NCBI GenBank assembly: GCA_045586045.1
Contig: JAZMZQ010000088.1
Location: 1-44,891, forward strand
Direction of reading: 5' to 3'
Length of the DNA stretch: 44,891 bases
Source of the DNA: Eubacteriales bacterium
Lineage (GTDB): Bacteria; Bacillota; Clostridia; Oscillospirales; QAKW01
In this document: positions 1 to 44,891 of the stretch, piece by piece
Layout of the letters: each line of letters opens with the position of its first letter
Position numbering within the stretch: the stretch's first letter is position 1
Position numbers and translations under genes: made by a program
The notes under the pieces: generated by a model
Told to the model about the DNA's origin: nothing
The model's input: only the letters and a program-made list of their open reading frames with translations
Databases searched by the model: none

Positions 1-456
1 GGCAGTGCTCTCCAAAACCACCGCCTGCTGCGTATCGGCAAAAATCCAATGAAGGGGGGAAGGGGGCAGATCTTGGCGGAACGGGGAATCGGTGATATTG
101 AGGTTTTCAATCAGCGCACGCAGCTCAGAAAGGGAGGCGCAGCGCCCCAATAGATAGGGGATCAGCTCAAAAGAAGCGAGGTTCAGCGCACCTTTTCGGG
201 GCGGGAAATAATGGGCATTGCCCCCAAAGGCAAGGGCGGCACCGTATAGACCATGCTCGTTCATGGCATCATAATAAAGAGGGAAATCCTCTTGCACAAA
301 GGCCATCCCGATCAGGGCATGATGGGTTGAAAGAGCCCCTTCATGCCGCAAGGGGAGAAAAGCATTGCGGGGAAAGATGGTTCCCTCTTCGGTATAAGAA
401 AATTCATAGTCCAGCGTGCGGCCGCAATAAGGGCCGCGGCAGATGGCGGTACACAT
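1..456 (-). CDS. Choloylglycine hydrolase family protein (bile-salt hydrolase / penicillin V acylase type Ntn hydrolase), first 152 codons only; gene runs off the left edge
   Basis: Not in the ORF track (no stop inside window). Minus strand from ATG 456-454, AAGGAG 8 nt upstream, reads MCTAICRGPYCGRTLDYEFSYTEEG...PLHWIFADTQQAVVLES. The Met-Cys start (Cys2 nucleophile), GR.LD and PLHW blocks are hallmarks of this family. Confidence 0.8.
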   Translation of the reverse strand, partial: MCTAICRGPYCGRTLDYEFSYTEEGTIFPRNAFLPLRHEGALSTHHALIGMAFVQEDFPLYYDAMNEHGLYGAALAFGGNAHYFPPRKGALNLASFELIPYLLGRCASLSELRALIENLNITDSPFRQDLPPSPLHWIFADTQQAVVLESTA

Positions 457-484
457 AGAATCAACTCCTTTCTTCTTTATTATA

Positions 485-518
485 AACAAAAAAATGACCC
501 CAAATCATTTGGGGTCAT
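485..518 (-). terminator. Rho-independent terminator after the XRE::GpsA gene
   Basis: Inverted repeat ATGACCCCAAAT / ATTTGGGGTCAT (494-518), followed on the minus strand by a T-run. Lies 5 nt after the stop at 523. Confidence 0.7.
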
Positions 519-522
519 AAAA

Positions 523-1740
523 TCAGAATTCATTTTTTAAGGAGCGGTCAAAGAGCTGCTCCAAAGCCATAAGGGCATCTGCTCCTTCATAGAGGATGCG
601 ATAGACTGCATCGCAGATCGGCAGCTCAACGCCGTAGGCCTTGGAAAGATTATGAAGAGCTTTGACTGTATAATAGCCCTCCGCCAGTTTGGTATAGGGC
701 GTTTTTTCAACAACGCTCTTGCCAAAGGCTAAATTTTGAGAATGGGCGGAGAAAAGGGTTGCTTCATAATCTCCCAAATGGCAAAGGCCGTAGGCGCTCA
801 TGCTCTTGCCGCCCATGGCGGCGATCAGTTCGGAGATCTCGCGGGTACCGCGTGCCATCAGTGCACCCTTTAGGGAGCTGCGTCCGGCACCCTCCAGCAT
901 TCCCGCGGCAATGCCGATAACATTTTTGGCTGCTGCACCGATTTCATTGCCGATCAGATCGGTGCCGTAATAAAAGCGGATCAAATCGCTGGAGAATAAG
1001 CGAATCAATTCATCTTTCAAAAATTCATCGGTACTATCAATGACCATGCAGTTCGGAACGCCTTTATAAAACTCCTGCACATGCCCCGGCCCCAGCCAGA
1101 CGGCAATGCGATTGCTTTCCGGCAGAATATCGCTCACGACCTGAGAGAGGCGCCGCCCGCCTTCAATTTCCAGCCCCTTCATGCAAAGGACAATCCTTTT
1201 CCCCTCGATACCAAGGGTCAAAAGCGCCTCTGCCACGCTTCGCAGCTGCTGGGCGCTTACCGAGATGATCAAAATGTCCGCCTCTTTCGCGCCCTGCAGA
1301 TCATCGGACAGGACAATGGATTCCGGCAGGCGAATCTGGTCGTTGCGGCGGGTTTTTCGCAGGCGGGCAAGGTTTAGGGAACCTTTGCGGCCATAAAGGC
1401 AGACATGATGACCGATCCGATCCAAATACCAAGAAAGAAAACTGCCCCATCGGCCGCAACCAACGACAAAGACCCGATGAGCCGCCCTTTCCTTTTTTTG
1501 AAAATGGATTTTTTTCCGCTTCCTTAAAGAATCGAGATCTGCTTTTAAGATCTCGTTGATGGTGATATCGTAGATCTCTGAAAGCTTCAGCAGCATGGCG
1601 ATATCGGGAATAGAGGCGCCGGTTTCCCATTTGGAAATTGCCTGACGAGAGACCTGCAAGCGAGAAGCAAGCTCCTCTTGGGTGATCTTATAATATTTTC
1701 TGAGGGCCGAAAGGTAAAGCCCTATCTTTTGATTGTTCAT
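523..1740 (-). CDS. XRE-family HTH domain fused to an NAD(P)H-dependent glycerol-3-phosphate dehydrogenase (GpsA-like) domain
   Basis: N-terminus ITQEELASRLQVSRQAISKWETG (XRE HTH). Then Rossmann VFVVGCGRWGS, MKGLE, GAAAKNVIGIAAGM and HLGDYEATLFSAHSQN, matching GpsA blocks. The ORF opens with GTG at 1749; ATG at 1740 sits 6 nt after GAGGTG and is preferred. Confidence 0.8.
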   Translation of the reverse strand: MNNQKIGLYLSALRKYYKITQEELASRLQVSRQAISKWETGASIPDIAMLLKLSEIYDITINEILKADLDSLRKRKKIHFQKKERAAHRVFVVGCGRWGSFLSWYLDRIGHHVCLYGRKGSLNLARLRKTRRNDQIRLPESIVLSDDLQGAKEADILIISVSAQQLRSVAEALLTLGIEGKRIVLCMKGLEIEGGRRLSQVVSDILPESNRIAVWLGPGHVQEFYKGVPNCMVIDSTDEFLKDELIRLFSSDLIRFYYGTDLIGNEIGAAAKNVIGIAAGMLEGAGRSSLKGALMARGTREISELIAAMGGKSMSAYGLCHLGDYEATLFSAHSQNLAFGKSVVEKTPYTKLAEGYYTVKALHNLSKAYGVELPICDAVYRILYEGADALMALEQLFDRSLKNEF

Positions 1741-1830
1741 TCCATTCACCTCTTTTTTATTTTATCGCAAAAAGGGAAAAGAATCCAGCAACTTTTATTT
1801 GCATCATCCCCCAAAATGCAACCGCAGGCA

Positions 1831-1860
1831 TTTTGATATCATGATATCATGATATCAAAA
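1831..1860. promoter_or_regulatory. Perfect 30-bp palindrome (three GATATC cores), candidate operator
   Basis: TTTTGATATCATGATATCATGATATCAAAA equals its own reverse complement. Lies 91-120 nt upstream of the XRE::GpsA start and downstream of the neighbouring terminator. Confidence 0.5.
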
Positions 1861-1871
1861 TCCATTGAGGA

Positions 1872-1902
1872 AAAGAAAAAAGACCCTAAGAAGGGTCTTT
1901 TT
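1872..1902 (-). terminator. Rho-independent terminator after the GpsA-like gene
   Basis: Stem AAGACCCT / AGGGTCTT, loop AAGA, T-run on the minus strand (also T-rich on plus). Lies 11 nt after the stop at 1913. Confidence 0.7.
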
Positions 1903-1912
1903 GAAGGATGCA

Positions 1913-2965
1913 TTATTTATTATAAGTGAAGGTGAATGCTTCCCAAGGCAGATCGACCGGCTTTTTCTCGGTAATGATCTCGTCCACATGCATGAGCAGG
2001 GGGAAATCGGCGGGGTTCAGCTTACCCAGCTTTGCGGCGGTTTTGATGGCCTTGGCCACCCGCTCTGCAACAACGAGGGATTCGAGGGTTACGCCGTTGA
2101 GCTCCGCTTTGGCTTCGTCGATATTGAGGCCGCGCCCCAAGAGGATGCCGACCAAGCGGGTTCTGCCGCCATAGACGGTAACATAAAGGTCGCCGTAGCC
2201 GACGGACATATTCTCCAAAGTGGCTGCGCCCTGATAATCCAGCAGCTTATACATCTCTTTTACTGCCTGACCGAAGATGGCGGCCTGAGAGTTGAAATGG
2301 AGCTCGCTATCGATGCCATGCTCTTTCTGGTTGAGGCCGATGGTCAGGGCAATGCCGAGGGCATAGCCGTTTTTGAGAGCAACAGCACTCTCGATACCGG
2401 TTACATCGGTGGAGAGGCTGATATGATAATAATCGGTGGCCATGATGGCTTTCATCTTTTCCAGAATCTTCATATCGGTGCCGCAGAAGGCAACCTCCGA
2501 TTGATCGTGGAAGACCAGCTCATAGCTGGTGCAGGGACCGCCGATGGCGTTGATGGAAAGCTTTTTGCCGATCTTTCTCATCATTTCATTCCATACATCG
2601 GGATAGGTCAGCAGTTTGCCGTCCTCCGTATTGACCAAGCCTTTGGTAACGCTCAATACGGGGATCTCTTCGGGAACCTTGGGCAGCACATGAGTGCCAA
2701 ACCAATCCACACCGAAGCTGGATACACCGCCGATGATCATATCGGCGCCTTGGATGGCCTCTTCCATCTCTTCGATCTGATAATACTTCAGCCCTGCGGG
2801 GAAGGGACGGGTAAATTTGGGATGCTGATCGGTGGCCTTGCAAGCCTCGATGATCTCCCGATCCAAGTGGGTGCCTACCAAGCGCACCTCATGCCCATTC
2901 TCTCTTGCGGGGAAAGCAAGAGCAGAGCCCATCATGCCGGAGCCGATAATGGTTACGATTGCCAT
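1913..2965 (-). CDS. NAD-dependent glycerol-3-phosphate dehydrogenase family protein (second GpsA-like paralog)
   Basis: MAIVTIIGSGMMGSALA Rossmann start, TKGL, GGPCTSYEL and GIESAVALKNGYALG blocks parallel GpsA. AAGGAG lies 8 nt upstream of ATG 2965. Confidence 0.7.
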   Translation of the reverse strand: MAIVTIIGSGMMGSALAFPARENGHEVRLVGTHLDREIIEACKATDQHPKFTRPFPAGLKYYQIEEMEEAIQGADMIIGGVSSFGVDWFGTHVLPKVPEEIPVLSVTKGLVNTEDGKLLTYPDVWNEMMRKIGKKLSINAIGGPCTSYELVFHDQSEVAFCGTDMKILEKMKAIMATDYYHISLSTDVTGIESAVALKNGYALGIALTIGLNQKEHGIDSELHFNSQAAIFGQAVKEMYKLLDYQGAATLENMSVGYGDLYVTVYGGRTRLVGILLGRGLNIDEAKAELNGVTLESLVVAERVAKAIKTAAKLGKLNPADFPLLMHVDEIITEKKPVDLPWEAFTFTYNK

Positions 2966-3111
2966 AAGTTTATTCTCCTTTTTGAAAAAGTTCTTGCAAT
3001 TTTTTGCATAAATCCTATAATTAGTCTATAAGAAACCCCAAAAACTGTCAAGAGTTGGCGGCAAAGTTGAAAAAATGAAAGAACTTTTTCAAATTGATAG
3101 GAGAGCGCGGG

Positions 3112-3801
3112 ATGAAAAGAGAAGAAATCATCTTAAATTATTTAGAGGAGCGGCAGTTTGCCTCCATTGCGGAGCTTGCCAAAGCCATTTTTACCAGCGA
3201 AGCCACGGTGCGCCGTTGCGTCAAGGAGCTGGAGCGGCAGGGCTATTTGAAGGCGGTTTATGGCGGAGTGGTACGGGCTGAATATCAAAAGCAGCCGGTC
3301 CCCATCGACCTGCGGGACGGGGAAAACCATGCCGCAAAAGAACGCCTCGGCGCGCGGGCGGCGGCGATGATCGAGGATCATAGCACCATCCTCTTAGATA
3401 GCTCCACCACCGCCCGCCGCATCTGCAAGCATATTGGGGATCGGGAGGGGCTGACCGTGATCACCAGCTCCCTTCGGGTCTGCCGAGAGCTCAAAGACAG
3501 CCCCATTCGGGTGGTCTGCACCGGCGGAACGCTGCTGCCCCGCAGAGAGTGCTTTGCAGGGCATTTTGCGGAAGAGTTTGTAAGCAAAATTAAGGCGGAT
3601 TATTTCTTTTTCTCCGCTCAAGGGCTCTCTCAAAACGGCGATATCACCGATAGCTCGGAGGAAGAGATCGCCCTGCGCAAGGCCATGCTCTCAGCCTCTA
3701 AAAACAGCGTTTTCCTCTGCGATCCTTCCAAAGAGGGAAAAGATTTCCCCTTCACCGTCTGCAATGTTGCGGAATTAACGGCGGTGTTGAAGGATGAATA
3801 A
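3112..3801 (+). CDS. DeoR/GlpR-family transcriptional regulator
   Basis: N-terminal winged HTH (REEIILNYLEERQFASIAELAKAIFTSEATVRRCVKELERQGYL) plus a DeoR C-terminal sugar-phosphate sensor region. ATG 3112 follows GGAGAG; the track start at 3094 is TTG. Confidence 0.8.
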   Translation: MKREEIILNYLEERQFASIAELAKAIFTSEATVRRCVKELERQGYLKAVYGGVVRAEYQKQPVPIDLRDGENHAAKERLGARAAAMIEDHSTILLDSSTTARRICKHIGDREGLTVITSSLRVCRELKDSPIRVVCTGGTLLPRRECFAGHFAEEFVSKIKADYFFFSAQGLSQNGDITDSSEEEIALRKAMLSASKNSVFLCDPSKEGKDFPFTVCNVAELTAVLKDE

Positions 3802-3804
3802 GAG

Positions 3805-3846
3805 AACCCCCACTGTTTCCTGTCGGAAACAGTGGGGGTTTGTTTG
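3805..3846. terminator. Bidirectional terminator between convergent genes
   Basis: 16-bp stem AACCCCCACTGTTTCC / GGAAACAGTGGGGGTT, loop TGTC, T-rich tail. Confidence 0.8.
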
Positions 3847-3866
3847 AATATTATTTAGCCTTCGGA

Positions 3867-4991
3867 TCAGCGACCGCCATAGGGAACATAACCACCGCAT
3901 GTTAGGCCGCTTCCATTGTTTTTTATATGAGAAGGACAGTGCTTGGAATTGGCGCAACTGGCGCAACGGGCAACTCCTGCGGAGCGAGTTCGTGCCTCGG
4001 CGTTTTGGCGATCTCTGCGCTCTTTATCAGCCTGAATTTTAGCATCCCAAGCGGCCTTTTGTGCCAGCTTCTCGGCAGCTTTTGACTGCTCTCTTGCTTG
4101 ATTTTCCATGGCACGATCGTGGGCGGCCTGTTGGCGTTCCATCTGCTCGTTATGACGGCGCTCTTCGGCGGCCTGCTGAGCGAGGATTTGCGTTCTGCGT
4201 TCTTCAGCTGCGATTCTGGCTGCGCGCTCTTTCTCCTCTTGCTCCTCTCGGATTGCCATATTCAGCGCTTCTTTATAGCTATCGGCCCTGCCGGTAGTCA
4301 GCAGGTCGATAATGGGAGAGATTAAGTGATAATATTGCACAGGCATAAAATCATAAGTCTGTGTTTTTTCTAATGTGGCGTCGTAACGCTCGGCCGCCTC
4401 TTTTTTATTAGCAACCCAACAATCTAATGCTTCAGTAGAATCCTTATAGGCCACACTGTGCATCGCTGAAAACAAGATCATGTCATCAAGTGCCTTGGCT
4501 TTTTCACTCTCATAATTTGCAAGACTGTCTTTATAGGCAGCCATGGTTTTATTGAAGGTAGAGAGGGAAGCATCATATTCCTTCTTTCGCTCGGCATACT
4601 TTTTATTCTCTGAGCGGTACATTAAACCGGTGATGACAGAGGCAAAGACGCCGATGGTAGCGAAGGTATTAAGATTCGTATTATGGGTGATGAAATAGAT
4701 CATCAGCAGAAGAACCGTTACCGCAAGAACACCAAAAAAGAGTTTCTTTCTGGACTTCGCAGATCTTTCAAGGCCTGCAAAGTTGCCTTTCTCTGTGGGG
4801 AAAACAGGAAGATTATTAAATACAGATGGGGCAGCCGGAAACTCACCGCGACCGACCTTTGCAAGTTCGATTTTTGTTAATGCCTCTTTTACTGAACCGA
4901 CCTCAATATAATTTTTGATCTCCTGTGCTTCATAGATAAGCGTTTGGAGTTCATAAAGCTGTTCGACGATCTGCTTGTTATCGTTACTCAC
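3867..4991 (-). CDS. Unknown 2-TM coiled-coil protein with an E/R/Q-rich helix and a Cys-rich C-terminal tail ('B1', paralog of 40000-41010)
   Basis: GTG start 4991 overlaps the upstream stop (GTGA); GGAGGTG lies upstream. TM hairpin LFFGVLAVTVLLLMIYFI / FATIGVFASVITGLMY. Blocks GRADSYKEALNMAI and RRHNEQMERQQ; tail CASCANSKHCPSH...LTCGGY. Confidence 0.75.
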   Translation of the reverse strand: MSNDNKQIVEQLYELQTLIYEAQEIKNYIEVGSVKEALTKIELAKVGRGEFPAAPSVFNNLPVFPTEKGNFAGLERSAKSRKKLFFGVLAVTVLLLMIYFITHNTNLNTFATIGVFASVITGLMYRSENKKYAERKKEYDASLSTFNKTMAAYKDSLANYESEKAKALDDMILFSAMHSVAYKDSTEALDCWVANKKEAAERYDATLEKTQTYDFMPVQYYHLISPIIDLLTTGRADSYKEALNMAIREEQEEKERAARIAAEERRTQILAQQAAEERRHNEQMERQQAAHDRAMENQAREQSKAAEKLAQKAAWDAKIQADKERRDRQNAEARTRSAGVARCASCANSKHCPSHIKNNGSGLTCGGYVPYGGR

Positions 4992-5539
4992 TGCTTTTCA
5001 CCTCCTACGCGGGCATAATCAAAGAGCCATACCAATTCTTTCTGGATAAAGGAAAGCGATGGGTCAATGCTGAAGACTTCGGGGTCCACCACATAGGATT
5101 CGTCGTGTTCGATAAATTGATGCTTCAGCTCATCCAGCTTATTCAAATAGGCATTTTCAGTGAAAAGCTTGATGTCGTAGATCCATTCGGTGGTGTTCAT
5201 GGGATTGGCGATCTCATGCAGGATAGACATCAAAATGCAGAAGGTTTTTTCATTAGAGTGGGGGCGTTTTGCATTTTTAAGATATGCCACATAAGGGTTC
5301 TTTTTGGGATCGATAAGGTCCGGATATTTTGCATAAGGAAGATCGGATGCATGTACTCCATCGGCCAAAAGAAATGCGATCTTAAAAAGAAGATTATCCT
5401 TTTCCAACGCCTCTACGGCGATGGTCCTTAAGTAGGAATAGATAAAGATAGAACGTTCTTCCAAAGTTGTGAGCTTTTGATAGCTTTCTACACCCTCGGG
5501 CGAGAAAAACCATTGGGAATCTTTTTTGATTAAATCCAT
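4988..5539 (-). CDS. Unknown soluble protein ('A1', paralog of 41000-41593)
   Basis: 183 aa with no TM segment. Shares LEERSIFIYSYL, YPDLIDPKKNPYVAYL and FCILMSILHEIANP....WIYD blocks with A2. Its stop overlaps the B1 start. Confidence 0.75.
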   Translation of the reverse strand: MDLIKKDSQWFFSPEGVESYQKLTTLEERSIFIYSYLRTIAVEALEKDNLLFKIAFLLADGVHASDLPYAKYPDLIDPKKNPYVAYLKNAKRPHSNEKTFCILMSILHEIANPMNTTEWIYDIKLFTENAYLNKLDELKHQFIEHDESYVVDPEVFSIDPSLSFIQKELVWLFDYARVGGEKQ

Positions 5540-5555
5540 GGTTTATCGACCTTTC

Positions 5556-6065
5556 TTATTTTTTAGCGTCCCACATATTGTGGGCTTTGAGAAAAGCAAT
5601 AAATTTTTGCTCACTTTCCTTGTCAATGTGATCTACAAAGGTAAAGATAAAGGTGCGGATGTGATGGTATTTATTATCATTGTTTTGCTCGGTTGTACCA
5701 TCGCTGTTGATCTGAGTGTTGGATTTTAAGCCGATTTGCTTTTTGAGCAGTGCCACTATGAATTTATCGTCCTTCGGGGTGGTTAATTCGATGGTGCAGG
5801 ATTCGCCGTCTGCAAAATCAAGAGAAACGGTTACTATATCGTCGGTAGAATCTACATAATGCAGCATCGTTGCTTCACTGCCGATGTTGTAACGACCGGT
5901 GGTTTCCTTGCCATCCAGAAAAATAATTTGAGTAAACTTATCAACAGTCGTTACCTTGTTGCTCGGATCGTTGCCCAGAGCAACCTGATTACCCTTATGC
6001 TTTCCTTCGGTAACATTACCGTACTTGGTGGCAAGAGTAGCACCCAATTTTTCCATAAATCCCAT
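5556..6065 (-). CDS. Hypothetical protein, first gene of the A1/B1 operon (no counterpart in the second module)
   Basis: 169-aa ORF. AGAGG lies 6 nt upstream of ATG 6065. It ends 17 nt before A1. No recognisable motif. Confidence 0.6.
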   Translation of the reverse strand: MGFMEKLGATLATKYGNVTEGKHKGNQVALGNDPSNKVTTVDKFTQIIFLDGKETTGRYNIGSEATMLHYVDSTDDIVTVSLDFADGESCTIELTTPKDDKFIVALLKKQIGLKSNTQINSDGTTEQNNDNKYHHIRTFIFTFVDHIDKESEQKFIAFLKAHNMWDAKK

Positions 6066-6185
6066 TTTATACCTCTTTCTGCCGAGTCGGTCGGCGGTTG
6101 ATTTTTTGTATGAAAGAAACTACTTTCATATGATTAGTCTTATTTTATCAAAGGTATTTTGGAAAGTCTTATGCTGAGAGCATAG

Positions 6186-6214
6186 TTGAAAAAAATTGTC
6201 GATTATGGTATGCT
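6186..6214 (+). promoter_or_regulatory. Sigma-A-type promoter for the HTH / LRR / kinase operon
   Basis: TTGAAA (6186-6191), 17-nt spacer, TGgTATGCT extended -10 (6206-6214). This places the track's TTG start at 6186 inside the promoter. Confidence 0.5.
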
Positions 6215-6248
6215 GATAGCAAAGTATGTAAAAATAGTGAGGAAAAAG

Positions 6249-6671
6249 ATGAGTAAGGATACATCTAAGATTGTGGAAGAGCTGGGCCTTTGCTCGGATT
6301 TTAAGACATTTTATCATGAGAACAACGATTATATGATGCAAGAGAGTCTTTCTGATCTTTTGGCGCAGCTGATGGAGAAAAAAGGGCTGAAGAAGACAAA
6401 GGTCATCAAGGCGTCGGAGCTCTCGGAGGTCTATGCCTATCAGATCTTCTCGGGCCTTCGAGTTCCCGAGCGCAAAAAGCTTTTGAGCCTTGCGGTAGGG
6501 ATGGAACTGAATATTGAGGAGACCCAGAAGCTTTTGAGGTGCGCGGGGTTTGCTCCTTTATATGTAAAGCTGCCTTTCGACAGCATAATCCTTTACGGCC
6601 TTTGCAAAGGCCTTTCGGTGGTGGAGATCAACGATCTACTCTTTGAATATGAGCAGGAGACCTTAGGATGA
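6249..6671 (+). CDS. XRE-like HTH protein
   Basis: ATG 6249 follows GAGGAAAAAG. HTH-like core [49 protein letters not shown]. The stop overlaps the next start (ATGA). Confidence 0.65.
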
Positions 6672-7660
6672 GAGAATGTCCTTATTGCGGAGCAAAAATT
6701 GAAGAAAATGCCAAGATCTGCCTCTACTGCATGGAGGAGCTGGAGGAAAAGACCATCCTCGGCAGCAGAGTGGTCGCGCCATGGCGCAGATGGATCCTGC
6801 CGACTGTTTTTTCAATGGTAATCCTTTTGCAGCTGGCGGCGATTTTGATGCTGCTGCCCCATCGGGAGCAGATAGTTGCACCACCCTCGGAGGAGGCAAT
6901 GAAGCAGGAGGAAGAGGCGAAGGTGGATCAGGTTGTGGAAAAGGAAGATTCTGCGCCGGAAAAGGAAGAACCTGCGCCGGAAAAGGAAGAACAGGGCGAA
7001 GCGGAGAAGAGTGATGGGGATAAAGAAGAAGAGAAAAAGCCGACCTCTTCCGGCGGCAGTACCTCTAAGCCCGATCCCGATCCCGATCCCGAGCCCGAAC
7101 CTGAACCGGAGCCGGAACCGGAGCCGGAACCCGAACCCGAGCCTGAACCCGAACCCGAGCCTGAACCGGAGCCTGAACCGGAGCCCGAGCCGGCACCCTA
7201 TCAGGCACCGGAATATACATGGATAGAAATTGGAGATATTGTTGCTCCTGTATATCTGGATTTTCTTAGAAACAGTGTAGAGATTACGGGAGTGAAGACT
7301 CCCGCTTCCGATGGCATTTATCGGATTCCTGATACCATTGAGGGAAAGCGAGTATCCTCGATTGCAAGGGATGCCTTTAAGGGGGAGGGCATCGCCGAAA
7401 CGGTCAAGCAGATCTATCTGCCGGAGAACTTAAAGCAGGTTGGTGGCAACGCCTTTTCGGAATGTTATAATCTGACAGATCTTTATAAGACCGGCGATAC
7501 TCTTGCTATGGAATATAATGTTTTTCCGCCTCTGGTGCGCAGAACCGGACCCATCACCTTCCATTGTTCGCGTCTTTGCAACTATCCGGGGGATGGGACT
7601 CTCTATTGGCCGCGTGTAGAGCAACAATATAATGTTTTATATGAGGAGTGGAACGGATGA
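6668..7660 (+). CDS. Zinc-ribbon / single-TM / E,K-rich + (PD)3(PE)n linker / BspA-type leucine-rich-repeat protein
   Basis: [18 protein letters not shown] zinc ribbon; [24 protein letters not shown]; about 40 aa of strict P-D/P-E dipeptides. C-terminus [20 protein letters not shown]...[24 protein letters not shown] resembles BspA-like LRRs. Confidence 0.7.
7070..7192 (+). repeat. Hexanucleotide (CCN-GAN) tract, about 20 units, encoding the (PD)3(PE)n linker
   Basis: Direct reading: cccgat x3, then cccgag/cccgaa/cctgaa/ccggag variants in frame. Perfect at protein level, synonymously scrambled at DNA level. Confidence 0.9.
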
Positions 7661-8367
7661 TGGAGCAGATGGAAAGCAAGCTCAATACCCTTTGGGAGCA
7701 TTTTTCGAGGGTTTCCATCCTTTCCGATAAAAATGGCTGCAAGACCCTGCGAATCCGCCATCAGAAGACCGAGCGGGATTATATTTTGCATCAGCTTTCG
7801 GAGCCAAACCCTGTCTATGAGACCCTTTGCGCGCTTCGTCATCCTAATCTTCCGGCAGTCTATGAGATATTTTACTGCCAAGACGGCATGCTGGTTTTGG
7901 AGGAATATATTGAAGGTCTCAATGCGGCTCAGGTGGCCGAGAGCGGCCGCTACCGTAAGCGGGGCGCCAAAAAGGTGGCGGAAGGGATCTGCCGAGGGCT
8001 GATGGTTCTTCATGGAGAGGGCTTTATCCATCGGGATATCAAGCCGGAGAATGTGATGATCGGGAAGGATGGCAGGGTGGTGCTGATCGATTTCAACGCC
8101 GCCCGAAGAAAAAGCCAAAAATCCCGCGACACCGTCATTATGGGCACAGTTGGATTTGCCCCGCCGGAGCAGTTAGGGCTTTCCCAAAGCGATGAGCGGG
8201 TCGATATCTATGCGGTGGGTGTGCTGCTGAACATTTTACTCACCGGCCAATATCCCACCGAGGAGCTGGCGGGCGGGCGTCTTGGGCGGATCATTCGCCG
8301 CTGCACCAGAGTGCGGGCAAGGGAGCGCTATCAATCGGCAAGAAGGCTTTATTGGGCGTTGAAATAA
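7657..8367 (+). CDS. Stand-alone Hanks-type Ser/Thr protein kinase domain, atypical motifs
   Basis: [12 protein letters not shown] catalytic loop; LIDFNAA (DFN instead of DFG); GFAPPE for APE; no clear GxGxxG loop. ATG 7657 overlaps the upstream stop (ATGA), with GAGGAG 8 nt upstream. Confidence 0.75.
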
Positions 8368-8404
8368 AAATGCGGGAGAAAATTTATTTTTCTCCCGCAT
8401 TTTT
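8367..8404 (+). terminator. Terminator hairpin of the kinase operon (copy 1 of a duplicated hairpin)
   Basis: 16-bp stem AAAATGCGGGAGAAAA / TTTTCTCCCGCATTTT, loop TTTAT, starting at the stop codon. An identical hairpin recurs at 8691-8727. Confidence 0.7.
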
Positions 8405-8442
8405 AGCGTGTCAAAAACCTCCGCAGGAGTTTTTGACACGCT
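8405..8442. repeat. Long inverted repeat built from the TTTTTGACACGCT junction motif
   Basis: AGCGTGTCAAAAACCTCC gca GGAGTTTTTGACACGCT; about 17-bp arms with one bulged C. Confidence 0.8.
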
Positions 8443-8577
8443 GGGAGACTCTCAAAAAAGAGTGCAGATTTCGTCGATCCGTTCTCGTCGGCGTACATAG
8501 GTACGGTAGAGGGCGGATCGGCGGAAAGCAGAAAAATTCAATCGAAATCCGCATTACTATGCGGATTTCTTCCTTTT
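8433..8577 (+). repeat. Structured repeat 'unit B', copy 1 (candidate small RNA with its own terminator-like hairpin)
   Basis: About 95% identical by hand alignment to 25188-25327. 13-bp helix 8472-8484 / 8511-8523 enclosing CGTAC-atag-GTACG. Terminal stem AAATCCGCA / TGCGGATTT (8545-8568), then a T-rich tail. Confidence 0.8.
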
Positions 8578-8590
8578 GAAGGAACAGAGG

Positions 8591-8690
8591 GGAAAAAGTA
8601 GCAACCTCCTTCTCCTTTGCTATCTTAAAGAAGCGGGAAATCTTTTTTGTTTTTTCTTTTTCTGCGGTCGGTGCCTTTTTTGACAGTCTG
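8591..8690 (+). repeat. Diverged 'unit A' repeat plus conserved junction TTCTGCGGTCGGTGCC-TTTTTTGACAGTCTG
   Basis: The 3' 35 nt match the junctions at 16660-16684 and 25165-25193 / 25413-25445 almost exactly. The upstream part is only about 65% like unit A by eye. Confidence 0.5.
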
Positions 8691-8727
8691 AAAATGCGGG
8701 AGAAAATTTATTTTTCTCCCGCATTTT
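8691..8727 (+). repeat. Second copy of the 8367-8404 hairpin, just upstream of the glnS promoter
   Basis: AAAATGCGGGAGAAAATTTATTTTTCTCCCGCATTTT, identical to copy 1. Confidence 0.9.
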
Positions 8728-8734
8728 ATTAGGA

Positions 8735-8763
8735 TTGATTTTTTTGATTTTCTGCGATATAAT
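8735..8763 (+). promoter_or_regulatory. Sigma-A-type promoter of glnS
   Basis: TTGATT (8735-8740), 17-nt spacer, TATAAT (8758-8763). It overlaps the first in-frame ATG (8766), which argues for the ATG at 8793. Confidence 0.55.
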
Positions 8764-8792
8764 AAATGGAGATTATAGGAAAGGCATTAAAA

Positions 8793-10475
8793 ATGGAAGA
8801 GAAAAGACAAGAGATTTCTAATTTTATAACCACCTTCATTAAAGAGGATCTGGCAGCAAATCCCGAGATGAAGATTCATACCCGCTTTCCCCCCGAGCCC
8901 AATGGCTATCTCCATATCGGCCATTGCAAGGCCATGGCCATCGATTTCGGCATGGCGCGGCGCTTCGGCGGGATCTGCAATCTCAGAATGGACGATACCA
9001 ACCCCGCCAAGGAAGAGACGGAGTTTGTAGATGCCATTCAAGAGGATATCCATTGGCTGGGCTTCGATTGGGGGGATCGCTTCTTCTATGGGTCCGATTA
9101 TTTTGAGAAGGACTATGAATTTGCGGTGCGGCTCATCAAGAAGGGCCTAGCCTATGTCTGCGAGCTGAGCCCCGAGGAGATGCGGGATCCCAAATATTGC
9201 GGGGATGTCAATCATCCTGCCGTCTCCCCTTGGAGAGATCGGCCCATCGAGGAGAGCCTTGATCTTTTTGAGCGGATGAAAGCGGGCGAATTCCCCGATG
9301 GGAAATATACCTTGCGAGCAAAGATTGATCTTGCCTCCGGCAATTTCTGGCTCCGCGATCCTGCCATTTATCGGATTCGCCATGTGGAGCATCATCGCCA
9401 AGGGTCCAAATGGTGCATCTATCCCCTTTATGATTTTGCCCATCCCATTCAGGATGCGCTGGAAGGGGTTACCCACTCCCTTTGCGATATCAACTATGAG
9501 ATCCATCGCCCCCTTTATAACTGGGTGATTGAGAATGTATTTGAAGAAGGGGAGCTTGCCTATAAGGGCTTCCCCCGCCAGATTGAATTTGCAAGAATGA
9601 ATCTCACTTATACCGTCCTTTCCAAGCGTTTTCTTCGCGGCTTGGTCGAGGATGGGGTGGTAGATGGCTGGGATGATCCTCGGATGCCCACCCTCTGCGG
9701 CCTGAGAAGAAGAGGCTATTCCGGCGAGGCAATCCTGCGCTTTGTAGAAGGGGCGGGGGTTGCCAAGAGCGAGAATCTCATCGATATCCGCCAGCTGGAG
9801 GCCTGCATCCGCGATGAGCTGAACGATACGGCCTATCGGCGGATCGCCATTCAGAAGCCCATCAAGGTGGTGCTGACCAACTATCCTGAAGATCAGAAGG
9901 AATTCTTTGATCTGCCCAATCATCCCCAAAAGCCGGAGCTGGGCACCCGCCCCGTTCCCTTTACTAAAGAGCTTTATATCGACGAGAGCGATTTTGCGGA
10001 AGTGCCCCCCTCGAAATTCTTCCGCATGAAGCCCGATGGCGAGGTGCGGCTGATGGGCGCCTATCTGGTTACCTGCAATGAGATCATTAAAAATGAAGAT
10101 GGCTCTATCAAGGAGCTTCATTGCACCGCCGATCTGGAGACCCGCAACGGCATGCCGGCCGATGGTCATAAGGTGAAGGGCACCATCCATTGGCTCTCTG
10201 CCGAGAATGTAATCCCTGCCACCCTGCGGCTTTATGAGCAGCTGACCACGCTGGAGGATCCTGCCGCTCTGCCCGAGGGCAAGACCTATACCGATTTCCT
10301 CAACCCCGAATCCTTGACGGTTGTGGAAGGGGCGCTTTTGGAGGCCAATCTTGCGGAGGCGAAAGCCGGGGAGAAATTCCAGTTTGTGCGGGATGGCTAC
10401 TATGTGAAGGATACCAAATATGAAAACACCTTCAACCGAGTAGTCGGCTTGAAAGATAGCTTCCCGAAGAAGTAA
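8793..10475 (+). CDS. glnS: Glutaminyl-tRNA synthetase
   Basis: RFPPEPNGYLHIGHCKA (HIGH motif), LTYTVLSKR (KMSKS-type motif), and GlnRS-like sequence along the full length. AGGAAAGG lies upstream of ATG 8793; the ORF opens at 8766. Confidence 0.9.
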   Translation: MEEKRQEISNFITTFIKEDLAANPEMKIHTRFPPEPNGYLHIGHCKAMAIDFGMARRFGGICNLRMDDTNPAKEETEFVDAIQEDIHWLGFDWGDRFFYGSDYFEKDYEFAVRLIKKGLAYVCELSPEEMRDPKYCGDVNHPAVSPWRDRPIEESLDLFERMKAGEFPDGKYTLRAKIDLASGNFWLRDPAIYRIRHVEHHRQGSKWCIYPLYDFAHPIQDALEGVTHSLCDINYEIHRPLYNWVIENVFEEGELAYKGFPRQIEFARMNLTYTVLSKRFLRGLVEDGVVDGWDDPRMPTLCGLRRRGYSGEAILRFVEGAGVAKSENLIDIRQLEACIRDELNDTAYRRIAIQKPIKVVLTNYPEDQKEFFDLPNHPQKPELGTRPVPFTKELYIDESDFAEVPPSKFFRMKPDGEVRLMGAYLVTCNEIIKNEDGSIKELHCTADLETRNGMPADGHKVKGTIHWLSAENVIPATLRLYEQLTTLEDPAALPEGKTYTDFLNPESLTVVEGALLEANLAEAKAGEKFQFVRDGYYVKDTKYENTFNRVVGLKDSFPKK

Positions 10476-10581
10476 GGGCTGTTAAAATTGCCCGAACCGC
10501 AAAGGGCAAAAAGGACTTGTTTCAGTATATCATAAGCCTTGTTTTCTGTTTTTTGTTTGCGGATTATCAATGAAAAAGGAA

Positions 10582-10616
10582 GAAACCCATCGAAAAGTCG
10601 ATGGGTTTCTTTTTTT
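10582..10616 (+). terminator. glnS terminator
   Basis: GAAACCCATCGA aaag TCGATGGGTTTC followed by T7. Confidence 0.85.
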
Positions 10617-10628
10617 AATGGCGCTCTA

Positions 10629-11459
10629 TTAAAATCTTCGCTTGAAAAAGCGGATGTTGCTGATCCGCTCTTCATGATGAAGGGCGGGATCATGAGGGAG
10701 CGTGGTGGCAGGCTCGATATATTGCACCGCTACCCCTTCCTCGGAAAGGATCAACTCGCAAAAGCCCCAAAGCTGCTCTTGGGGTTTGCCGGTATAGGAA
10801 TAATTTCCATCATGGTAGATGGAGACCTCTGCACCGTATTCCGAAAGATCGGTGATTTTATTAAGATGATCATGGCCGCAGAATAAAAGGGTGATCCGCT
10901 TTTCCTTTTGGAGGAAATCGAAGAATTCTTGGGGCTCCTTGGTCAGTTCAAACCAGTGGGAGAGCAGGATAACGGGAGCATCGGGATAAAGCTCCATCTG
11001 TTCCGTGATAAAGGGAAGGTCGGTGGGGGTATAGGTACCGTCGCTATGCTCCGTGGGGTCTAAGTTTCCTGCAAAATTATCGCAGCCGATAAAGAGCCAT
11101 CCGCCCACTTTTTTTGCCCATTTGCGGGAGTTTCCGGTGAGCTCTTTCCATTTTTCTTCTCCATACTGCTCATGGTTGCCCGCCAGCATCAGATAGGGGG
11201 CGGGCAGGCGGGATGCAAATTCTTTGATAAAGCGGGCGGTATAGCTTTTGCCCTCGTTGAGATAGCAGCCCTTGATATCCCAAGCCCAGAAATCCAGAGA
11301 ATAATCTCCCAACATGAAAACATGGCTATAAGGGCGATTTACATAAGTTTTTTCCATGGCAAAAAGCCATTCCTCCAGCCGCTCTTCGCCGGTGGGGCCA
11401 TACCAATCTCGATGGCAAAGATGCAGATCGGAGCAGATGATAATGCGGTGATCTTTCAT
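10629..11459 (-). CDS. Calcineurin-like metallophosphoesterase
   Basis: IICSDLHLCH, MLGDYSLDF, LAGNHE and FCGHDH metal-ligand blocks. GGGAGGAA lies upstream of ATG 11459. Confidence 0.75.
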   Translation of the reverse strand: MKDHRIIICSDLHLCHRDWYGPTGEERLEEWLFAMEKTYVNRPYSHVFMLGDYSLDFWAWDIKGCYLNEGKSYTARFIKEFASRLPAPYLMLAGNHEQYGEEKWKELTGNSRKWAKKVGGWLFIGCDNFAGNLDPTEHSDGTYTPTDLPFITEQMELYPDAPVILLSHWFELTKEPQEFFDFLQKEKRITLLFCGHDHLNKITDLSEYGAEVSIYHDGNYSYTGKPQEQLWGFCELILSEEGVAVQYIEPATTLPHDPALHHEERISNIRFFKRRF

Positions 11460-11515
11460 AAAAATTCCTCCCTTGGTATTAAGTATATTTTAAGAAATAA
11501 TGAAAGGAATGTCAA

Positions 11516-12274
11516 TTATCTTCTTTTTCGAAAATCCATGGGAGAACACCCTGCTTTTTTCTTGAAAAGACGGGAAAAATAAGCCGACTCCATGCCACAT
11601 TGTTCGGCAATTTCGCCAATGGAGAGGGCAGATTTTCGGAGCAGATTTTTAGCAAGCTCTATTCGTTTGGCAAGAATATATTCATTGATCCCTTGCCCGA
11701 AATGAGCAGAGAAGGCGCGATGGAGTGTGTTTTTGGATAGATGAAAGCGATTGGAGAGATCCTCAACCCGAAGTCTTTCGCTAAGATGCTCATGAATAAA
11801 GGCGGCAAGTTCTTCTGCCAAGGAACTGATTTTTTCATGGATGGCGCTATGGAAAAGGATATGGGGAAGAAGGTTATAAAGAGATTTGATTTGCTCTTCG
11901 CCCAGCTGAGGAAGGGCCTCATAAAGAGGATCGTTTCTTTGGGGGGATCGCTCTGACCGCACCTGACCCATCAAGATAAAGCCCGCCACGGAATCTCCTT
12001 TCATGATGGGCATCGCGGAATCATATAAACCTTGATGGCATAAATGATGCTCTAATTTTTTGGTTTTACTGCATTTTTCCAAGAGAGCCGCATCGCTTTT
12101 TATGCATTTCTCGGCAGATCCGTTTTTTTGAATACAAGCGCAATAGTTTCCCTCTTGGCGGAAGCCCACCAAAAGGTGCCCCTTGGCATCCAGCAAGGAG
12201 ATGGAAATGCCGGTCAGCCGATGAATATCCCCAATCAGCTGCTGTAATAGATGAAGATCATAGGTAAATTCCAT
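11516..12274 (-). CDS. AraC-family regulator with an N-terminal PocR-type sensor domain
   Basis: Cys-containing PocR-like region (GNYCACIQKNGSAEKCIKSDAALLEKC). C-terminal AraC HTH (LSIGEIAEQCGMESAYFSRLFKKKAGCSPMDFR). Confidence 0.75.
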   Translation of the reverse strand: MEFTYDLHLLQQLIGDIHRLTGISISLLDAKGHLLVGFRQEGNYCACIQKNGSAEKCIKSDAALLEKCSKTKKLEHHLCHQGLYDSAMPIMKGDSVAGFILMGQVRSERSPQRNDPLYEALPQLGEEQIKSLYNLLPHILFHSAIHEKISSLAEELAAFIHEHLSERLRVEDLSNRFHLSKNTLHRAFSAHFGQGINEYILAKRIELAKNLLRKSALSIGEIAEQCGMESAYFSRLFKKKAGCSPMDFRKRR

Positions 12275-12405
12275 AAGCCCCTCCTTTTTGCATTATCATA
12301 GCACATTTGGTTCAAAAATGCAAGAAAATGGGAGGATATTGAATGGCAAAAACCGAAAAAGCGTGGTATAAATAAAGCGTAACAAAAAAAGAGAAGGAAA
12401 GATTG

Positions 12406-13251
12406 ATGAACGCACTTATTTTGAGTTCCATTATTTTAGGCTGCGCTGCCCAAGATCTTTTAAGAAAAGTTTTTGCCAACAAACGGGGGAGCCATGGCGC
12501 TTTTTTCTATGCCGCCATCAGCACCTTTTTTGCATTGCTTTTCTTTGCGGCAGGAGGCATTGGAAGGTTTCCTCTTGGGCTTTTGCCGTATGCTTTGGCC
12601 TTTGGCCTCTCTTATGGGGTGGCAGGGTTTTGCGCTGTATGGGCGGTGGGCTGCGGCCCCTTATCCCTTACCAGCCTGATGATCTCTTATTCTTTGATGC
12701 TGCCCACCCTTTATGGCTTGATCTTTTTGAAAGATCCTATGGGGAAAGGATTTATAGCAGGGCTTCTTTTGCTGGTACTTTCGCTATGGTTGGTCAGCAA
12801 AAAGGATGAGAAGGTAGAATTTTCCTTTCGCTGGGTGATCTTAACGTTTTTTGCCTTTTTGGGCAATGGTGGATGCTCCATCTTTCAGAAGATGCAGCAG
12901 GTTGCCTTTGAGGGGGCTTATAAAAACGAACTGATGGTTCTCGCCCTCGGCATCGCCCTTCCCATTCTTTTGGGAATCGCTCTTATTAGCGAGAAGGGCG
13001 AATGGAAAGAAAATTTTAAGGCAGGTACCCTTCCTGCCGCATTGGCAGGTCTTGCCAATGGTGTGGTGAATCTTTTGGTAATGATCCTTTCAGGCAGAAT
13101 GGCGGTTTCGGTGATGTTTCCGCTGATCTCTGCAGGAGGGTTATTGGTCGTATTCTTCGTCTCTCGCTTCATTTTCAAAGAAAATCTGACCAAACGGCAG
13201 ATGCTGGGCTTCTTTTTTGGAATGGGGTCCATTGTCTTATTGAGCATATAG
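12406..13251 (+). CDS. Multi-pass membrane transporter, DMT/EamA-like
   Basis: About 10 hydrophobic helices throughout. ATG 12406 follows GAAGGAAAG (the track start at 12403 is TTG). Divergent from the AraC gene. Confidence 0.5.
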   Translation: MNALILSSIILGCAAQDLLRKVFANKRGSHGAFFYAAISTFFALLFFAAGGIGRFPLGLLPYALAFGLSYGVAGFCAVWAVGCGPLSLTSLMISYSLMLPTLYGLIFLKDPMGKGFIAGLLLLVLSLWLVSKKDEKVEFSFRWVILTFFAFLGNGGCSIFQKMQQVAFEGAYKNELMVLALGIALPILLGIALISEKGEWKENFKAGTLPAALAGLANGVVNLLVMILSGRMAVSVMFPLISAGGLLVVFFVSRFIFKENLTKRQMLGFFFGMGSIVLLSI

Positions 13252-13262
13252 GAGGATAAAAG

Positions 13263-15152
13263 ATGTATAAAATTTCTGTTCCCGTTATGTTGCATACTTT
13301 GCATCGCAGCGATTTTAATCAATTGGTCGAAGAATTGCGGGCGTTTGATTGCGATCGAGTTTTTCTTGCTTGGGGGCAATATGAGCAAAAGCCGGAGCGC
13401 CGTGAGGAAGGCCTCCGCCTTTTAAGGGAGTATTGCACGCGCTTTAAGGCGGAAGGGTTCGAGGTTGGGGTATGGAATTGGACCTTTTGGTTTTTGGAAG
13501 ACCACCCCTTTGCCAATATGCGCTCCCTTTCCGGAAAAGAGATCAAGCAATTTGCCTGCCCAACCGATGAGGCATTTTGCGATTTTGCCGCCGAGTATGT
13601 GAAAGACCTTGCTCAGTGCGGAGTGGATATCATCCAATTTGATGATGATTTTCGCTATGGATATCTGGCAGATATCACCGCCTGCCTTTGCGATAACCAT
13701 ATCAAAAAAATCAATGCATTGGTGGGCGAAAATTTGGATCGAGAAGCCCTTGCCGAGAAAATCCTTCAGGGCGGGAAGAATAAATATCGCTCCGCTTGGC
13801 TGAAAGTCAATGGAGATGCCTTGCGCCATTTTGGCAAAAGAATGAGGGAGGCGGCGGATGAGATCAATCCCGCAATTCGCCTCAGCCAATGCACCTGCAT
13901 GAGCACTTGGGATACCGATGGCACCGATGGTTTTGAGATAGCTAAAATTCTCGCAGGCAAAAATAAGCCGCTTATGCGATTGAACGGCGCTCCCTATTGG
14001 AGTGTTCATCAAAGTTGGGGAAATTCTTTGGCTGATGTGGTGGAGCTTTCTCGCATGGAGAGCGTTTGGAGCCGCCAAGGAGAGGTTGAGATCGTAGCGG
14101 AAGGGGATGTTTATCCTCGCCCCCGTATCCAGTGCCCTGCAAACTATCTGGAAGGTTTTGATACTGCCATCCGCGCATCCGGATGCACTGATGGTATTTT
14201 GAAATACGGGATGGACTATGTCTCTCCTGCCGATTATGAGATAGGCTATCGAAAGCTTCATCAAAGAAATAGAGCGCTTTATCAAGAAATTGATGGGATC
14301 TTTGAAAATAAAAAAGCCTGCGGTGTTCGGGTCTATGAGGCCATGAAAAAAGCAGAGGAAGCAGATCTTACCGCAAGAGCAAAAGAGCCCCTAAAGCCTG
14401 AGGATCTTTTCTTTTCAAAAGCGGCGCGCTCCTTGGCAGCTTGCGCAGTTCCAACAACTTATGAGGGGAATGGAATCTGCGGCATCGCCTTTGATGAAAA
14501 TTGCCGTAATCTGCCCCTTGATACTTTGAAAAACGGCATGATTTTGGATATTCGGGGAGCAGAGATTTTGCAGCAGCGGGGAGTAGACGTTGGCATTGAT
14601 TCCATCGGGAATTGCCAATTTGCGGAAGAAGAAATTTTTACCGCCGATGAACTTGCCGTCCATGCCTATGGCGCCCCTGTTTTTGAACTCTCCCTTGCAA
14701 AAGGCGCCGAGATATTGAGCAAAATCAAAGTAGGCGATCAAATGATTCCTTTCTCTTATCGCTATAAAAATAAAAAAGGTCAACGCTTTTTGGTGCTGAA
14801 TATGGATACCCGCCATGAAAAATGCGACCGCCGCAAGCGCAGCGATGCTCTTTTGCGCCATTATGCAAGAGGGCGGCAATATGCGCAGGAGATCCAATGG
14901 CTTTCGGGCAAAAGCCTTCCCGCCTTTACCTGCGGCCATCCCGATCTTTATCTGCAAACCAAAGAGAAGGATGGGGTGCTTGCCATCGGTCTTTGGAATT
15001 TCTTTGCCGATCCTGCCATGGAGCCGGTGGTGGAGCTTGCTAAAGAATATTCCTCCGCTCGCTTTGTTAACTGCCAAGGAAAGCTGAAAGGGGATAAAAT
15101 CTTCTTGGAAGATATTCCCCCTTATGGCTTTGCCTTTATTGAATTAAAATAA
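13263..15152 (+). CDS. Uncharacterised glycoside-hydrolase-like (GHL-type) protein, distant paralog of 35579-37621
   Basis: AGGAGG upstream. Block FACPTDEAFCDFAAEYVKDLAQCGVDIIQFDDDFRYGY...ACLCDNH parallels GFCPRNPDFQEAYQDYVKYLISETGIDGLSADDALYY...ACGCSHC in the 680-aa protein. Confidence 0.45.
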   Translation: MYKISVPVMLHTLHRSDFNQLVEELRAFDCDRVFLAWGQYEQKPERREEGLRLLREYCTRFKAEGFEVGVWNWTFWFLEDHPFANMRSLSGKEIKQFACPTDEAFCDFAAEYVKDLAQCGVDIIQFDDDFRYGYLADITACLCDNHIKKINALVGENLDREALAEKILQGGKNKYRSAWLKVNGDALRHFGKRMREAADEINPAIRLSQCTCMSTWDTDGTDGFEIAKILAGKNKPLMRLNGAPYWSVHQSWGNSLADVVELSRMESVWSRQGEVEIVAEGDVYPRPRIQCPANYLEGFDTAIRASGCTDGILKYGMDYVSPADYEIGYRKLHQRNRALYQEIDGIFENKKACGVRVYEAMKKAEEADLTARAKEPLKPEDLFFSKAARSLAACAVPTTYEGNGICGIAFDENCRNLPLDTLKNGMILDIRGAEILQQRGVDVGIDSIGNCQFAEEEIFTADELAVHAYGAPVFELSLAKGAEILSKIKVGDQMIPFSYRYKNKKGQRFLVLNMDTRHEKCDRRKRSDALLRHYARGRQYAQEIQWLSGKSLPAFTCGHPDLYLQTKEKDGVLAIGLWNFFADPAMEPVVELAKEYSSARFVNCQGKLKGDKIFLEDIPPYGFAFIELK

Positions 15153-15156
15153 ATAA

Positions 15157-15189
15157 AAAGCCTGATGAAAATTCATCAGGCTTTATTTT
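15157..15189. terminator. Bidirectional terminator between convergent genes
   Basis: AAAGCCTGATGAA / TTCATCAGGCTTT stem with T-runs on both strands. Confidence 0.8.
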
Positions 15190-16503
15190 TTATTTCAGAG
15201 TTACAACGCCGATTCCATCTTCATTAATGGTAATTTCGGTGCCGAAGGGCTTGCTCATTTCGGCATACCGCTCGATGATGCCCTTATCGGTGCGGATGGT
15301 GGGGGTGCCCATCCAATAGCGGGTTTGGCCAAAGCCCAGTTCGATGGGGAGCAGCTCCAGATGGGTAAGCGTTCCATCCTCCATTTCAAAGTAGGGGACA
15401 ATCGCCTCCAGCATCCGATGGTCGGTCAAAAGGCCGCAGGTATAATTGCGGGAGCGGCGGCGATAAACCTCATTGAGGGGAGAATCGGAGGTGAGGCCGT
15501 ATTTTTCATACATATCCTCCGGCTGGACCGTTACGCTTTCGTTATGGAGCATGAAATCGCCCAAGGAATAGAAGATGGGGCGGTTTTTATAAAGCTCTAA
15601 GGGGCGTAAAAGATGGGGGCCATGGCCGATCACGGCATGGGCGCCCAAATCAATGGCCCGATGAGCAAATTCCTGCAGGAAGGCGGGGGCATTTTCCTTG
15701 CTATCGCCCTCTGCCGCATGGCAATGGACGCTGACAAGGATATAATCAGCCTGCGTGGAGGCTTGCTGAATGGATTGGGCCAGACGATCCATATCTCCTT
15801 GATGGAGGGTGATATGATATTTGGTCTGCTCGCCCTTATGGAAGGTGGTCATATAGCCCAGCTCTACCGATTCATCCTCTGCCCTTGCCGCAGAATACCC
15901 TTCTCCGCGGGCGATCTTAATGCTATCGTTGACGCCGCTGATATCGGCAATTTCTCTCAAAACCTCCAGCTGCTCGGGGGTTACCTCAAAATGGCGGGGA
16001 GTCCGCAAAGGGTTGACTCCGGGGCGGCCGGGGGTGCGGCGGCCCTGCTTGCCGGCCATGGCAGCAAGGTTGACAAAATCAGTATTAATAGAGATCAGCG
16101 CGACTCTGCCCTTCGGAGTCTCCAGATAAGCGGGAGCGGCCGCCTCATCCAGATTCATGCCTACTCCTGCATGGACAAAATCGGTCTTCTTCAATTCCTC
16201 CAAGGTATGGATCATCCCGCCATAGCCCCAATCGAAGGTATGGTTATTATTAAAGGTGGTCATATTAAATCCATAGTCTGCGCAGATCTTTAGGGTGCGG
16301 GGATCGGATTGATGGTGGGAGCCCCCATTGAATTGATTGCCCCAAAGATCCTCTTTATAGATGATCGATTCAAAGTTCATAAAACGGGCATCGCCCTTCT
16401 TGATATAATCCCGCAAGGGAAGAAATCCTTCATAGTCGGTGGAAATTACCCGCTGAATCAGCATATCGCCGGCAGCGGTAAAGGTCATTTTCGGCAGTTT
16501 CAT
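15190..16503 (-). CDS. CapA-family (PGA_cap) metallophosphatase-like protein
   Basis: FTAAGDMLI start, DYILVSVHCHAAEG and AIDLGAHAVIGHGPHLLRPLE...FYSLGDF blocks typical of CapA/PgsA-like proteins. Confidence 0.65.
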   Translation of the reverse strand: MKLPKMTFTAAGDMLIQRVISTDYEGFLPLRDYIKKGDARFMNFESIIYKEDLWGNQFNGGSHHQSDPRTLKICADYGFNMTTFNNNHTFDWGYGGMIHTLEELKKTDFVHAGVGMNLDEAAAPAYLETPKGRVALISINTDFVNLAAMAGKQGRRTPGRPGVNPLRTPRHFEVTPEQLEVLREIADISGVNDSIKIARGEGYSAARAEDESVELGYMTTFHKGEQTKYHITLHQGDMDRLAQSIQQASTQADYILVSVHCHAAEGDSKENAPAFLQEFAHRAIDLGAHAVIGHGPHLLRPLELYKNRPIFYSLGDFMLHNESVTVQPEDMYEKYGLTSDSPLNEVYRRRSRNYTCGLLTDHRMLEAIVPYFEMEDGTLTHLELLPIELGFGQTRYWMGTPTIRTDKGIIERYAEMSKPFGTEITINEDGIGVVTLK

Positions 16504-16586
16504 GAGCAGTTTTCTCCTTTTTGGTTTCTATTGGCAGTATATCATACCCATATCCTATTTTCAAGAGCTGAAAATAAGACGCTCAA

Positions 16587-16686
16587 AAAAGAGTAGGATT
16601 TCTTTTTCCTTGGGATTTATAGAATCAGCAGAATTCCTTTATTCTCTTCTTTTCTGCGGTCTGTGCTCTTTTTTGACAGTCTGGAA
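16587..16686 (+). repeat. 'Unit A' repeat, copy c, plus TTTTTTGACAGTCTG junction
   Basis: GAGTAGGATTTCTTTTTCCTTGGGATTTATAGAATCAGCAGAATTCCTTTATTCTCTTCTTTTCTGCGGTCTGTGC aligns with 25098-25182 and 25346-25430. Confidence 0.8.
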
Positions 16687-16722
16687 AAAGGCTGTGAAAA
16701 CCGAAAGGTCTTCACAGCCTTT
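16687..16722 (-). terminator. Terminator of the giant adhesin gene
   Basis: AAAGGCTGTGAA / TTCACAGCCTTT stem 5 nt after the stop, with T-runs on both strands. Confidence 0.7.
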
Positions 16723-16727
16723 TTTAT

Positions 16728-19700
16728 TTAGCGGCGTGCTTTTTTGATTTGGAGAAATGTCATAATGCCGCCGCTTACAAACAAGAGTGCAAACCAAAGA
16801 GCAAGGTTTGAAGTATCGCCGGTTTGGGGCTGATGGGTTGCCTCATTCTGAGGTTCTTCGGGCTGAGGCTCTTCGGGCTTAGGCTCTTCAATTGAAGGTT
16901 CTTCAATCGAAGGCACTTCCACCTCGGGTTCTTCAGGTTGAGGCTCCTCGGGTTGAGGCTCCTCGGGCTGAGGCTCTTCGGGCTGAGGCTCTTCGGGCTC
17001 GGGCTCTTCGGGATTTGGAGCGGGAGTATAGTCGTAGATATTCTCAAAGGTGGCGATAATCTGCTCTGCTGCACCGCCGTTATTGGTGAGGGTGGCGATC
17101 AGCTGATTATTTTCTCCCATAGAGATCGCCACGGTAATGAGATATTCTGCCGTGCTATAGGTTACATGCTCTTTCCCCGTATTGATCTCGGAAAGCTTAT
17201 AGGAATAGGTCTTGCCCAGATCCTCTTCTCCGTAGCCGAGAGTAAAGACGGCCTTGCCCAATCCATCGGATTTCAAGGTGAATTTCTCATGGGTCTCGAT
17301 GTTTTCCAGCAGGAATTCAAAGCCTTCGGGGCCGATGGTCTCGCTGCCCTTCTGGGTGATCTTCTTTTCCACTTGGAAATGGACCTTGATATCTTCGGGC
17401 TTGGGGGTATAGATATTGGTAAAGAGAATCTCTGCGGCAGGATGCGCCTCGCCTACCTTTTGGATCAGGCGATTTTCTTCATAAAGCTTGCCGTTGAGAT
17501 CGTCCTGGACCTCTACCGTCAGGAGATATACGCTCTGATCGTTGGTAACCCGATCGGCGGTGGTAGCAGGATCTTCTGTTACCATAAACCGATAGGTGCC
17601 GGCTGTCGCGATGGTGATGGGGGTGAAACGGAAGCTGCCGTCTGCGGCATTGAAGGCCTCCAGAGGAGTAGCCCCATCGGGGATGGAAAAGCTCTCATCA
17701 ACCGCATAGAGGAAGAATTTGAATTCTTTTTCTCCCAAGGTGCGGCCCGTGAGCTTTTTGGTGCCGCCGATCTCCAGCGGGAGCGTATCGGTATGATAAT
17801 GATTGGAGAAGAGGATGGAGCTTGCTTCCGTGCGAACGATTTGAGGTTGCTCGTTTTCATCCAATTCAATCGTCTCCTTAAAGATCTTGGTGGTAAGATC
17901 CAAAGCGCCCAAAAGATTATCGGTGGCGGTAACGGTTACATGGAATTTGGCAGGATCATAGACCACGCCTCCTGCAGCGCCCGCCTCCTCCTCGATGAGG
18001 AAATAGCGCTCGCCTGCGCCGGTGAATTCAACTTCGGGGAAGGCGATATTGCCATGAAGATCATTGGCAACCTTTGCGCTGATGCCGCCGCTTATGGGGG
18101 TGGCAAAATCATTGGCGGTTTCCAAGATGGTGAATTGGAATTCTCCATCCCGAAGCACGCGGCCATGCAGTTCCTTGGTGCTGAAAAGGTTGGCGGCCTT
18201 TTTGGCGGGCTTATAGGAATTGGTGAAATGAATGGCGGTGGAGCCATCGCTGCTCTTTACAATCGATTGCTCCGTTGCAAGACCGCCGATGCCGTTATCC
18301 TTTACGACAACCTTTACAATATAATGGTTGGCCGCATAGGTGATGCCCCGATTTTCTGCACCCTTGATCTCTTCGATCTTATAATAATGCGTGCCTTCCT
18401 CGGTATAGGTGAGGGGGGCGAAGCGGATCGGAGCGGTGTCTCCGTTTGTGATGCCGCTTTCTGCTTCCAGAATGAAGGGATTCTGCAGGGGAGCACCGGT
18501 CTCATCGGCTACCTCGGTGAGGCGGAACTTGAATTCGCCGTTGAGAAGGGGCCGCCCATTGAGGGTTTTGGTCCCTTGGATGGTGGCAGCAGCGCTTCCG
18601 CTGATGGTATAGAGATTATTGAAATTCAGAGCATTGGGAGCGATCGTCCCTGCCGCACCGTAGGCGGTGATATGGGGATAGCCATCGGCGATCCGCAGGC
18701 GGGTGGTGCCGTCCACATCAATGAATTTCTCTACCAAGACGGTGATATGATAGTGATTCTCATCGGAGGTGATGCCCTCTTTTTCAAGATGCTCCTCTTT
18801 TACCGAGAAGTAATAGAGCCCCGGTGCAGCAAAGGTGATTTCATTAAAGGAAATGGCGTTGCCACGGTTGGAAACCTTTTGCAGCTCATCTTGAATAACA
18901 AAAGCGGGAGTGGTTTTATAAAGATAGAAGTTGAAGCTTCTGCCGCCCAAATCCTGCTGCCCGTTGAGGGTCTTGGTGCCGGAAAGGAGCAGAGTGGCTG
19001 CCACGTTGGGCTCATAGGTGTTGGTATGGGAAATCTCTTCCCCTGCATAGGGAGAGGATACGCCGTTGGCGGGGGTATAGGCGGTAAGCGCCTTGTTTTG
19101 GGCATCATCCCATTGGATTTGGAATTGGCCGATCCAATCCTCGTTATAATGCATTCCTACAACCCGATCTGCAGTGGGGGGTGCAATTTCGCGAAGATGA
19201 TAGGTCTTGCCGGATGTGCCGAGAGAATCCTTGGTTACAGGGATAGCCAAAGTAGCTTTGCCGTCTTTATCGGTCATGACATAGTAGGCAGGGGCGGTAG
19301 CGTTTTGGGATTCAAAGAGACCGAAGGTGATATCGGCAAGATGGTCGGTATGGGGATTGCCGGCGGCATCCGCAACAGCCTTGCTCAAATGGATATAGAC
19401 GATATCTTTGGTTACCATATTGGTGAAATTCTTAGTAATGGTAAGGCTGCCATCAAAGGTTGCTCCTTGCAGGGTGCGGATATCGGCGATTTCCAAAGCG
19501 CCGTCGGCATTTGCATCTGCAATCGTTACGGCAAATAAACCGTAAGAGCGGTCATAAGCCATATCGGGAATCCGATCTGCATCGGCGGGAATCTCTTCTG
19601 CCACGATGAAATAATAGGTGCCGGCCTTCTCAAAGGAAGCGCGGTTGATGGCGGGATCAGAGAAATCGAATTCATAATGGGGGCTGCTCTCGGTTACAAC

Positions 19701-22700
19701 AGCAGCATTGCCCAATGCTACGGGATCAGAATCCGAAAAATCGGAGATTTCATAAAGGCGAATGGAGAATTCTGCTCCTGCAGGCCATGCGCCCGCAACG
19801 GTTTTGGTGCCTTGCACCTTCAAATTAAGGGGGGCGGGAGCAGGCTCATAGTTATTGACCACATGGGCCTGATCGATCTCAGAAGCGCCGATGACCTTTG
19901 CCGTATCGGAATAGCGGATCGCGATATTCCGATAGCCTGCGGGCAGGGATCTCTCGCTTACCTCATAGGTTACCCCTTCGGGGATATTGCTGAAGGTGGC
20001 AGAATCGCCGTCTTTTAAGGTCAGGGTATAGGTGTTGCCGTTGGCAACGGCGCCGGCGGGAGGATTCATGCCGCCAAGATCTCCGCTGAAGGCAACATCA
20101 ATGGTAAATTCTTTTCCATTATGCTGGGCGTTGGGCGTAAAGCCTTCGGGATAATTGACATCCTTGCTGATCACCAGATCGCCGCTTCCCAAAGGAGCGT
20201 TGGTGAATTCAACGGGAGTGATGGTTTGATTCTGCAAGGTCAGAGAAGCAACGCTTCCGGTGATCGGGGCATTGCCCACCAATACCTTTGCGACCCGATA
20301 GCCGCTGCCGCTTTGCTCGCTTACGGTATAGTCGCCGGCGGTAAGGCCGATGATATAAACCGTCTCGCCGCCTTTGAGGCTGATCTCGCCGGTGGCAGGC
20401 AGGGCAGAGCGGCTTTCCTCTTGGCCGTTTGCATCCAAGCGAACCACCTGAGCACCGCTGTGATTGACATCGATCGTGAAGGTGAAGCTCTCGGTCGTCT
20501 CATACCCTTCGGCGAGGGTCTTGGTCAGCTTGATGCCGGTGGCGGGAGCAAGGGTCAGCTTACCATTGTTGCCCAGAGTAGAATAGGTGTAATAAATATC
20601 GCCGTCTTTTTCTACAAACGGATGATCGCTGTAGGGCATGGTTTGGGTATTTTCATCCCCTGCGCCGATGATCTTCTCGGTGCGTTCGTAATCATAATAG
20701 CGATGGATGACATCCTTGGGGATGACCCAGCCGCCCGAGAGGTTTTCATTGGCGACGACCGAATTCATGGCCTCTGCCGAGATGGGCTCCAGATGGTGGT
20801 CATCTGCATGGATTCTGAGCGTGCCGTTGGTCAGCTTTTCATATACCTGCAGCTGATGGTAATAGCCGCTGCCTTGGGGCTTTGCGCCGGTATAGGGGGT
20901 GCCGTCGGCTTTCAATACGGGGGTATTTTGGGTGTAATAATAGCGCTCGTTGCTGATGGAAGGCTCAAAGTGGCTGTAGGTATTAAGGGTATCCTCTGCC
21001 GCGGCCTTCCACTTATTGGTATAGAAGACATATTTGCCATCTTCCTTGGGATGATCGGCAGGCAGATGCTCAGCAAGATTCCAATCCTGCAGCTCCTCTC
21101 TCAGCTCTGCTTCATAGAGCAGGCGAACCGGCGCATAGGCATCGGTGCCGGTATCGGAGGCAAGCTGCAGATCCATCAGGCGGGTGATATTGCCATCGGA
21201 ATCCACCTCGACCTCCACCTCATAAGTCAGGGTGGGGATCAAGGAGGCGGGGATCTGCCAAGTGAGGATCTGATCGCCGGTGGCGATCTCGGTGGCGATC
21301 CGCACGGTCATATACATCATATCCGTATTGGAAACGCCGGAAAGAACGGTGGTATCGCCCAAGAAGCCATAGGACTTCATATAATGGGTAGCGTTTGCGG
21401 GATATTGATCGGCAGAAATCCCTTCATGCCAGAAATCAATAAAGTTGCCGCTTGCATCGGAGAACCAACCGATATAGTTGCTGAATTCGGAATCGGAGCG
21501 ATAGTAGAGCTGCTGATGATCATAAGCGGCTGATACCAGCGCTTGGGCCACAGGGGTGCCGGAAATGCCCAGCCGCTCTTTGACCGATTGGATCAGAGCG
21601 TCGCCCATGGCGGTAGGTTGGCTGGGAGTGCCCAGGGCATCATCGGAATCTCTCAGTGCGCTTGCCAATGCGGCGCCGGAGAACAAGCGATTGCCGACCA
21701 CCAAGCCCTTGACATCGGAAATCTCCATAAAACGGCCGATTTTATCCACAAAGGTCAGATAGCCGTCGTGGTTATGGTTGCCCTCCACATAGGTGGGATA
21801 ATAGCGGGATTGGAGGATGATTTCGTTGACGATGGCGGCAAAGGCCTGATTCATGGCATTATCATTATTTGCCGCAAAATAGCGATCGACATAATCCCGA
21901 TCTGCTTCGCTCAGGCGGGCAAGGCCGCTTGCCGCATTTTGGACATAGAGCCGCTCATTGGTGGCGGAGGCAGACCAGCCGTTTTGCCGATAAACCCGAT
22001 AGATGGGGATATTCTCGCCATCAAGGAAATCGGCCCAAAGATTATTCTGCACAGCGCTTGCATTGGTAGGATTCAATACGCTGAGCGCCTCGGGGCGATT
22101 CAGCGCGGTAGAGCCATAGCCCAAGGTATAGAGCAGGGCCGGCTTTTCATAGTGATCGGTGATCTGCTTTTTGGCAAAGGCGGTGGTCAGGGAGGTAACG
22201 AAGGCGATGGAATCCCGATGGCCGATGCCGTTGCGATCGGCGGTAGAGCCATCGTAATGCCACATGGTGCTCTGGCCCAGCTCCCAATTTCCGTTGCTTT
22301 GCTGAGCGCCGTCGTAGTCGGGGTTGGCAAGGGTGGGCTCGCCGTCGGTCATCAAAACCATGATGGGCAGGCGGTTGGTGCCGGCCTGCACCCCTTCTTT
22401 GACGACAGGATCTGCCTGAAGCAGAAGGTCCATGGCCTCATAGACACCGTCCTGCATAAAGGTGCCGGTAGATACATCGGTTTTAACGGTCGATACGAGG
22501 TCGCCTGCGGAATTGCGCACGCCGCTTGTTACCTGCAACGCATAATTCTCTACGCGATCATCGTTGCGGGTGGGATTGAGGAACTGCCCGTTTGCGGCGG
22601 GGGTATAGTTATCCAGCGGCATCAGAACGCGGGTGATTCCATCGGCGGCAGAGAAGGATTGGTTGGTATTGCCTGCATAAAGCACCACTGCCACACGATT

Positions 22701-23213
22701 GTTCTTATTCAATGCCAGCAGGGAAGAAATGGCGGTATTGGCGGAGGCTGCCAGCTCATCCAAAGCAGAGCCGCCTTGATCGTCGGTATAGCGCATGGAG
22801 CTGGAAAGATCCAGAATAAAGACGGTATCGGTAGGCAAAGTGGAATAGCCCTTGATCTGCTTGTTGGAAGCCATGGCCGAGAGGGCTACCAAGAAATTAT
22901 CGCCCTGATCGGCAATGGAGAAGGATTGCTGATTGTATTTGGCATCCAGCAGCTGCTGAGGGATTTCCTCAGGATCAAAGACCGATTTATCGGTCCAGAC
23001 ACTGCCTGCATATTCGGTGGAAAGCTCCACGTTATTGGGATCATTTTCCTTAACGCCGAAATAAAGCTTCCATTGATCCAAGGTATGGGGGTCTACCACC
23101 GTATGGTCTGCGCTTGCGGCGGCAACGCTCCAAGCGGGCAGGGAAGAGAAAAGCAAAATGAAGCAAAGCAGGATGCTCATGATGCGGGTGGAAAGATGGA
23201 TTTTTTTAGTCAT
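16728..23213 (-). CDS. 2161-aa cell-wall-anchored surface protein: signal peptide, vWA domain, multiple pilin-isopeptide / Cna-B-like repeats, PEEPQ linker, sortase signal variant
   Basis: Signal peptide MTKKIHLSTRIMSILLCFILLFSSLPAWSVAAASA; MIDAS VFILDLSSSM. At least six G/S-TK.L.GR.L..GEF.F.L units and Y.VSE..LPAGY motifs. C-terminus QPQTGD + hydrophobic helix + KKARR. Confidence 0.85.
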   Translation of the reverse strand: MTKKIHLSTRIMSILLCFILLFSSLPAWSVAAASADHTVVDPHTLDQWKLYFGVKENDPNNVELSTEYAGSVWTDKSVFDPEEIPQQLLDAKYNQQSFSIADQGDNFLVALSAMASNKQIKGYSTLPTDTVFILDLSSSMRYTDDQGGSALDELAASANTAISSLLALNKNNRVAVVLYAGNTNQSFSAADGITRVLMPLDNYTPAANGQFLNPTRNDDRVENYALQVTSGVRNSAGDLVSTVKTDVSTGTFMQDGVYEAMDLLLQADPVVKEGVQAGTNRLPIMVLMTDGEPTLANPDYDGAQQSNGNWELGQSTMWHYDGSTADRNGIGHRDSIAFVTSLTTAFAKKQITDHYEKPALLYTLGYGSTALNRPEALSVLNPTNASAVQNNLWADFLDGENIPIYRVYRQNGWSASATNERLYVQNAASGLARLSEADRDYVDRYFAANNDNAMNQAFAAIVNEIILQSRYYPTYVEGNHNHDGYLTFVDKIGRFMEISDVKGLVVGNRLFSGAALASALRDSDDALGTPSQPTAMGDALIQSVKERLGISGTPVAQALVSAAYDHQQLYYRSDSEFSNYIGWFSDASGNFIDFWHEGISADQYPANATHYMKSYGFLGDTTVLSGVSNTDMMYMTVRIATEIATGDQILTWQIPASLIPTLTYEVEVEVDSDGNITRLMDLQLASDTGTDAYAPVRLLYEAELREELQDWNLAEHLPADHPKEDGKYVFYTNKWKAAAEDTLNTYSHFEPSISNERYYYTQNTPVLKADGTPYTGAKPQGSGYYHQLQVYEKLTNGTLRIHADDHHLEPISAEAMNSVVANENLSGGWVIPKDVIHRYYDYERTEKIIGAGDENTQTMPYSDHPFVEKDGDIYYTYSTLGNNGKLTLAPATGIKLTKTLAEGYETTESFTFTIDVNHSGAQVVRLDANGQEESRSALPATGEISLKGGETVYIIGLTAGDYTVSEQSGSGYRVAKVLVGNAPITGSVASLTLQNQTITPVEFTNAPLGSGDLVISKDVNYPEGFTPNAQHNGKEFTIDVAFSGDLGGMNPPAGAVANGNTYTLTLKDGDSATFSNIPEGVTYEVSERSLPAGYRNIAIRYSDTAKVIGASEIDQAHVVNNYEPAPAPLNLKVQGTKTVAGAWPAGAEFSIRLYEISDFSDSDPVALGNAAVVTESSPHYEFDFSDPAINRASFEKAGTYYFIVAEEIPADADRIPDMAYDRSYGLFAVTIADANADGALEIADIRTLQGATFDGSLTITKNFTNMVTKDIVYIHLSKAVADAAGNPHTDHLADITFGLFESQNATAPAYYVMTDKDGKATLAIPVTKDSLGTSGKTYHLREIAPPTADRVVGMHYNEDWIGQFQIQWDDAQNKALTAYTPANGVSSPYAGEEISHTNTYEPNVAATLLLSGTKTLNGQQDLGGRSFNFYLYKTTPAFVIQDELQKVSNRGNAISFNEITFAAPGLYYFSVKEEHLEKEGITSDENHYHITVLVEKFIDVDGTTRLRIADGYPHITAYGAAGTIAPNALNFNNLYTISGSAAATIQGTKTLNGRPLLNGEFKFRLTEVADETGAPLQNPFILEAESGITNGDTAPIRFAPLTYTEEGTHYYKIEEIKGAENRGITYAANHYIVKVVVKDNGIGGLATEQSIVKSSDGSTAIHFTNSYKPAKKAANLFSTKELHGRVLRDGEFQFTILETANDFATPISGGISAKVANDLHGNIAFPEVEFTGAGERYFLIEEEAGAAGGVVYDPAKFHVTVTATDNLLGALDLTTKIFKETIELDENEQPQIVRTEASSILFSNHYHTDTLPLEIGGTKKLTGRTLGEKEFKFFLYAVDESFSIPDGATPLEAFNAADGSFRFTPITIATAGTYRFMVTEDPATTADRVTNDQSVYLLTVEVQDDLNGKLYEENRLIQKVGEAHPAAEILFTNIYTPKPEDIKVHFQVEKKITQKGSETIGPEGFEFLLENIETHEKFTLKSDGLGKAVFTLGYGEEDLGKTYSYKLSEINTGKEHVTYSTAEYLITVAISMGENNQLIATLTNNGGAAEQIIATFENIYDYTPAPNPEEPEPEEPQPEEPQPEEPQPEEPQPEEPEVEVPSIEEPSIEEPKPEEPQPEEPQNEATHQPQTGDTSNLALWFALLFVSGGIMTFLQIKKARR
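16848..17012 (-). repeat. 15-nt tandem repeats encoding the (PEEPQ)n stalk
   Basis: gaggctc[c/t]tcggg[c/t]t units on the plus strand, about 10 copies with variants. Confidence 0.85.
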
Positions 23214-23225
23214 GGTTTTTTCCTC

Positions 23226-23573
23226 CTATAATAATTTCTGCCGCTTGGGGCAGGAGCAGAGTCCGAATAATTCTTCTTGCTTGCGAAAGTGCACGCAATC
23301 GGCGCAGCTATCGCCGGATGAAGGGCCTTGATAGCCCTCGCAGATATCCTGCATGGCCGTAACAAAGGGCAGGCCGTCTTTGGTAAAGCGGGGGCTTTCC
23401 AAAAAGTCGGGATAGATGGGGATGGGCTCATTGAATCGGCTGTGCCGCTCAAAATCTTCATAATATCCATAATAAAGATCAAAGGTGATGCCCTCGATGG
23501 TTACGCTCTTATAAAGGGTGCCCTCCTTGGGAGGGGCTTGAGAGAGATCCGAATTGAAAAGATTGGTAAGCAT
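23226..23573 (-). CDS. Hypothetical 115-aa protein with a C-terminal Cys cluster
   Basis: ATG 23573 follows AAGGAAAGG. Tail CADCVHFRKQEELFGLCSCP. Ends 13 nt before the adhesin start. Confidence 0.5.
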   Translation of the reverse strand: MLTNLFNSDLSQAPPKEGTLYKSVTIEGITFDLYYGYYEDFERHSRFNEPIPIYPDFLESPRFTKDGLPFVTAMQDICEGYQGPSSGDSCADCVHFRKQEELFGLCSCPKRQKLL

Positions 23574-23747
23574 ATGAAATCCTTTCCTTGGAGAGGGGCT
23601 CCATTTTATTTTCGGCAAAAAGAAAATCTGCCATACTGATTTTTCTAAAAACAGTATAGCAGATCTTTTTTATTTTCGGTATTACCCTATCAAGTAAAAA
23701 TCGGCCAAAAATGAATGACCGATTTTCCCCCAAAACGGCTAAAAATT

Positions 23748-24986
23748 TTATAAAAAAGCGGCGAAATTTTCGCGGGAGGCACCGGTCTTTGCCGCCACAT
23801 TGCTGACCGCCTGCTTGACCGCCGAGACCGACATATGCAGCTTGGCTGCAATCTCGCCGTTTTTCATCCCGAAAGCGGCAAGCTTTGCTACCGCCCGCTC
23901 CTTTTGGGAAAGGGTGGTAATAATGGTGCGCCCACGGACCGATCCGCTCAGCTTCGACCAGCCTTCGTTATAGATCCGATAAAGGCGGTTTACCTGTTCC
24001 CATGCAGAAGGATCGGCAAGGGTGAGCCGCTGCTCCAGCAGATGGGAAAGGACGCGGCAATATTCCGCCAGCAAGCCGTAAAGCCGATCGGGGCGCGCAA
24101 GAGCGATGGCCCGATCAATATGATAGATGGCCTGCTCGTCATTGTTGCTGTTGTGGTATACGGTGGCGCAGGTAAGCCGCAGATAAATCTCGGAGATCAA
24201 TGCTTTATCGGCCATTGCCTGAGAAATCATAGGCTCAAGGGTGTTGGGGATCATCCCCATCAGAGAGAGGCCCTGTATCCCTTGAAGATTCATCTCTTTG
24301 GTGGCTACCGCATAAGCGGAGGCATATAAATATTTGGCATAAAAGACCTTAACCGCAGGCAGAGCATCATGGTGCAGCGGCTCAAAGCGCCCCATCTTAA
24401 ACCATTCGGGGAAGGCAGAGACATCATAGAGCATACTGTCCACCGCTGTAATAGAAAAGGCGGCAATATCCCGATCCTGATCGCTTTTTACAGGCGCTTC
24501 TGCAATATGGATCTTGGCCTTTCGCCAAAGAGCCAAATCCCCCCGCCAGATGGCGCAAAGGGCAAGGAGCATGCCTGCAGAGATCATGGCATAAAAGCCG
24601 CCTTTTTGGTTGAGCAGCTCATTGGCGACATCATATGCCTTTTCGATCTCTCCGCGGGAATAGGCAATCTCTGCTTGCAGCAGGGTTTGGGCCTCGGGAT
24701 TGGCGCTGAGAGCGGCAATGCACTCCTCGGCCTTGCCGGAGGCGGAATAAAGATCGGTCATATGCAAAAAAGGGGTCTTTCTCGGCATGGGCAGGTCATT
24801 TTCAATAAAGGGGTACTTCTGCGCCCGTCTTCTGCCGTCGGCAGGGCGGAGGGCATCTTTGGGAATCATCCAATCTCGGCCCATGCGGCAAGCCCCCTCA
24901 ATCTTTCCCTTTTGGCATAGGGCTTGAATATAGCGAAGCGAAACCCCCCAAAGGGCGGCGGTCTCCTGAGCGGTATTCCATTCCAT
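23748..24986 (-). CDS. LuxR-family regulator with an extra N-terminal MerR/excisionase-like HTH
   Basis: C-terminus LSQKERAVAKLAAFGMKNGEIAAKLHMSVSAVKQAVSNV (LuxR HTH). N-terminus NTAQETAALWGVSLRYIQALCQKGKIEGA...WMIPKDA. Helical-repeat middle region. Confidence 0.7.
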   Translation of the reverse strand: MEWNTAQETAALWGVSLRYIQALCQKGKIEGACRMGRDWMIPKDALRPADGRRRAQKYPFIENDLPMPRKTPFLHMTDLYSASGKAEECIAALSANPEAQTLLQAEIAYSRGEIEKAYDVANELLNQKGGFYAMISAGMLLALCAIWRGDLALWRKAKIHIAEAPVKSDQDRDIAAFSITAVDSMLYDVSAFPEWFKMGRFEPLHHDALPAVKVFYAKYLYASAYAVATKEMNLQGIQGLSLMGMIPNTLEPMISQAMADKALISEIYLRLTCATVYHNSNNDEQAIYHIDRAIALARPDRLYGLLAEYCRVLSHLLEQRLTLADPSAWEQVNRLYRIYNEGWSKLSGSVRGRTIITTLSQKERAVAKLAAFGMKNGEIAAKLHMSVSAVKQAVSNVAAKTGASRENFAAFL

Positions 24987-25097
24987 GGATCAAACGTCCT
25001 TTCTAAGAATTGTGCGCCATGGCGTACACTATAAGAATAGTATACTACGCCATGACGCACAATGCAAGAATTATTTCTTTAATTTGAAGAAGGCGGA

Positions 25098-25182
25098 GGA
25101 AAACGAGTAGGATTTCTTTTCCCTTGCCGATTTATAGAATCGGCAGAATTCTTTTATTCTCTTATTTTCTGCGGTCTGTGCC
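25098..25182 (+). repeat. 'Unit A' repeat, copy a
   Basis: 85 nt, nearly identical to 25346-25430 (one difference noticed, G/A at TGCCGAT vs TGCCAAT). Confidence 0.9.
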
Positions 25183-25187
25183 TTTTT

Positions 25188-25327
25188 TTGACACGCTGGG
25201 AGACTCTCAAAAAAGAGTGCAGATTTCGTCGATCTGTTCTCGTCGGCGTACATAGGTACGGTAGAGAGCAGATCGGCGGAAAGCAGAAAATTTCAATCAA
25301 AATCCGCATCACTATGCGGATTTTTTC
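25188..25327 (+). repeat. Structured repeat 'unit B', copy 2 (candidate small RNA)
   Basis: Aligns end to end with 8433-8577. Helix 25227-25239 / 25266-25278; terminal stem 25300-25308 / 25315-25323 followed by T6. Confidence 0.8.
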
Positions 25328-25345
25328 CTTATTATAAAAAAGCAA

Positions 25346-25430
25346 GGAAAACGAGTAGGATTTCTTTTCCCTTGCCAATTTATAGAATCGGCAGAATTCT
25401 TTTATTCTCTTATTTTCTGCGGTCTGTGCC
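25346..25430 (+). repeat. 'Unit A' repeat, copy b
   Basis: See 25098-25182. Followed by TTTTTTGGCAGTCTG and a terminator hairpin. Confidence 0.9.
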
Positions 25431-25445
25431 TTTTTTGGCAGTCTG

Positions 25446-25479
25446 AAAAGGGATGTGATTTTTTCACATCCCTTTTTTT
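25446..25479. terminator. Terminator after the SGNH hydrolase gene (bidirectional shape)
   Basis: AAAAGGGATGTGA ttttt TCACATCCCTTTT adjacent to the stop at 25481. Confidence 0.75.
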
Positions 25480-25480
25480 C

Positions 25481-26182
25481 TTAAAAAAGTATTTTTGCTG
25501 CCTCATTATAGATTCGCTCGGCGATGGCGCTCATGCCAAGATCGCCGGGATGGGCGGCAACGCCCGAATGATCGAAAAGGCCGATCGCCTTCATCTGATC
25601 CTGCTCCCCTAAATCGCCAAGGTAAATGCAGGGCAGATTTTGCGCTTTGGCATATTCCATGATCCCCTCATCCCCCGGATGGGCCCAGAAGCCGGTGGTC
25701 AGGAGGATTTTTGCTTTTTGGGAAGGATTCAGATAAGAAAGGAAGGCATCCAGCTCTTTGATAAAGAGAGAGGAATCAAATTCCTTTTTGGGGCAATTTT
25801 CAATAAACCGCATGATAATGAGATCGGCATCGAAATCGCGGGCGGATTGATAGAGAGGGTAGGTCTCTGCGCCTGCTTTATATTGCCGCTCCCAATCGGC
25901 TACCTGGCAGATGCAAAAGGCGCTTTTTTCATCCTTTTCCAGAATCGCTTTCATCAGCAGATGCGCATAATCTTTTTCTTTGGCAGAGGCGGCCATTCCC
26001 CATTCGCCATGCCAGCCGATATCGGCTTTAGGGCCATGGAGCGTAATGGAATTGCCTAATATTAAAATGCGCTTTCCACTACCCTCTAAATTGAAAAAGC
26101 GGATATGGGCCAAATCTTTTAATTGATTTTTGGAATCAACGGTATTTTTATCCATTTGAGAGAAATCATTGGGTTTATTCAT
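25481..26182 (-). CDS. SGNH/GDSL-type hydrolase
   Basis: RILILGNSITLHG (block I, Ser nucleophile context) and a later HPGD block. ATG 26182 preferred; the ORF opens with TTG at 26248, directly after the upstream stop. Confidence 0.6.
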   Translation of the reverse strand: MNKPNDFSQMDKNTVDSKNQLKDLAHIRFFNLEGSGKRILILGNSITLHGPKADIGWHGEWGMAASAKEKDYAHLLMKAILEKDEKSAFCICQVADWERQYKAGAETYPLYQSARDFDADLIIMRFIENCPKKEFDSSLFIKELDAFLSYLNPSQKAKILLTTGFWAHPGDEGIMEYAKAQNLPCIYLGDLGEQDQMKAIGLFDHSGVAAHPGDLGMSAIAERIYNEAAKILF

Positions 26183-26248
26183 CTGAGAATCCCTGCCTTT
26201 CGATGAAAGGATACCATAGTTTCTTTGGATAAGCAAGATTAAATGCAA

Positions 26249-28258
26249 TCAAAATAGGTTTTTTAGATCAATATCTGCCATGAAGGTTGCGACGTAGGAC
26301 ATGGTGAGATGGAAGAGAGAGGTATTCCATTTGGTGTCTTTTCCCCAGCCTTCAAAGGTGGTGGTGCCGCCCTCGCGCAGGATTCGTTTCCAAGCGCCAT
26401 CATTCAAAAGGCATTCTTTGATCAGATCAAACCGATCATTTTTTGCCAATCCCATCAGCACGGGGAAGGTGCAGAAAAGGGAGAGGGAATGGATGCCATG
26501 CTCCAAAAGGAGGGCGATGAAATTTTGCTTGAAGGATTCATCATCGCAAAGATCAAAGCCAAAGACAAAGCTATTGCCTACCAAGCTGATATGGTCGGTT
26601 CGCTCTCCATCCTTAAAAAGCTTTTCCTTTTCATCAAAAAAGGTTTGATGAAAAGCGGAAAGAAGGGGCCCTTCATCGCGGTATCGGGGCTCACCTAAAA
26701 GGGTGGCGATGCGATTGGCGGTGCGGATGGCGGAAAGATAATAGGCATTGAGGGAAACATGCGCCTCATAGCAAAATTCCCCTTCTTTGATTTTCACATC
26801 ATAGCCATGGCGGAAATTTTGGGGCCATTCCACAACGCTCCAGCGGTCGAAGGCACGCAAAACCCCATCCTTTTCATATTCCCGCCGATAGGCCTCCAGC
26901 AATTTTACAACCTTTTTATAATTTTCTTTTAGATAGGCTTGATCTTGGGTAAGGTTATAATGCCATAATACCAGATAGACCAAAATCAGCGGAAATTCTG
27001 CAATCTCCTGCATAAAGGAGCAATCCATGCAGGTAACCAGCGTGTCGGAAATAAAATCGGTGGCGAAAGCATCATCGATTAGTTTTCTTACCATGGAATC
27101 ATCTTGGGTTAAAATCATGTTGGTAAGAGCGGTATAGCAACCATCCCCCAGATAAAAGCCCTTTTCTCGCTCCATGCAATCCTGAATCACTTCCTGCACA
27201 CCGTATTTCAAGGTGTTGACGCAAAGATTCCAAATCTTTTGAAGATCTTCATCCTCTGCATATTCGGGCTTCAAAGCAGCTTTCAATTCAAAGGGATAAT
27301 GGCGAGCGGAAAGGGAGAGCCCCTCTATGGCAACGCCCTTTGGGAAAATCAGCTCCGCATAGCGGAAAGATTTATAATCAAACCAATCTAAGAGGCTTTC
27401 TCCATCGGCAAGAATCCATTCTTCTTCATATTTGCAGTTGGCTCGCAGCTCATAGCGTAGGCTGCCATCTTCATTTAATTCCTGCCCGCAGCGCACCATA
27501 ATAATATCACCCTTTTTGCCTTTTGCACGGGCCATAAGATAGCCCACATAGCAGCTGCCGAAATCGCAAAGGATGTGCGTTTCAGATCGCTCAAGCTGCG
27601 TGGGGAGGATGGTTTCAAAAACCAAAGATTTGCTCTTCTGCTCTGCTAAAATATGATCGCTGAATTGGCTTATTTTTGCATTTTCCCAAGCGCTGTCGTT
27701 ATAATCAAAGTTCTCGAAGCCAACTTCCGGAGCGTTTGAATCGTATCGCTCCAAAAATTGGGTTTGATATCCGCAGGTGCCGGTCTCGGTATAGCTGCTG
27801 TGGGGTGCGGTTTTGAAGGTTTCATCGCTTGAAAGGATGATTTTTCCATCCTGCTCCAGATCGAGAATCAAGCCATGGCGATGGTCGCCGCTTTGCCATA
27901 CTCGATTGATCAGGCCTTGATAAAGGGTATGAACAGCGATGTTGTTTTCTCCTTCTTGAAGATGGGCGCTGATATCAATCACATTATAGTTGTATTGAAA
28001 ATGGTAGGATGGCGCAGGCCCTTGGGCCACAAATCGCCCGTTGATATAGAGCTTATAATAATCATCGGCCGAGATATATAGCGTTGCCTGCTCGCCTAAA
28101 GCATCCAAACGGAATTTCTTGCGGAATAAGATATGGCGGTTGCGATGCTCCTCGCAGGGCAGATCCATCGGCTCCAGCTGCCGATGAAAGACATTGCGGG
28201 GTGGGAGTGCTGCAAATTCTGAGTCGGTGATCCATTTTCCGATAAATTGATGAGCCAT
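26249..28258 (-). CDS. Alpha-L-rhamnosidase-like (GH78-type) six-hairpin glycosidase
   Basis: N-terminus FIGKWITDSEF...ILFRKKFRL...ATLYISADDYYKLYINGRFVAQGP is typical of bacterial rhamnosidase N-domains. ATG 28258 with GGAGAA upstream, 1 nt after the preceding stop. Confidence 0.55.
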   Translation of the reverse strand: MAHQFIGKWITDSEFAALPPRNVFHRQLEPMDLPCEEHRNRHILFRKKFRLDALGEQATLYISADDYYKLYINGRFVAQGPAPSYHFQYNYNVIDISAHLQEGENNIAVHTLYQGLINRVWQSGDHRHGLILDLEQDGKIILSSDETFKTAPHSSYTETGTCGYQTQFLERYDSNAPEVGFENFDYNDSAWENAKISQFSDHILAEQKSKSLVFETILPTQLERSETHILCDFGSCYVGYLMARAKGKKGDIIMVRCGQELNEDGSLRYELRANCKYEEEWILADGESLLDWFDYKSFRYAELIFPKGVAIEGLSLSARHYPFELKAALKPEYAEDEDLQKIWNLCVNTLKYGVQEVIQDCMEREKGFYLGDGCYTALTNMILTQDDSMVRKLIDDAFATDFISDTLVTCMDCSFMQEIAEFPLILVYLVLWHYNLTQDQAYLKENYKKVVKLLEAYRREYEKDGVLRAFDRWSVVEWPQNFRHGYDVKIKEGEFCYEAHVSLNAYYLSAIRTANRIATLLGEPRYRDEGPLLSAFHQTFFDEKEKLFKDGERTDHISLVGNSFVFGFDLCDDESFKQNFIALLLEHGIHSLSLFCTFPVLMGLAKNDRFDLIKECLLNDGAWKRILREGGTTTFEGWGKDTKWNTSLFHLTMSYVATFMADIDLKNLF

Positions 28259-28259
28259 T

Positions 28260-29462
28260 TTAGTTCTCCATTTCAAACATCCGAAAAACAGGCGGGTTTT
28301 TCCCGTCCGGAATCGGCATTTTATAAGATGCGCAAAGGAATTCTCCATCGAAAGAAAGGCGATAGGTCAACTGCCGCCCGCAAGGATCCTGGAGGGTTCT
28401 TCCCTTATAGGTCAGCCTGCCGTCTGCTTCGATTTTTGCAATTCCCAAGCCTTGGCAATCCAAATTAAAGAGCAAATGATCTCTTGCCACGCAAAGGAAC
28501 GATGGGGCAGGATCTCCTGCGATGACGCCGATGAATTTCGGCTTATCGGCATCGGGAAGGGGGAGATGGTAATGCTCCTCATTGAGCCGATCGTGAGGGC
28601 CGTAGACGATTCCTCTTTGATCAAAGCGGCTCCAGTCCACGCTCTTATATTGCTCTCGAAAAAGATGGTTGCCGGGGGAGACCCCGCCATAAACAAAGCT
28701 TCCCTTTGCCGCAAGACCGAAAACCTTATTTTTTTCAACCGATTGGGCATCCTTCATATGGGGGATCGCTGCGGGGCTCAGCTCGCAGCAGGGGCAGACG
28801 GTATTCTCTTCCAAATCATAGGTATAGGTGGTGATACAATAGCGATAGGAGGCGAAGGCGATATTGATTTTCCCCGCCTCTTTTTCAAAGACTGTGCTGT
28901 TTTGAAATTCTCTTGTGCGGGTTCTGCGGGGCTTTTCAATCTCGATATGCCGATATAGGCAGGTGAGGATCTGATCATTCTCGGTGAGCTTATAGATATA
29001 AAAACCATGGAAGTGGAGAGAGACGATTAAAAGATCCTTATACCGCGTAATATTGGTAACCTTATTTTCAAAATCCAATTCCCGAACAGGCTCAAGGGTT
29101 TCTTTATCGAGGATCGAAATTCTGCCCACAACGACGCCATCCGCCATATTGGTAACTCCGCCGCTTGAATCCCGCAGGGAGATGGCAAGATATTGCCCAA
29201 GATCCACCATGGCGGTGGCATGAGCGCAACCTTTGCGGATAAAATCCGCCTTGCTTTCTTTGGTGATATCGGATTTTTTCAAAAGCTTTGGATTTTTAGG
29301 GTCGCAGATATCATATTTGCAAAGGATGGTGCCGCCCATCAAATAGAGGATGCTGCCCTCTTTCAAGGAAAAGTTTGTTGCAATTTTCCGGTTTCCGTTG
29401 AATTCTTCAAAGATGCCTTCCTCATAGCAGGGAGAAAGCTCTAAATAGGGCTTAAAAATCAT
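28260..29462 (-). CDS. Hypothetical 400-aa protein (possibly beta-propeller-like)
   Basis: Clean ORF with GGAGGA upstream of ATG 29462, in an operon with the GH78-like gene. No motif recognised. Confidence 0.5.
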   Translation of the reverse strand: MIFKPYLELSPCYEEGIFEEFNGNRKIATNFSLKEGSILYLMGGTILCKYDICDPKNPKLLKKSDITKESKADFIRKGCAHATAMVDLGQYLAISLRDSSGGVTNMADGVVVGRISILDKETLEPVRELDFENKVTNITRYKDLLIVSLHFHGFYIYKLTENDQILTCLYRHIEIEKPRRTRTREFQNSTVFEKEAGKINIAFASYRYCITTYTYDLEENTVCPCCELSPAAIPHMKDAQSVEKNKVFGLAAKGSFVYGGVSPGNHLFREQYKSVDWSRFDQRGIVYGPHDRLNEEHYHLPLPDADKPKFIGVIAGDPAPSFLCVARDHLLFNLDCQGLGIAKIEADGRLTYKGRTLQDPCGRQLTYRLSFDGEFLCASYKMPIPDGKNPPVFRMFEMEN

Positions 29463-29529
29463 TTTTTATCCTCCGTTTATAAATTGAGTATATTATAACA
29501 AAAAAGGGTAAAGATGGCAAGACCGGGAG

Positions 29530-30516
29530 TCATTTGAATGTAACGGCTCCTTTGATAAAGTTATCTCTATGAGATTCCATATCGAAATTTCCCTGATCAA
29601 ATTCTTCCGCTGAATAGATATGATTGGTAACGCCGGTGAATTTCCACTGGCCGCTTGATAAAAGCTTTAAGGCTCGTTCTACCAAAGTTGCTTCATAGTC
29701 TATTCTTCTTTCGTGGCAGTTAAACATTTTAGCGGCTTTCATATTGAGAAGCTTAAAATCAAGGGTTCGGGCATAATCATTATGATAGCCGGCGATGCCC
29801 AATGTGCCATGAGCGCAGACCATTTCTCCCGCTAATTGAAGGGCATCCTCTGTCCCGGCAAATTCCACAACCGTTTGAAATCCTAAGCCGAATATGTCGG
29901 TAGTATGCCCGTCTCTTTTAAGATCCGGCTTTTTCCAGTTGCTCCAATTCAATTTGTAATTTTCGGGCAATGTTTCGGGGGTATAAATCTCTGTGGCACC
30001 AAATCTTTTTGCATTTTCCAAGGCAATGGGGCGTTTATCAACTGCCACAATTTCTGCATAGCCTCTTGCTTTTAATAAAGAGATCAGACCAAGGCCCATA
30101 TAGCCGCAACCTACCACGGCGATCCGATCGCCGATTTTTCCGGTGTCGATTCTCTCTGCCACGCTCATGATGCAGGCAAGGGGTTCACCGATTGCATCTT
30201 CGGATCGAAGATTTTCAGGAACCGTGAAGGTTTTATGAGGTTCCATGACGATATATTCTTTATAGCCTCCTCCGCCTAAGCCCGTTACTCGGTCGCCGAT
30301 GGAAAAGCCGCTCACATTTTTTCCCAGCTTTTCAATCACGCCCACAGATTCATGACCGAAAGTATCCCCTTTTTTCGCAATAGACCAAGGATACCATTCG
30401 GAATGGCACATCCCTGTATAAATCACTTTGACTAAAAGTTGATCCTCATTGATCTTGGGTTTTTCCACCTCAATGATCTTACTTTTTTTGGGTCCTTCCA
30501 TGATAAGTTGTTTCAT
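29530..30516 (-). CDS. Zinc-dependent alcohol/polyol dehydrogenase (MDR family)
   Basis: GMCHSEWYPW zinc motif and VVGCGYMGLG Rossmann motif. ATG 30516 with AAGGAG 8 nt upstream (the ORF opens at 30555). Confidence 0.8.
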   Translation of the reverse strand: MKQLIMEGPKKSKIIEVEKPKINEDQLLVKVIYTGMCHSEWYPWSIAKKGDTFGHESVGVIEKLGKNVSGFSIGDRVTGLGGGGYKEYIVMEPHKTFTVPENLRSEDAIGEPLACIMSVAERIDTGKIGDRIAVVGCGYMGLGLISLLKARGYAEIVAVDKRPIALENAKRFGATEIYTPETLPENYKLNWSNWKKPDLKRDGHTTDIFGLGFQTVVEFAGTEDALQLAGEMVCAHGTLGIAGYHNDYARTLDFKLLNMKAAKMFNCHERRIDYEATLVERALKLLSSGQWKFTGVTNHIYSAEEFDQGNFDMESHRDNFIKGAVTFK

Positions 30517-30528
30517 ATTTTTTCTCCT

Positions 30529-30553
30529 TAGGGAGACAGGACTCGAACCTGCC
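30529..30553 (-). other. tRNA 3'-end-like remnant (T-arm plus 3' acceptor strand), not a complete tRNA
   Basis: Minus strand GGCAGGTTCGAGTCCTGTCTCCCTA: GCAGG / CCTGT stem around the canonical TTCGAGT loop. No matching D-arm, anticodon arm or 5' acceptor upstream. Confidence 0.5.
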
Positions 30554-30565
30554 ATCTTATAAATA

Positions 30566-30592
30566 GGGGACGGTTGATGAAAACACGTCCCC
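30566..30592 (-). terminator. Hairpin after the ROK kinase gene
   Basis: GGGGACG ... CGTCCCC with a 13-nt loop, followed by TATTTAT on the minus strand. Confidence 0.5.
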
Positions 30593-30597
30593 AGTAT

Positions 30598-31488
30598 TTA
30601 GTCTTTTATAAATGCTGCTCCATAGAGGGGCGAAAGATCTTTAAGAGCCGCTTTTTTGATGATGGGCAGAGTATCAGTCATATAGCAATGGCTTTTGATA
30701 TACACCATCAAAGGAGTCAGATAAAGCTCCTCTTGCTCGCTTAAGCCGCCGCTGAAGAGCAGGCAGTCGGGGGAGAGCAGATTGATGATGGAAACAAGGC
30801 CACGCCCCAGCATTTCAATGGCATCGGCGATTGCTTTTTGAGCAATCTCATTGCCGCTTTTGGCTTCATTGAAAAGATCGGCGGCGGTTTTACCATCGCC
30901 CAAAAGCTCTTTGGCGGTAATATCCAATCCACCGCCTGCGCAATATTTTTCCAAGCAGCCGCGCTTGCCGCAGCCGCAAGGTCTGCCCCCTTCTACCACA
31001 GGCAGATGGCCAAGCTCCCCTGCGCAGCCCAATGCGCCGCCATAGATCTTGCCATCCAAGACAATGCCGGTTCCGATGCCGGTGCCGAGGGTAACGCATA
31101 CCACCGCCTTTGCGCCGATGCCGCCGCCGCAAAGATATTCGCCCCAAGCGGCAGCTCTTGAATCCTGCACAAAGCAGACGGGGGTTTTCAGTTCCGCTTC
31201 CAGCTTTTCTGCAAGATCATTGGAGAGCAGGCTGATATTGGGCGCTTTTAAGATCTTCTTACCATCGGCGCTTACTGTGCCGGGAATGCCGATGCCCATA
31301 GAGAGAATCTCTTTGGAATCGATATGATTCTCTTGGCAAAGGGTTTCTACAACGCTCTTAATGTATGCGGGCAGATCGGTAATCTCCGCAATATAGCCCT
31401 TTTTGCTTGCAAGGAGTTTTTTTGTATCGGCTGAAAAGAGGCCGATGTTGATTTTGGTGCCGCCGATATCAATACCGATTTTGACCAT
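30598..31488 (-). CDS. ROK-family sugar kinase
   Basis: MVKIGIDIGGTKINIGLF ATP-binding start, GELGH, and CGCGKRGCLEKY zinc motif. The start overlaps the rpiB stop by 1 nt. Confidence 0.85.
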   Translation of the reverse strand: MVKIGIDIGGTKINIGLFSADTKKLLASKKGYIAEITDLPAYIKSVVETLCQENHIDSKEILSMGIGIPGTVSADGKKILKAPNISLLSNDLAEKLEAELKTPVCFVQDSRAAAWGEYLCGGGIGAKAVVCVTLGTGIGTGIVLDGKIYGGALGCAGELGHLPVVEGGRPCGCGKRGCLEKYCAGGGLDITAKELLGDGKTAADLFNEAKSGNEIAQKAIADAIEMLGRGLVSIINLLSPDCLLFSGGLSEQEELYLTPLMVYIKSHCYMTDTLPIIKKAALKDLSPLYGAAFIKD

Positions 31489-31934
31489 TAGAATTCTCCT
31501 TGCTCAATGGCGGTGATCATATCAATTCTGGTTTGATGGCGGCCGCCTTCATATTCCGTGTTGATAAATGCATCTACGATGGTCTCTGCTGTTGCTTGCC
31601 CTACCACTCTTGCGCCGAAGGCGATGATATTGGCATTATTATGCTGGCGGGTCAGCTTGGCAGAATAGCTTTCGGAGCAAACGGCCGCGCGGATGCCTTT
31701 TACCTTATTGGCAGCAAGGGAGATGCCGATGCCGGTGCCGCAGATTAAGATGCCACGCTCACATTCTCCGCTTGCCACTGCATCTGCCACCTTTTTTCCA
31801 TAGATGGGATAGTCGCACCGCTCTTCAGAGTCGGTGCCGAAATTGATGATTTCATGACCTTGCTCTTCAAGGTATTTGGTAATATGATTTTTCATTTCGA
31901 CCGCAGTATGGTCGTTGCCGATTGCAATTTTCAT
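31488..31934 (-). CDS. rpiB: Ribose-5-phosphate isomerase B / LacAB-family sugar-phosphate isomerase
   Basis: MKIAIGNDHTAVEMK..., ILICGTGIGISLAANKVKGIRAA, SRQHNNANI-type block. 148 aa. Confidence 0.85.
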   Translation of the reverse strand: MKIAIGNDHTAVEMKNHITKYLEEQGHEIINFGTDSEERCDYPIYGKKVADAVASGECERGILICGTGIGISLAANKVKGIRAAVCSESYSAKLTRQHNNANIIAFGARVVGQATAETIVDAFINTEYEGGRHQTRIDMITAIEQGEF

Positions 31935-31945
31935 GGTCTTTCTCC

Positions 31946-32935
31946 TTATTTAATGATATAGGGCTCCATATCGTCGGGGGCTTCAAAATCTACCATGGCC
32001 TTCATATATTGGCCGTATTTGGTTTCAAGCTCTGCTTGAGCCTGATCGAATTTTGCAAAAGGATATACCTTGGTGGGCACATTCTTGAAATTCCAGCTGC
32101 CGTCCTTGAGCATCCGAATGGCATTCTCGCAAGCGGTTCTGCAGATATCGGTCTCTCTGGGATGGGTGGAGAGGCAATCAATGGCCTTCACATTCAGCTG
32201 CTGAATATCCACCAGCCGTTTGCCGCCGGTATGATAAGCGCCGATGGCAAGCTGGCCGCACATTCTGGTCATCCGAATGGCAAGATCCAAGGATTCATTG
32301 GTCTCGCCCCATTCCATAACAGTATAGAAGCCAAGGCCTTCGGTTTTGAATTTGAGGCCCTTGCCGGGAACATCAAAATATTCTTCGGGCAGCTCATCGG
32401 GGGTATAAACCTCATCGGCGCCAAACCGCTTTGCATCTTCAAGGCATTCCTTGCGGATATCAACGGCAACTACATAAGCCCCTCTTGCCTTCAAAAGGGA
32501 GATGGCGCCGCAACCCATATAGCCGCAACCCACTACTGCAACCCGATCTCCGATCACAGGGATCTTCACCTTGCTCACCGCGCTATAGAGGCAGGCGATT
32601 GGCTCTAAAATGGCATCGGAATCGCTGAGCTTTTCGGGCAAGGTAAAGACATCCTCGGCATCGGCAATTACATATTCACTTTTTCCGGAATAAAGGCCGC
32701 TTACCCGATCACCAACCTTCACATTGGTAACCTCATCGCCAACAGCGATAACGGTTCCGATGGGCTCATGGCCAAATTGCTTGCCCTCTCTGGCGGTAGA
32801 CCAATCATAATGCTCGCTCATGCAAACCCCGCAGAAACGATTTTTGATCAAAACCTCGTTGCTCTTTTGAATTTCGGGGATGGGCGCATCGATGATCTCG
32901 GCGCATTTAGGACCTTTCATAACCAGTGATTTCAT
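31946..32935 (-). CDS. Zinc-dependent alcohol/polyol dehydrogenase (MDR family), second copy
   Basis: GVCMSEHYDW and VVGCGYMGCG motifs. ATG 32935 lies 6 nt after GGAGGTG (the track start at 32944 is GTG). Confidence 0.8.
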   Translation of the reverse strand: MKSLVMKGPKCAEIIDAPIPEIQKSNEVLIKNRFCGVCMSEHYDWSTAREGKQFGHEPIGTVIAVGDEVTNVKVGDRVSGLYSGKSEYVIADAEDVFTLPEKLSDSDAILEPIACLYSAVSKVKIPVIGDRVAVVGCGYMGCGAISLLKARGAYVVAVDIRKECLEDAKRFGADEVYTPDELPEEYFDVPGKGLKFKTEGLGFYTVMEWGETNESLDLAIRMTRMCGQLAIGAYHTGGKRLVDIQQLNVKAIDCLSTHPRETDICRTACENAIRMLKDGSWNFKNVPTKVYPFAKFDQAQAELETKYGQYMKAMVDFEAPDDMEPYIIK

Positions 32936-33022
32936 GGGAAACACCTCCGTTTTTAAATTTTTCTTTACTCTTATGCTAACACCGAGAAGAAAAAAACAAA
33001 ATGCAAAAAAGCCATTTATTTT

Positions 33023-33051
33023 TTGACAAAACCGACTTTTTATGGTAATAT
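33023..33051 (+). promoter_or_regulatory. Sigma-A-type promoter of the AraC gene
   Basis: TTGACA (33023-33028), 17-nt spacer, TGgTAATAT extended -10 (33043-33051). It covers the track's ATG at 33042. Confidence 0.6.
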
Positions 33052-33083
33052 CAAATTGCAGATATCAGGAAAGGGGCGCCTTT

Positions 33084-33815
33084 ATGAATACCCGCTATTG
33101 CAATCAATCCAAAACCTATCGATCCTTCGATGCCCATCACCATCCCGATTCATGGGAAATTTCCTTGCAGATTCAAGGGAAAATGGTGGTTACTATCGGA
33201 GAAAACCAATATCATATCGGGGAAAATGATATTCGCGTGGTTCCGCCGGGACTTTCTCATTCGGGGTGCTCCGAGGAGGATTGCGCCGATATCTTTTTGG
33301 TGGTAAAAAATTTGGATTTTTCCGATGTTATTATCACCCATGATTATGATGGAAATATCCGAAAACTGATGGAGATTTTAAATAAGGTTACCACCGAGCG
33401 GGAAAAGAATTACGAGCTGATCGCCGATACGCTGACCGATGCCATTAGCGAGTATATCAAGCGGTATCAGGGGGGCGGATATAAATATGAATTTACCGTC
33501 GATTTTAAGAATCGGCTCTTTGAGAATATCGGCAATCCCGATTTTGAGATTGCAAAGGAAATTAAAAAAATCGGCTTTAATGCCGATTATTTCAGAAAAT
33601 GCTTTCGGACAGATTTCAAAAAATCGCCTCTTGAATATCTTATGAGCCTGCGGATGAATCTTGCAAAAAAGCTTTTGCGGCAGATTCCCTTTCAGGGGAT
33701 AGAAAGCATCGCAAATCAATGCGGATTTCGGGATATCTACTATTTCTCCAAAGCCTTCAAAAAACAGATCGGTTGCTCCCCCAGCCACTACCGCAGGGAG
33801 CATACCGCTCTTTAA
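33084..33815 (+). CDS. AraC-family regulator (cupin-type sensor + HTH)
   Basis: The N-terminal half has a cupin-like pattern (WEISLQIQGKMVVTIG...VVPPGLSH). C-terminus IESIANQCGFRDIYYFSKAFKKQIGCSPSHYR. AGGAAAGGGG lies upstream of ATG 33084. Confidence 0.8.
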   Translation: MNTRYCNQSKTYRSFDAHHHPDSWEISLQIQGKMVVTIGENQYHIGENDIRVVPPGLSHSGCSEEDCADIFLVVKNLDFSDVIITHDYDGNIRKLMEILNKVTTEREKNYELIADTLTDAISEYIKRYQGGGYKYEFTVDFKNRLFENIGNPDFEIAKEIKKIGFNADYFRKCFRTDFKKSPLEYLMSLRMNLAKKLLRQIPFQGIESIANQCGFRDIYYFSKAFKKQIGCSPSHYRREHTAL

Positions 33816-33816
33816 A

Positions 33817-33857
33817 AATAGCAAAAAGCAGGCCGGAAAGACCTGCTTTTTGCTATT
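33817..33857. terminator. Bidirectional terminator shared by the AraC gene and spoIVB remnant D
   Basis: AATAGCAAAAAGCAGG ccggaaaga CCTGCTTTTTGCTATT. The right arm touches the remnant's stop codon. Confidence 0.8.
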
Positions 33858-33978
33858 CACTTGCGTAAGAGCATATTTTCAATAAAGATGCCTATTTTCG
33901 GGGTTCCTGCGCCGATGAGCTTGCCGTTTTGCAAAATGGGGCTGCCGCTCACGGGTGTGTCCATATAGGGCCAACAAA
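33857..33978 (-). pseudogene. spoIVB 3'-end remnant D (most decayed) plus shared junction
   Basis: Minus strand reads [30 protein letters not shown]. 24 nt shorter than the live gene end. Positions 33952-33977 match the junction next to remnant C (24 of 29 by hand). Confidence 0.75.
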
Positions 33979-34010
33979 TCAATCATAGAATCGTCCTCTG
34001 ATTGTTTTTG

Positions 34011-35567
34011 TCATATCCGGAAGGGGGAAAAATTGCCGAAGGGGATCTCCCCGGTGGCAGCACGGACAAATGCCTTCACACTGGGCGACAGCATGGAGTA
34101 GGCATTGACATAGGTGTACGCGCGCTCAAAATACTGATTGCCGAAGTAGGGCGAGCCAAAGGAGACCACTACGGTCTTCTCCACCGCTGTTTGCAGGGAT
34201 TTTGCGATCTTTATTGCTTCCACTCCTTGAAAGTCTAAAAATCCTATGGGACGATAGGAACGGGAAAATAGGGCATACAGCACCAGATCGCTTGCTTCCA
34301 TTTCTTCCGGTGTAGGAACGGCATTTTTATAGGTTACAGCAAAGCCCTTGCTTTCCAGTTCTCTACAAAGAAGCTCCGCTTCCTGCAGCGCAGGCTCGTA
34401 ATGGGTTACGGGGATCACCAGAACATTTTTCGTTTTTTCGGGGCTTAAGGGGAACTGATGGTTTTGATCTTTGATGAGGGTGACGGATTTCTCTGCGGTC
34501 TCCTGTTGCACGGAATCGACAAACATGGTATCTTCTTTTGTCAGCATCACGGCATGATTATCTTTTTTGAACAGGCCCATCTTTTCCTTAACATTGAGGA
34601 TGCGGTTGACTGCGTCGTCCAGCCGCTCCATGGAGATGTAGCCGTTTTCCACAGCCTTCACCATATCGTCTACATAGTGTTCTTCGGGCCACAGCATCAT
34701 ATCGCAGCCCGCCTTGAAGCTTTCGATCTGGGATTGGCGCTTGGTCTTGTACCAGCCAAGGAAGCCGCCCATGGCCAGCGCATCGGTAACGACGATGCCT
34801 TTGAAGCCCATTTCCTTTTTCAGCAGATTCTCGATCAACTCGCCGGAAAGGGTGGCGGGCAGAGGCAGACCGTTGCTGTGAAGCTGACGCTGGTAGGCGG
34901 GCAGGGTGATATGACCGGGCATGATGCTCATTACACCACTGTCAATCAGATCCTGAAACACCTTTCCGTGAAGCTGCTTCCACTCATGCATGGACAGGGT
35001 ATTGGCGGTGGTAACGATGTGCTGATCCCGATAGTCCACACCGTCGCCGGGGAAGTGCTTGGCGCAAGCAGCAAGCCCGTTTTCCTGCATGCCCTTGATC
35101 ACGGCGCTCAGCATTTTGGAGGCAAGCTGAGGATCGTCGGTGAGGGAGCGTACATTGATTAGTGGGTTGCGGGGGTTGGTCAGCAGATCGCATACGGGCG
35201 AGAGACTCCAGTTTGCACCGATGGACCGTGCCTCCATGGCAGTTGCCTTGCCATAATCGTAGGCAAGGCGGGGATCGTTGGTGGCACCAAGTCCGGAAAG
35301 ATAGGGCAGGGGCGTTAGCCCCTTGACCATGCTGCCGCAGCCGTTTTCAAAGTCAGAGGTAATCAACAAGGGGATATCCGCGTTGTCAATATATCGGGAA
35401 ATGGTTTCTCGGGCTTTTTCAAGGGGCGTGTCCTCCGCCTCTGTAATGATCTCGCCGCCAATGAACAGAGCGCCCACTTTGTCCTCCACAAAAACATCTT
35501 TTTTGTGGCGCAGCACGACGGTCTGCAGGATCTTCTCCCGCAGAGAAAGATCTGAAAGTTTCATCAT
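34011..35567 (-). CDS. Glycoside hydrolase family 3 (NagZ-like beta-N-acetylhexosaminidase type)
   Basis: KHFPGDG and GFKGIVVTDALAMGG (nucleophile Asp context), with a GH3 two-domain length. AGGAGG lies upstream. Confidence 0.8.
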   Translation of the reverse strand: MMKLSDLSLREKILQTVVLRHKKDVFVEDKVGALFIGGEIITEAEDTPLEKARETISRYIDNADIPLLITSDFENGCGSMVKGLTPLPYLSGLGATNDPRLAYDYGKATAMEARSIGANWSLSPVCDLLTNPRNPLINVRSLTDDPQLASKMLSAVIKGMQENGLAACAKHFPGDGVDYRDQHIVTTANTLSMHEWKQLHGKVFQDLIDSGVMSIMPGHITLPAYQRQLHSNGLPLPATLSGELIENLLKKEMGFKGIVVTDALAMGGFLGWYKTKRQSQIESFKAGCDMMLWPEEHYVDDMVKAVENGYISMERLDDAVNRILNVKEKMGLFKKDNHAVMLTKEDTMFVDSVQQETAEKSVTLIKDQNHQFPLSPEKTKNVLVIPVTHYEPALQEAELLCRELESKGFAVTYKNAVPTPEEMEASDLVLYALFSRSYRPIGFLDFQGVEAIKIAKSLQTAVEKTVVVSFGSPYFGNQYFERAYTYVNAYSMLSPSVKAFVRAATGEIPFGNFSPFRI

Positions 35568-35578
35568 TTACCTCCTGA

Positions 35579-37621
35579 TTATTTGAAATGGATTAAGGCG
35601 TAAGAACAGTCGTTCGGCAGGCTGATCTGCCATGTGCTGCCTGCCTGTGTAACGGTGGCAGCTTCCTGATTGAAGGGGGCGTATACCGTGGGGATCTTGT
35701 TCGTTTGAATATGGATATTGCCATCCACGCCGATAGGCGTAATGTCCGTCAGCAAATTTACGCGGCTGCGGTGAGTGCGGATAGAATCCAGCTTGTGGTT
35801 GATATCCACATCATAGTCTTCCGCCAGCAGTTGTACGATGATGGCATCACCGTCGCACCGCATGGTGGTAAGATAGCCATTTGCCTTGGTGATAGTAACG
35901 GGCATGGGGCGCACCATGGAATGCACGAGATCCAGCAGCTGATCGCGGTTGGTATCACCCAGCCGATGGGGGTGGTAGAAAACGCCCTTTTCCGGCTGCT
36001 GCCACACATCCGGATCATCGGAATTATTGATTCGGATGGTTTTGCACCAGTCCGGTCGCTTCACATGAATTCCATCGGGAACGGTGGTAAAAAAATCTGC
36101 GCTCGGAATATCAAGTCGGTTGGGAAGCTTCCAGCTGTTTATACAGCCGGAGACCGCAGTGGGACCGTATATAATCACTTTGCCGCCTGCGGCAAGGTAG
36201 CGCGCCATGGCGGCATGCTCTTCGCCGGTCATCTTTGCCACACCGGCAAGCAGGATCACCGGATAGGTAACCGCATTTTCCGGAAAGGCGAACACAGTAT
36301 GCGGGCACAGACCATTGGCAAACAGCAGATGCAGCGTGTCGCCATAGTCCTTGTAATAGCCGTTGTTCAAGCTGCCGTAGAGGGTGTGGTTGCGGGTTTC
36401 GTAGGAGAAATACACTCCTAACTGCCCCACACTTTCACCTCGGAATAACTCCGGATGGGCAGCTTCAAAGCCGAAAGCAGTACCTACGATATCCTCCTCA
36501 CCGGGCAAGGTGTTGAGAATGTGCCAGGGCAGACCCAGTCGTGTTTTCAGTGTGCCAATCCACGCGTCTGCATCCAGCACCTTGGCGGTTGCCCAGACAT
36601 GGTTGGCCGCTGCTGTACTGTGGGCAAAGCCGGTGCAGAAGGCTCTTACGCCCTTTTCGCGGGCGGCTGCCTGATGGTGGGAGGAGTTGATCAGACGATG
36701 GGGAATGGGAACATTTACGGTTTTGGAGTCGTGTTTATAGGGCGGTGTATTACCGCTGAGCTCCATGTTCACATAGTTCCAACCGCGCAGGAAGTTGCGG
36801 GCATCGGTGGCGGACATGACTGCTCCGGCAGAGGCGGAGGCAGCACCGCAGCCGGTGAGGATAAAATTCTCCGGCAGCACTTTGCGCAGATTCTCGTAAA
36901 AGCTGCCCCCTGCATCGAAGCGCATATCAATCCACGCGTTCCATGCAGGATTCTCCCAATTGCCCCAAAAAGAGGTGTCCTCCACCGAGGGAAGGTCTAT
37001 TCCCGCTCTGCGCTGCAGCTCGGCACGGCAGTGGCTGCAGCCGCAGGCATTGTGATGCATATAGTACAATGCATCATCGGCACTGAGACCGTCAATACCG
37101 GTCTCGCTGATGAGATATTTCACATAATCCTGATAGGCTTCCTGAAAGTCCGGATTCCGAGGGCAGAAGCCTTCGGCGGTGTATTGGGGAAACCACAGGG
37201 GCTTTCCGGTCTTTACATCCATCATCCGCCAGTCGTTGAGCAGTTTACCTTTGTAGCGCCAGTCGGCAGCCGCCTCAAATGTGGGGCTGAAGGGCAGATG
37301 AGGACCGCTATCCAGCATCACATGGCGCATTTCCTGACGGGTGCTGTAGCGGTGTACCAAATTTACGGAATGGTGGTCGAACAGCTTGATGCCGTATTTG
37401 TGCAGTTCCTCTGCCACCGTGGCGATATAGTCGTGGAGCAAGGGAAACACCGGCATAAAATCCCACCGAAAGTGGGTGCCGAAGAGCATGGCCGCGGATA
37501 CATGGGCATTGGCAAATCCCTCCGCCCGCGCCTTGATCCTGTCCATATTGTCGGAATCCGGCCATTGCAGGTCGTTCCAGTGGATCCACCATGAAGCAAT
37601 GCGGTGGTGTTCGTTTTTCAT
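35579..37621 (-). CDS. Uncharacterised 680-aa GHL-type protein in the murQ operon
   Basis: ATG 37621 with AAGGAG 7 nt upstream, 1 nt after the murQ stop (the ORF opens at 37729 inside murQ). Shares a Cys-containing block with 13263-15152. Confidence 0.6.
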   Translation of the reverse strand: MKNEHHRIASWWIHWNDLQWPDSDNMDRIKARAEGFANAHVSAAMLFGTHFRWDFMPVFPLLHDYIATVAEELHKYGIKLFDHHSVNLVHRYSTRQEMRHVMLDSGPHLPFSPTFEAAADWRYKGKLLNDWRMMDVKTGKPLWFPQYTAEGFCPRNPDFQEAYQDYVKYLISETGIDGLSADDALYYMHHNACGCSHCRAELQRRAGIDLPSVEDTSFWGNWENPAWNAWIDMRFDAGGSFYENLRKVLPENFILTGCGAASASAGAVMSATDARNFLRGWNYVNMELSGNTPPYKHDSKTVNVPIPHRLINSSHHQAAAREKGVRAFCTGFAHSTAAANHVWATAKVLDADAWIGTLKTRLGLPWHILNTLPGEEDIVGTAFGFEAAHPELFRGESVGQLGVYFSYETRNHTLYGSLNNGYYKDYGDTLHLLFANGLCPHTVFAFPENAVTYPVILLAGVAKMTGEEHAAMARYLAAGGKVIIYGPTAVSGCINSWKLPNRLDIPSADFFTTVPDGIHVKRPDWCKTIRINNSDDPDVWQQPEKGVFYHPHRLGDTNRDQLLDLVHSMVRPMPVTITKANGYLTTMRCDGDAIIVQLLAEDYDVDINHKLDSIRTHRSRVNLLTDITPIGVDGNIHIQTNKIPTVYAPFNQEAATVTQAGSTWQISLPNDCSYALIHFK

Positions 37622-37622
37622 A

Positions 37623-38444
37623 TCAAATCTCCTTCTTCCAAAGCTGCAGCGCATCGCGGATGATCCAGTTGCTCTTTTCCAGCAAATCGGTGGCAGCATC
37701 CTCATCATAACCGGTGATCTGGCTGACAATGCGGATCACCCGACCCCGAAGCTTGATGTTGGAGGGCTTGAGGTTGATCATCATGTTTTCATAAACTTTT
37801 CCTGTTTTTACCATAGCGCATGTAGTAAGCGTATTAAGGACGATTTTTTGCGCAGTACCGGCCTTTAAGCGGGTTGAGCCTGTCAGAACCTCTGCACCCG
37901 TGTCTGTAAAAATCTGAATATCCGCTGCATTCAGTATTTTTGTATCGGGGTTACAGCTTACCCCTACGGTTACAGCACCGATGGATTTCGCAGTTTCTAT
38001 TGCACCTACCACATATGCCGCATTCCCTGCCGCAGATATTCCAACCACAACGTCCACAGATCTAACACCGTGTTCGGCGATTGCTTCACAGCCCTTTTCA
38101 TATTTGTCTTCTTCGTTTTCTCCGGCGAGGAACATTCTTTCGTTTCCGCCTGCGATGATACCTTGAACCTGATCATAGGGTACGCCAAAAGTCGGCGGGC
38201 ACTCCGCAGCATCAAGAACACCGAGTCTGCCTGATGTTCCTGCGCCGACATAGAAAAGACGTCCGCCATTTTCAAAGGCGGCGGCAATCGCGTCAACCGC
38301 CTGAGCAATTGCAGAGGCAGCGTCCTCAACGGCTTTTACTGCATCGTAATTCGCCGTGATAACAAGTTTTGCCATTTCCTCTGAACTCATTTTATCCATA
38401 CGCATACTGGCGGGATTTCTCGTTTCCGTTTTTGATAGACTCAT
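37623..38444 (-). CDS. murQ: N-acetylmuramic acid 6-phosphate etherase
   Basis: TETRNPASMRMDKMSSEEM..., GRLFYVGAGTSGRLGVLDAAECPPTFG SIS-domain core, and C-terminal KLKAGTAQK-type block. The start overlaps the upstream stop by 1 nt. Confidence 0.85.
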   Translation of the reverse strand: MSLSKTETRNPASMRMDKMSSEEMAKLVITANYDAVKAVEDAASAIAQAVDAIAAAFENGGRLFYVGAGTSGRLGVLDAAECPPTFGVPYDQVQGIIAGGNERMFLAGENEEDKYEKGCEAIAEHGVRSVDVVVGISAAGNAAYVVGAIETAKSIGAVTVGVSCNPDTKILNAADIQIFTDTGAEVLTGSTRLKAGTAQKIVLNTLTTCAMVKTGKVYENMMINLKPSNIKLRGRVIRIVSQITGYDEDAATDLLEKSNWIIRDALQLWKKEI

Positions 38445-39598
38445 TACTCTATTCCTCCGTAAGTTTTTTTGAAATTCCCGTAAAATTCATCAGGTATATC
38501 ACATGCCGTTATGGAACATGCCTTCTTACAGGCTCCGTATATCGGCGGCAGTGTATTTACAAGTAATTTTACATCGCTGTACTGTCCGATGAATTCAGTC
38601 ATGATTTCTCCGTAGTGTTCAAAGAGACCTCCGCTCGCAATAGCGACAGGGCTTGCATTGCAAAGTTTAACACCCGCATTTAAGAGCTCTGCCAATGCTT
38701 TTGTATTTCTCAAAATGATCTGTACGGCTTTTTTATCTCCTTGTTTGAAAGCATCAAAAGCAATTGATGCAAAACTTGCTATATAGGGCTTCCCTTCACT
38801 ATAAATCGTATTGATATGCTCCCACACGGTGTCAACATTCAGTTTCCGGCACAGCATTCTGCTCATCAACGAACGGTTCTCCCTCATATCTTCTTCGTGC
38901 AACGCTTCCCGAATCACGTCCCTGCCAAAATCATAAGCGCTGCCGGCACCATCAAGCAGATATCCCCATCCGCCAAGCCTTTTGTATGAATCACCGTCTT
39001 TGACGAATACAACCGATCCTGTCCCGCTGATGACAGCCATATCGGCTCTTTCATCAAGTGCAAAAAGATTAAAGGAATCATTTTTTATTTGTATATCAAT
39101 CTGTTGATATCGTCTTTTTAATTCAGCAGATAACCGCTTTGCATAATCTCCCGTAGAGATTCCCGCAATTCCACAGAATACGCTTCTGATAGAATGAAAT
39201 TCCGTAAGAATATCGCCAATCCCATCGACAAGTATGGAAAGCATTGCAGAATACCCGATATCGTTCGGGTTACATCCGCTTTTTACAAGGCGTTTTAGTA
39301 CATATCCTTCTGAGGAGACAAGTACAAACTCCGTTTTTGTTCCCCCTCCGTCAATTCCCAAAAACAGATCATCGCTTTGCTTGCGAAGAAGGTCATCCAC
39401 CAATACACCAAAGTATGCGGCTATATTGATCAGATTTTCAAGTTCGGGCGGAGCCACCCCGCGCTCCCAATTGGATACTGCCTGAAAGCTTACTCCTAAA
39501 ATATCGGCAAATTCATTTTGCGTTAATCCTTTTTGTTTGCGTAATTCCCTAATGCTTGTCCCAAGCGTTTCTATATTAAGCAAGATCCGTTCCTCCAT
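38444..39598 (-). CDS. XRE HTH domain fused to a BadF/BadG/BcrA/BcrD-type ATPase (GlcNAc/MurNAc kinase-like)
   Basis: N-terminus IRELRKQKGLTQNEFADILGVSFQAVSNWERG. Then FLGIDGGGTKTEFVLV, ISGTGSV and GGWGYLLDGAGSAY kinase blocks. Confidence 0.75.
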   Translation of the reverse strand: MEERILLNIETLGTSIRELRKQKGLTQNEFADILGVSFQAVSNWERGVAPPELENLINIAAYFGVLVDDLLRKQSDDLFLGIDGGGTKTEFVLVSSEGYVLKRLVKSGCNPNDIGYSAMLSILVDGIGDILTEFHSIRSVFCGIAGISTGDYAKRLSAELKRRYQQIDIQIKNDSFNLFALDERADMAVISGTGSVVFVKDGDSYKRLGGWGYLLDGAGSAYDFGRDVIREALHEEDMRENRSLMSRMLCRKLNVDTVWEHINTIYSEGKPYIASFASIAFDAFKQGDKKAVQIILRNTKALAELLNAGVKLCNASPVAIASGGLFEHYGEIMTEFIGQYSDVKLLVNTLPPIYGACKKACSITACDIPDEFYGNFKKTYGGIE

Positions 39599-39690
39599 AT
39601 ATATGATTTATAATTGAATTATAACAATTGCAAATAGAAATATCAAACAACTGCTCGTTGATTTTTGCGTCAAACTAAACGAATAATAGA

Positions 39691-39733
39691 AAAAGCAATA
39701 TTCTTCCCCGTAGCAGGAAGAATATTGCTTTTT
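39691..39733 (-). terminator. Terminator behind spoIVB remnant C
   Basis: AAAGCAATATTCTTCC ccgtagca GGAAGAATATTGCTTT, T-run on both strands. Confidence 0.75.
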
Positions 39734-39752
39734 AATGAAGATATGGTATATC

Positions 39753-39897
39753 TTATGAAGCCGAGAGCATGTTTTCGATAAAGATGCCGTAGCCGCGGGT
39801 GGGGTCGGAGATCAAGACATGGGTTACTGCGCCGACGATTTTGCCATCCTGCAAAATCGGGCTGCCGCTCACGAGTGTGTCAATATAGGACCAACAT
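39753..39897 (-). pseudogene. spoIVB 3'-end remnant C plus shared junction
   Basis: 39753-39871 is about 93% identical by hand to 42964-43082 and reads [38 protein letters not shown]. 39872-39897 is the junction shared with remnant D. Confidence 0.85.
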
Positions 39898-39936
39898 ATT
39901 TTTATATCATTCATTTTCAATTTATCCTTTAAACGC

Positions 39937-39969
39937 AAAGAAATCGCACCAATTAGGCGCGATTTCTTT
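39937..39969 (-). terminator. Hairpin after B2
   Basis: AAAGAAATCGCACC aatta GGCGCGATTTCTTT (with G-U pairs), 30 nt after the stop at 40000. Confidence 0.55.
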
Positions 39970-39999
39970 ATTTTATATGGAATTATATGAAATTGTGGC

Positions 40000-41010
40000 T
40001 TACTTAGGTCTGTATGCCGGGCAGGAGTAACATGCAAAACCACGATTAGAACATTTACAAGCACAGGATCTGGCTCTAATTCCATTAATGCGTTCTCTTT
40101 CTCTACGGCTCTCTTTTTCAGCTTCTGCAGCGTCTTTTGCCATTTGTTGCTGTTGTTGCTCCATTTGCCTATTGTGACGCCTCATTTCTTCCATTTGCTG
40201 TTCCATAGCCTCTTGGCGAAGCCGCTCTTCTTCTCGCCGTTGTTCCTCTTCTCGTTCTTTGCGGTCGTCTTCAATGGCTAAATTAAGCGCATCTTTCAAA
40301 TTGTCGGCTCTACCGCTTTGCAAAGAAGAAAGTATATTTTTCGTCAAATAATGATATTCACTTGATAAAATGTCAAGGCCGGTTATTTGTTGCTCAATTC
40401 CCACAAGTTGCTGCTTTGCGTTATTTATATTTGCTTGGTATTCTTCTCTTGCAGCGACAAAATCATTGTGACAAGAATTCTGGAGTTGAATAAATTTTGC
40501 CATGCTGTCTTTTGCTTGGGCTTTTTCTTTTTCAAATCGACTGAGGTTTTGTCTAAAACTGTCCATCGTCTGATTGAACTTTTCAACAGATTCATCATAG
40601 ATTTTCTTTTTCTCAAGATAAATGCGTTTTAAGCCTTTACATAAGTATAGCAAAACCGCTGTGCCGACAATTCCAACAGCACCAAGACTTGATAAAAAAG
40701 AAGCTTTTGTTATCAAGTAAAGAAGAATCGATATTATTCCACCGCCGGCGAACAGAATAAGTATTTTTTTCAATTTCTCATATTTAAGTTCATTTGGCAA
40801 ATAAATGTCTTTATCGATCGGAAAAAGCGGCATGATGGAGTAGACAGAGGGCACCATTGGACCATCGCCTCTAACACGACGTATTTCATTGAGTCTTTTC
40901 TTTGCGTCATCCAATTCGCCGTATTGAATGCGATATTCCAAATCACTTTTTTTATCCAACAGCTCTTCAAGTTTTTTTAATTTATTAATCACTTCTTTAT
41001 TATTTAACAT
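40000..41010 (-). CDS. Unknown 2-TM coiled-coil protein with an E/R/Q-rich helix and a Cys-rich tail ('B2')
   Basis: TM hairpin [18 protein letters not shown] / [16 protein letters not shown]. Blocks [14 protein letters not shown] and [12 protein letters not shown]; tail [18 protein letters not shown]. The start overlaps the A2 end by 11 nt. Confidence 0.75.
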
Positions 41011-41593
41011 CTTTCCGTTCTCTCCAGTTTTGTAAAATAAAAAGGTATGCTATTTCTGCTTGAATTTCGCGCAAAGATTCATCGATATCGTATGCTGTGG
41101 TATTAATAATTTCGCCGCCTAAGTTTTCGATGAATTTTTTGCCCAACTCTTCTGTTTTGACTTTGTATTTTGCGTCTCCCAAAGATGGATCATTATCAAA
41201 AAGGTGCTCATCATATATCCAAGAGTCATTATCATAGGGATTAGCAATGCCATGCAAAATTGATAGTAGTATACAGTACACACCCTCGGTATTATCCGCT
41301 TCTTGAACCTTGCTGATATACGCAATAAAAGGGTTTTTGTTGGCATCAATAAGGGCAGGATATGACGAATACTCCGTATTTGATGTGCTGATACTGTTTG
41401 ATAGCAAAAATGCCATTTTAAACAAGAATGTTTTTATGTTGTTTTGCGAAGTTCGCCTTAGGTTTTTTTCGGTGATGCGTAAAAGATACGAATAAAGGAA
41501 AACCGAACGTTCTTCAAGATTTTTGCATTCATCGAACGCTTGTTTTCCGGATGACGATAAAAACCATGCGGCATCATTAGTAATAAGTTCCAT
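41000..41593 (-). CDS. Unknown soluble protein ('A2')
   Basis: ATG 41593 with AAGGAG 8 nt upstream (the ORF opens at 41692). Blocks LEERSVFLYSYL, YPALIDANKNPFIAYI and YCILLSILHGIANP....WIYD match A1. Confidence 0.75.
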   Translation of the reverse strand: MELITNDAAWFLSSSGKQAFDECKNLEERSVFLYSYLLRITEKNLRRTSQNNIKTFLFKMAFLLSNSISTSNTEYSSYPALIDANKNPFIAYISKVQEADNTEGVYCILLSILHGIANPYDNDSWIYDEHLFDNDPSLGDAKYKVKTEELGKKFIENLGGEIINTTAYDIDESLREIQAEIAYLFILQNWRERKDVK

Positions 41594-41708
41594 TTGGTAT
41601 TTCTCCTTTAAATTTTTTGCAGATTTCTTATCTTTAACACAATTATAGGGCAAAAATATGTTAATGTCAAGAAAAATGCAAATCTTTAGCATATTTTGGA
41701 GGATAATT

Positions 41709-41951
41709 GTGAAGATCTATGATTATAAAGGAAAGAAAAATATCTGCGGTGAGCGGGTACACGAAGCGCGGTGTCGGTTGCGGTTAACCCAAAGCAATCT
41801 GGCGGCGCAGTTGCAGGTAGCAGGAATCATTATTGAGCGGGACAGTGTTTCCCGCATTGAAATCGGGACACGCTTTGTGGCAGATTACGAAATCCGCGCA
41901 TTGTCCGAAATCTTAAAGGTCCCGGTGGATTGGTTGCTTGGGATCGAATAA
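41709..41951 (+). CDS. Small XRE-family HTH regulator
   Basis: GTG 41709 lies 7 nt after GGAGG. GERVHEARCRLRLTQSNLAAQLQVAGIIIERDSVSRIEIGTRFVADYEIRALSEIL is a typical Cro/CI-type HTH. Confidence 0.75.
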   Translation: MKIYDYKGKKNICGERVHEARCRLRLTQSNLAAQLQVAGIIIERDSVSRIEIGTRFVADYEIRALSEILKVPVDWLLGIE

Positions 41952-41954
41952 ATG

Positions 41955-41981
41955 AAAAAGCAGACCCAAGGGTCTGCTTTT
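41955..41981. terminator. Bidirectional terminator between the XRE gene and spoIVB remnant B
   Basis: AAAAGCAGACC caag GGTCTGCTTTT. Confidence 0.75.
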
Positions 41982-41982
41982 A

Positions 41983-42135
41983 CTATACTGCGCTGGCCAG
42001 CATATTTTCGATGAAGATGCCGTAGCCGGCGGTGGGGTCGGAGACCAAGACATGGGTTACTGCGCCGACGATTTTGCCGTTTTGCAAAATCGGGCTGCCG
42101 CTCATGCCCTGCACAATGCCGCCGGTAGCGGTACA
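41983..42135 (-). pseudogene. spoIVB 3'-end remnant B
   Basis: About 88% identical by hand to 42961-43110. Reads [48 protein letters not shown], closed upstream by an in-frame TGA. Confidence 0.85.
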
Positions 42136-42140
42136 TCAAA

Positions 42141-42728
42141 TTATTTTAGCTCTTTGCGAAAAAGATCAAGTAAATAATCGTTTACTCCGTTTGCTGCCTG
42201 AATGGTGGCGGTCATTAGGTCAGATGGGTCGATGTTGGAAAATTCAAATTGATAGCCGTTATAATCAATTAGTTTTGAAACAAAAATACGTTGGGTGCGG
42301 CCGTTTCCCTCCCGAAAGGGATGCAATAGATTGGTGGTGCAGTAAAAATCCACCAATTCATCAATAAATTTCGGTTTGGAAAGACCCTTGAAATAATTCA
42401 TCTTTTTAAGGCGGTCAAAGCAAGCGTAGCATAAGTTTTCTAATTGATCGGCAGGGCAAAAGGCGGTTCCTTTTTTGGAAATATCCACTGTGCGGAGCTC
42501 GCCGGCCCAACCATAAAGATCTTCAAAAAGAAATCGGTGGATGGATTTGTAATAATCAAAATCCAAAGGCGGTTTGGCAGGCTGACTTTCCAATAGGGTT
42601 GTCTTGGCGTGGGTGATGGTGGCTTCAAGGGATGCCAACTGCTCTTCATTTCGCACATCAAACTTATTAATAAGGCAGGTGGTTCCCTCATAACAGTTTG
42701 CAGAAATCGGATCGATACTGTAGCCCAT
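42141..42728 (-). CDS. Fic/Fido-domain toxin (class I, FicT/VbhT-like)
   Basis: Canonical HPFREGNGRTQR motif. 195 aa. ATG overlaps the antitoxin stop (TAATG). Confidence 0.85.
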   Translation of the reverse strand: MGYSIDPISANCYEGTTCLINKFDVRNEEQLASLEATITHAKTTLLESQPAKPPLDFDYYKSIHRFLFEDLYGWAGELRTVDISKKGTAFCPADQLENLCYACFDRLKKMNYFKGLSKPKFIDELVDFYCTTNLLHPFREGNGRTQRIFVSKLIDYNGYQFEFSNIDPSDLMTATIQAANGVNDYLLDLFRKELK

Positions 42729-42901
42729 TATGCGGTAACACCTGCCTTTTCTTTTGCCATGGTGAGATATTCTTCCATGGTGATCTCTTTATTTAAGAGC
42801 CTGCGGCACCATTCTTTGGTTTGTTCATCCACCGAAAAACCCTCCATCTCTAAAGAGAAGGTGGCATTTTTGATGCAACGTTCAATTTGCTTTTCGCTCA
42901 T
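42728..42901 (-). CDS. VbhA/FicA-type antitoxin
   Basis: 57 aa. SLEMEG matches the inhibitory [S/T]xxxE[G/N] helix motif. ATG 42901 preferred over GTG 42910. Confidence 0.75.
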   Translation of the reverse strand: MSEKQIERCIKNATFSLEMEGFSVDEQTKEWCRRLLNKEITMEEYLTMAKEKAGVTA

Positions 42902-42960
42902 GCAAAACACCTGCCTTTATGTAGAGTATACCACACGTATAGGTGTGGTGCAACTCTTTT

Positions 42961-44094
42961 TTATTCTGCTGCGGAGAGCATATTCTCAATAAAAATGCCG
43001 TAGCCGCGGGTGGGGTCGCTGATCAAGACGTGGGTTACCGCGCCGACGATTTTGCCATCCTGCAAAATCGGGCTGCCGCTCATGCCCTGCACAATGCCGC
43101 CCGTTGCGGCCAGAAGATCGGGGTCGGTAACCTCGATGGAGAGATTTTTATATTCCGATAAGTTATTATTGACTTTGGTTATACGAATTGTATAGGATTT
43201 CGGGGTATCTCCCTCTAAGGTGCAGAGGATTTGGGCCTCTCCCTCTTGGATTTCGTCCTTGAGCGCGATGGGGTAGGCTACCCCTTCAAAAGAGCGTTTG
43301 GCTTTGCCGAAAAGGCCTGCACCGCAGTTTTTCTCTACCGAGGCCAAGGTCTCTTTTTCCAAGGCGCCCAAAAGCTCGCCGGGGGCATCCTTTTCTCCCG
43401 CTTTGATGCCGGTAATGCGTGCATCTACCATGGTGCCGCTATGGACCGGCATGGTCAGGCCGGTATCTACGTCGGAGATGGAATGGCCAAGGCCCGCAAG
43501 GGAGCCGGTTTCGGGGTCGTAATAGGTGAGGGTGCCGAGGCCGGCGGTGCTATCCCGCACCCAAAGGCCGATGGAATAATTTCCGTCCCGCAGGAAGGGA
43601 GTAACCCAAACAGTTTGTTCTCGTTGGTTGCGGAGAATCTCTGCCCGCTGCTTTTTGCCGCGGCAGCGCTGCACCTGCTCTCTGAGCTCTTGATTGGAGC
43701 GAACCTCAACACCGTTATAGGAGAGGATAATATCGCCCACCTGAATACCGGCATCCACGCCGGCGCTTTCCTTTTCTGCATCGACTACAATGACACCCTT
43801 GGTATAAAGCTTGATCCCAAAAGGGGTCCCCAGTGCCACCAATTGCTTTTCTGCAATTTCCCGAATGGTGGCGTCTTTAATAGGAAGCAGGCCGAAAAGC
43901 TTGATCTTGGCGGTATAGGAATCCTCCAAAGCATCTTTTTGATCGGCCTCAAAGGTATAAAAAACAGAGGATTCCGGCAGTTGGTCGGGATAACAATGAT
44001 AGGTAGAGGGAATCTTTTGGATTCCATATCCTAAAAGAGCTGCCATCAGCCCGATCCCGACGATCAGACGAATGGCTTTGAACCATTTTTTCAT
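42961..44094 (-). CDS. spoIVB: SpoIVB peptidase (S55, PDZ + serine protease)
   Basis: TM start MKKWFKAIRLIVGIGLMAALLG, PDZ region (AGIQVGDIILSYNGVEV), LGHSISD and [24 protein letters not shown] catalytic Ser block. ATG 44094; the track's 44328 start runs through a repeat region. Confidence 0.9.
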   Translation of the reverse strand: MKKWFKAIRLIVGIGLMAALLGYGIQKIPSTYHCYPDQLPESSVFYTFEADQKDALEDSYTAKIKLFGLLPIKDATIREIAEKQLVALGTPFGIKLYTKGVIVVDAEKESAGVDAGIQVGDIILSYNGVEVRSNQELREQVQRCRGKKQRAEILRNQREQTVWVTPFLRDGNYSIGLWVRDSTAGLGTLTYYDPETGSLAGLGHSISDVDTGLTMPVHSGTMVDARITGIKAGEKDAPGELLGALEKETLASVEKNCGAGLFGKAKRSFEGVAYPIALKDEIQEGEAQILCTLEGDTPKSYTIRITKVNNNLSEYKNLSIEVTDPDLLAATGGIVQGMSGSPILQDGKIVGAVTHVLISDPTRGYGIFIENMLSAAE

Positions 44095-44184
44095 CTTAAA
44101 AAACAACCTTTCGACGATTATTTTTTGCGTCGATGAAAAAAAGATACCAAGCAAAAAGAGTGAAAATTTCCAATTTTTTCTTTT

Positions 44185-44279
44185 CAACACAAATGATTTG
44201 TGTTGAAAAGAAGAGGCTTGGGAGTACAAATGATTTGTGTTGAAAAGAAAAGGCTTGGGAATACAAATGATTTGTGTTG
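44185..44279. repeat. 37-bp tandem repeat (about 2.5 units), each unit carrying an ACAAAT-g-ATTTGT palindrome, upstream of spoIVB
   Basis: ACAAATGATTTGTGTTG starts at 44189, 44226 and 44263. The first copy extends to the 21-bp palindrome CAACACAAATGATTTGTGTTG. Confidence 0.9.
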
Positions 44280-44292
44280 GATGAGGTAAAAG

Positions 44293-44339
44293 AAAAAAGG
44301 AGCGGTAAAAAATCCTGAGATTTTTCACCGCTCCTTTTC
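44293..44339 (-). terminator. Terminator of the upstream hypothetical gene
   Basis: GGAGCGGTAAAAAAT cctgag ATTTTTCACCGCTCC (one mismatch) flanked by A/T runs, directly after the stop at 44341. Confidence 0.75.
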
Positions 44340-44340
44340 T

Positions 44341-44891
44341 TTACTTTAAGAAGGGATTTTCGGCAGAGCAGCGCTCTAAAATGACAGTGGAGAACAGTTT
44401 TTTTGCAAGGGCCTCATCAATAGGCTGCTCGCTTTTGGGAGCGGAGAGGGTAACTGTTACCCGATCCTTGCCGAAGGTATAGGTGAGGATATTCTCTGCC
44501 ACTTCCCGCTTGGGGGTTTCCTTGCGGATGGCGGCGGTATAATCGCCGACCTCCATGGCAGTGGCGGGAAGGGCGGCATCCACCTTAAATTCCAAAAGAT
44601 AAAGGGTCTTTTGATATTCAAAGCGGAAGGAATAGGAATAATCGCCGCTTTGGGGGTAGAGATAGAGGCAGCGGAAGATTGCGTCGTCCGGCAGGCGGGC
44701 GGGCAGAAGAAGCAGCGGGCGGGCATTATAATAGCTTTTGCCATAGCCTGCCGCCGATCTTTGCTCAATTGCCGCCACAAACTCCGAAAGGGAGGGGAAG
44801 GTTACGCAACTGCTGTTATTGATGATCTCCGGCGGGAGCGGATCCACTTCATTGGGTGCGGTGGAAGGGGGCTCTTGCTTTGAAGTCGGAG
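44341..44891 (-). CDS. Hypothetical protein, C-terminal part; the reading frame stays open to the right edge
   Basis: The track starts it at GTG 44847, but the frame continues (…PTSKQEPPSTAPNEVDPLPPEII…) to 44891 with no stop, so the true start is probably outside the window. Confidence 0.5.
   Translation of the reverse strand, partial: PTSKQEPPSTAPNEVDPLPPEIINNSSCVTFPSLSEFVAAIEQRSAAGYGKSYYNARPLLLLPARLPDDAIFRCLYLYPQSGDYSYSFRFEYQKTLYLLEFKVDAALPATAMEVGDYTAAIRKETPKREVAENILTYTFGKDRVTVTLSAPKSEQPIDEALAKKLFSTVILERCSAENPFLK

Follow-up and report, generated by a model that had tools for sequence, protein, structure and literature searches.

A candidate CI-like switch connecting a split LRR receptor and kinase pair to a membrane-anchored protein module in gut Oscillospirales

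Positions 3805-8403 of the window (the whole stretch of DNA analysed, 44,891 nucleotides) form a single self-contained cassette, in which two back-to-back operons are placed under one common regulatory switch (Table 1). One operon encodes the proteins X, A1 and B1, the other the regulator H, an LRR protein and the kinase KIN. On balance, with confidence a little above even and reading from sequence, we propose that H is a CI-like switch, fed by a split LRR-receptor/Ser-Thr-kinase pair, that turns on a membrane-anchored coiled-coil complex. A, B and X appear to be three protein families that no database describes. The A-B-X module and the cassette as a whole are new, whereas the regulatory half alone is a variation on known kinds.

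Results

Cassette architecture and distribution

The three minus-strand genes lie where the first-pass annotation had placed them and constitute a tightly coupled operon, with the A1 stop and the B1 start overlapping in GTGA and a GGAGG ribosome-binding site preceding the overlap. The B1 terminator stands back to back with the end of a convergent DeoR gene. In the divergent operon, the mechanical ORF call puts the start of H at 6186 (161 aa), but translation almost certainly begins at M22 (6249), which gives 140 aa as in all homologs and reproduces the previously annotated control region of 6066-6248 (183 bp). Spacing at the A-B junction is between −11 and +17 nt in 35 of 37 cases and at the H-LRR junction between −4 and +10 nt in 26 of 27, while the LRR and KIN genes overlap or lie at most 4 nt apart in 22 of 24.

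Table 1. Features of the cassette and its control region
Feature	Position	Strand	Basis or description
Intrinsic terminator downstream of B1	3805..3840	-	16-bp stem, 4-nt loop, T-rich tail
B1, 374 aa	3867..4991	-	ORF translation, alignment, predicted model
A1, 183 aa, predicted soluble all-alpha protein	4988..5539	-	Undescribed family and fold
X, 169 aa, predicted soluble	5556..6065	-	Undescribed family
Inferred 5′ leader of X-A-B mRNA	6079..6130	-	
Inferred −10 box (TAAAAT) of X-A-B promoter	6142..6147	-	Exactly 22 nt past operator, as in homologs
Putative operator O1, perfect palindrome TATGCTGAGAGCATA	6170..6184		Conserved palindrome and geometry
Predicted H-LRR-KIN promoter	6186..6214	+	TTGAAA, 17 nt, TG-n-TATGCT
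Putative operator O2, TATGCTGATAGCAAA, degenerate copy	6209..6223		39 bp from O1
H, 140 aa, probable diverged XRE/Cro-CI-type helix-turn-helix regulator	6249..6671	+	
LRR, 330 aa	6668..7660	+	Start overlaps H stop (ATGA)
KIN, 239 aa, predicted soluble Hanks-type Ser/Thr kinase domain	7648..8367	+	13-nt overlap with LRR gene
Hairpin terminator ending KIN	8367..8403		Identical copy at 8691-8727

The order KIN<-LRR<-H / X->A->B recurs at some 20 independent loci, each of them from an uncultured member of the gut Oscillospirales (all relatives being uncultured MAGs or metagenomes). The first-pass annotation had asked for synteny in other genomes and would have taken its absence as evidence against the module; since synteny is conserved, that objection falls away. 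Among the 18 genome loci whose upstream flank reaches at least 4-5 kb, 13 contain H-LRR-KIN. The six-gene form thus appears to be the ancestral, widespread and canonical architecture, and the second A-B copy in the window (module 2) a reduced form, so that the earlier description of module 1 as an "expanded copy" had the polarity wrong. X was rightly recognised as a real extra gene; in other genomes it is placed before A or after B.

GC content falls to 0.41-0.43 at 4.5-6.5 kb, against 0.50-0.53 on either side. Of the "AT-rich islet" ascribed to module 1, the dip itself is real and covers X (0.414), A1 (0.418) and the control region (0.328); the term was overstated in that the dip is modest and only these parts are AT-rich, with B1 at 0.47, LRR at 0.52 and KIN at 0.54. 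In other genomes the cassette GC tracks that of the host, being just 1-5 points lower, and the cassette therefore looks long-resident. It is flanked by housekeeping genes rather than defence islands in every six-gene locus inspected. Searches of 50,697 phage records with A1 and B1 (tblastn), of 72,556 plasmids with B1, and of IMG/VR with the B profile and the operator found nothing, and there is thus no evidence for a phage or plasmid origin. No flanking direct repeats or other insertion scars were found around module 1; the one feature there is a 37-nt terminator hairpin that occurs twice on the right. Furthermore, no copy of the 153-nt spoIVB-end repeat was found near module 1, as already noted in the first reading, and the lack of a flanking spoIVB remnant suggests that module 1 arrived by a different route.

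H and the control region

Conservation within the cassette is highest in H, which has a mean column identity of 81% (43% for B and 38% for A) and conserved N- and C-terminal extensions. Its match to Pfam HTH_31 (E=1.6e-4, 22.3 bits) is below the gathering cut-off of 27, and the H family profile matches the XRE protein 3op9 over H residues 28-93 (E=0.0027).

Each of the 27 H genes examined is preceded, at a distance of 50-95 nt, by a 15-bp palindrome, TATGCTGnCAGCATA, which abuts the −35 element. The window contains two such sites, against 0.04 expected by chance, and exactly one perfect site is found in 22 of 33 loci. The operator was not found at loci lacking H, except at L031, where the palindrome occurs without an H gene on the contig; a match at L051, within an aminotransferase gene, was put down to chance. 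Used as an independent metagenome probe, the operator stands beside H on 10 of 12 contigs. From this co-occurrence and geometry only, we infer that H binds the palindrome. The conserved operator also backs the earlier proposal of an XRE-like/LRR/kinase operon that diverges from X-A-B and shares its control region.

The X-A-B promoter has no recognisable −35, and O1 lies 22 nt before its −10, which places the centre of O1 at about −42 from the X-A-B start; the same centre is at about −44 from the H start. O2 covers the −10 and the start of the H promoter. TAnAAT is found exactly 22 nt downstream of the operator, toward X/A, at 19 of 25 sites. At two loci (L013 and L028), where H-LRR-KIN is co-directional, a second palindrome followed by N22 and TATAAT lies directly upstream of X/A, and the H-proximal palindrome copies there have no outward −10. 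Judged from sequence, H could be an activator or a repressor.

The X-A-B leader carries a perfect palindrome or hairpin, TATGAAAG-N6-CTTTCATA, at 6109-6130 and a GC hairpin at 6079-6097 immediately before the X ribosome-binding site; an Rfam scan of the control region found no known RNA element at E<=1. In most relatives, H and X/A are separated by a further XRE gene, R (86 aa), which has operators of its own. At these loci the O1 promoter reads antisense through R, whereas the window has no R, and control in R-bearing relatives is more complex than in the window.

The LRR protein and the kinase

In the LRR protein, an N-terminal Zn-ribbon in the cytoplasm is followed by one TM segment, a stalk rich in Pro/Glu and a predicted extracellular BspA-type LRR domain (here and below, topology was called from hydrophobicity and the positive-inside rule). 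Against PF13306 (LRR_5), the protein of the window reaches 20.6 bits, short of the cut-off of 27.7; orthologs have precomputed PF13306 matches, that in L038 being unmarked and that in L004 weak.

KIN matches Pkinase with E=1.7e-31 and 110 bits (cut-off 31.7) and has the expected catalytic-loop, Mg-site and APE-type features. HRD(I/V)KPEN, DFN and SPE are conserved in 18 members of the KIN family, and the catalytic loop is intact. The Pfam match begins at profile position 50, and the glycine loop GxGxxG was not found, the family consensus being LSDKNxCxVLRLRHK with an uncertain position of the beta3 lysine. Owing to these last two features, KIN may be a pseudokinase. Matches to kinases of defence systems are confined to the kinase core for the PADLOC PD-T4-6 models (E=4e-33, residues 60-204) and reach 84 bits for NCBIfam MADS6, against a cut-off of 460 and in a different gene context.

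The A, B and X proteins

A1 and A2 are 39% identical across 185 aa (E=2e-47) and B1 and B2 28% identical across 280 aa (E=2e-40), so that the relatedness first noticed by eye is borne out by formal alignment. The copies are true paralogs. It had been cautioned that the similarity might be confined to low-complexity coiled coil; since the B1/B2 alignment spans the N-terminal domain, TM hairpin and middle domain besides the coiled coil, this is not the case, and with invariant non-coil motifs over 82 B sequences a coiled-coil artefact is ruled out.

All the motifs quoted for B1 in the first-pass annotation (the TM hairpin, GRADSYKEALNMAI, RRHNEQMERQQ and the Cys tail) are present in the translation. 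The N-terminal part of B1 consists of a helix and a conserved PSVxxxxPxFP loop and leads into the TM hairpin, both ends of which face inward (N-in/C-in). Next come a helical bundle in the cytoplasm, in which the turn SGRADxYKEALNxAI is invariant, one long helix (about 106 residues) bearing EERRHNxxMERQQ, and a C-terminal CxxC-x5-C-x12-CGGYxP knot. The predicted B model has a pLDDT of 93. X has a conserved N-terminus, MGFMEK...ATKYGxVTEGKH.

No match above curated thresholds was obtained for A1, A2, B1, B2 or X in Pfam-A, NCBIfam, PHROGs or PADLOC, nor a curated-threshold family match for the remote A-like and B-like proteins. The A and B profiles had no significant match to PDB sequences (best E=0.09 and 0.21, respectively). 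Foldseek with the A model (pLDDT 86) found no fold match (best E=3.2 against PDB and 2.6 against BFVD), and with the B model only generic coiled coils (best E=0.27). The source databases give no product name for any A, B or remote relative, and a full-text literature search returned only an unrelated paper.

A-like domains occur fused to an FtsK-gamma winged helix (one case), a weakly matching SH3 (one case) and TM plus extracellular domains (two cases). The fusion of A to a TM segment in P0153 and P0187 suggests that A is placed at the membrane face. Remote relatives that keep the A-B pairing (L034, L040, L041 and L054) have other membrane or Zn-ribbon partners. Three independent remote pairs adjoin SPFH/Band_7_1 and Zn-ribbon proteins, and remote pairs are found on an integrase/TnpV mobile element, by an integrase, by a type I RM methylase and near Fic.

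Module 2

In module 2, the A-B core stands by itself on a mini-insertion of 2.1 kb and is served by a consensus promoter of its own. The A2 and B2 genes share 11 nt (41000-41010), as annotated. The A2 start is probably at 41593 (197 aa), and a perfect TTGACA-17-TATAAT promoter lies inside the longer A2 ORF call. This insertion and one carrying Fic lie in tandem at an att-like site that is repeated, and the Fic protein matches the candidate defence family PDC-S04 (7e-67). With a GC content of 0.37 against 0.49 and repeats on its flanks, module 2 looks like a copy of recently acquired appearance. Both modules have closer relatives elsewhere: B1 is 47% identical to a protein of another genome, against just 28% to B2, and A2 shares 51% identity with the L011 A protein, against 39-40% with A1. 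Together with the lack of any DNA-level similarity between the two modules, this rules out a recent duplication as the source of module 2 and upholds the earlier reading of old paralogs or independent acquisitions. Standing alone in module 2 under a constitutive-looking promoter, the A-B pair is an autonomous core.

Discussion

The switch resembles that of lambda CI at P_RM and P_R, in that a small HTH gene adjoins palindromic operators between back-to-back promoters, with one operator near −42 of a promoter without a good −35 (an activation geometry) and a second over the other promoter (an auto-repression geometry). Unlike CI, H has no recognisable CI-type C-terminal dimerisation/peptidase domain, its HTH match is below the Pfam threshold and its DNA binding is predicted; the cassette has two operators, not three, and is not on a phage. 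By analogy, an H dimer at O1 would activate X-A-B in a class II manner, as CI does at P_RM, and H would limit its own operon through O2.

The LRR protein and the co-encoded soluble kinase may act as a split receptor kinase that reports an extracellular or cell-surface cue, and phosphorylation through this pair would alter the activity of H, or of X, A or B. As in the PASTA kinases (PrkC, StkP, Stk1), an extracellular sensor would be coupled to a cytoplasmic kinase with a Hanks core, and the best NCBIfam match of KIN is PknB_PASTA_kin, over the kinase core only and, at 110 bits, far under the equivalog cut-off of 450. In contrast to these kinases, sensor and kinase are here encoded as two polypeptides, the sensor carries an N-terminal Zn-ribbon and a predicted BspA-type LRR in place of PASTA repeats, and KIN (about 235 aa) has neither a TM segment nor a glycine loop. 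The combination of extracellular LRR, one TM segment and cytoplasmic Ser/Thr kinase as a unit is also functionally analogous to the LRR receptor kinases of plants and animals, but here it is a split receptor of two overlapping genes with a predicted bacterial BspA (LRR_5) domain, and no homology is implied.

On the output side, B would be membrane-anchored, with its N-terminal domain, helical bundle, stalk of about 10 nm and Cys4 tip facing the cytoplasm. Translational coupling would fix the A:B ratio, and A, and probably X, would dock on the predicted anchor B. Like Zorya ZorA, B is anchored in the membrane and extends a very long helix into the cytoplasm, but it has 2 TM helices and no MotA/ExbB domain, and the only ZorA match (E=0.0035) is that of a remote B-like protein over the coiled coil. 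A-B resembles type II toxin-antitoxin pairs in gene order and overlap only: A lacks a DNA-binding domain, B is a membrane protein of 374 aa and neither matches a toxin-antitoxin family.

What the complex does is a separate matter. It seems to us unlikely, yet compatible with the regulatory anatomy of the CI-like switch since it concerns biological role, that this is an anti-phage or conflict system. A-B would then serve as a membrane effector of the abortive-infection type, whose TM hairpin, in B, disrupts the membrane and is restrained by A, and the system would be armed, under XRE control, by a sensor module (LRR and kinase here, SPFH/Zn-ribbon in remote relatives). The small upstream gene translationally coupled to a downstream membrane protein, the two copies in one genome and the modular exchange of partners while the A-B core stays constant fit such a role, as do the solitary travel of this core in tandem with Fic and the mobile-element, restriction-modification and Fic neighbours of the remote pairs. 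The kinase core does match the PD-T4-6 and MADS6 models, but these are generic Hanks-domain matches (PD-T4-6, like Stk2 a defence kinase, is itself a single-gene system), and neither A, B, X nor the remote cargo proteins match a PADLOC model. Moreover, the absence of relatives in the phages, plasmids and IMG/VR searched, the housekeeping flanks and the host-matched GC argue against a conflict system, H is unusually conserved for a fast-evolving one, and a predicted extracellular LRR domain is atypical for sensing phage components.

Several of the same observations (long residence at host-matched GC, housekeeping flanks, high H conservation) favour a role in envelope or surface sensing and maintenance, which we nevertheless regard as quite unlikely. 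Here, a cue from the wall, the host or a neighbour would be picked up by the surface LRR protein and the kinase, much as by PASTA kinases, and X-A-B would form a scaffold at the cytoplasmic face of the membrane that protects or remodels the envelope, with a logic like that of anchors recruiting soluble partners (LiaI-LiaH, YdjGHI-PspA). The extracellular LRR on a long Pro/Glu stalk, with its cytoplasmic Zn-ribbon and partner kinase, and the scaffold-like B, which has no enzymatic motif, agree with this role. So does the pairing of three remote A-B pairs with SPFH/Band_7_1 and Zn-ribbon proteins, the class that includes B. subtilis YdjI, the PspA membrane linker, but that link comes from remote relatives only. 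The cassette encodes no PspA/IM30, LiaH or similar partner, its patchy distribution and multiple mobile copies would be unusual for envelope housekeeping, and the B fold search gave only generic coiled-coil noise.

A broader and rather improbable extension would make A-B(-X) the effector core of an unrecognised modular, membrane-anchored class in gut Firmicutes, with CI-like induction, a new fold and interchangeable sensors, namely the split LRR receptor and Ser/Thr kinase in Oscillospirales and, elsewhere, SPFH/Zn-ribbon proteins carried by mobile elements. For the six-gene cassette, a surface event (e.g., phage adsorption or neighbour attack) would then pass through the split LRR receptor kinase and the CI-like activator to the membrane complex.

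Returning to the CI-like switch, the unusually well conserved operator ties A-B-X to recognisable signalling parts, which makes the system directly testable, and A offers a confidently predicted fold without a structural neighbour. If the LRR protein and KIN act together, they would constitute a bacterial receptor kinase split over two polypeptides and feeding a phage-repressor-like switch, in a cassette limited to gut Oscillospirales that are abundant but uncultured, and in which very few regulatory circuits have been characterised.

A Recurrent Six-Gene Cassette

The minus-strand operon of module 1 comprises X, A1 and B1, at the positions proposed in the first-pass annotation, which we reproduced. 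X and A1 have separate Shine-Dalgarno sequences and are 16 nt apart, and the proposed GTGA overlap is indeed common to the A1 stop and the B1 start, with a GGAGG ribosome-binding site ahead. Divergent from it is an operon for H (an XRE-like regulator), LRR (a surface leucine-rich-repeat protein) and KIN (a Hanks-type kinase). Using six-frame ORF calling and iterative HMM searches in all loci fetched from other genomes and metagenomes (L handles), cross-checked with independent gene calls carrying Pfam labels, we found that the six-gene arrangement recurs: an operon of H (140 aa), Zn-ribbon/LRR and kinase lies divergently beside X/A in ~20 independent loci, and in 13 of the 18 genome loci whose upstream flank is long enough. 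The trio is upstream of X/A yet co-directional in L013 and L028. B is always directly preceded by A where the contig leaves room, and X most often comes immediately before A, but in five loci immediately after B. Junctions are tight, at −11 to +17 nt for A-B (35/37), −4 to +10 nt for H-LRR (26/27) and overlapping or ≤4 nt apart for LRR-KIN (22/24). This recurring synteny and these junctions therefore identify module 1 as the canonical six-gene cassette and module 2 (A2-B2) as a reduced form, so that the earlier label of "expanded copy" for module 1 no longer applies.

The cassette is flanked by housekeeping genes, different ones in each genome. Its GC content tracks that of the host across 0.33–0.58, mostly 1–5 points below, which suggests long residence, not recent transfer. 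An AT-rich region had been proposed here; the GC dip is real but confined to X (0.414), A1 (0.418) and the intergenic region (0.328), compared with 0.47 for B1, 0.52 for LRR, 0.54 for KIN and 0.485 for the whole window. A perfect 37-nt repeat, AAAATGCGGGAGAAAATTTATTTTTCTCCCGCATTTT, itself a hairpin, occurs directly after the kinase stop (8367-8403) and just ahead of the glnS promoter (8691-8727), with a further hairpin (8544-8569) within the 287 bp between the copies; the repeat could reflect terminator duplication or be an insertion scar marking the cassette's right edge. Next to each other on the minus strand lie two GpsA-like (glycerol-3-phosphate dehydrogenase) genes (523-1749 and 1913-2965), and inspection by eye suggests an N-terminal XRE-type helix-turn-helix in the 408-aa protein.

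Coordinates of features in the window and in related loci
Feature	Location	Strand	Remark
X	5556-6065	minus	169 aa
A1	4988-5539	minus	183 aa
B1	3867-4991	minus	374 aa
Terminator after B1	3840-3805	minus	16-bp stem
−10 toward X/A, TAAAAT	6147-6142	minus	
O1	6170-6184		perfect palindrome TATGCTGAGAGCATA
O2	6209-6223		degenerate palindrome copy, 39 bp from O1
A2	41000-41593		
B2	40000-41010		11 nt common with A2
A2-B2 promoter	41670-41642	minus	TTGACA-17-TATAAT, 12/12 consensus, sigma-70-type
spoIVB 3′-end segment	39746-39898, 41979-42131, 42957-43109		153 nt, three copies
Cassette flanks	window		gpsA/DeoR and glnS
Cassette flanks	L036		SMC/GuaA and MetH
Cassette flanks	L038		spoIIIA operon and acetate kinase
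R	L004 4359-4619		86 aa, between H and X/A
Remote A-B pair	L034		integrase adjoining
Remote A-B pair	L041		stands alone, Fic nearby
Remote A-B pair	L040		FtsK-gamma domain fusion
Remote A-B pair	L054-L057, about 1500-12900		eight-gene operon, mobile element

A, B and X Are Undescribed Families

Formal alignment bears out the relatedness suspected between the two modules, with 39% identity for A1/A2 (E=2e-47) and 28% over 280 residues for B1/B2 (E=2e-40); the latter takes in the N-terminal domain, the TM hairpin and the middle domain, ruling out a coiled-coil artefact. A, B and X have no family match in Pfam, NCBIfam, PHROGs or PADLOC. In a word-seeded search of 5.8 billion proteins, 83 B and 15 A clusters came up, none with a name or a Pfam domain. 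The A profile, run exhaustively with HMMER against 1.84 billion representatives, matched 185 proteins at E≤0.001 (44 at E≤1e-30), ~140 of which are remote relatives sharing the first ~90–110 residues of A. All 25 genome loci are from uncultured gut Oscillospirales (Acutalibacteraceae, Faecousia, Fimenecus, Oscillospiraceae).

Conserved across 82 B sequences are a PSVxxxxPxFP loop, the TM hairpin, an EYYHL motif, an invariant GR(A)D turn inside SGRADxYKEALNxAIxEE, EERRHNxxMERQQ, and a C-terminal CxxC-x5-C-x8-12-CGGYxP that is probably a Cys4 zinc knot. Hydrophobicity and the positive-inside rule place both large parts of B in the cytoplasm. The confident AlphaFold model of B (pLDDT 93) comprises an N-terminal helix, the hairpin and a helical bundle, plus one helix of 106 residues (239-344) with the Cys knot at its end; Foldseek returned generic coiled coils only (best E=0.27). 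A is modelled as an all-alpha domain (pLDDT 86, pTM 0.83) with no fold neighbours in PDB (best E=3.2) or BFVD (best E=2.6), and profile searches against PDB sequences were likewise empty. None of the three families A, B and X has been described before, nor has the fold of A.

A Putative Palindromic Operator Between the Divergent Operons

The shared control region proposed earlier, a 183-bp gap (6066-6248), contains the perfect palindrome O1 and its degenerate copy O2; 0.04 palindrome sites are expected by chance in the window. Of the 33 loci fetched at that stage, 20 have a single perfect palindrome TATGCTNNNAGCATA, L011 has two, and a further one is in L028. Every one of the 27 H genes identified has the palindrome 50–95 nt upstream, the copies at the L024 H paralog and in L028 each carrying a single mismatch, and H-less loci are without it, L031 being the sole exception. 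When the operator was used to probe metagenome contigs, H adjoined 10 of 12 matches; one of the two H-less matches sits inside a coding gene and was discarded as chance. An Rfam scan of the control region gave no match.

The conserved block around the palindrome reads ...AGCATACCAnAttCGACAAAAnTTTTCAAC / TATGCTGnCAGCATA / AGACTTT-N15-TATAAT. Toward H, the promoter is TTGAAA-17-TGnTATGCT, with the palindrome abutting the −35 and the degenerate copy over the −10. Toward X/A, TAnAAT lies exactly 22 nt past the palindrome at 19 of 25 sites, without a −35, and the palindrome centre is thus near −42. L013 and L028, where the trio is co-directional, have a second palindrome, followed by N22 and TATAAT, directly ahead of X/A, and their H-proximal copies lack the outward −10; these two natural controls support a putative operator shared by both operons.

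H is far more conserved than the proteins it adjoins (mean column identity 81% vs 43% for B and 38% for A). Its matches to Pfam HTH_31 (E=1.6e-4, below threshold) and PDB 3op9 (E=0.003) point to a diverged XRE-type HTH. Between H and X/A, most relatives also encode a second XRE protein of 86 aa, R, whose gene has operators of its own; R is absent from the window, L002, L023 and L024. Besides L004, R is at the equivalent position in L009, L011, L012, L015, L016, L019, L020, L022, L027, L029, L036, L038 and L042. Its nucleotide sequence is unusually conserved, its palindromes GTGAATAnTATTCAC surround a TTTACA-17-TAAAAT promoter facing X/A, and a promoter at the H operator would run antisense through it. 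Extra H palindromes also occur next to two giant LRR proteins, 1002 and 1122 aa long (L024 1454-5565; L028 243-3611), which share the locus with a standard cassette, with the H paralog alongside in L024.

The Putative Sensor Proteins

In the LRR protein, a conserved CPxC...CLYCM Zn-ribbon and a BspA-type LRR domain at the C-terminus are accompanied by one TM segment and a Pro/Glu stalk that varies; by hydrophobicity and the positive-inside rule, the Zn-ribbon is inside and the LRR domain outside. The stalk, (PE)n/(PD)n, is encoded by a run of 6- and 12-nt repeats (7056-7211) and differs in length and sequence among orthologs; its length could change by slippage. KIN consists solely of a Hanks domain of ~235 aa in which HRDxKPEN, DFN and SPE are conserved but no glycine loop is recognisable; it may be a pseudokinase or a kinase of atypical type. 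Its PADLOC matches (PD-T4-6, 4e-33) are restricted to the generic core.

Module 2 and Remote A-B Pairs

The 11-nt A2/B2 overlap noted earlier is present. Three copies of a spoIVB 3′-end segment bracket two mini-insertions in a tandem array, one containing Fic and the other (~2.1 kb; GC 0.37 vs 0.49 in the flanks) A2-B2 alone, an arrangement suggestive of a hot spot for repeated integration. At about 33.9 kb (fragments 33870-33951) there is another spoIVB fragment, of 51 nt and 90% identity, and close to where the spoIVB ORF call begins, a 37-nt unit is tandemly duplicated (95% identical; 44189-44262). The A2-B2 promoter falls within the 230-aa ORF call for A2, so the true A2 start is probably M34 at 41593. 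A palindrome scan of the window found no H operator at this insertion, and module 2 looks constitutively driven.

Elsewhere, remote A-like genes are followed by B-like genes with a GRAD...KEA(I/L)NL motif. L054-L057 represent a mobile element of a prevalent lineage with an XerC/D-like integrase and TnpV, whose operon carries a 707-aa unknown protein, an SPFH/Band_7_1 and Zn-ribbon protein and the remote A-like and B-like genes; SPFH/Zn-ribbon genes are also paired with A-B in L031 and L040. In L042 (2822-3556), the H/R control region drives a 244-aa protein in place of X-A-B. This 240–244-aa protein, with a TM hairpin (2 TM) and a CxxC...CxC...CxxC Zn-ribbon, stands directly ahead of A-B in L031 (7389-8111), suggesting that output genes are exchangeable. 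PADLOC found no match among the remote A-B partners, including the L054-L057 operon. The A-B core is autonomous and modular.

Proposed Mechanism and Role

Building on the observed cassette, its conservation, operator and geometry, domain content and topology, we propose that H would bind O1/O2 and act in the manner of CI at P_RM/P_R: from about −42 it would activate X-A-B, and it would hold its own operon in check. LRR and KIN would make up a split receptor kinase modulating the H switch, and A, perhaps X too, would dock on the cytoplasmic scaffold of B.

Two roles may be considered for such a system. The modularity and mobility of the A-B core, and the company it keeps (Fic, integrase, RM), favour a function in conflict or defence. 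The extracellular LRR, the composition matched to the host, the housekeeping genes on either side, the conservation of the regulator and the SPFH association favour a function in the envelope or in surface sensing.

A full-text literature search found no paper on the cassette. Its regulatory and sensor parts are novel versions of known kinds. The carriers are all uncultured, and the system is unusual and directly testable.

Follow-up and report, generated by a model that had tools for sequence, protein, structure and literature searches.

Displaced spoIVB 3′ ends separate cargo units in a Eubacteriales bacterium: a probable accretion array of site-specific serine-recombinase integration

In Streptococcus thermophilus, ICEs and CIMEs accrete site-specifically at the 3′ end of fda, and similar tandem islands occur at tRNA genes. 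CIMEs have kept their att sites and have no integrase; a complete element lying beside them in the tandem can mobilise them through its recombinase, and repeats of the gene's 3′ end separate the units of such arrays. Integration in these systems relies on tyrosine integrases and short core repeats, and a unit usually spans tens of kb. Intervening elements are found in sporulation genes (skin in sigK, SPbeta in spsM, gin in gerE, yin in yabG): they split the gene, excision in the mother cell is needed to restore it, and some of them use large serine recombinases (LSRs). SCC elements carry a short repeat, not a long replacement coding sequence. They integrate by means of an LSR into the 3′ end of the conserved and still functional gene rlmH (orfX), are flanked by direct repeats within which the integration site lies, and can lie in tandem as “composite islands”, in which many units, the pseudo-SCC elements, have no recombinase genes and carry assorted accessory genes (PMC6243372; bioRxiv 10.1101/336396). 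Serine integrases also occur as a triplet in a group of Streptococcus ICEs, which disrupt their targets (mutT, traG and hsdM) and leave direct repeats of just 2-8 bp; no recombinase-less cassette arrays are reported for these triplet elements in that study (Ambroset et al., 2016; PMC4701971).

The locus described here lies in a 44,891-nucleotide stretch of DNA from a Eubacteriales bacterium (GCA_045586045.1, JAZMZQ010000088.1; “the window” below), where the 9 kb beyond the catalytic-serine codon of spoIVB are probably an accretion array produced by site-specific LSR integration. Its closest analogue appears to be the SCCmec, SCC and pseudo-SCC composite islands at the rlmH 3′ end, as an analogue and not a member: the spoIVB-end array is a variation on known LSR composite islands with a different target, recombinase set and unit size. 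There are two likenesses. First, tandem units stand at the 3′ end of one gene, which is intact, and integration-site repeats bound them. Second, recombinase-less and recombinase-bearing units share the site (at least 43 and at least 44, respectively, with one consensus and with both kinds in one array, L148). The differences are that the target is spoIVB at its catalytic-serine codon in metagenome-assembled genomes (MAGs) of gut Clostridia, not rlmH in staphylococci; that three tandem LSRs are found, not ccrAB or ccrC; that units are much smaller, with a median of about 1.3 kb and often a single gene; and that about 120 nt of replacement coding sequence (40 codons and a stop) are carried. With the Streptococcus triplet ICEs the locus shares site-specific insertion into a gene and three tandem LSR genes at an element extremity, co-oriented relative to the target, and with the intervening elements it shares the targeting of a Firmicutes sporulation gene by mobile elements. 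It differs from both in that spoIVB is neither disrupted nor split: it would be rebuilt by a substitute end borne on the element.

The live spoIVB gene is on the minus strand at 42961..44094, with its start taken at MKKWF (a longer mechanical ORF reaches 44328). Its product is full length (Pfam, NCBIfam), with PDZ and Peptidase_S55 domains (PF05580, E = 1.7e-79), and it scores 331.8 bits with the NCBIfam SpoIVB peptidase model TIGR02860, whose cutoff is 305. The last 40 codons and stop (copy A, 42961..43082) recur as three displaced ends, all direct repeats on the minus strand, which split the 9 kb into three cargo units: copy B (41983..42131) is intact; copy C (39753..39871) is intact over 39 codons and matches PF05580 in residues 72-107 of a 110-aa mechanical ORF; and copy D (33857..33951) is decayed, with an 8-codon deletion that keeps the reading frame. 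The window has exactly four occurrences of a 22-nt core, TGAGCGGCAGCCCGATTTTGCA, always on the minus strand (43061-43082, 42083-42104, 39850-39871 and 33930-33951); the core was matched in none of 100 shuffled sequences (chance expectation none). Each of the four keeps the reading frame and has its own stop codon. A hairpin follows copy A (42929-42950), hairpin and T-run terminators follow B (41956-41981) and C (39690-39733), and a hairpin terminator is visible 3′ of D at about 33817-33847. A preliminary description of this DNA had reported these four copies, each with its own stop and hairpin, and repeat finding and alignment reproduce them. Its hand-counted identities of about 88% for B and 93% for C were a few points too high: alignment to copy A gives 84% for B (over 150 nt), 90% for C (over 119 nt) and 80% for D (leaving out a gap of about 24 nt). 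Its further claim that decay rises with distance from the gene does not hold, as copy C is nearer copy A than copy B is, and the best match of copy B (92% identity) is the live end of L001, a sister genome.

Repeats of about 120 nt that are nearly identical and stand at the 3′ end of a gene bear a superficial likeness to the VR/TR pair of a diversity-generating retroelement, and an array of small cassettes looks like an integron. Both candidates were rejected: differences between the repeats fall on all bases, with no restriction to adenines, and no reverse transcriptase is present; no tyrosine recombinase (IntI-type gene) lies in or beside the array, no attI or attC-like structure is present, the linked recombinases are serine-type, and units end in a 25-nt arm and a spoIVB fragment, not attC. 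Taken together with misassembly of the MAG contig, to which we return below, another repeat system or an artefact is hardly credible as an explanation.

Copies C and D part from the live sequence at the identical base, the TG (43081-43082) of the Met codon (ATG, 43081..43083, minus strand) in the catalytic-serine motif GMSGSP, so that, as in the preliminary description, a breakpoint common to both copies can be placed there. Beyond it they have a stretch in common (25 nt, against the roughly 26 claimed earlier), here called the arm: arm C, TGTTGGTCCTATATTGACACACTCG, at 39872..39896 and the slightly diverged arm D, TGTTGGCCCTATATGGACACACCCG, at 33952..33976, both on the minus strand and both abutting the TG as attP-type (P) half-sites. 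L004 has arm C unchanged, and the arm beside the three-recombinase module of L085 and L092 differs from it at 2 of 25 positions; the arm D type is also present in L001 (12967-12991). We infer that the TG, directly before the catalytic-serine codon, is the crossover dinucleotide; the site around it in the live gene would be attB-like, formally an attL.

The arm is not peculiar to this genome. It recurs at no fewer than 160 sites in unrelated gut Clostridia (genomes and metagenomes; counts are lower bounds for metagenome loci), with the consensus TGTTGTCC..TA.TGACA.CACTCG followed by spoIVB from the TG of the GMSGSP Met codon. At least 44 of these sites are LSR-adjacent, the arm lying 8-30 nt downstream of three tandem LSR genes, at least 43 belong to bounded LSR-less units (628-11,283 nt between junctions), at least 17 have no LSR within 1.7 kb and are not bounded, and at least 56 have too little upstream sequence for classification. 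Extra copies of a genome's own spoIVB 3′ end are found downstream of the gene in 9 of 80 species-level genomes. In every arm-bearing case homology begins at the same codon, with the conserved arm before it at fixed spacing, and this geometry holds where SpoIVB is just about 40% identical to that of the window. Seven viral contigs match the arm-plus-core pattern, and in them three ORFs of 520-590 aa stand in tandem immediately upstream of the arm. These ORFs have Resolvase, Recombinase and Zn_ribbon_recom domains (Pfam), and in L085, L088 and L090 all three LSR domains are found at E = 1e-18 to 1e-24. In complete elements the third gene (LSR3) mostly stops 8-30 nt short of the arm, and in a few of them 140-600 nt short of it. 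L085 and L092 have the same arm and 100% identical LSR3, and their spoIVB sequences differ right after CG|TG (TGAGCGG vs TGTCAGG); with eight further groups, identical arms are followed by divergent spoIVB at that very point in nine. Because the arm travels with the element and the sequence after the TG is the host's, the arm is the left half-site of attP, with exchange at or next to the TG. Gut Clostridia thus have a family of integrative elements in which three LSR genes stand in tandem at one extremity, about 10-30 nt from the arm. In the window, copies C and D with their arms are arm-TG-old-gene-end junctions of just this kind (attR-type). This is the repeated site-specific insertion into the last 40 or so codons of spoIVB that the preliminary description had proposed, now with its junction identified as the P half-site found beside three LSR genes. 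A free attP, an attL of a complete element and a circular cassette were each searched for and not found.

Copy B is a different case. It has no arm and keeps 27 nt of spoIVB upstream of its TG (42103-42104), which makes it attB-like, and for these reasons it is not a product of the arm-making reaction; among about 100 sites, the only other arm-less internal copy is in L003. Copy B falls outside the array explanation, and its unit may have arrived by another reaction or had its junction overwritten later. The middle section of copy A is C-like and that of the L001 live end B-like between the same flanks, and the copies, which clearly exchange sequence, are mosaics shaped by gene conversion; under the integration model, copy A itself would have been supplied by an inserted unit. 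Such exchange would be expected if the array were due to homologous recombination only (Campbell-type integration or unequal crossing-over of spoIVB-end DNA, with no dedicated recombinase), as would the affinity of copy B for the L001 live end and the gene sequence on the left of copy B and of the L003 remnant. This account is nevertheless very improbable: it predicts neither a breakpoint at the same base in distant genomes, nor a conserved 25-nt arm foreign to spoIVB at that breakpoint, nor linkage of the arm to three recombinase genes, and breakpoints should be scattered along the repeat, the opposite of what is seen.

The three units of the window carry the genes that the preliminary description had assigned to them. 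Unit 1 (42136..42960, minus strand) has a 60-aa antitoxin-like ORF (42728-42910) and a Fic/VbhT-like toxin (42141-42728; Pfam Fic, NCBIfam VbhT/Fic, PADLOC PDC-S04). Unit 2 (39897..41982, mixed strands) is AT-rich (35-37% GC) and encodes an XRE regulator (41658-41951, plus strand) and two minus-strand proteins without assigned function, of 230 aa (41000-41692) and 336 aa (40000-41010). Unit 3 (33977..39752) has four minus-strand ORFs: an HTH-BadF/ROK-type kinase (38444-39598), a MurQ-like SIS protein (37623-38444), a 716-aa protein without assigned function (35579-37729) and a GH3 enzyme (34011-35567). The earlier report of no integrase ORF at 33.8-44.9 kb also stands: ORF and profile searches found no recombinase of any kind there or in the whole window, and no protein with the LSR domain set (Resolvase, Recombinase and zinc ribbon).

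A window without a recombinase, in which copy D (like the remnant end in L001) is decayed or truncated, could be taken to hold only fossils: full-size LSR elements after internal deletions, never independent cassettes. Cargo can indeed sit in the 140-600 nt gap between LSR3 and arm of a few complete elements, and deletions and replacements that are not site-specific also shape the island. Across genomes, however, several features make this unlikely. The recombinase gene of complete elements usually ends 8-30 nt from the arm, yet 42 of the 43 listed bounded units have a clean arm and no LSR-like remnant (E < 1e-3). Random deletion should often take the arm as well, and arm-less internal copies are rare. 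LSR-less units match the listed complete ends in number (43 vs 44) and are mostly of single-gene size. Their arms have the same consensus as LSR-adjacent arms, some being identical, whereas the sequence just upstream of the arm is not conserved. In L148 a complete element is followed by an LSR-less unit within one array, and L050, L130, L141, L230 and others have similar arrays. The displaced end is intact and in frame at 88% of LSR-adjacent units and at least 59% of LSR-less ones, and so is often still usable. On these sequence features, recombinase-less units seem to form a separate class, and the three units of the window are best read as cassettes that are non-autonomous and correspond to the ccr-less pseudo-SCC elements.

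Cargo also varies between close relatives, as the preliminary description had suggested looking for. L001, 94-96% identical to the window in the flanks, carries one different unit (a GtaA-like hydrolase and AraC) terminated by the same arm type; the first 235 nt past its spoIVB stop are 98.7% identical to unit 1, and the Fic gene is absent. Another MAG contig, L244, matches window positions 39853-41053 at 99.7%, a segment that runs from within unit 2 through arm C and ends 18 nt into copy C, and beyond it has different DNA, just 83% like the window. L245 has unit 2 followed by neither arm nor displaced end, and unit 3 is absent from all three relatives. Since unit 2 of L245 is arm-less, and since L001 lacks window positions 26.2-33.8 kb with no spoIVB repeat at the boundary, other rearrangements also act on the island. 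Misassembly would be a concern in a metagenome-assembled contig, but the junctions are reproduced in these three independent assemblies, and copies that are 80-90% identical, not exact, would not have misled the assembler.

Under the integration model, an incoming circle would have carried arm-TG-spoIVB-like end, and recombination with the gene would have given spoIVB 5′ part-TG-new end-cargo-arm-TG-old end. Each insertion would bring in a new 40-codon end with its terminator and displace the older end outward, and the essential sporulation protease would be kept intact by the element-borne end. Because the element's right half-site would itself be a spoIVB end, the live gene would stay attB-like and accept further units, so that arrays form. 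Arm-bearing remnants would stay attP-like; given an attB-like gene and attP-like remnants, a recombinase acting in trans could excise the gene-to-arm block as a re-integrating circle. We infer that the units of the window are mobilised in this way, and because the window encodes no recombinase, activity at its array would need a recombinase-bearing element elsewhere in the genome. The repeated ends would also recombine and undergo gene conversion with one another, reshuffling the units further. One observation counts against the model: inspection of the arm and the spoIVB half-site finds no dyad symmetry between them, which is unusual for single-LSR att sites.

A wider reading, advanced only tentatively, would make the spoIVB-end system a serine-recombinase counterpart of the integron, in which triple LSRs acting in trans would take up small cassettes, stack them and let them go again. 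Each cassette would comprise its cargo, mostly one gene, together with a 25-nt attP half-site and 40 codons of surrogate gene end. The three recombinase paralogues might then correspond to three half-site types: the gene's left half, the arm and the shared right half. Like integron cassettes, the units are small, mostly single-gene and promoter-poor or self-regulated, with a conserved recombination site at the end, and new ones would enter proximally. Unlike integrons, the system has no IntI, attI or folded attC, its attachment site is inside an essential sporulation gene, and its serine-type recombinases are not encoded beside the array. If this reading is true, integration would regenerate attB-like and attP-like sites because the right half-site mimics the gene, so that units could be inserted one after another without limit and excised with no dedicated directionality step.

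The gene at 42961-44094 (minus strand) encodes a bona fide SpoIVB peptidase, with PDZ and Peptidase_S55 domains and an NCBIfam TIGR02860 score above the cutoff. Repeat finding and alignment within the window bore out the preliminary description, in which the last 120-150 nt of this gene (copy A, the live end) recur downstream, orientation unchanged, as three remnants: copy B (41983-42135), copy C (39753-39871) and copy D (33857-33951). A 22-nt core (TGAGCGGCAGCCCGATTTTGCA) occurs exactly four times in the window, where chance would predict none, and the proposed kinship held when identities to the live end were computed: 84% for B, 90% for C and 80% for D, the last leaving out a gap of about 24 nt. 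All four copies are in frame, each with its own stop codon and a hairpin behind it, and C and D depart from the live sequence at one identical base, beyond which 25 nt (the arm) are common to both. These features had been read correctly, as had the cargo of the three intervals (unit 1, a Fic/VbhT-like toxin and a 60-aa ORF; unit 2, XRE, 230-aa and 336-aa proteins; unit 3, a kinase, a MurQ-like protein, a 716-aa protein and GH3) and the lack of any recombinase gene between 33.8 and 44.9 kb. An Rfam search of the window gave no match, and exact-protein look-ups of SpoIVB, Fic, GH3, the 230-aa protein and the kinase returned no record. A mechanical 110-aa ORF at 39753-40085 ends in copy C and matches Peptidase_S55 in Pfam (E = 1.4e-17); annotation pipelines likely mistake displaced ends for small Peptidase_S55 protease ORFs.

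The junction shared by C and D recurs in other genomes, where the preliminary description had proposed to look for it. Among 80 species-level genome loci fetched around SpoIVB homologues, nine carry a downstream repeat of the gene's own 3' end, and a profile search raised to ten the count of loci that hold an arm-bearing remnant; at least one unit is present in 10 (~16%) of the 64 species-level genomes whose downstream sequence reaches 2 kb or more. Wherever an arm is present, homology with the live gene starts at the ATG of G-M-S-G-S-P, the catalytic-serine motif, and is preceded at fixed spacing by a conserved 25-nt arm (consensus TGTTGkyCC..TA.TGACA.CAC.CG). The codon-exact start and the arm persist where SpoIVB is only ~40% identical to that of the window, and arm C is identical to the arm at locus L004 although the SpoIVB there is only 64% identical, which argues against simple decay of old gene ends. 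This conservation points to the arm as a recombination site. Other roles for it were considered and set aside: several arm types contain, by inspection, in-frame stop codons (TAA TGA) that speak against coding sequence; where an arm contains TTGACA, a usable -10 box is missing, as is room for a ribosome-binding site before GTG, which speaks against a promoter; and the opposite end of every window unit lacks the inverted arm copy of a transposon terminal inverted repeat. To our knowledge, the Firmicute dif consensus bears no resemblance to the arm, and a Xer/dif-like site (the IMEX model) was rejected.

A scan with a degenerate 'arm + core' pattern, which required a non-A base before TG and thus excluded live genes, matched seven viral contigs, nearly always at the contig end, and at least 120 metagenome contigs. 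Immediately upstream of the arm, the viral contigs carry three tandem ORFs of 520-590 aa, each with Resolvase, Recombinase and zinc-ribbon domains, an architecture that identifies them as large serine recombinases (LSRs; LSR3 is nearest the arm). Arm-bearing sites comprise at least 44 with an LSR module ending just before the arm (the LSR3 stop mostly 8-30 nt away, among the sites listed), at least 43 LSR-less units whose left boundary is another spoIVB copy (628-11,283 nt from junction to junction, median ~1.3 kb, among the sites listed), at least 17 unbounded sites with no LSR within 1.7 kb, and at least 56 with too little upstream sequence to classify. Upstream of the recombinases, complete elements encode DUF3854, actin-like partition and sigma-70 region-4 proteins, together with PIN toxins, XRE-type regulators and, assigned by eye, MazF-type toxins and ImmA-type regulators. 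Although catalogued as viral in IMG/VR, they look less like a tailed phage than like an element of integrative plasmid-like or mobilisable kind. Viral contigs with the LSR triplet and arm hold a displaced spoIVB fragment only, and those with an attB-type site have mostly ordinary spoIVB-spo0A host flanks; GenBank MT836038 is an integrated right end, and the ORFs that follow resemble, by eye, host cobalamin-biosynthesis genes. No complete element lies within 10 kb of spoIVB in the 80 genome loci, and a search for a free attP or attL of a complete element found none.

Two loci with the LSR triplet and arm, L085 and L092, have a 100% identical LSR3 and identical arms, and diverge directly after ...ACTCG followed by TG (TGAGCGG... 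versus TGTCAGG...); the same divergence after TG occurs in eight further identical-arm groups among the sites listed. Since identical arms give way to divergent sequence after TG, the arm is attributable to the element (the P half-site) and the post-TG sequence to the host (the displaced B' half). This comparison places strand exchange within or beside the TG of the Met codon. The crossover thus precedes by a single codon the catalytic serine of a protease essential to sporulation. Copies C and D of the window show precisely this arm-TG-old-end order; relative to the L085/L092 arm, 2 of 25 positions are changed in arm C and 3 in arm D.

The site, the point of crossover and the link to LSR triplets are established, and the repeated site-specific insertion into the spoIVB end proposed in the preliminary description is supported and extended. 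We infer that a circular element with an attP of the form arm-TG-(spoIVB-like end, stop, terminator) would recombine with spoIVB, rebuild the gene with a catalytic serine and C-terminus from the element, and leave the displaced old end behind the cargo, adjoining the arm. Because the right halves of attP and attB would both be spoIVB ends, the product sites would resemble the substrates (the live gene attB-like, the arm-bearing remnant attP-like), and this would explain serial accretion; a recombinase acting in trans would be able to excise any gene-to-arm block as a re-integrable circle. Displaced ends are intact and in frame in 88% of cases beside complete elements and in at least 59% in LSR-less units (among the sites listed), which fits either recent displacement or periodic re-use. 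The att design is unusual in that catalytic serine and C-terminus come with the element itself, and each insertion appears to restore the docking site; if confirmed, such a site would be of interest for serial genome engineering with serine integrases.

That the window array is an LSR-made accretion array can be stated with high confidence; that its units are currently mobilisable in trans, with moderate confidence. The preliminary description had left the choice between fossils and units moved in trans, and the absence of any recombinase gene from the window counts on the side of fossils. Also consistent with fossils are unit 2 in a relative (L245), which has no arm behind it, the absence of window 26.2-33.8 kb from the sister genome (L001), with no spoIVB repeat at the boundary, and the failure to find circular forms: small two-arm contigs yielded no circular cassettes, being true arrays since their two copies are only 80-91% identical. 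Yet in 42 of 43 LSR-less units (among the sites listed) there is no coding trace of a recombinase, despite the gene normally abutting the arm. Further points speak for a separate class of non-autonomous units: LSR-less units occur as often as complete ends (43 versus 44, among the sites listed), are mostly single-gene sized, keep a conserved arm with unconserved sequence just upstream, and carry diverse accessory genes, and one array (L148) holds both a complete element and an LSR-less unit. Cargo at the hotspot includes sugar-utilisation operons, toxin-antitoxin and restriction genes, VanX/VanZ-like genes and acetyltransferases, and the cargo families that recur in LSR-less units include a YhcG-type PDDEXK nuclease. 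Several LSR-less metagenome units (L149, L164, L218, L222, L136) share an arm-proximal gene of ~362-374 aa, 88-95% identical, paired with varying left-hand genes; this implies that such units are built from modules, or arose by fusion of smaller units.

The locus is an SCC-like accretion array with the spoIVB catalytic-serine codon as its docking site, associated with triple LSRs and containing small recombinase-less cassettes. The closest analogues are the SCCmec, SCC and pseudo-SCC islands at rlmH, where serine recombinases integrate into the 3' end of a conserved, still-intact gene and composite islands consist of tandem units bounded by site repeats, many of them recombinase-less (PMC6243372; bioRxiv 10.1101/336396). 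All of these traits are shared, but the spoIVB array is not an SCC member, as gene, recombinase set and host group all differ. Streptococcal ICEs also carry serine-integrase triplets but disrupt their targets and have repeats of only 2-8 bp (PMC4701971), whereas spoIVB elements rebuild theirs. The array lacks the defining features of an integron or a DGR. Sporulation-gene intervening elements split their target gene, again in contrast to the rebuilding at spoIVB. Literature searches, of incomplete coverage and with an earlier description possible, found no paper tying spoIVB to serine recombinases or mobile-element integration, and SpoIVB goes unmentioned in the accessible part of the supplementary files of a large LSR target survey. 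The spoIVB end appears to be a widespread, seemingly undescribed accessory-gene hotspot in spore-forming gut Clostridia.

Copy B has no arm and retains 27 nt of spoIVB sequence upstream of TG, and is for these reasons attB-like rather than attR-like; only L003 has another arm-less internal copy among the ~100 sites listed. The LSR-insertion model does not account for how unit 1 (Fic and the antitoxin-like ORF) came to be flanked by B. The live end of L001 matches copy B at 92% identity, the window's own at only 84%. The live ends of the window (42961-43082) and L001 (9643-9764) differ at ~17 positions over ~100 nt between flanks that are 94-99% identical, and are C-like in the window and B-like in L001. 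Because the live ends differ between near-identical flanks and B is closest to the L001 end, these alignments point to gene conversion among spoIVB end copies, and to swapping of the catalytic C-terminus of SpoIVB between alleles. Decay rising with distance from the gene, as first described, is the wrong description of copies that appear to exchange sequence. The L003 copy (10420-10631) retains 45 or more codons from another spoIVB allele, and on its right it is truncated by the upstream portion of an arm of extended form (GGACGGTTCTGTGATTGATTTG), an arrangement that suggests nested or overlapping insertion events.

Cargo polymorphism among close relatives, on which the preliminary description had made its reading depend, was seen. 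In L001, with both flanks 94-96% identical at the nucleotide level, the site holds one unit, which differs from those of the window but is closed by an arm of the same type. Another relative, L244, is 99.7% identical to window 39853-41053, a stretch that takes in part of unit 2, arm C and 18 nt at the start of copy C. Beyond it L244 carries other DNA, for which the best match in the window reaches only 83% identity; this switch suggests that transfer or rearrangement took place recently at the arm. Contig breaks tend to fall at the spoIVB-end repeats: the L245 contig opens one base past the crossover T, and the L081 and L082 contigs end shortly after spoIVB, so that spoIVB arrays are probably under-assembled and under-counted in short-read MAGs.

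Beside the array, at 26171-33857, lies a block of sugar-metabolism genes spanning 7.7 kb (AraC, two zinc-ADH-type genes, RpiB, a ROK kinase, a 400-aa unknown protein and a rhamnosidase-like protein). It is absent from L001, and at least window 30871-33828 is present in L245; its 26.2-kb boundary has no spoIVB repeat, and a truncated remnant in L001 suggests a deletion there. Upstream of spoIVB (44186-44279), three copies of a near-perfect palindrome (AACACAAATGATTTGTGTT) at 37-nt spacing, conserved in L001 (8445-8544), look like a putative triple operator. An intergenic repeat of ~95 nt (GAGTAGGATTTCTTTTCCCTTGCCGATTTATAGAATCGGCAGAATTC...) with no Rfam match occurs at 25098-25189, 25345-25436 and 16586-16674 (89-97% identical), with only one copy at the corresponding place in L001, and a single 2161-aa ORF occupies 16728-23213 on the minus strand.

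Follow-up and report, generated by a model that had tools for sequence, protein, structure and literature searches.

The XpaC family is built around an N-terminal two-helix membrane hairpin that is followed by a helical cytoplasmic region. In SLATT effectors, too, two TM helices form a hairpin flanked by helices in the cytoplasm, and these proteins are candidates for the membrane-acting output of a sensor. In B. subtilis, YdjI depends on the membrane proteins YdjG and YdjH for its membrane localisation and for the recruitment of PspA (PMC8581546), and the YdjI/SamI-like protein class ties membrane-stress factors to the membrane (PMC8581546; bioRxiv 10.64898/2026.02.06.704340). The locus described here lies in a 44,891-nt stretch of DNA from an Eubacteriales bacterium, which is called the window throughout, and encodes a pair of adjacent proteins, A and B. 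Protein B shares the hairpin, the flanking helices and the candidate output position with SLATT effectors, but has about 210 residues of conserved cytoplasmic helices and the dedicated partner A. The hairpin-then-helices layout is also that of XpaC, from which B differs by its far greater length, its additional motifs and its Cys tail. With the B. subtilis PspA-YdjGHI (SamGHI) system, the A-B pair has in common a membrane-integral anchor with soluble partners in one operon and components bearing Zn ribbons. However, no SPFH or PspA gene is present in the cassette at 40-42 kb or in the related kinase-type modules, neither A nor B matched PspA/ESCRT-III in fold or in Pfam, and the link between the two systems is one of neighbourhood at a few related loci.

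The pair A2-B2 and the regulator gene H form a low-GC cassette at 39929-41978, flanked by two extra copies of the spoIVB 3' end. The features of this region are listed below.

39746..39898, minus strand: spoIVB 3'-end remnant copy 1, one of three direct copies and the cassette boundary on the B2 side
39931..39967, minus strand: terminator-like hairpin 3' of B2, with a 12-bp stem (AGAAATCGCGCC/GGTGCGATTTCT), the loop TAAT and a T-rich tail
40000..41010, minus strand: B2, 336 aa
41000..41593, minus strand: A2, 197 aa, with the start codon ATG at 41593 preceded by GGAG
41594..41708, no strand assigned: divergent promoter/operator region, nearly identical in L012, a copy of the cassette from another metagenome
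41709..41951, plus strand: H, 80 aa, XRE/Cro-CI-type HTH protein, with a GTG start after GGAGG
41956..41981, no strand assigned: GC-rich hairpin, a perfect palindrome, where H meets spoIVB copy 2
41979..42131, minus strand: spoIVB 3'-end remnant copy 2, with a junction identical in L012
42957..43109, minus strand: intact spoIVB 3' end (copy 3); mechanical ORF 42961-44328

According to the ORF list, the three genes lie where the preliminary description had placed them. The mechanical ORF of A2 extends to 41692, and a perfect TTGACA-17-TATAAT promoter (41670-41642, minus strand) is located inside this extension. A2 and B2 are translationally coupled via an overlap of 11 nt, and the gap between A2 and H is 115 bp. 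The GC content was 0.38-0.40 over 39-42 kb, compared to about 0.5 elsewhere in the window. The spoIVB repeat is 153 nt long, and the alignment of its copies showed that their homology starts at GAGCGGCAGCCCG. L012 is 87% identical and has the same three-gene layout and the same junction, which indicates at the sequence level that copy 2 moves together with the cassette; the hairpin at 41956-41981 is probably the spoIVB terminator brought along with this copy, and would work both ways. The hairpin on the B2 side was read straight from the sequence and was not listed by the consensus scan; it falls within the block conserved in L012, the homology with which stops at 39929. The three 3'-end copies and the junction common to L012 bore out the proposed spoIVB hot spot. 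No tRNA or Rfam elements were found in the window, and a literature search gave nothing relevant on spoIVB as an integration hot spot. A Fic pair forms a neighbouring cassette in the same hot spot and matched PDC-S04 of PADLOC, a candidate defence family, at 7e-67. A role in sporulation, suggested by the adjacency to spoIVB, was dropped because the other loci of the family sit at sites unrelated to spoIVB.

The dN/dS values against L012 were 0.26 for B2, 0.09 for A2 and 0.05 for H, and these sequence comparisons indicate that all three genes are under purifying selection. They also bear on the idea that the cassette is a decaying, non-functional leftover of a larger module caught between spoIVB remnants. 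Such decay would fit the gene remnants at both borders and the missing X, H2, Z and K genes, which are described below, but the three ORFs are intact and are served by a consensus promoter, RBS sites and a terminator. Moreover, L012 is an independent copy with the same layout and junction, and a further fragment of this cassette lineage with 68% identity (P0027) represents a third copy. We regard decay as highly improbable, and that the intact cassette is a functional three-gene unit belongs to the overall explanation which we tentatively prefer.

H contains an HTH_3/HTH_31-type domain and belongs to the XRE/Cro-CI HTH proteins. The profile matches were HTH_31 (E 1.4e-4), HTH_3 (E 1.6e-3) and DicA NF007257 (8e-5), with PHROG repressor families matched down to 1e-7 and a weak match to HipB/Y4mF-like HTH (E 1e-3). 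The Pfam scores of H itself were under the gathering cut-offs (22.5 vs 27 for HTH_31 and 18.9 vs 23 for HTH_3), whereas its homolog L001_H cleared the HTH_3 cut-off with 26.4 vs 23. H is also homologous to the 85-aa H gene product of the full modules (33-35% identity), and a weak likeness to the XRE protein 3op9 was found for H2 in the PDB profile search.

The promoter of A-B has its -35 element at 41670-41665 and its -10 element at 41647-41642 on the minus strand, and the candidate promoter of H is located at 41634-41662 on the plus strand. The arms of inverted repeats lie at 41616-41644 and 41654-41682. In addition, three TTAACATATTT-like sites were located at 41634-41644 (plus), 41654-41664 (minus) and 41686-41696 (plus); this motif was derived from the very same region, and its clustering here is no independent test. 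The direct repeat noted earlier as possible operator half-sites is present (41618-41630 and 41677-41688), but the inverted repeats and the TTAACATATTT-like sites are better operator candidates. The dS of H against L012 was 1.7, yet the intergenic region was nearly identical in the two copies. The full modules have conserved palindromes of their own between H and X, with a site spacing of 52 nt in three of five loci. For H, described from the start as an XRE-type gene divergent from A-B, the promoters were found to overlap and the operator region to be strongly conserved; H is most likely the repressor of both promoters, binding the inverted repeats that overlap them. This arrangement resembles that of Cro/CI and C-protein controllers, in which a single-domain XRE HTH protein acts on overlapping divergent promoters within inverted repeats; the difference is the sub-cut-off Pfam score of this copy of H.

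From its N-terminus, B2 consists of a helix, a conserved Pro-rich motif and a two-TM hairpin at about residues 80-127, followed by a helical bundle, a GRADxxKxALNxAI motif, a charged helix of about 70 residues that holds an invariant RHNxxME motif, and a Cys-rich tail. The AlphaFold model (pLDDT 87) is all-helical with the hairpin as two helices, and hydropathy analysis placed K/R at both flanks of the hydrophobic segment. These predictions support a membrane-anchored B with both ends in the cytoplasm, as had been proposed. The charged helix and the Cys tail of the preliminary description were also confirmed, with 68% E/D/R/K/Q in residues 238-309 and cysteines at C316, C318, C320, C327 and C330. 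The columns of C316, C318 and C330 (B2 numbering) were invariant in 17 sequences, and most members have the pattern CxxCx5Cx12C. The tail gave a weak profile match to the ribosomal L32 zinc ribbon (E 0.13) and was modelled with a pLDDT below 50; the distant B-like proteins (tier 2) have no Cys tail. The small cluster may bind metal.

A2 has a pI of 4.8 and no hydrophobic segment, in line with its first description as soluble and acidic, and is predicted to be all-helical at moderate confidence (AlphaFold pLDDT 75). These properties support a soluble cytosolic protein. In other contexts, A-domains are fused to one TM helix and to outer domains, SH3_3 included. All conserved blocks that had been quoted for A and B were found in the alignments; the broad tier-2 alignment of 32 sequences was too diverse for a pattern search.

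The view that neither A nor B belongs to a characterised family was upheld by every search made. Scans of A1, A2, B1, B2, X and H2 placed A, B and likewise X in no family of Pfam, NCBIfam, PADLOC or PHROGs, and the T protein had no match in Pfam and PADLOC scans. In PADLOC 2.0, A1, A2, B1 and X were without a match up to E 1, and B2 gave only noise at E >= 0.02. PDB sequence-profile searches of A, B, X and H2 returned nothing below E 0.05. The model of A2 had no Foldseek match with E < 0.1 in the PDB or in BFVD; for B2, no PDB match with E < 0.1 was obtained, the 50 matches listed all having E >= 0.19. The best of these were ClyA-type alpha pore-forming toxins (MakA, AhlB and SmhB), which were rejected at E 0.19-1.4 and TM-scores of 0.13-0.16; in this comparison of models, the resemblance is a generic similarity of long helices.

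Of the relationships that had been suggested, those to SLATT, TelA and PspA were not found. For the TelA/PspA/ESCRT-III membrane-stress proteins, there was no PF05816 or PF04012 match in Pfam and NCBIfam and no such fold among the 50 listed Foldseek PDB matches. SLATT profiles matched neither B2 nor B1, and the SLATT-related DUF4231 matched one of 17 B members (E 0.12). XpaC (PF10112, 'Halogen_Hydrol') gave sub-threshold matches in three of the 17 B proteins, with E >= 0.021 (best 0.021). B2, B1, six other core members, three tier-2 B-like proteins and the P0156 fusion gave no XpaC match, and the member-by-member Pfam scan found XpaC in none of 10 divergent, tier-2 or fusion members. The weak XpaC matches were not taken as evidence of a relationship.

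B follows directly after A in every locus that reaches far enough, including those of the distant sub-family. In distant relatives the two proteins are fused in both orders, with A before B in P0149 and P0156 and B before A in P0177 (hhalign probability 92% over 228 columns). The description of A as the partner of B is backed by these fusions, because of which A and B probably work as one complex. They also give independent support to the even-TM topology of B with both ends inside, since A would be cytosolic in both fusion orders. The same fusions weigh on the proposal that the cassette is a toxin-antitoxin or addiction system, with B as a membrane toxin, A as an acidic upstream antitoxin and H as a transcriptional controller, together stabilising the island. 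A small acidic A lies upstream of, and overlaps, a larger basic B (pI 4.8 vs 8.9), an XRE regulator adjoins the pair, and a Fic toxin pair occupies the next cassette of the hot spot. However, the occurrence of A and B in one polypeptide, in both orders, is hard to square with a labile antitoxin, and other B proteins are not basic (pI 5.5-7.6). Moreover, the pair is mostly embedded in a module of six to seven genes with a kinase and a sensor, and A and B had no match to type II TA families in Pfam, NCBIfam or PADLOC. An addiction system is improbable on this evidence.

The distant A-B operons also hold other membrane proteins. In a few related metagenome loci (L029 and L030-35), the gene immediately upstream of the pair encodes a YdjI/SamI-like SPFH protein of the Band_7_1 type that bears Zn ribbons (E 4e-25); this gene is missing at a third tier-2 locus (L028), and neither the two loci of the window nor the kinase-type modules were found to contain an SPFH (Band_7_1) gene. 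Small 'MGFF...' proteins of the tier-2 loci were considered as homologs of X and were not supported (hhalign probability < 3%).

A second A-B pair had been noted in the window, and its surroundings turned out to contain a larger module with the following genes.

3867..4991, minus strand: B1, 374 aa, paralog of B2
4988..5539, minus strand: A1, 183 aa, paralog of A2, overlapping B1 by 4 nt
5556..6065, minus strand: X1, 169 aa, conserved third gene of the X-A-B operon, missing from the 40-42 kb cassette
6249..6671, plus strand: H2, 140 aa, divergent XRE-like HTH protein
6668..7660, plus strand: Z, 330 aa, with an N-terminal zinc ribbon, one TM helix, a Pro/Glu-rich linker and an LRR_5-like ectodomain
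7648..8367, plus strand: K, 239 aa, soluble Hanks-type Ser/Thr kinase, overlapping Z by 13 nt

The genes at 3867-5539 are real paralogs of the cassette pair, with 29% identity (E 4e-50) between B1 and B2 and 39% identity (E 5e-48) between A1 and A2, and they overlap as first described; the HTH gene, however, is separated from A1 by X (5556-6065). The HTH gene at 6249-6671 encodes H2, a different protein from H, and is followed by genes for a Zn-ribbon membrane protein and a kinase. Of all components of the module, H2 shows the strongest conservation (73-77% identity between loci), and the ectodomain of Z varies from locus to locus. The kinase K matched Pkinase at E 1.7e-31 and PD-T4-6 models down to 4e-33. 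It resembles PD-T4-6, Stk2 and PrkC/StkP-type Hanks receptor kinases in its kinase domain, and the TM helix and outer domain that single-chain receptor kinases carry themselves are provided by Z. In contrast to the PrkC/StkP type, K and Z are separate overlapping genes and have no PASTA domains; the match to PD-T4-6 and Stk2 is limited to the generic kinase core, and K is missing from the 40-42 kb cassette.

The conserved module comprises six to seven genes, namely a Hanks kinase, a Zn-ribbon/TM sensor and two HTH proteins, followed by X-A-B. The cassette has no X, H2, Z or K, and the copy at 3867-8367 has no H gene. These comparisons indicate that the cassette derives by reduction from this kinase/sensor/HTH/X-A-B module and is not the self-contained novelty of the spoIVB hot spot for which it was initially taken. 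The cassette might supply in trans the H-type repressor that the larger module of the window does not have.

Loci of the A-B family are rare and scattered, 10 having been counted in 185,579 species genomes, and all hosts known so far come from a few lineages of Oscillospirales among the gut Clostridia. We weighed this distribution against the proposal that the module serves in anti-phage defence, in which B would be a membrane-disrupting abortive-infection effector, A would restrain or trigger it, H would silence it until infection, and Z and K would sense phage at the surface. An accessory, patchy family is what this proposal expects, and a low-GC cassette in a tandem-insertion hot spot beside the Fic pair agrees with it, as does the variable ectodomain of Z. 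In addition, Tn7-like TnsB/TniB/TniQ genes adjoin L001 and L002, a resolvase adjoins L002 and L006-8, and a WYL protein adjoins L016 and L017; K is like PD-T4-6 and Stk2 kinase models, and H is like C-protein and RmrA HTH models. However, the matches of K, H and Fic in PADLOC are to generic domain models, and A, B and X match no PADLOC model. The flanks of at least 10 distinct module-bearing loci hold mostly housekeeping genes (guaA-like, metH, pyk, trk and feo genes at some of them), only three lineages having mobile or TA neighbours; a recurrent defence-island or mobile-element location was not found in this survey, a weak negative from a small sample. At five genome loci, the 35 proteins encoded in the flanks had no PADLOC matches other than generic ones, and the ten nearest neighbours were metabolic or transport proteins or had no Pfam match, with no integrase and no known defence gene. 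Furthermore, no copies were detected on phages or plasmids in IMG/VR (three profiles), GenBank phages and PLSDB (protein and DNA), and the hosts are limited to few lineages. A defence role is rather unlikely from these data, but it is a serious alternative and deserves more weight than addiction.

We tentatively favour, with somewhat less than even confidence, that A-B is an inducible complex at the inner face of the membrane, descended from an envelope-signalling module. The gene structure, the selection, the homology, the layout of the module and the fusions are observed in the sequences, and topology and fold are predicted. That H represses, that A and B form a complex and that the role relates to the envelope are what we infer, the role from the architecture of the module and its neighbourhood, A, B and X having no homology or fold match. 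H, back-to-back with the A2-B2 operon, would shut off both promoters via the conserved inverted repeats. On expression, A2 and B2 would be made in coupled fashion and assemble into one complex at the inner face of the membrane. B2 would be held there by its helical hairpin with both ends inside, and would project the helical bundle, the charged helix with RHNxxME and the Cys cluster. Since the A-B pair is the conserved core of a larger, undescribed gut-Oscillospirales module in which Z, K and H2 are encoded opposite X-A-B, the pair may be read as the part of an envelope or surface-signal response that serves near the membrane as its scaffold or output. In the cassette, A-B would have lost its coupling to the kinase arm and be controlled by a simple repressor. 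The earlier inference of a repressor-controlled membrane protein with a cytosolic partner was supported, while defence or addiction cargo was not demonstrated. The low-GC hot spot beside the Fic pair, the rarity and patchiness of the family and the Tn7-like or resolvase neighbours in two lineages count against the envelope reading and would fit conflict cargo as well.

More broadly, it is possible, and we put it forward with caution, that X-A-B together with H2, Z and K makes up a system of gut Oscillospirales, so far undescribed, for transmembrane signalling or conflict, in which a split receptor kinase with a fast-changing outer domain controls a hairpin-anchored coiled-coil protein and its cytosolic partner, both of new fold; the cassette would be its free-standing, repressor-gated version. 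The families of A, B and X are conserved and under selection, and none of the curated libraries that were searched contains a relative; nothing among solved structures matched the models of A2 and B2, and the PDB search gave no sequence relative of X. In gut Clostridia that are abundant but poorly studied, these families are joined in a well-defined module with a kinase, two DNA-binding proteins and a surface sensor that varies. The three-gene cassette, as the smallest natural version, is the easiest experimental entry point. The interest would be more modest if the module were a lineage-specific housekeeping scaffold. If it is a signalling or defence system, the module would add a new membrane-associated output mechanism and, in A, a new cytoplasmic adaptor domain, one that is also seen fused to cell-wall-facing receptors.

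The small cassette at 40-42 kb of the window consists of three genes, and all of them lie where the preliminary description had put them, as their coordinates match the ORF list:

40000-41010, minus strand: B2, 336 aa
internal Met at 41593 of the ORF 41000-41692, minus strand: A2, 197 aa
41709-41951, plus strand: H, an 80-aa HTH protein with a GTG start at 41709

A perfect sigma-70-type consensus promoter for A-B (TTGACA-17 nt-TATAAT, 12/12) was found at 41670-41642 on the minus strand. It falls within the mechanical N-terminal extension of A2, which indicates that the 197-aa protein is the right model. The starts of A2 and H are preceded by GGAG and GGAGG motifs, respectively. A and B are translationally coupled, B2 starting 11 nt ahead of the A2 stop behind a GGAGAG motif. 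By simple hydropathy, A2 (pI 4.8) has no hydrophobic segment, while B2 shows a hydrophobic hairpin (about 80-127) that K/R residues flank on either side, so the soluble, acidic A2 and the two-helix transmembrane (TM) hairpin of B2 were both recovered as described. The cassette is also AT-rich as reported, the GC content dropping to 0.38-0.40 over 39-42 kb.

The same H-A-B unit occurs, with 87% DNA identity, on L012, an independent metagenome contig. Relative to this copy, dN/dS was lowest in H (0.05), followed by A (0.09) and B (0.26), and the intact cassette genes are thus maintained by selection. That selection contradicts the view of the cassette as a dead remnant, which is hardly credible. 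The central 70 bp of the H-A intergenic region were almost invariant between the two copies, despite a dS of 1.7 for H. The conserved region contains the following elements:

41616-41644 and 41654-41682: inverted-repeat arms of 29 nt
conserved intergenic region: direct repeat of 15 nt with 52-nt spacing
41634-41696: three TTAACATATTT-like sites, whose motif was derived from the intergenic region itself, so that their clustering there is descriptive only

The direct repeat noted previously in this region is present too, with weaker conservation than these elements.

The terminal ~115-150 nt of spoIVB are present three times (39746-39898, 41979-42131 and 42957-43109), the third copy being the end of the intact gene. 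The cassette sits between copies 1 and 2, in agreement with the spoIVB remnants proposed as its borders. The L012 match spans 39929-42103 of the window, including spoIVB copy 2 and a terminator-like hairpin read from the sequence 3' of B2 (39931-39967), with unrelated genes beyond. This extent indicates that the transferable block is composed of the spoIVB 3' end, H, A, B and the terminator; no recombinase is present. Copies 2 and 3 enclose another small island (42141-42910), separate from the cassette, with two overlapping genes for a 195-aa Fic-domain protein and its 60-aa partner. The Fic protein matched PDC-S04, a candidate defence family of the defence-system model library PADLOC (E 7e-67). 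Three tandem 37-nt repeats, each with the palindrome ACAAATGATTTGT, occur at 44186-44279 and may be regulator binding sites. The gene probably starts at Met79 of its mechanical ORF (around 44094), which puts the repeats ~90-185 nt upstream of the spoIVB start. Directly beyond the cassette, the translation of a 384-aa ORF (38444-39598) appears by eye to be an N-terminal XRE-type HTH fused to a BadF/ROK-like sugar-kinase/ATPase domain. A very large ORF of 2161 aa is located on the minus strand at 16728-23213.

The second A-B pair of the window (3867-5539) is paralogous to the first, as had been noted (B1/B2, E 4e-50; A1/A2, E 5e-48). Close relatives are very rare, with three matches for B and nine for A among 5.8 billion clusters; a profile search raised the B matches to 18. 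The genes recur in a larger homologous module, with K, Z, H2 and H on one strand and X, A, B and sometimes T on the other:

K: Hanks kinase, ~235 aa
Z: ~300-400 aa, with a Zn ribbon, a TM helix and a variable ectodomain
H2: HTH protein, 140 aa
H: 85 aa in full modules
X: 165-186 aa, on the strand opposite K-Z-H2-H
T: small Cys-rich ORF, present sometimes, on the strand of X-A-B

In five further species-genome loci A and B are always adjacent, and these loci contain Z and H2 (five of five each), K and X (four each) and H (three). The preliminary description had an A-B pair divergent from an HTH gene at 3867-6671; the pair is there, but the locus is more than this, namely a six-gene module without H and T at 3867-8367:

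within 3867-8367, minus strand: B1, A1 and X1, facing H2, Z and K
6249-6671, plus strand: H2
6668-7660: Z, with a Zn ribbon, a TM helix, a PEPEPE-type linker and an LRR_5-like ectodomain
7648-8367: K, Hanks kinase

The 85-aa H is found in most other module copies, and its only homolog in the window is the cassette gene at 41709-41951 (33-35% identity, E ~1e-13). H2 is 73-77% identical between loci, compared to ~40-50% for A and ~30% for B; with a mean column identity of 82% (alignment A8), it is far more conserved than A, B or Z. It resembles XRE HTH proteins only weakly (PDB 3op9, E 0.3). Across 185,579 species, each represented by a single genome, only 10 loci were found, all in Oscillospirales-type MAGs (Faecousia, Acutalibacteraceae and 'Eubacteriales'). 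Variants of the layout were observed: in L023 (5000-9621) H2-Z-K point the same way as A-B, with X absent, and in L025 (3688-9625) there are two paralogs of H2, with an additional 230-aa gene between X and A. A small ORF of 63-79 aa often lies 3' of B (L006 8934-9161, L011 5116-5343, L014 5307-5540, L038 11161-11355, L040 11246-11437 and L028 3575-3790), and the three that were read (L006, L011 and L028) are Cys-rich. No such ORF follows B1 or B2 in the window.

The earlier impression that A and B belong to no characterised family held up. A1, A2, B1, B2 and X had no usable match in Pfam, NCBIfam, PADLOC or PHROGs, and PDB sequence profile searches with A, B and X gave nothing below E 0.05. 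The AlphaFold model of B2 was confident (pLDDT 87), with helices at 4-47, 71-101, 104-157, 159-212, 217-232 and 238-309 and a disordered Cys tail; that of A2 was moderate (pLDDT 75, pTM 0.75) and all-helical. B is accordingly predicted to be a membrane hairpin with a helical stalk, its TM topology coming from hydropathy and the monomer model only, and A to be helical and soluble. In PDB, the Foldseek hits of B2 all had E values of 0.19 or above and were generic long-helix proteins (MakA, PcsB, SH3BP5, SMC arms), while A2 had nothing below E 1.7 there and nothing in BFVD. The suggested SLATT-, TelA- and PspA-like relationships gave no signal. XpaC was rejected as well: of 17 B proteins only three matched it, at E >= 0.021, and neither B2 nor the divergent and tier-2 (distant sub-family) members scanned did so. 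Within the libraries and structures searched, A, B, X and the whole module match no described family or system; the module thus appears far from known kinds.

An exhaustive search with an A profile HMM returned 183 clusters, of which 42 scored below 1e-30. The distant proteins P0149 and P0156 combine an A-domain, a TM hairpin and a B-type C-terminus, and P0149 is 53% identical to B2 over 64 residues centred on the GRADSFKEALNLAIEE motif. In P0177 a B-type part (hhalign 92% over 228 columns) precedes the A-domain. Fusions in both orders imply that A and B physically partner, and would place both ends of B on the same membrane side as A. Together with the module context, they weaken a toxin-antitoxin role, which we consider very unlikely. 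In other distant members the A-domain is joined to a single TM helix and to outer domains, SH3_3 among them.

The main rival reading is abortive-infection defence, to which we give a rather low probability. Mobile or conflict neighbours were found in three lineages: the window with its Fic hot spot, L001/L002 and L002/L006-8. L001 and L002 adjoin Tn7-like genes, L002 and L006-8 have resolvase neighbours, and a WYL protein lies near L016 and L017. The remaining loci all have ordinary genes of metabolism and transport on their flanks, and 35 flanking proteins from five genomes gave generic PADLOC matches only, for example ThiF against E1-E2 models and an ABC permease. No relatives of A or B were found in IMG/VR, none of A in GenBank phages and PLSDB, and the cassette DNA matched no PLSDB plasmid. 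This survey, a small sample of ~20 loci, gives no positive support for a defence-island location.

A distant sub-family of ~200-aa A-like proteins is followed by an overlapping B-like gene with GRAD/KEA(L/I)N and H(N/E)xxMER motifs and no Cys tail. In contexts drawn from a few related metagenomes (L029, L030-35), the pair appears to share an operon with the genes of three further proteins:

Zn-ribbon/TPR membrane protein
YdjI/SamI-like SPFH protein (Band_7_1, 4e-25) with multiple Zn ribbons
membrane protein of 242 aa

In L029 (146-7396) and L030 (1242-8158) these three come first, in the order given, and are followed by A-like, B-like and a 141-154-aa protein beginning MGFFDKVK. The C-terminal outer part of the Zn-ribbon/TPR protein resembles, by eye, the domain that P0083 and P0087 carry fused to their A-domain. 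Most tier-2 A-like proteins (P0077-P0175, ~200 aa) have an N-terminal MGFFxSPxKLxxLLKN extension, which may be a membrane-binding amphipathic helix; the A proteins of the window do not have it. X proteins have a similar start, MGFMEKL, with no homology detected. In B. subtilis, YdjI requires YdjG and YdjH, both membrane proteins, for reaching the membrane and for recruiting PspA (PMC8581546), and a role as sensor of membrane stress has also been proposed for this complex (bioRxiv 10.64898/2026.02.06.704340).

Our joint reading of the cassette, the likeliest of those weighed, is tentative, and the probability left beside it and its rivals belongs to other functions, unnamed here. H would repress the divergent promoters via the conserved repeats, and A would bind the cytoplasmic part of B. 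The A-B complex at the inner membrane face may then serve an envelope or surface-signal pathway, either as its scaffold or as its output. Z and K would drive this pathway in the full module, while in the cassette simple repressor control would replace it.
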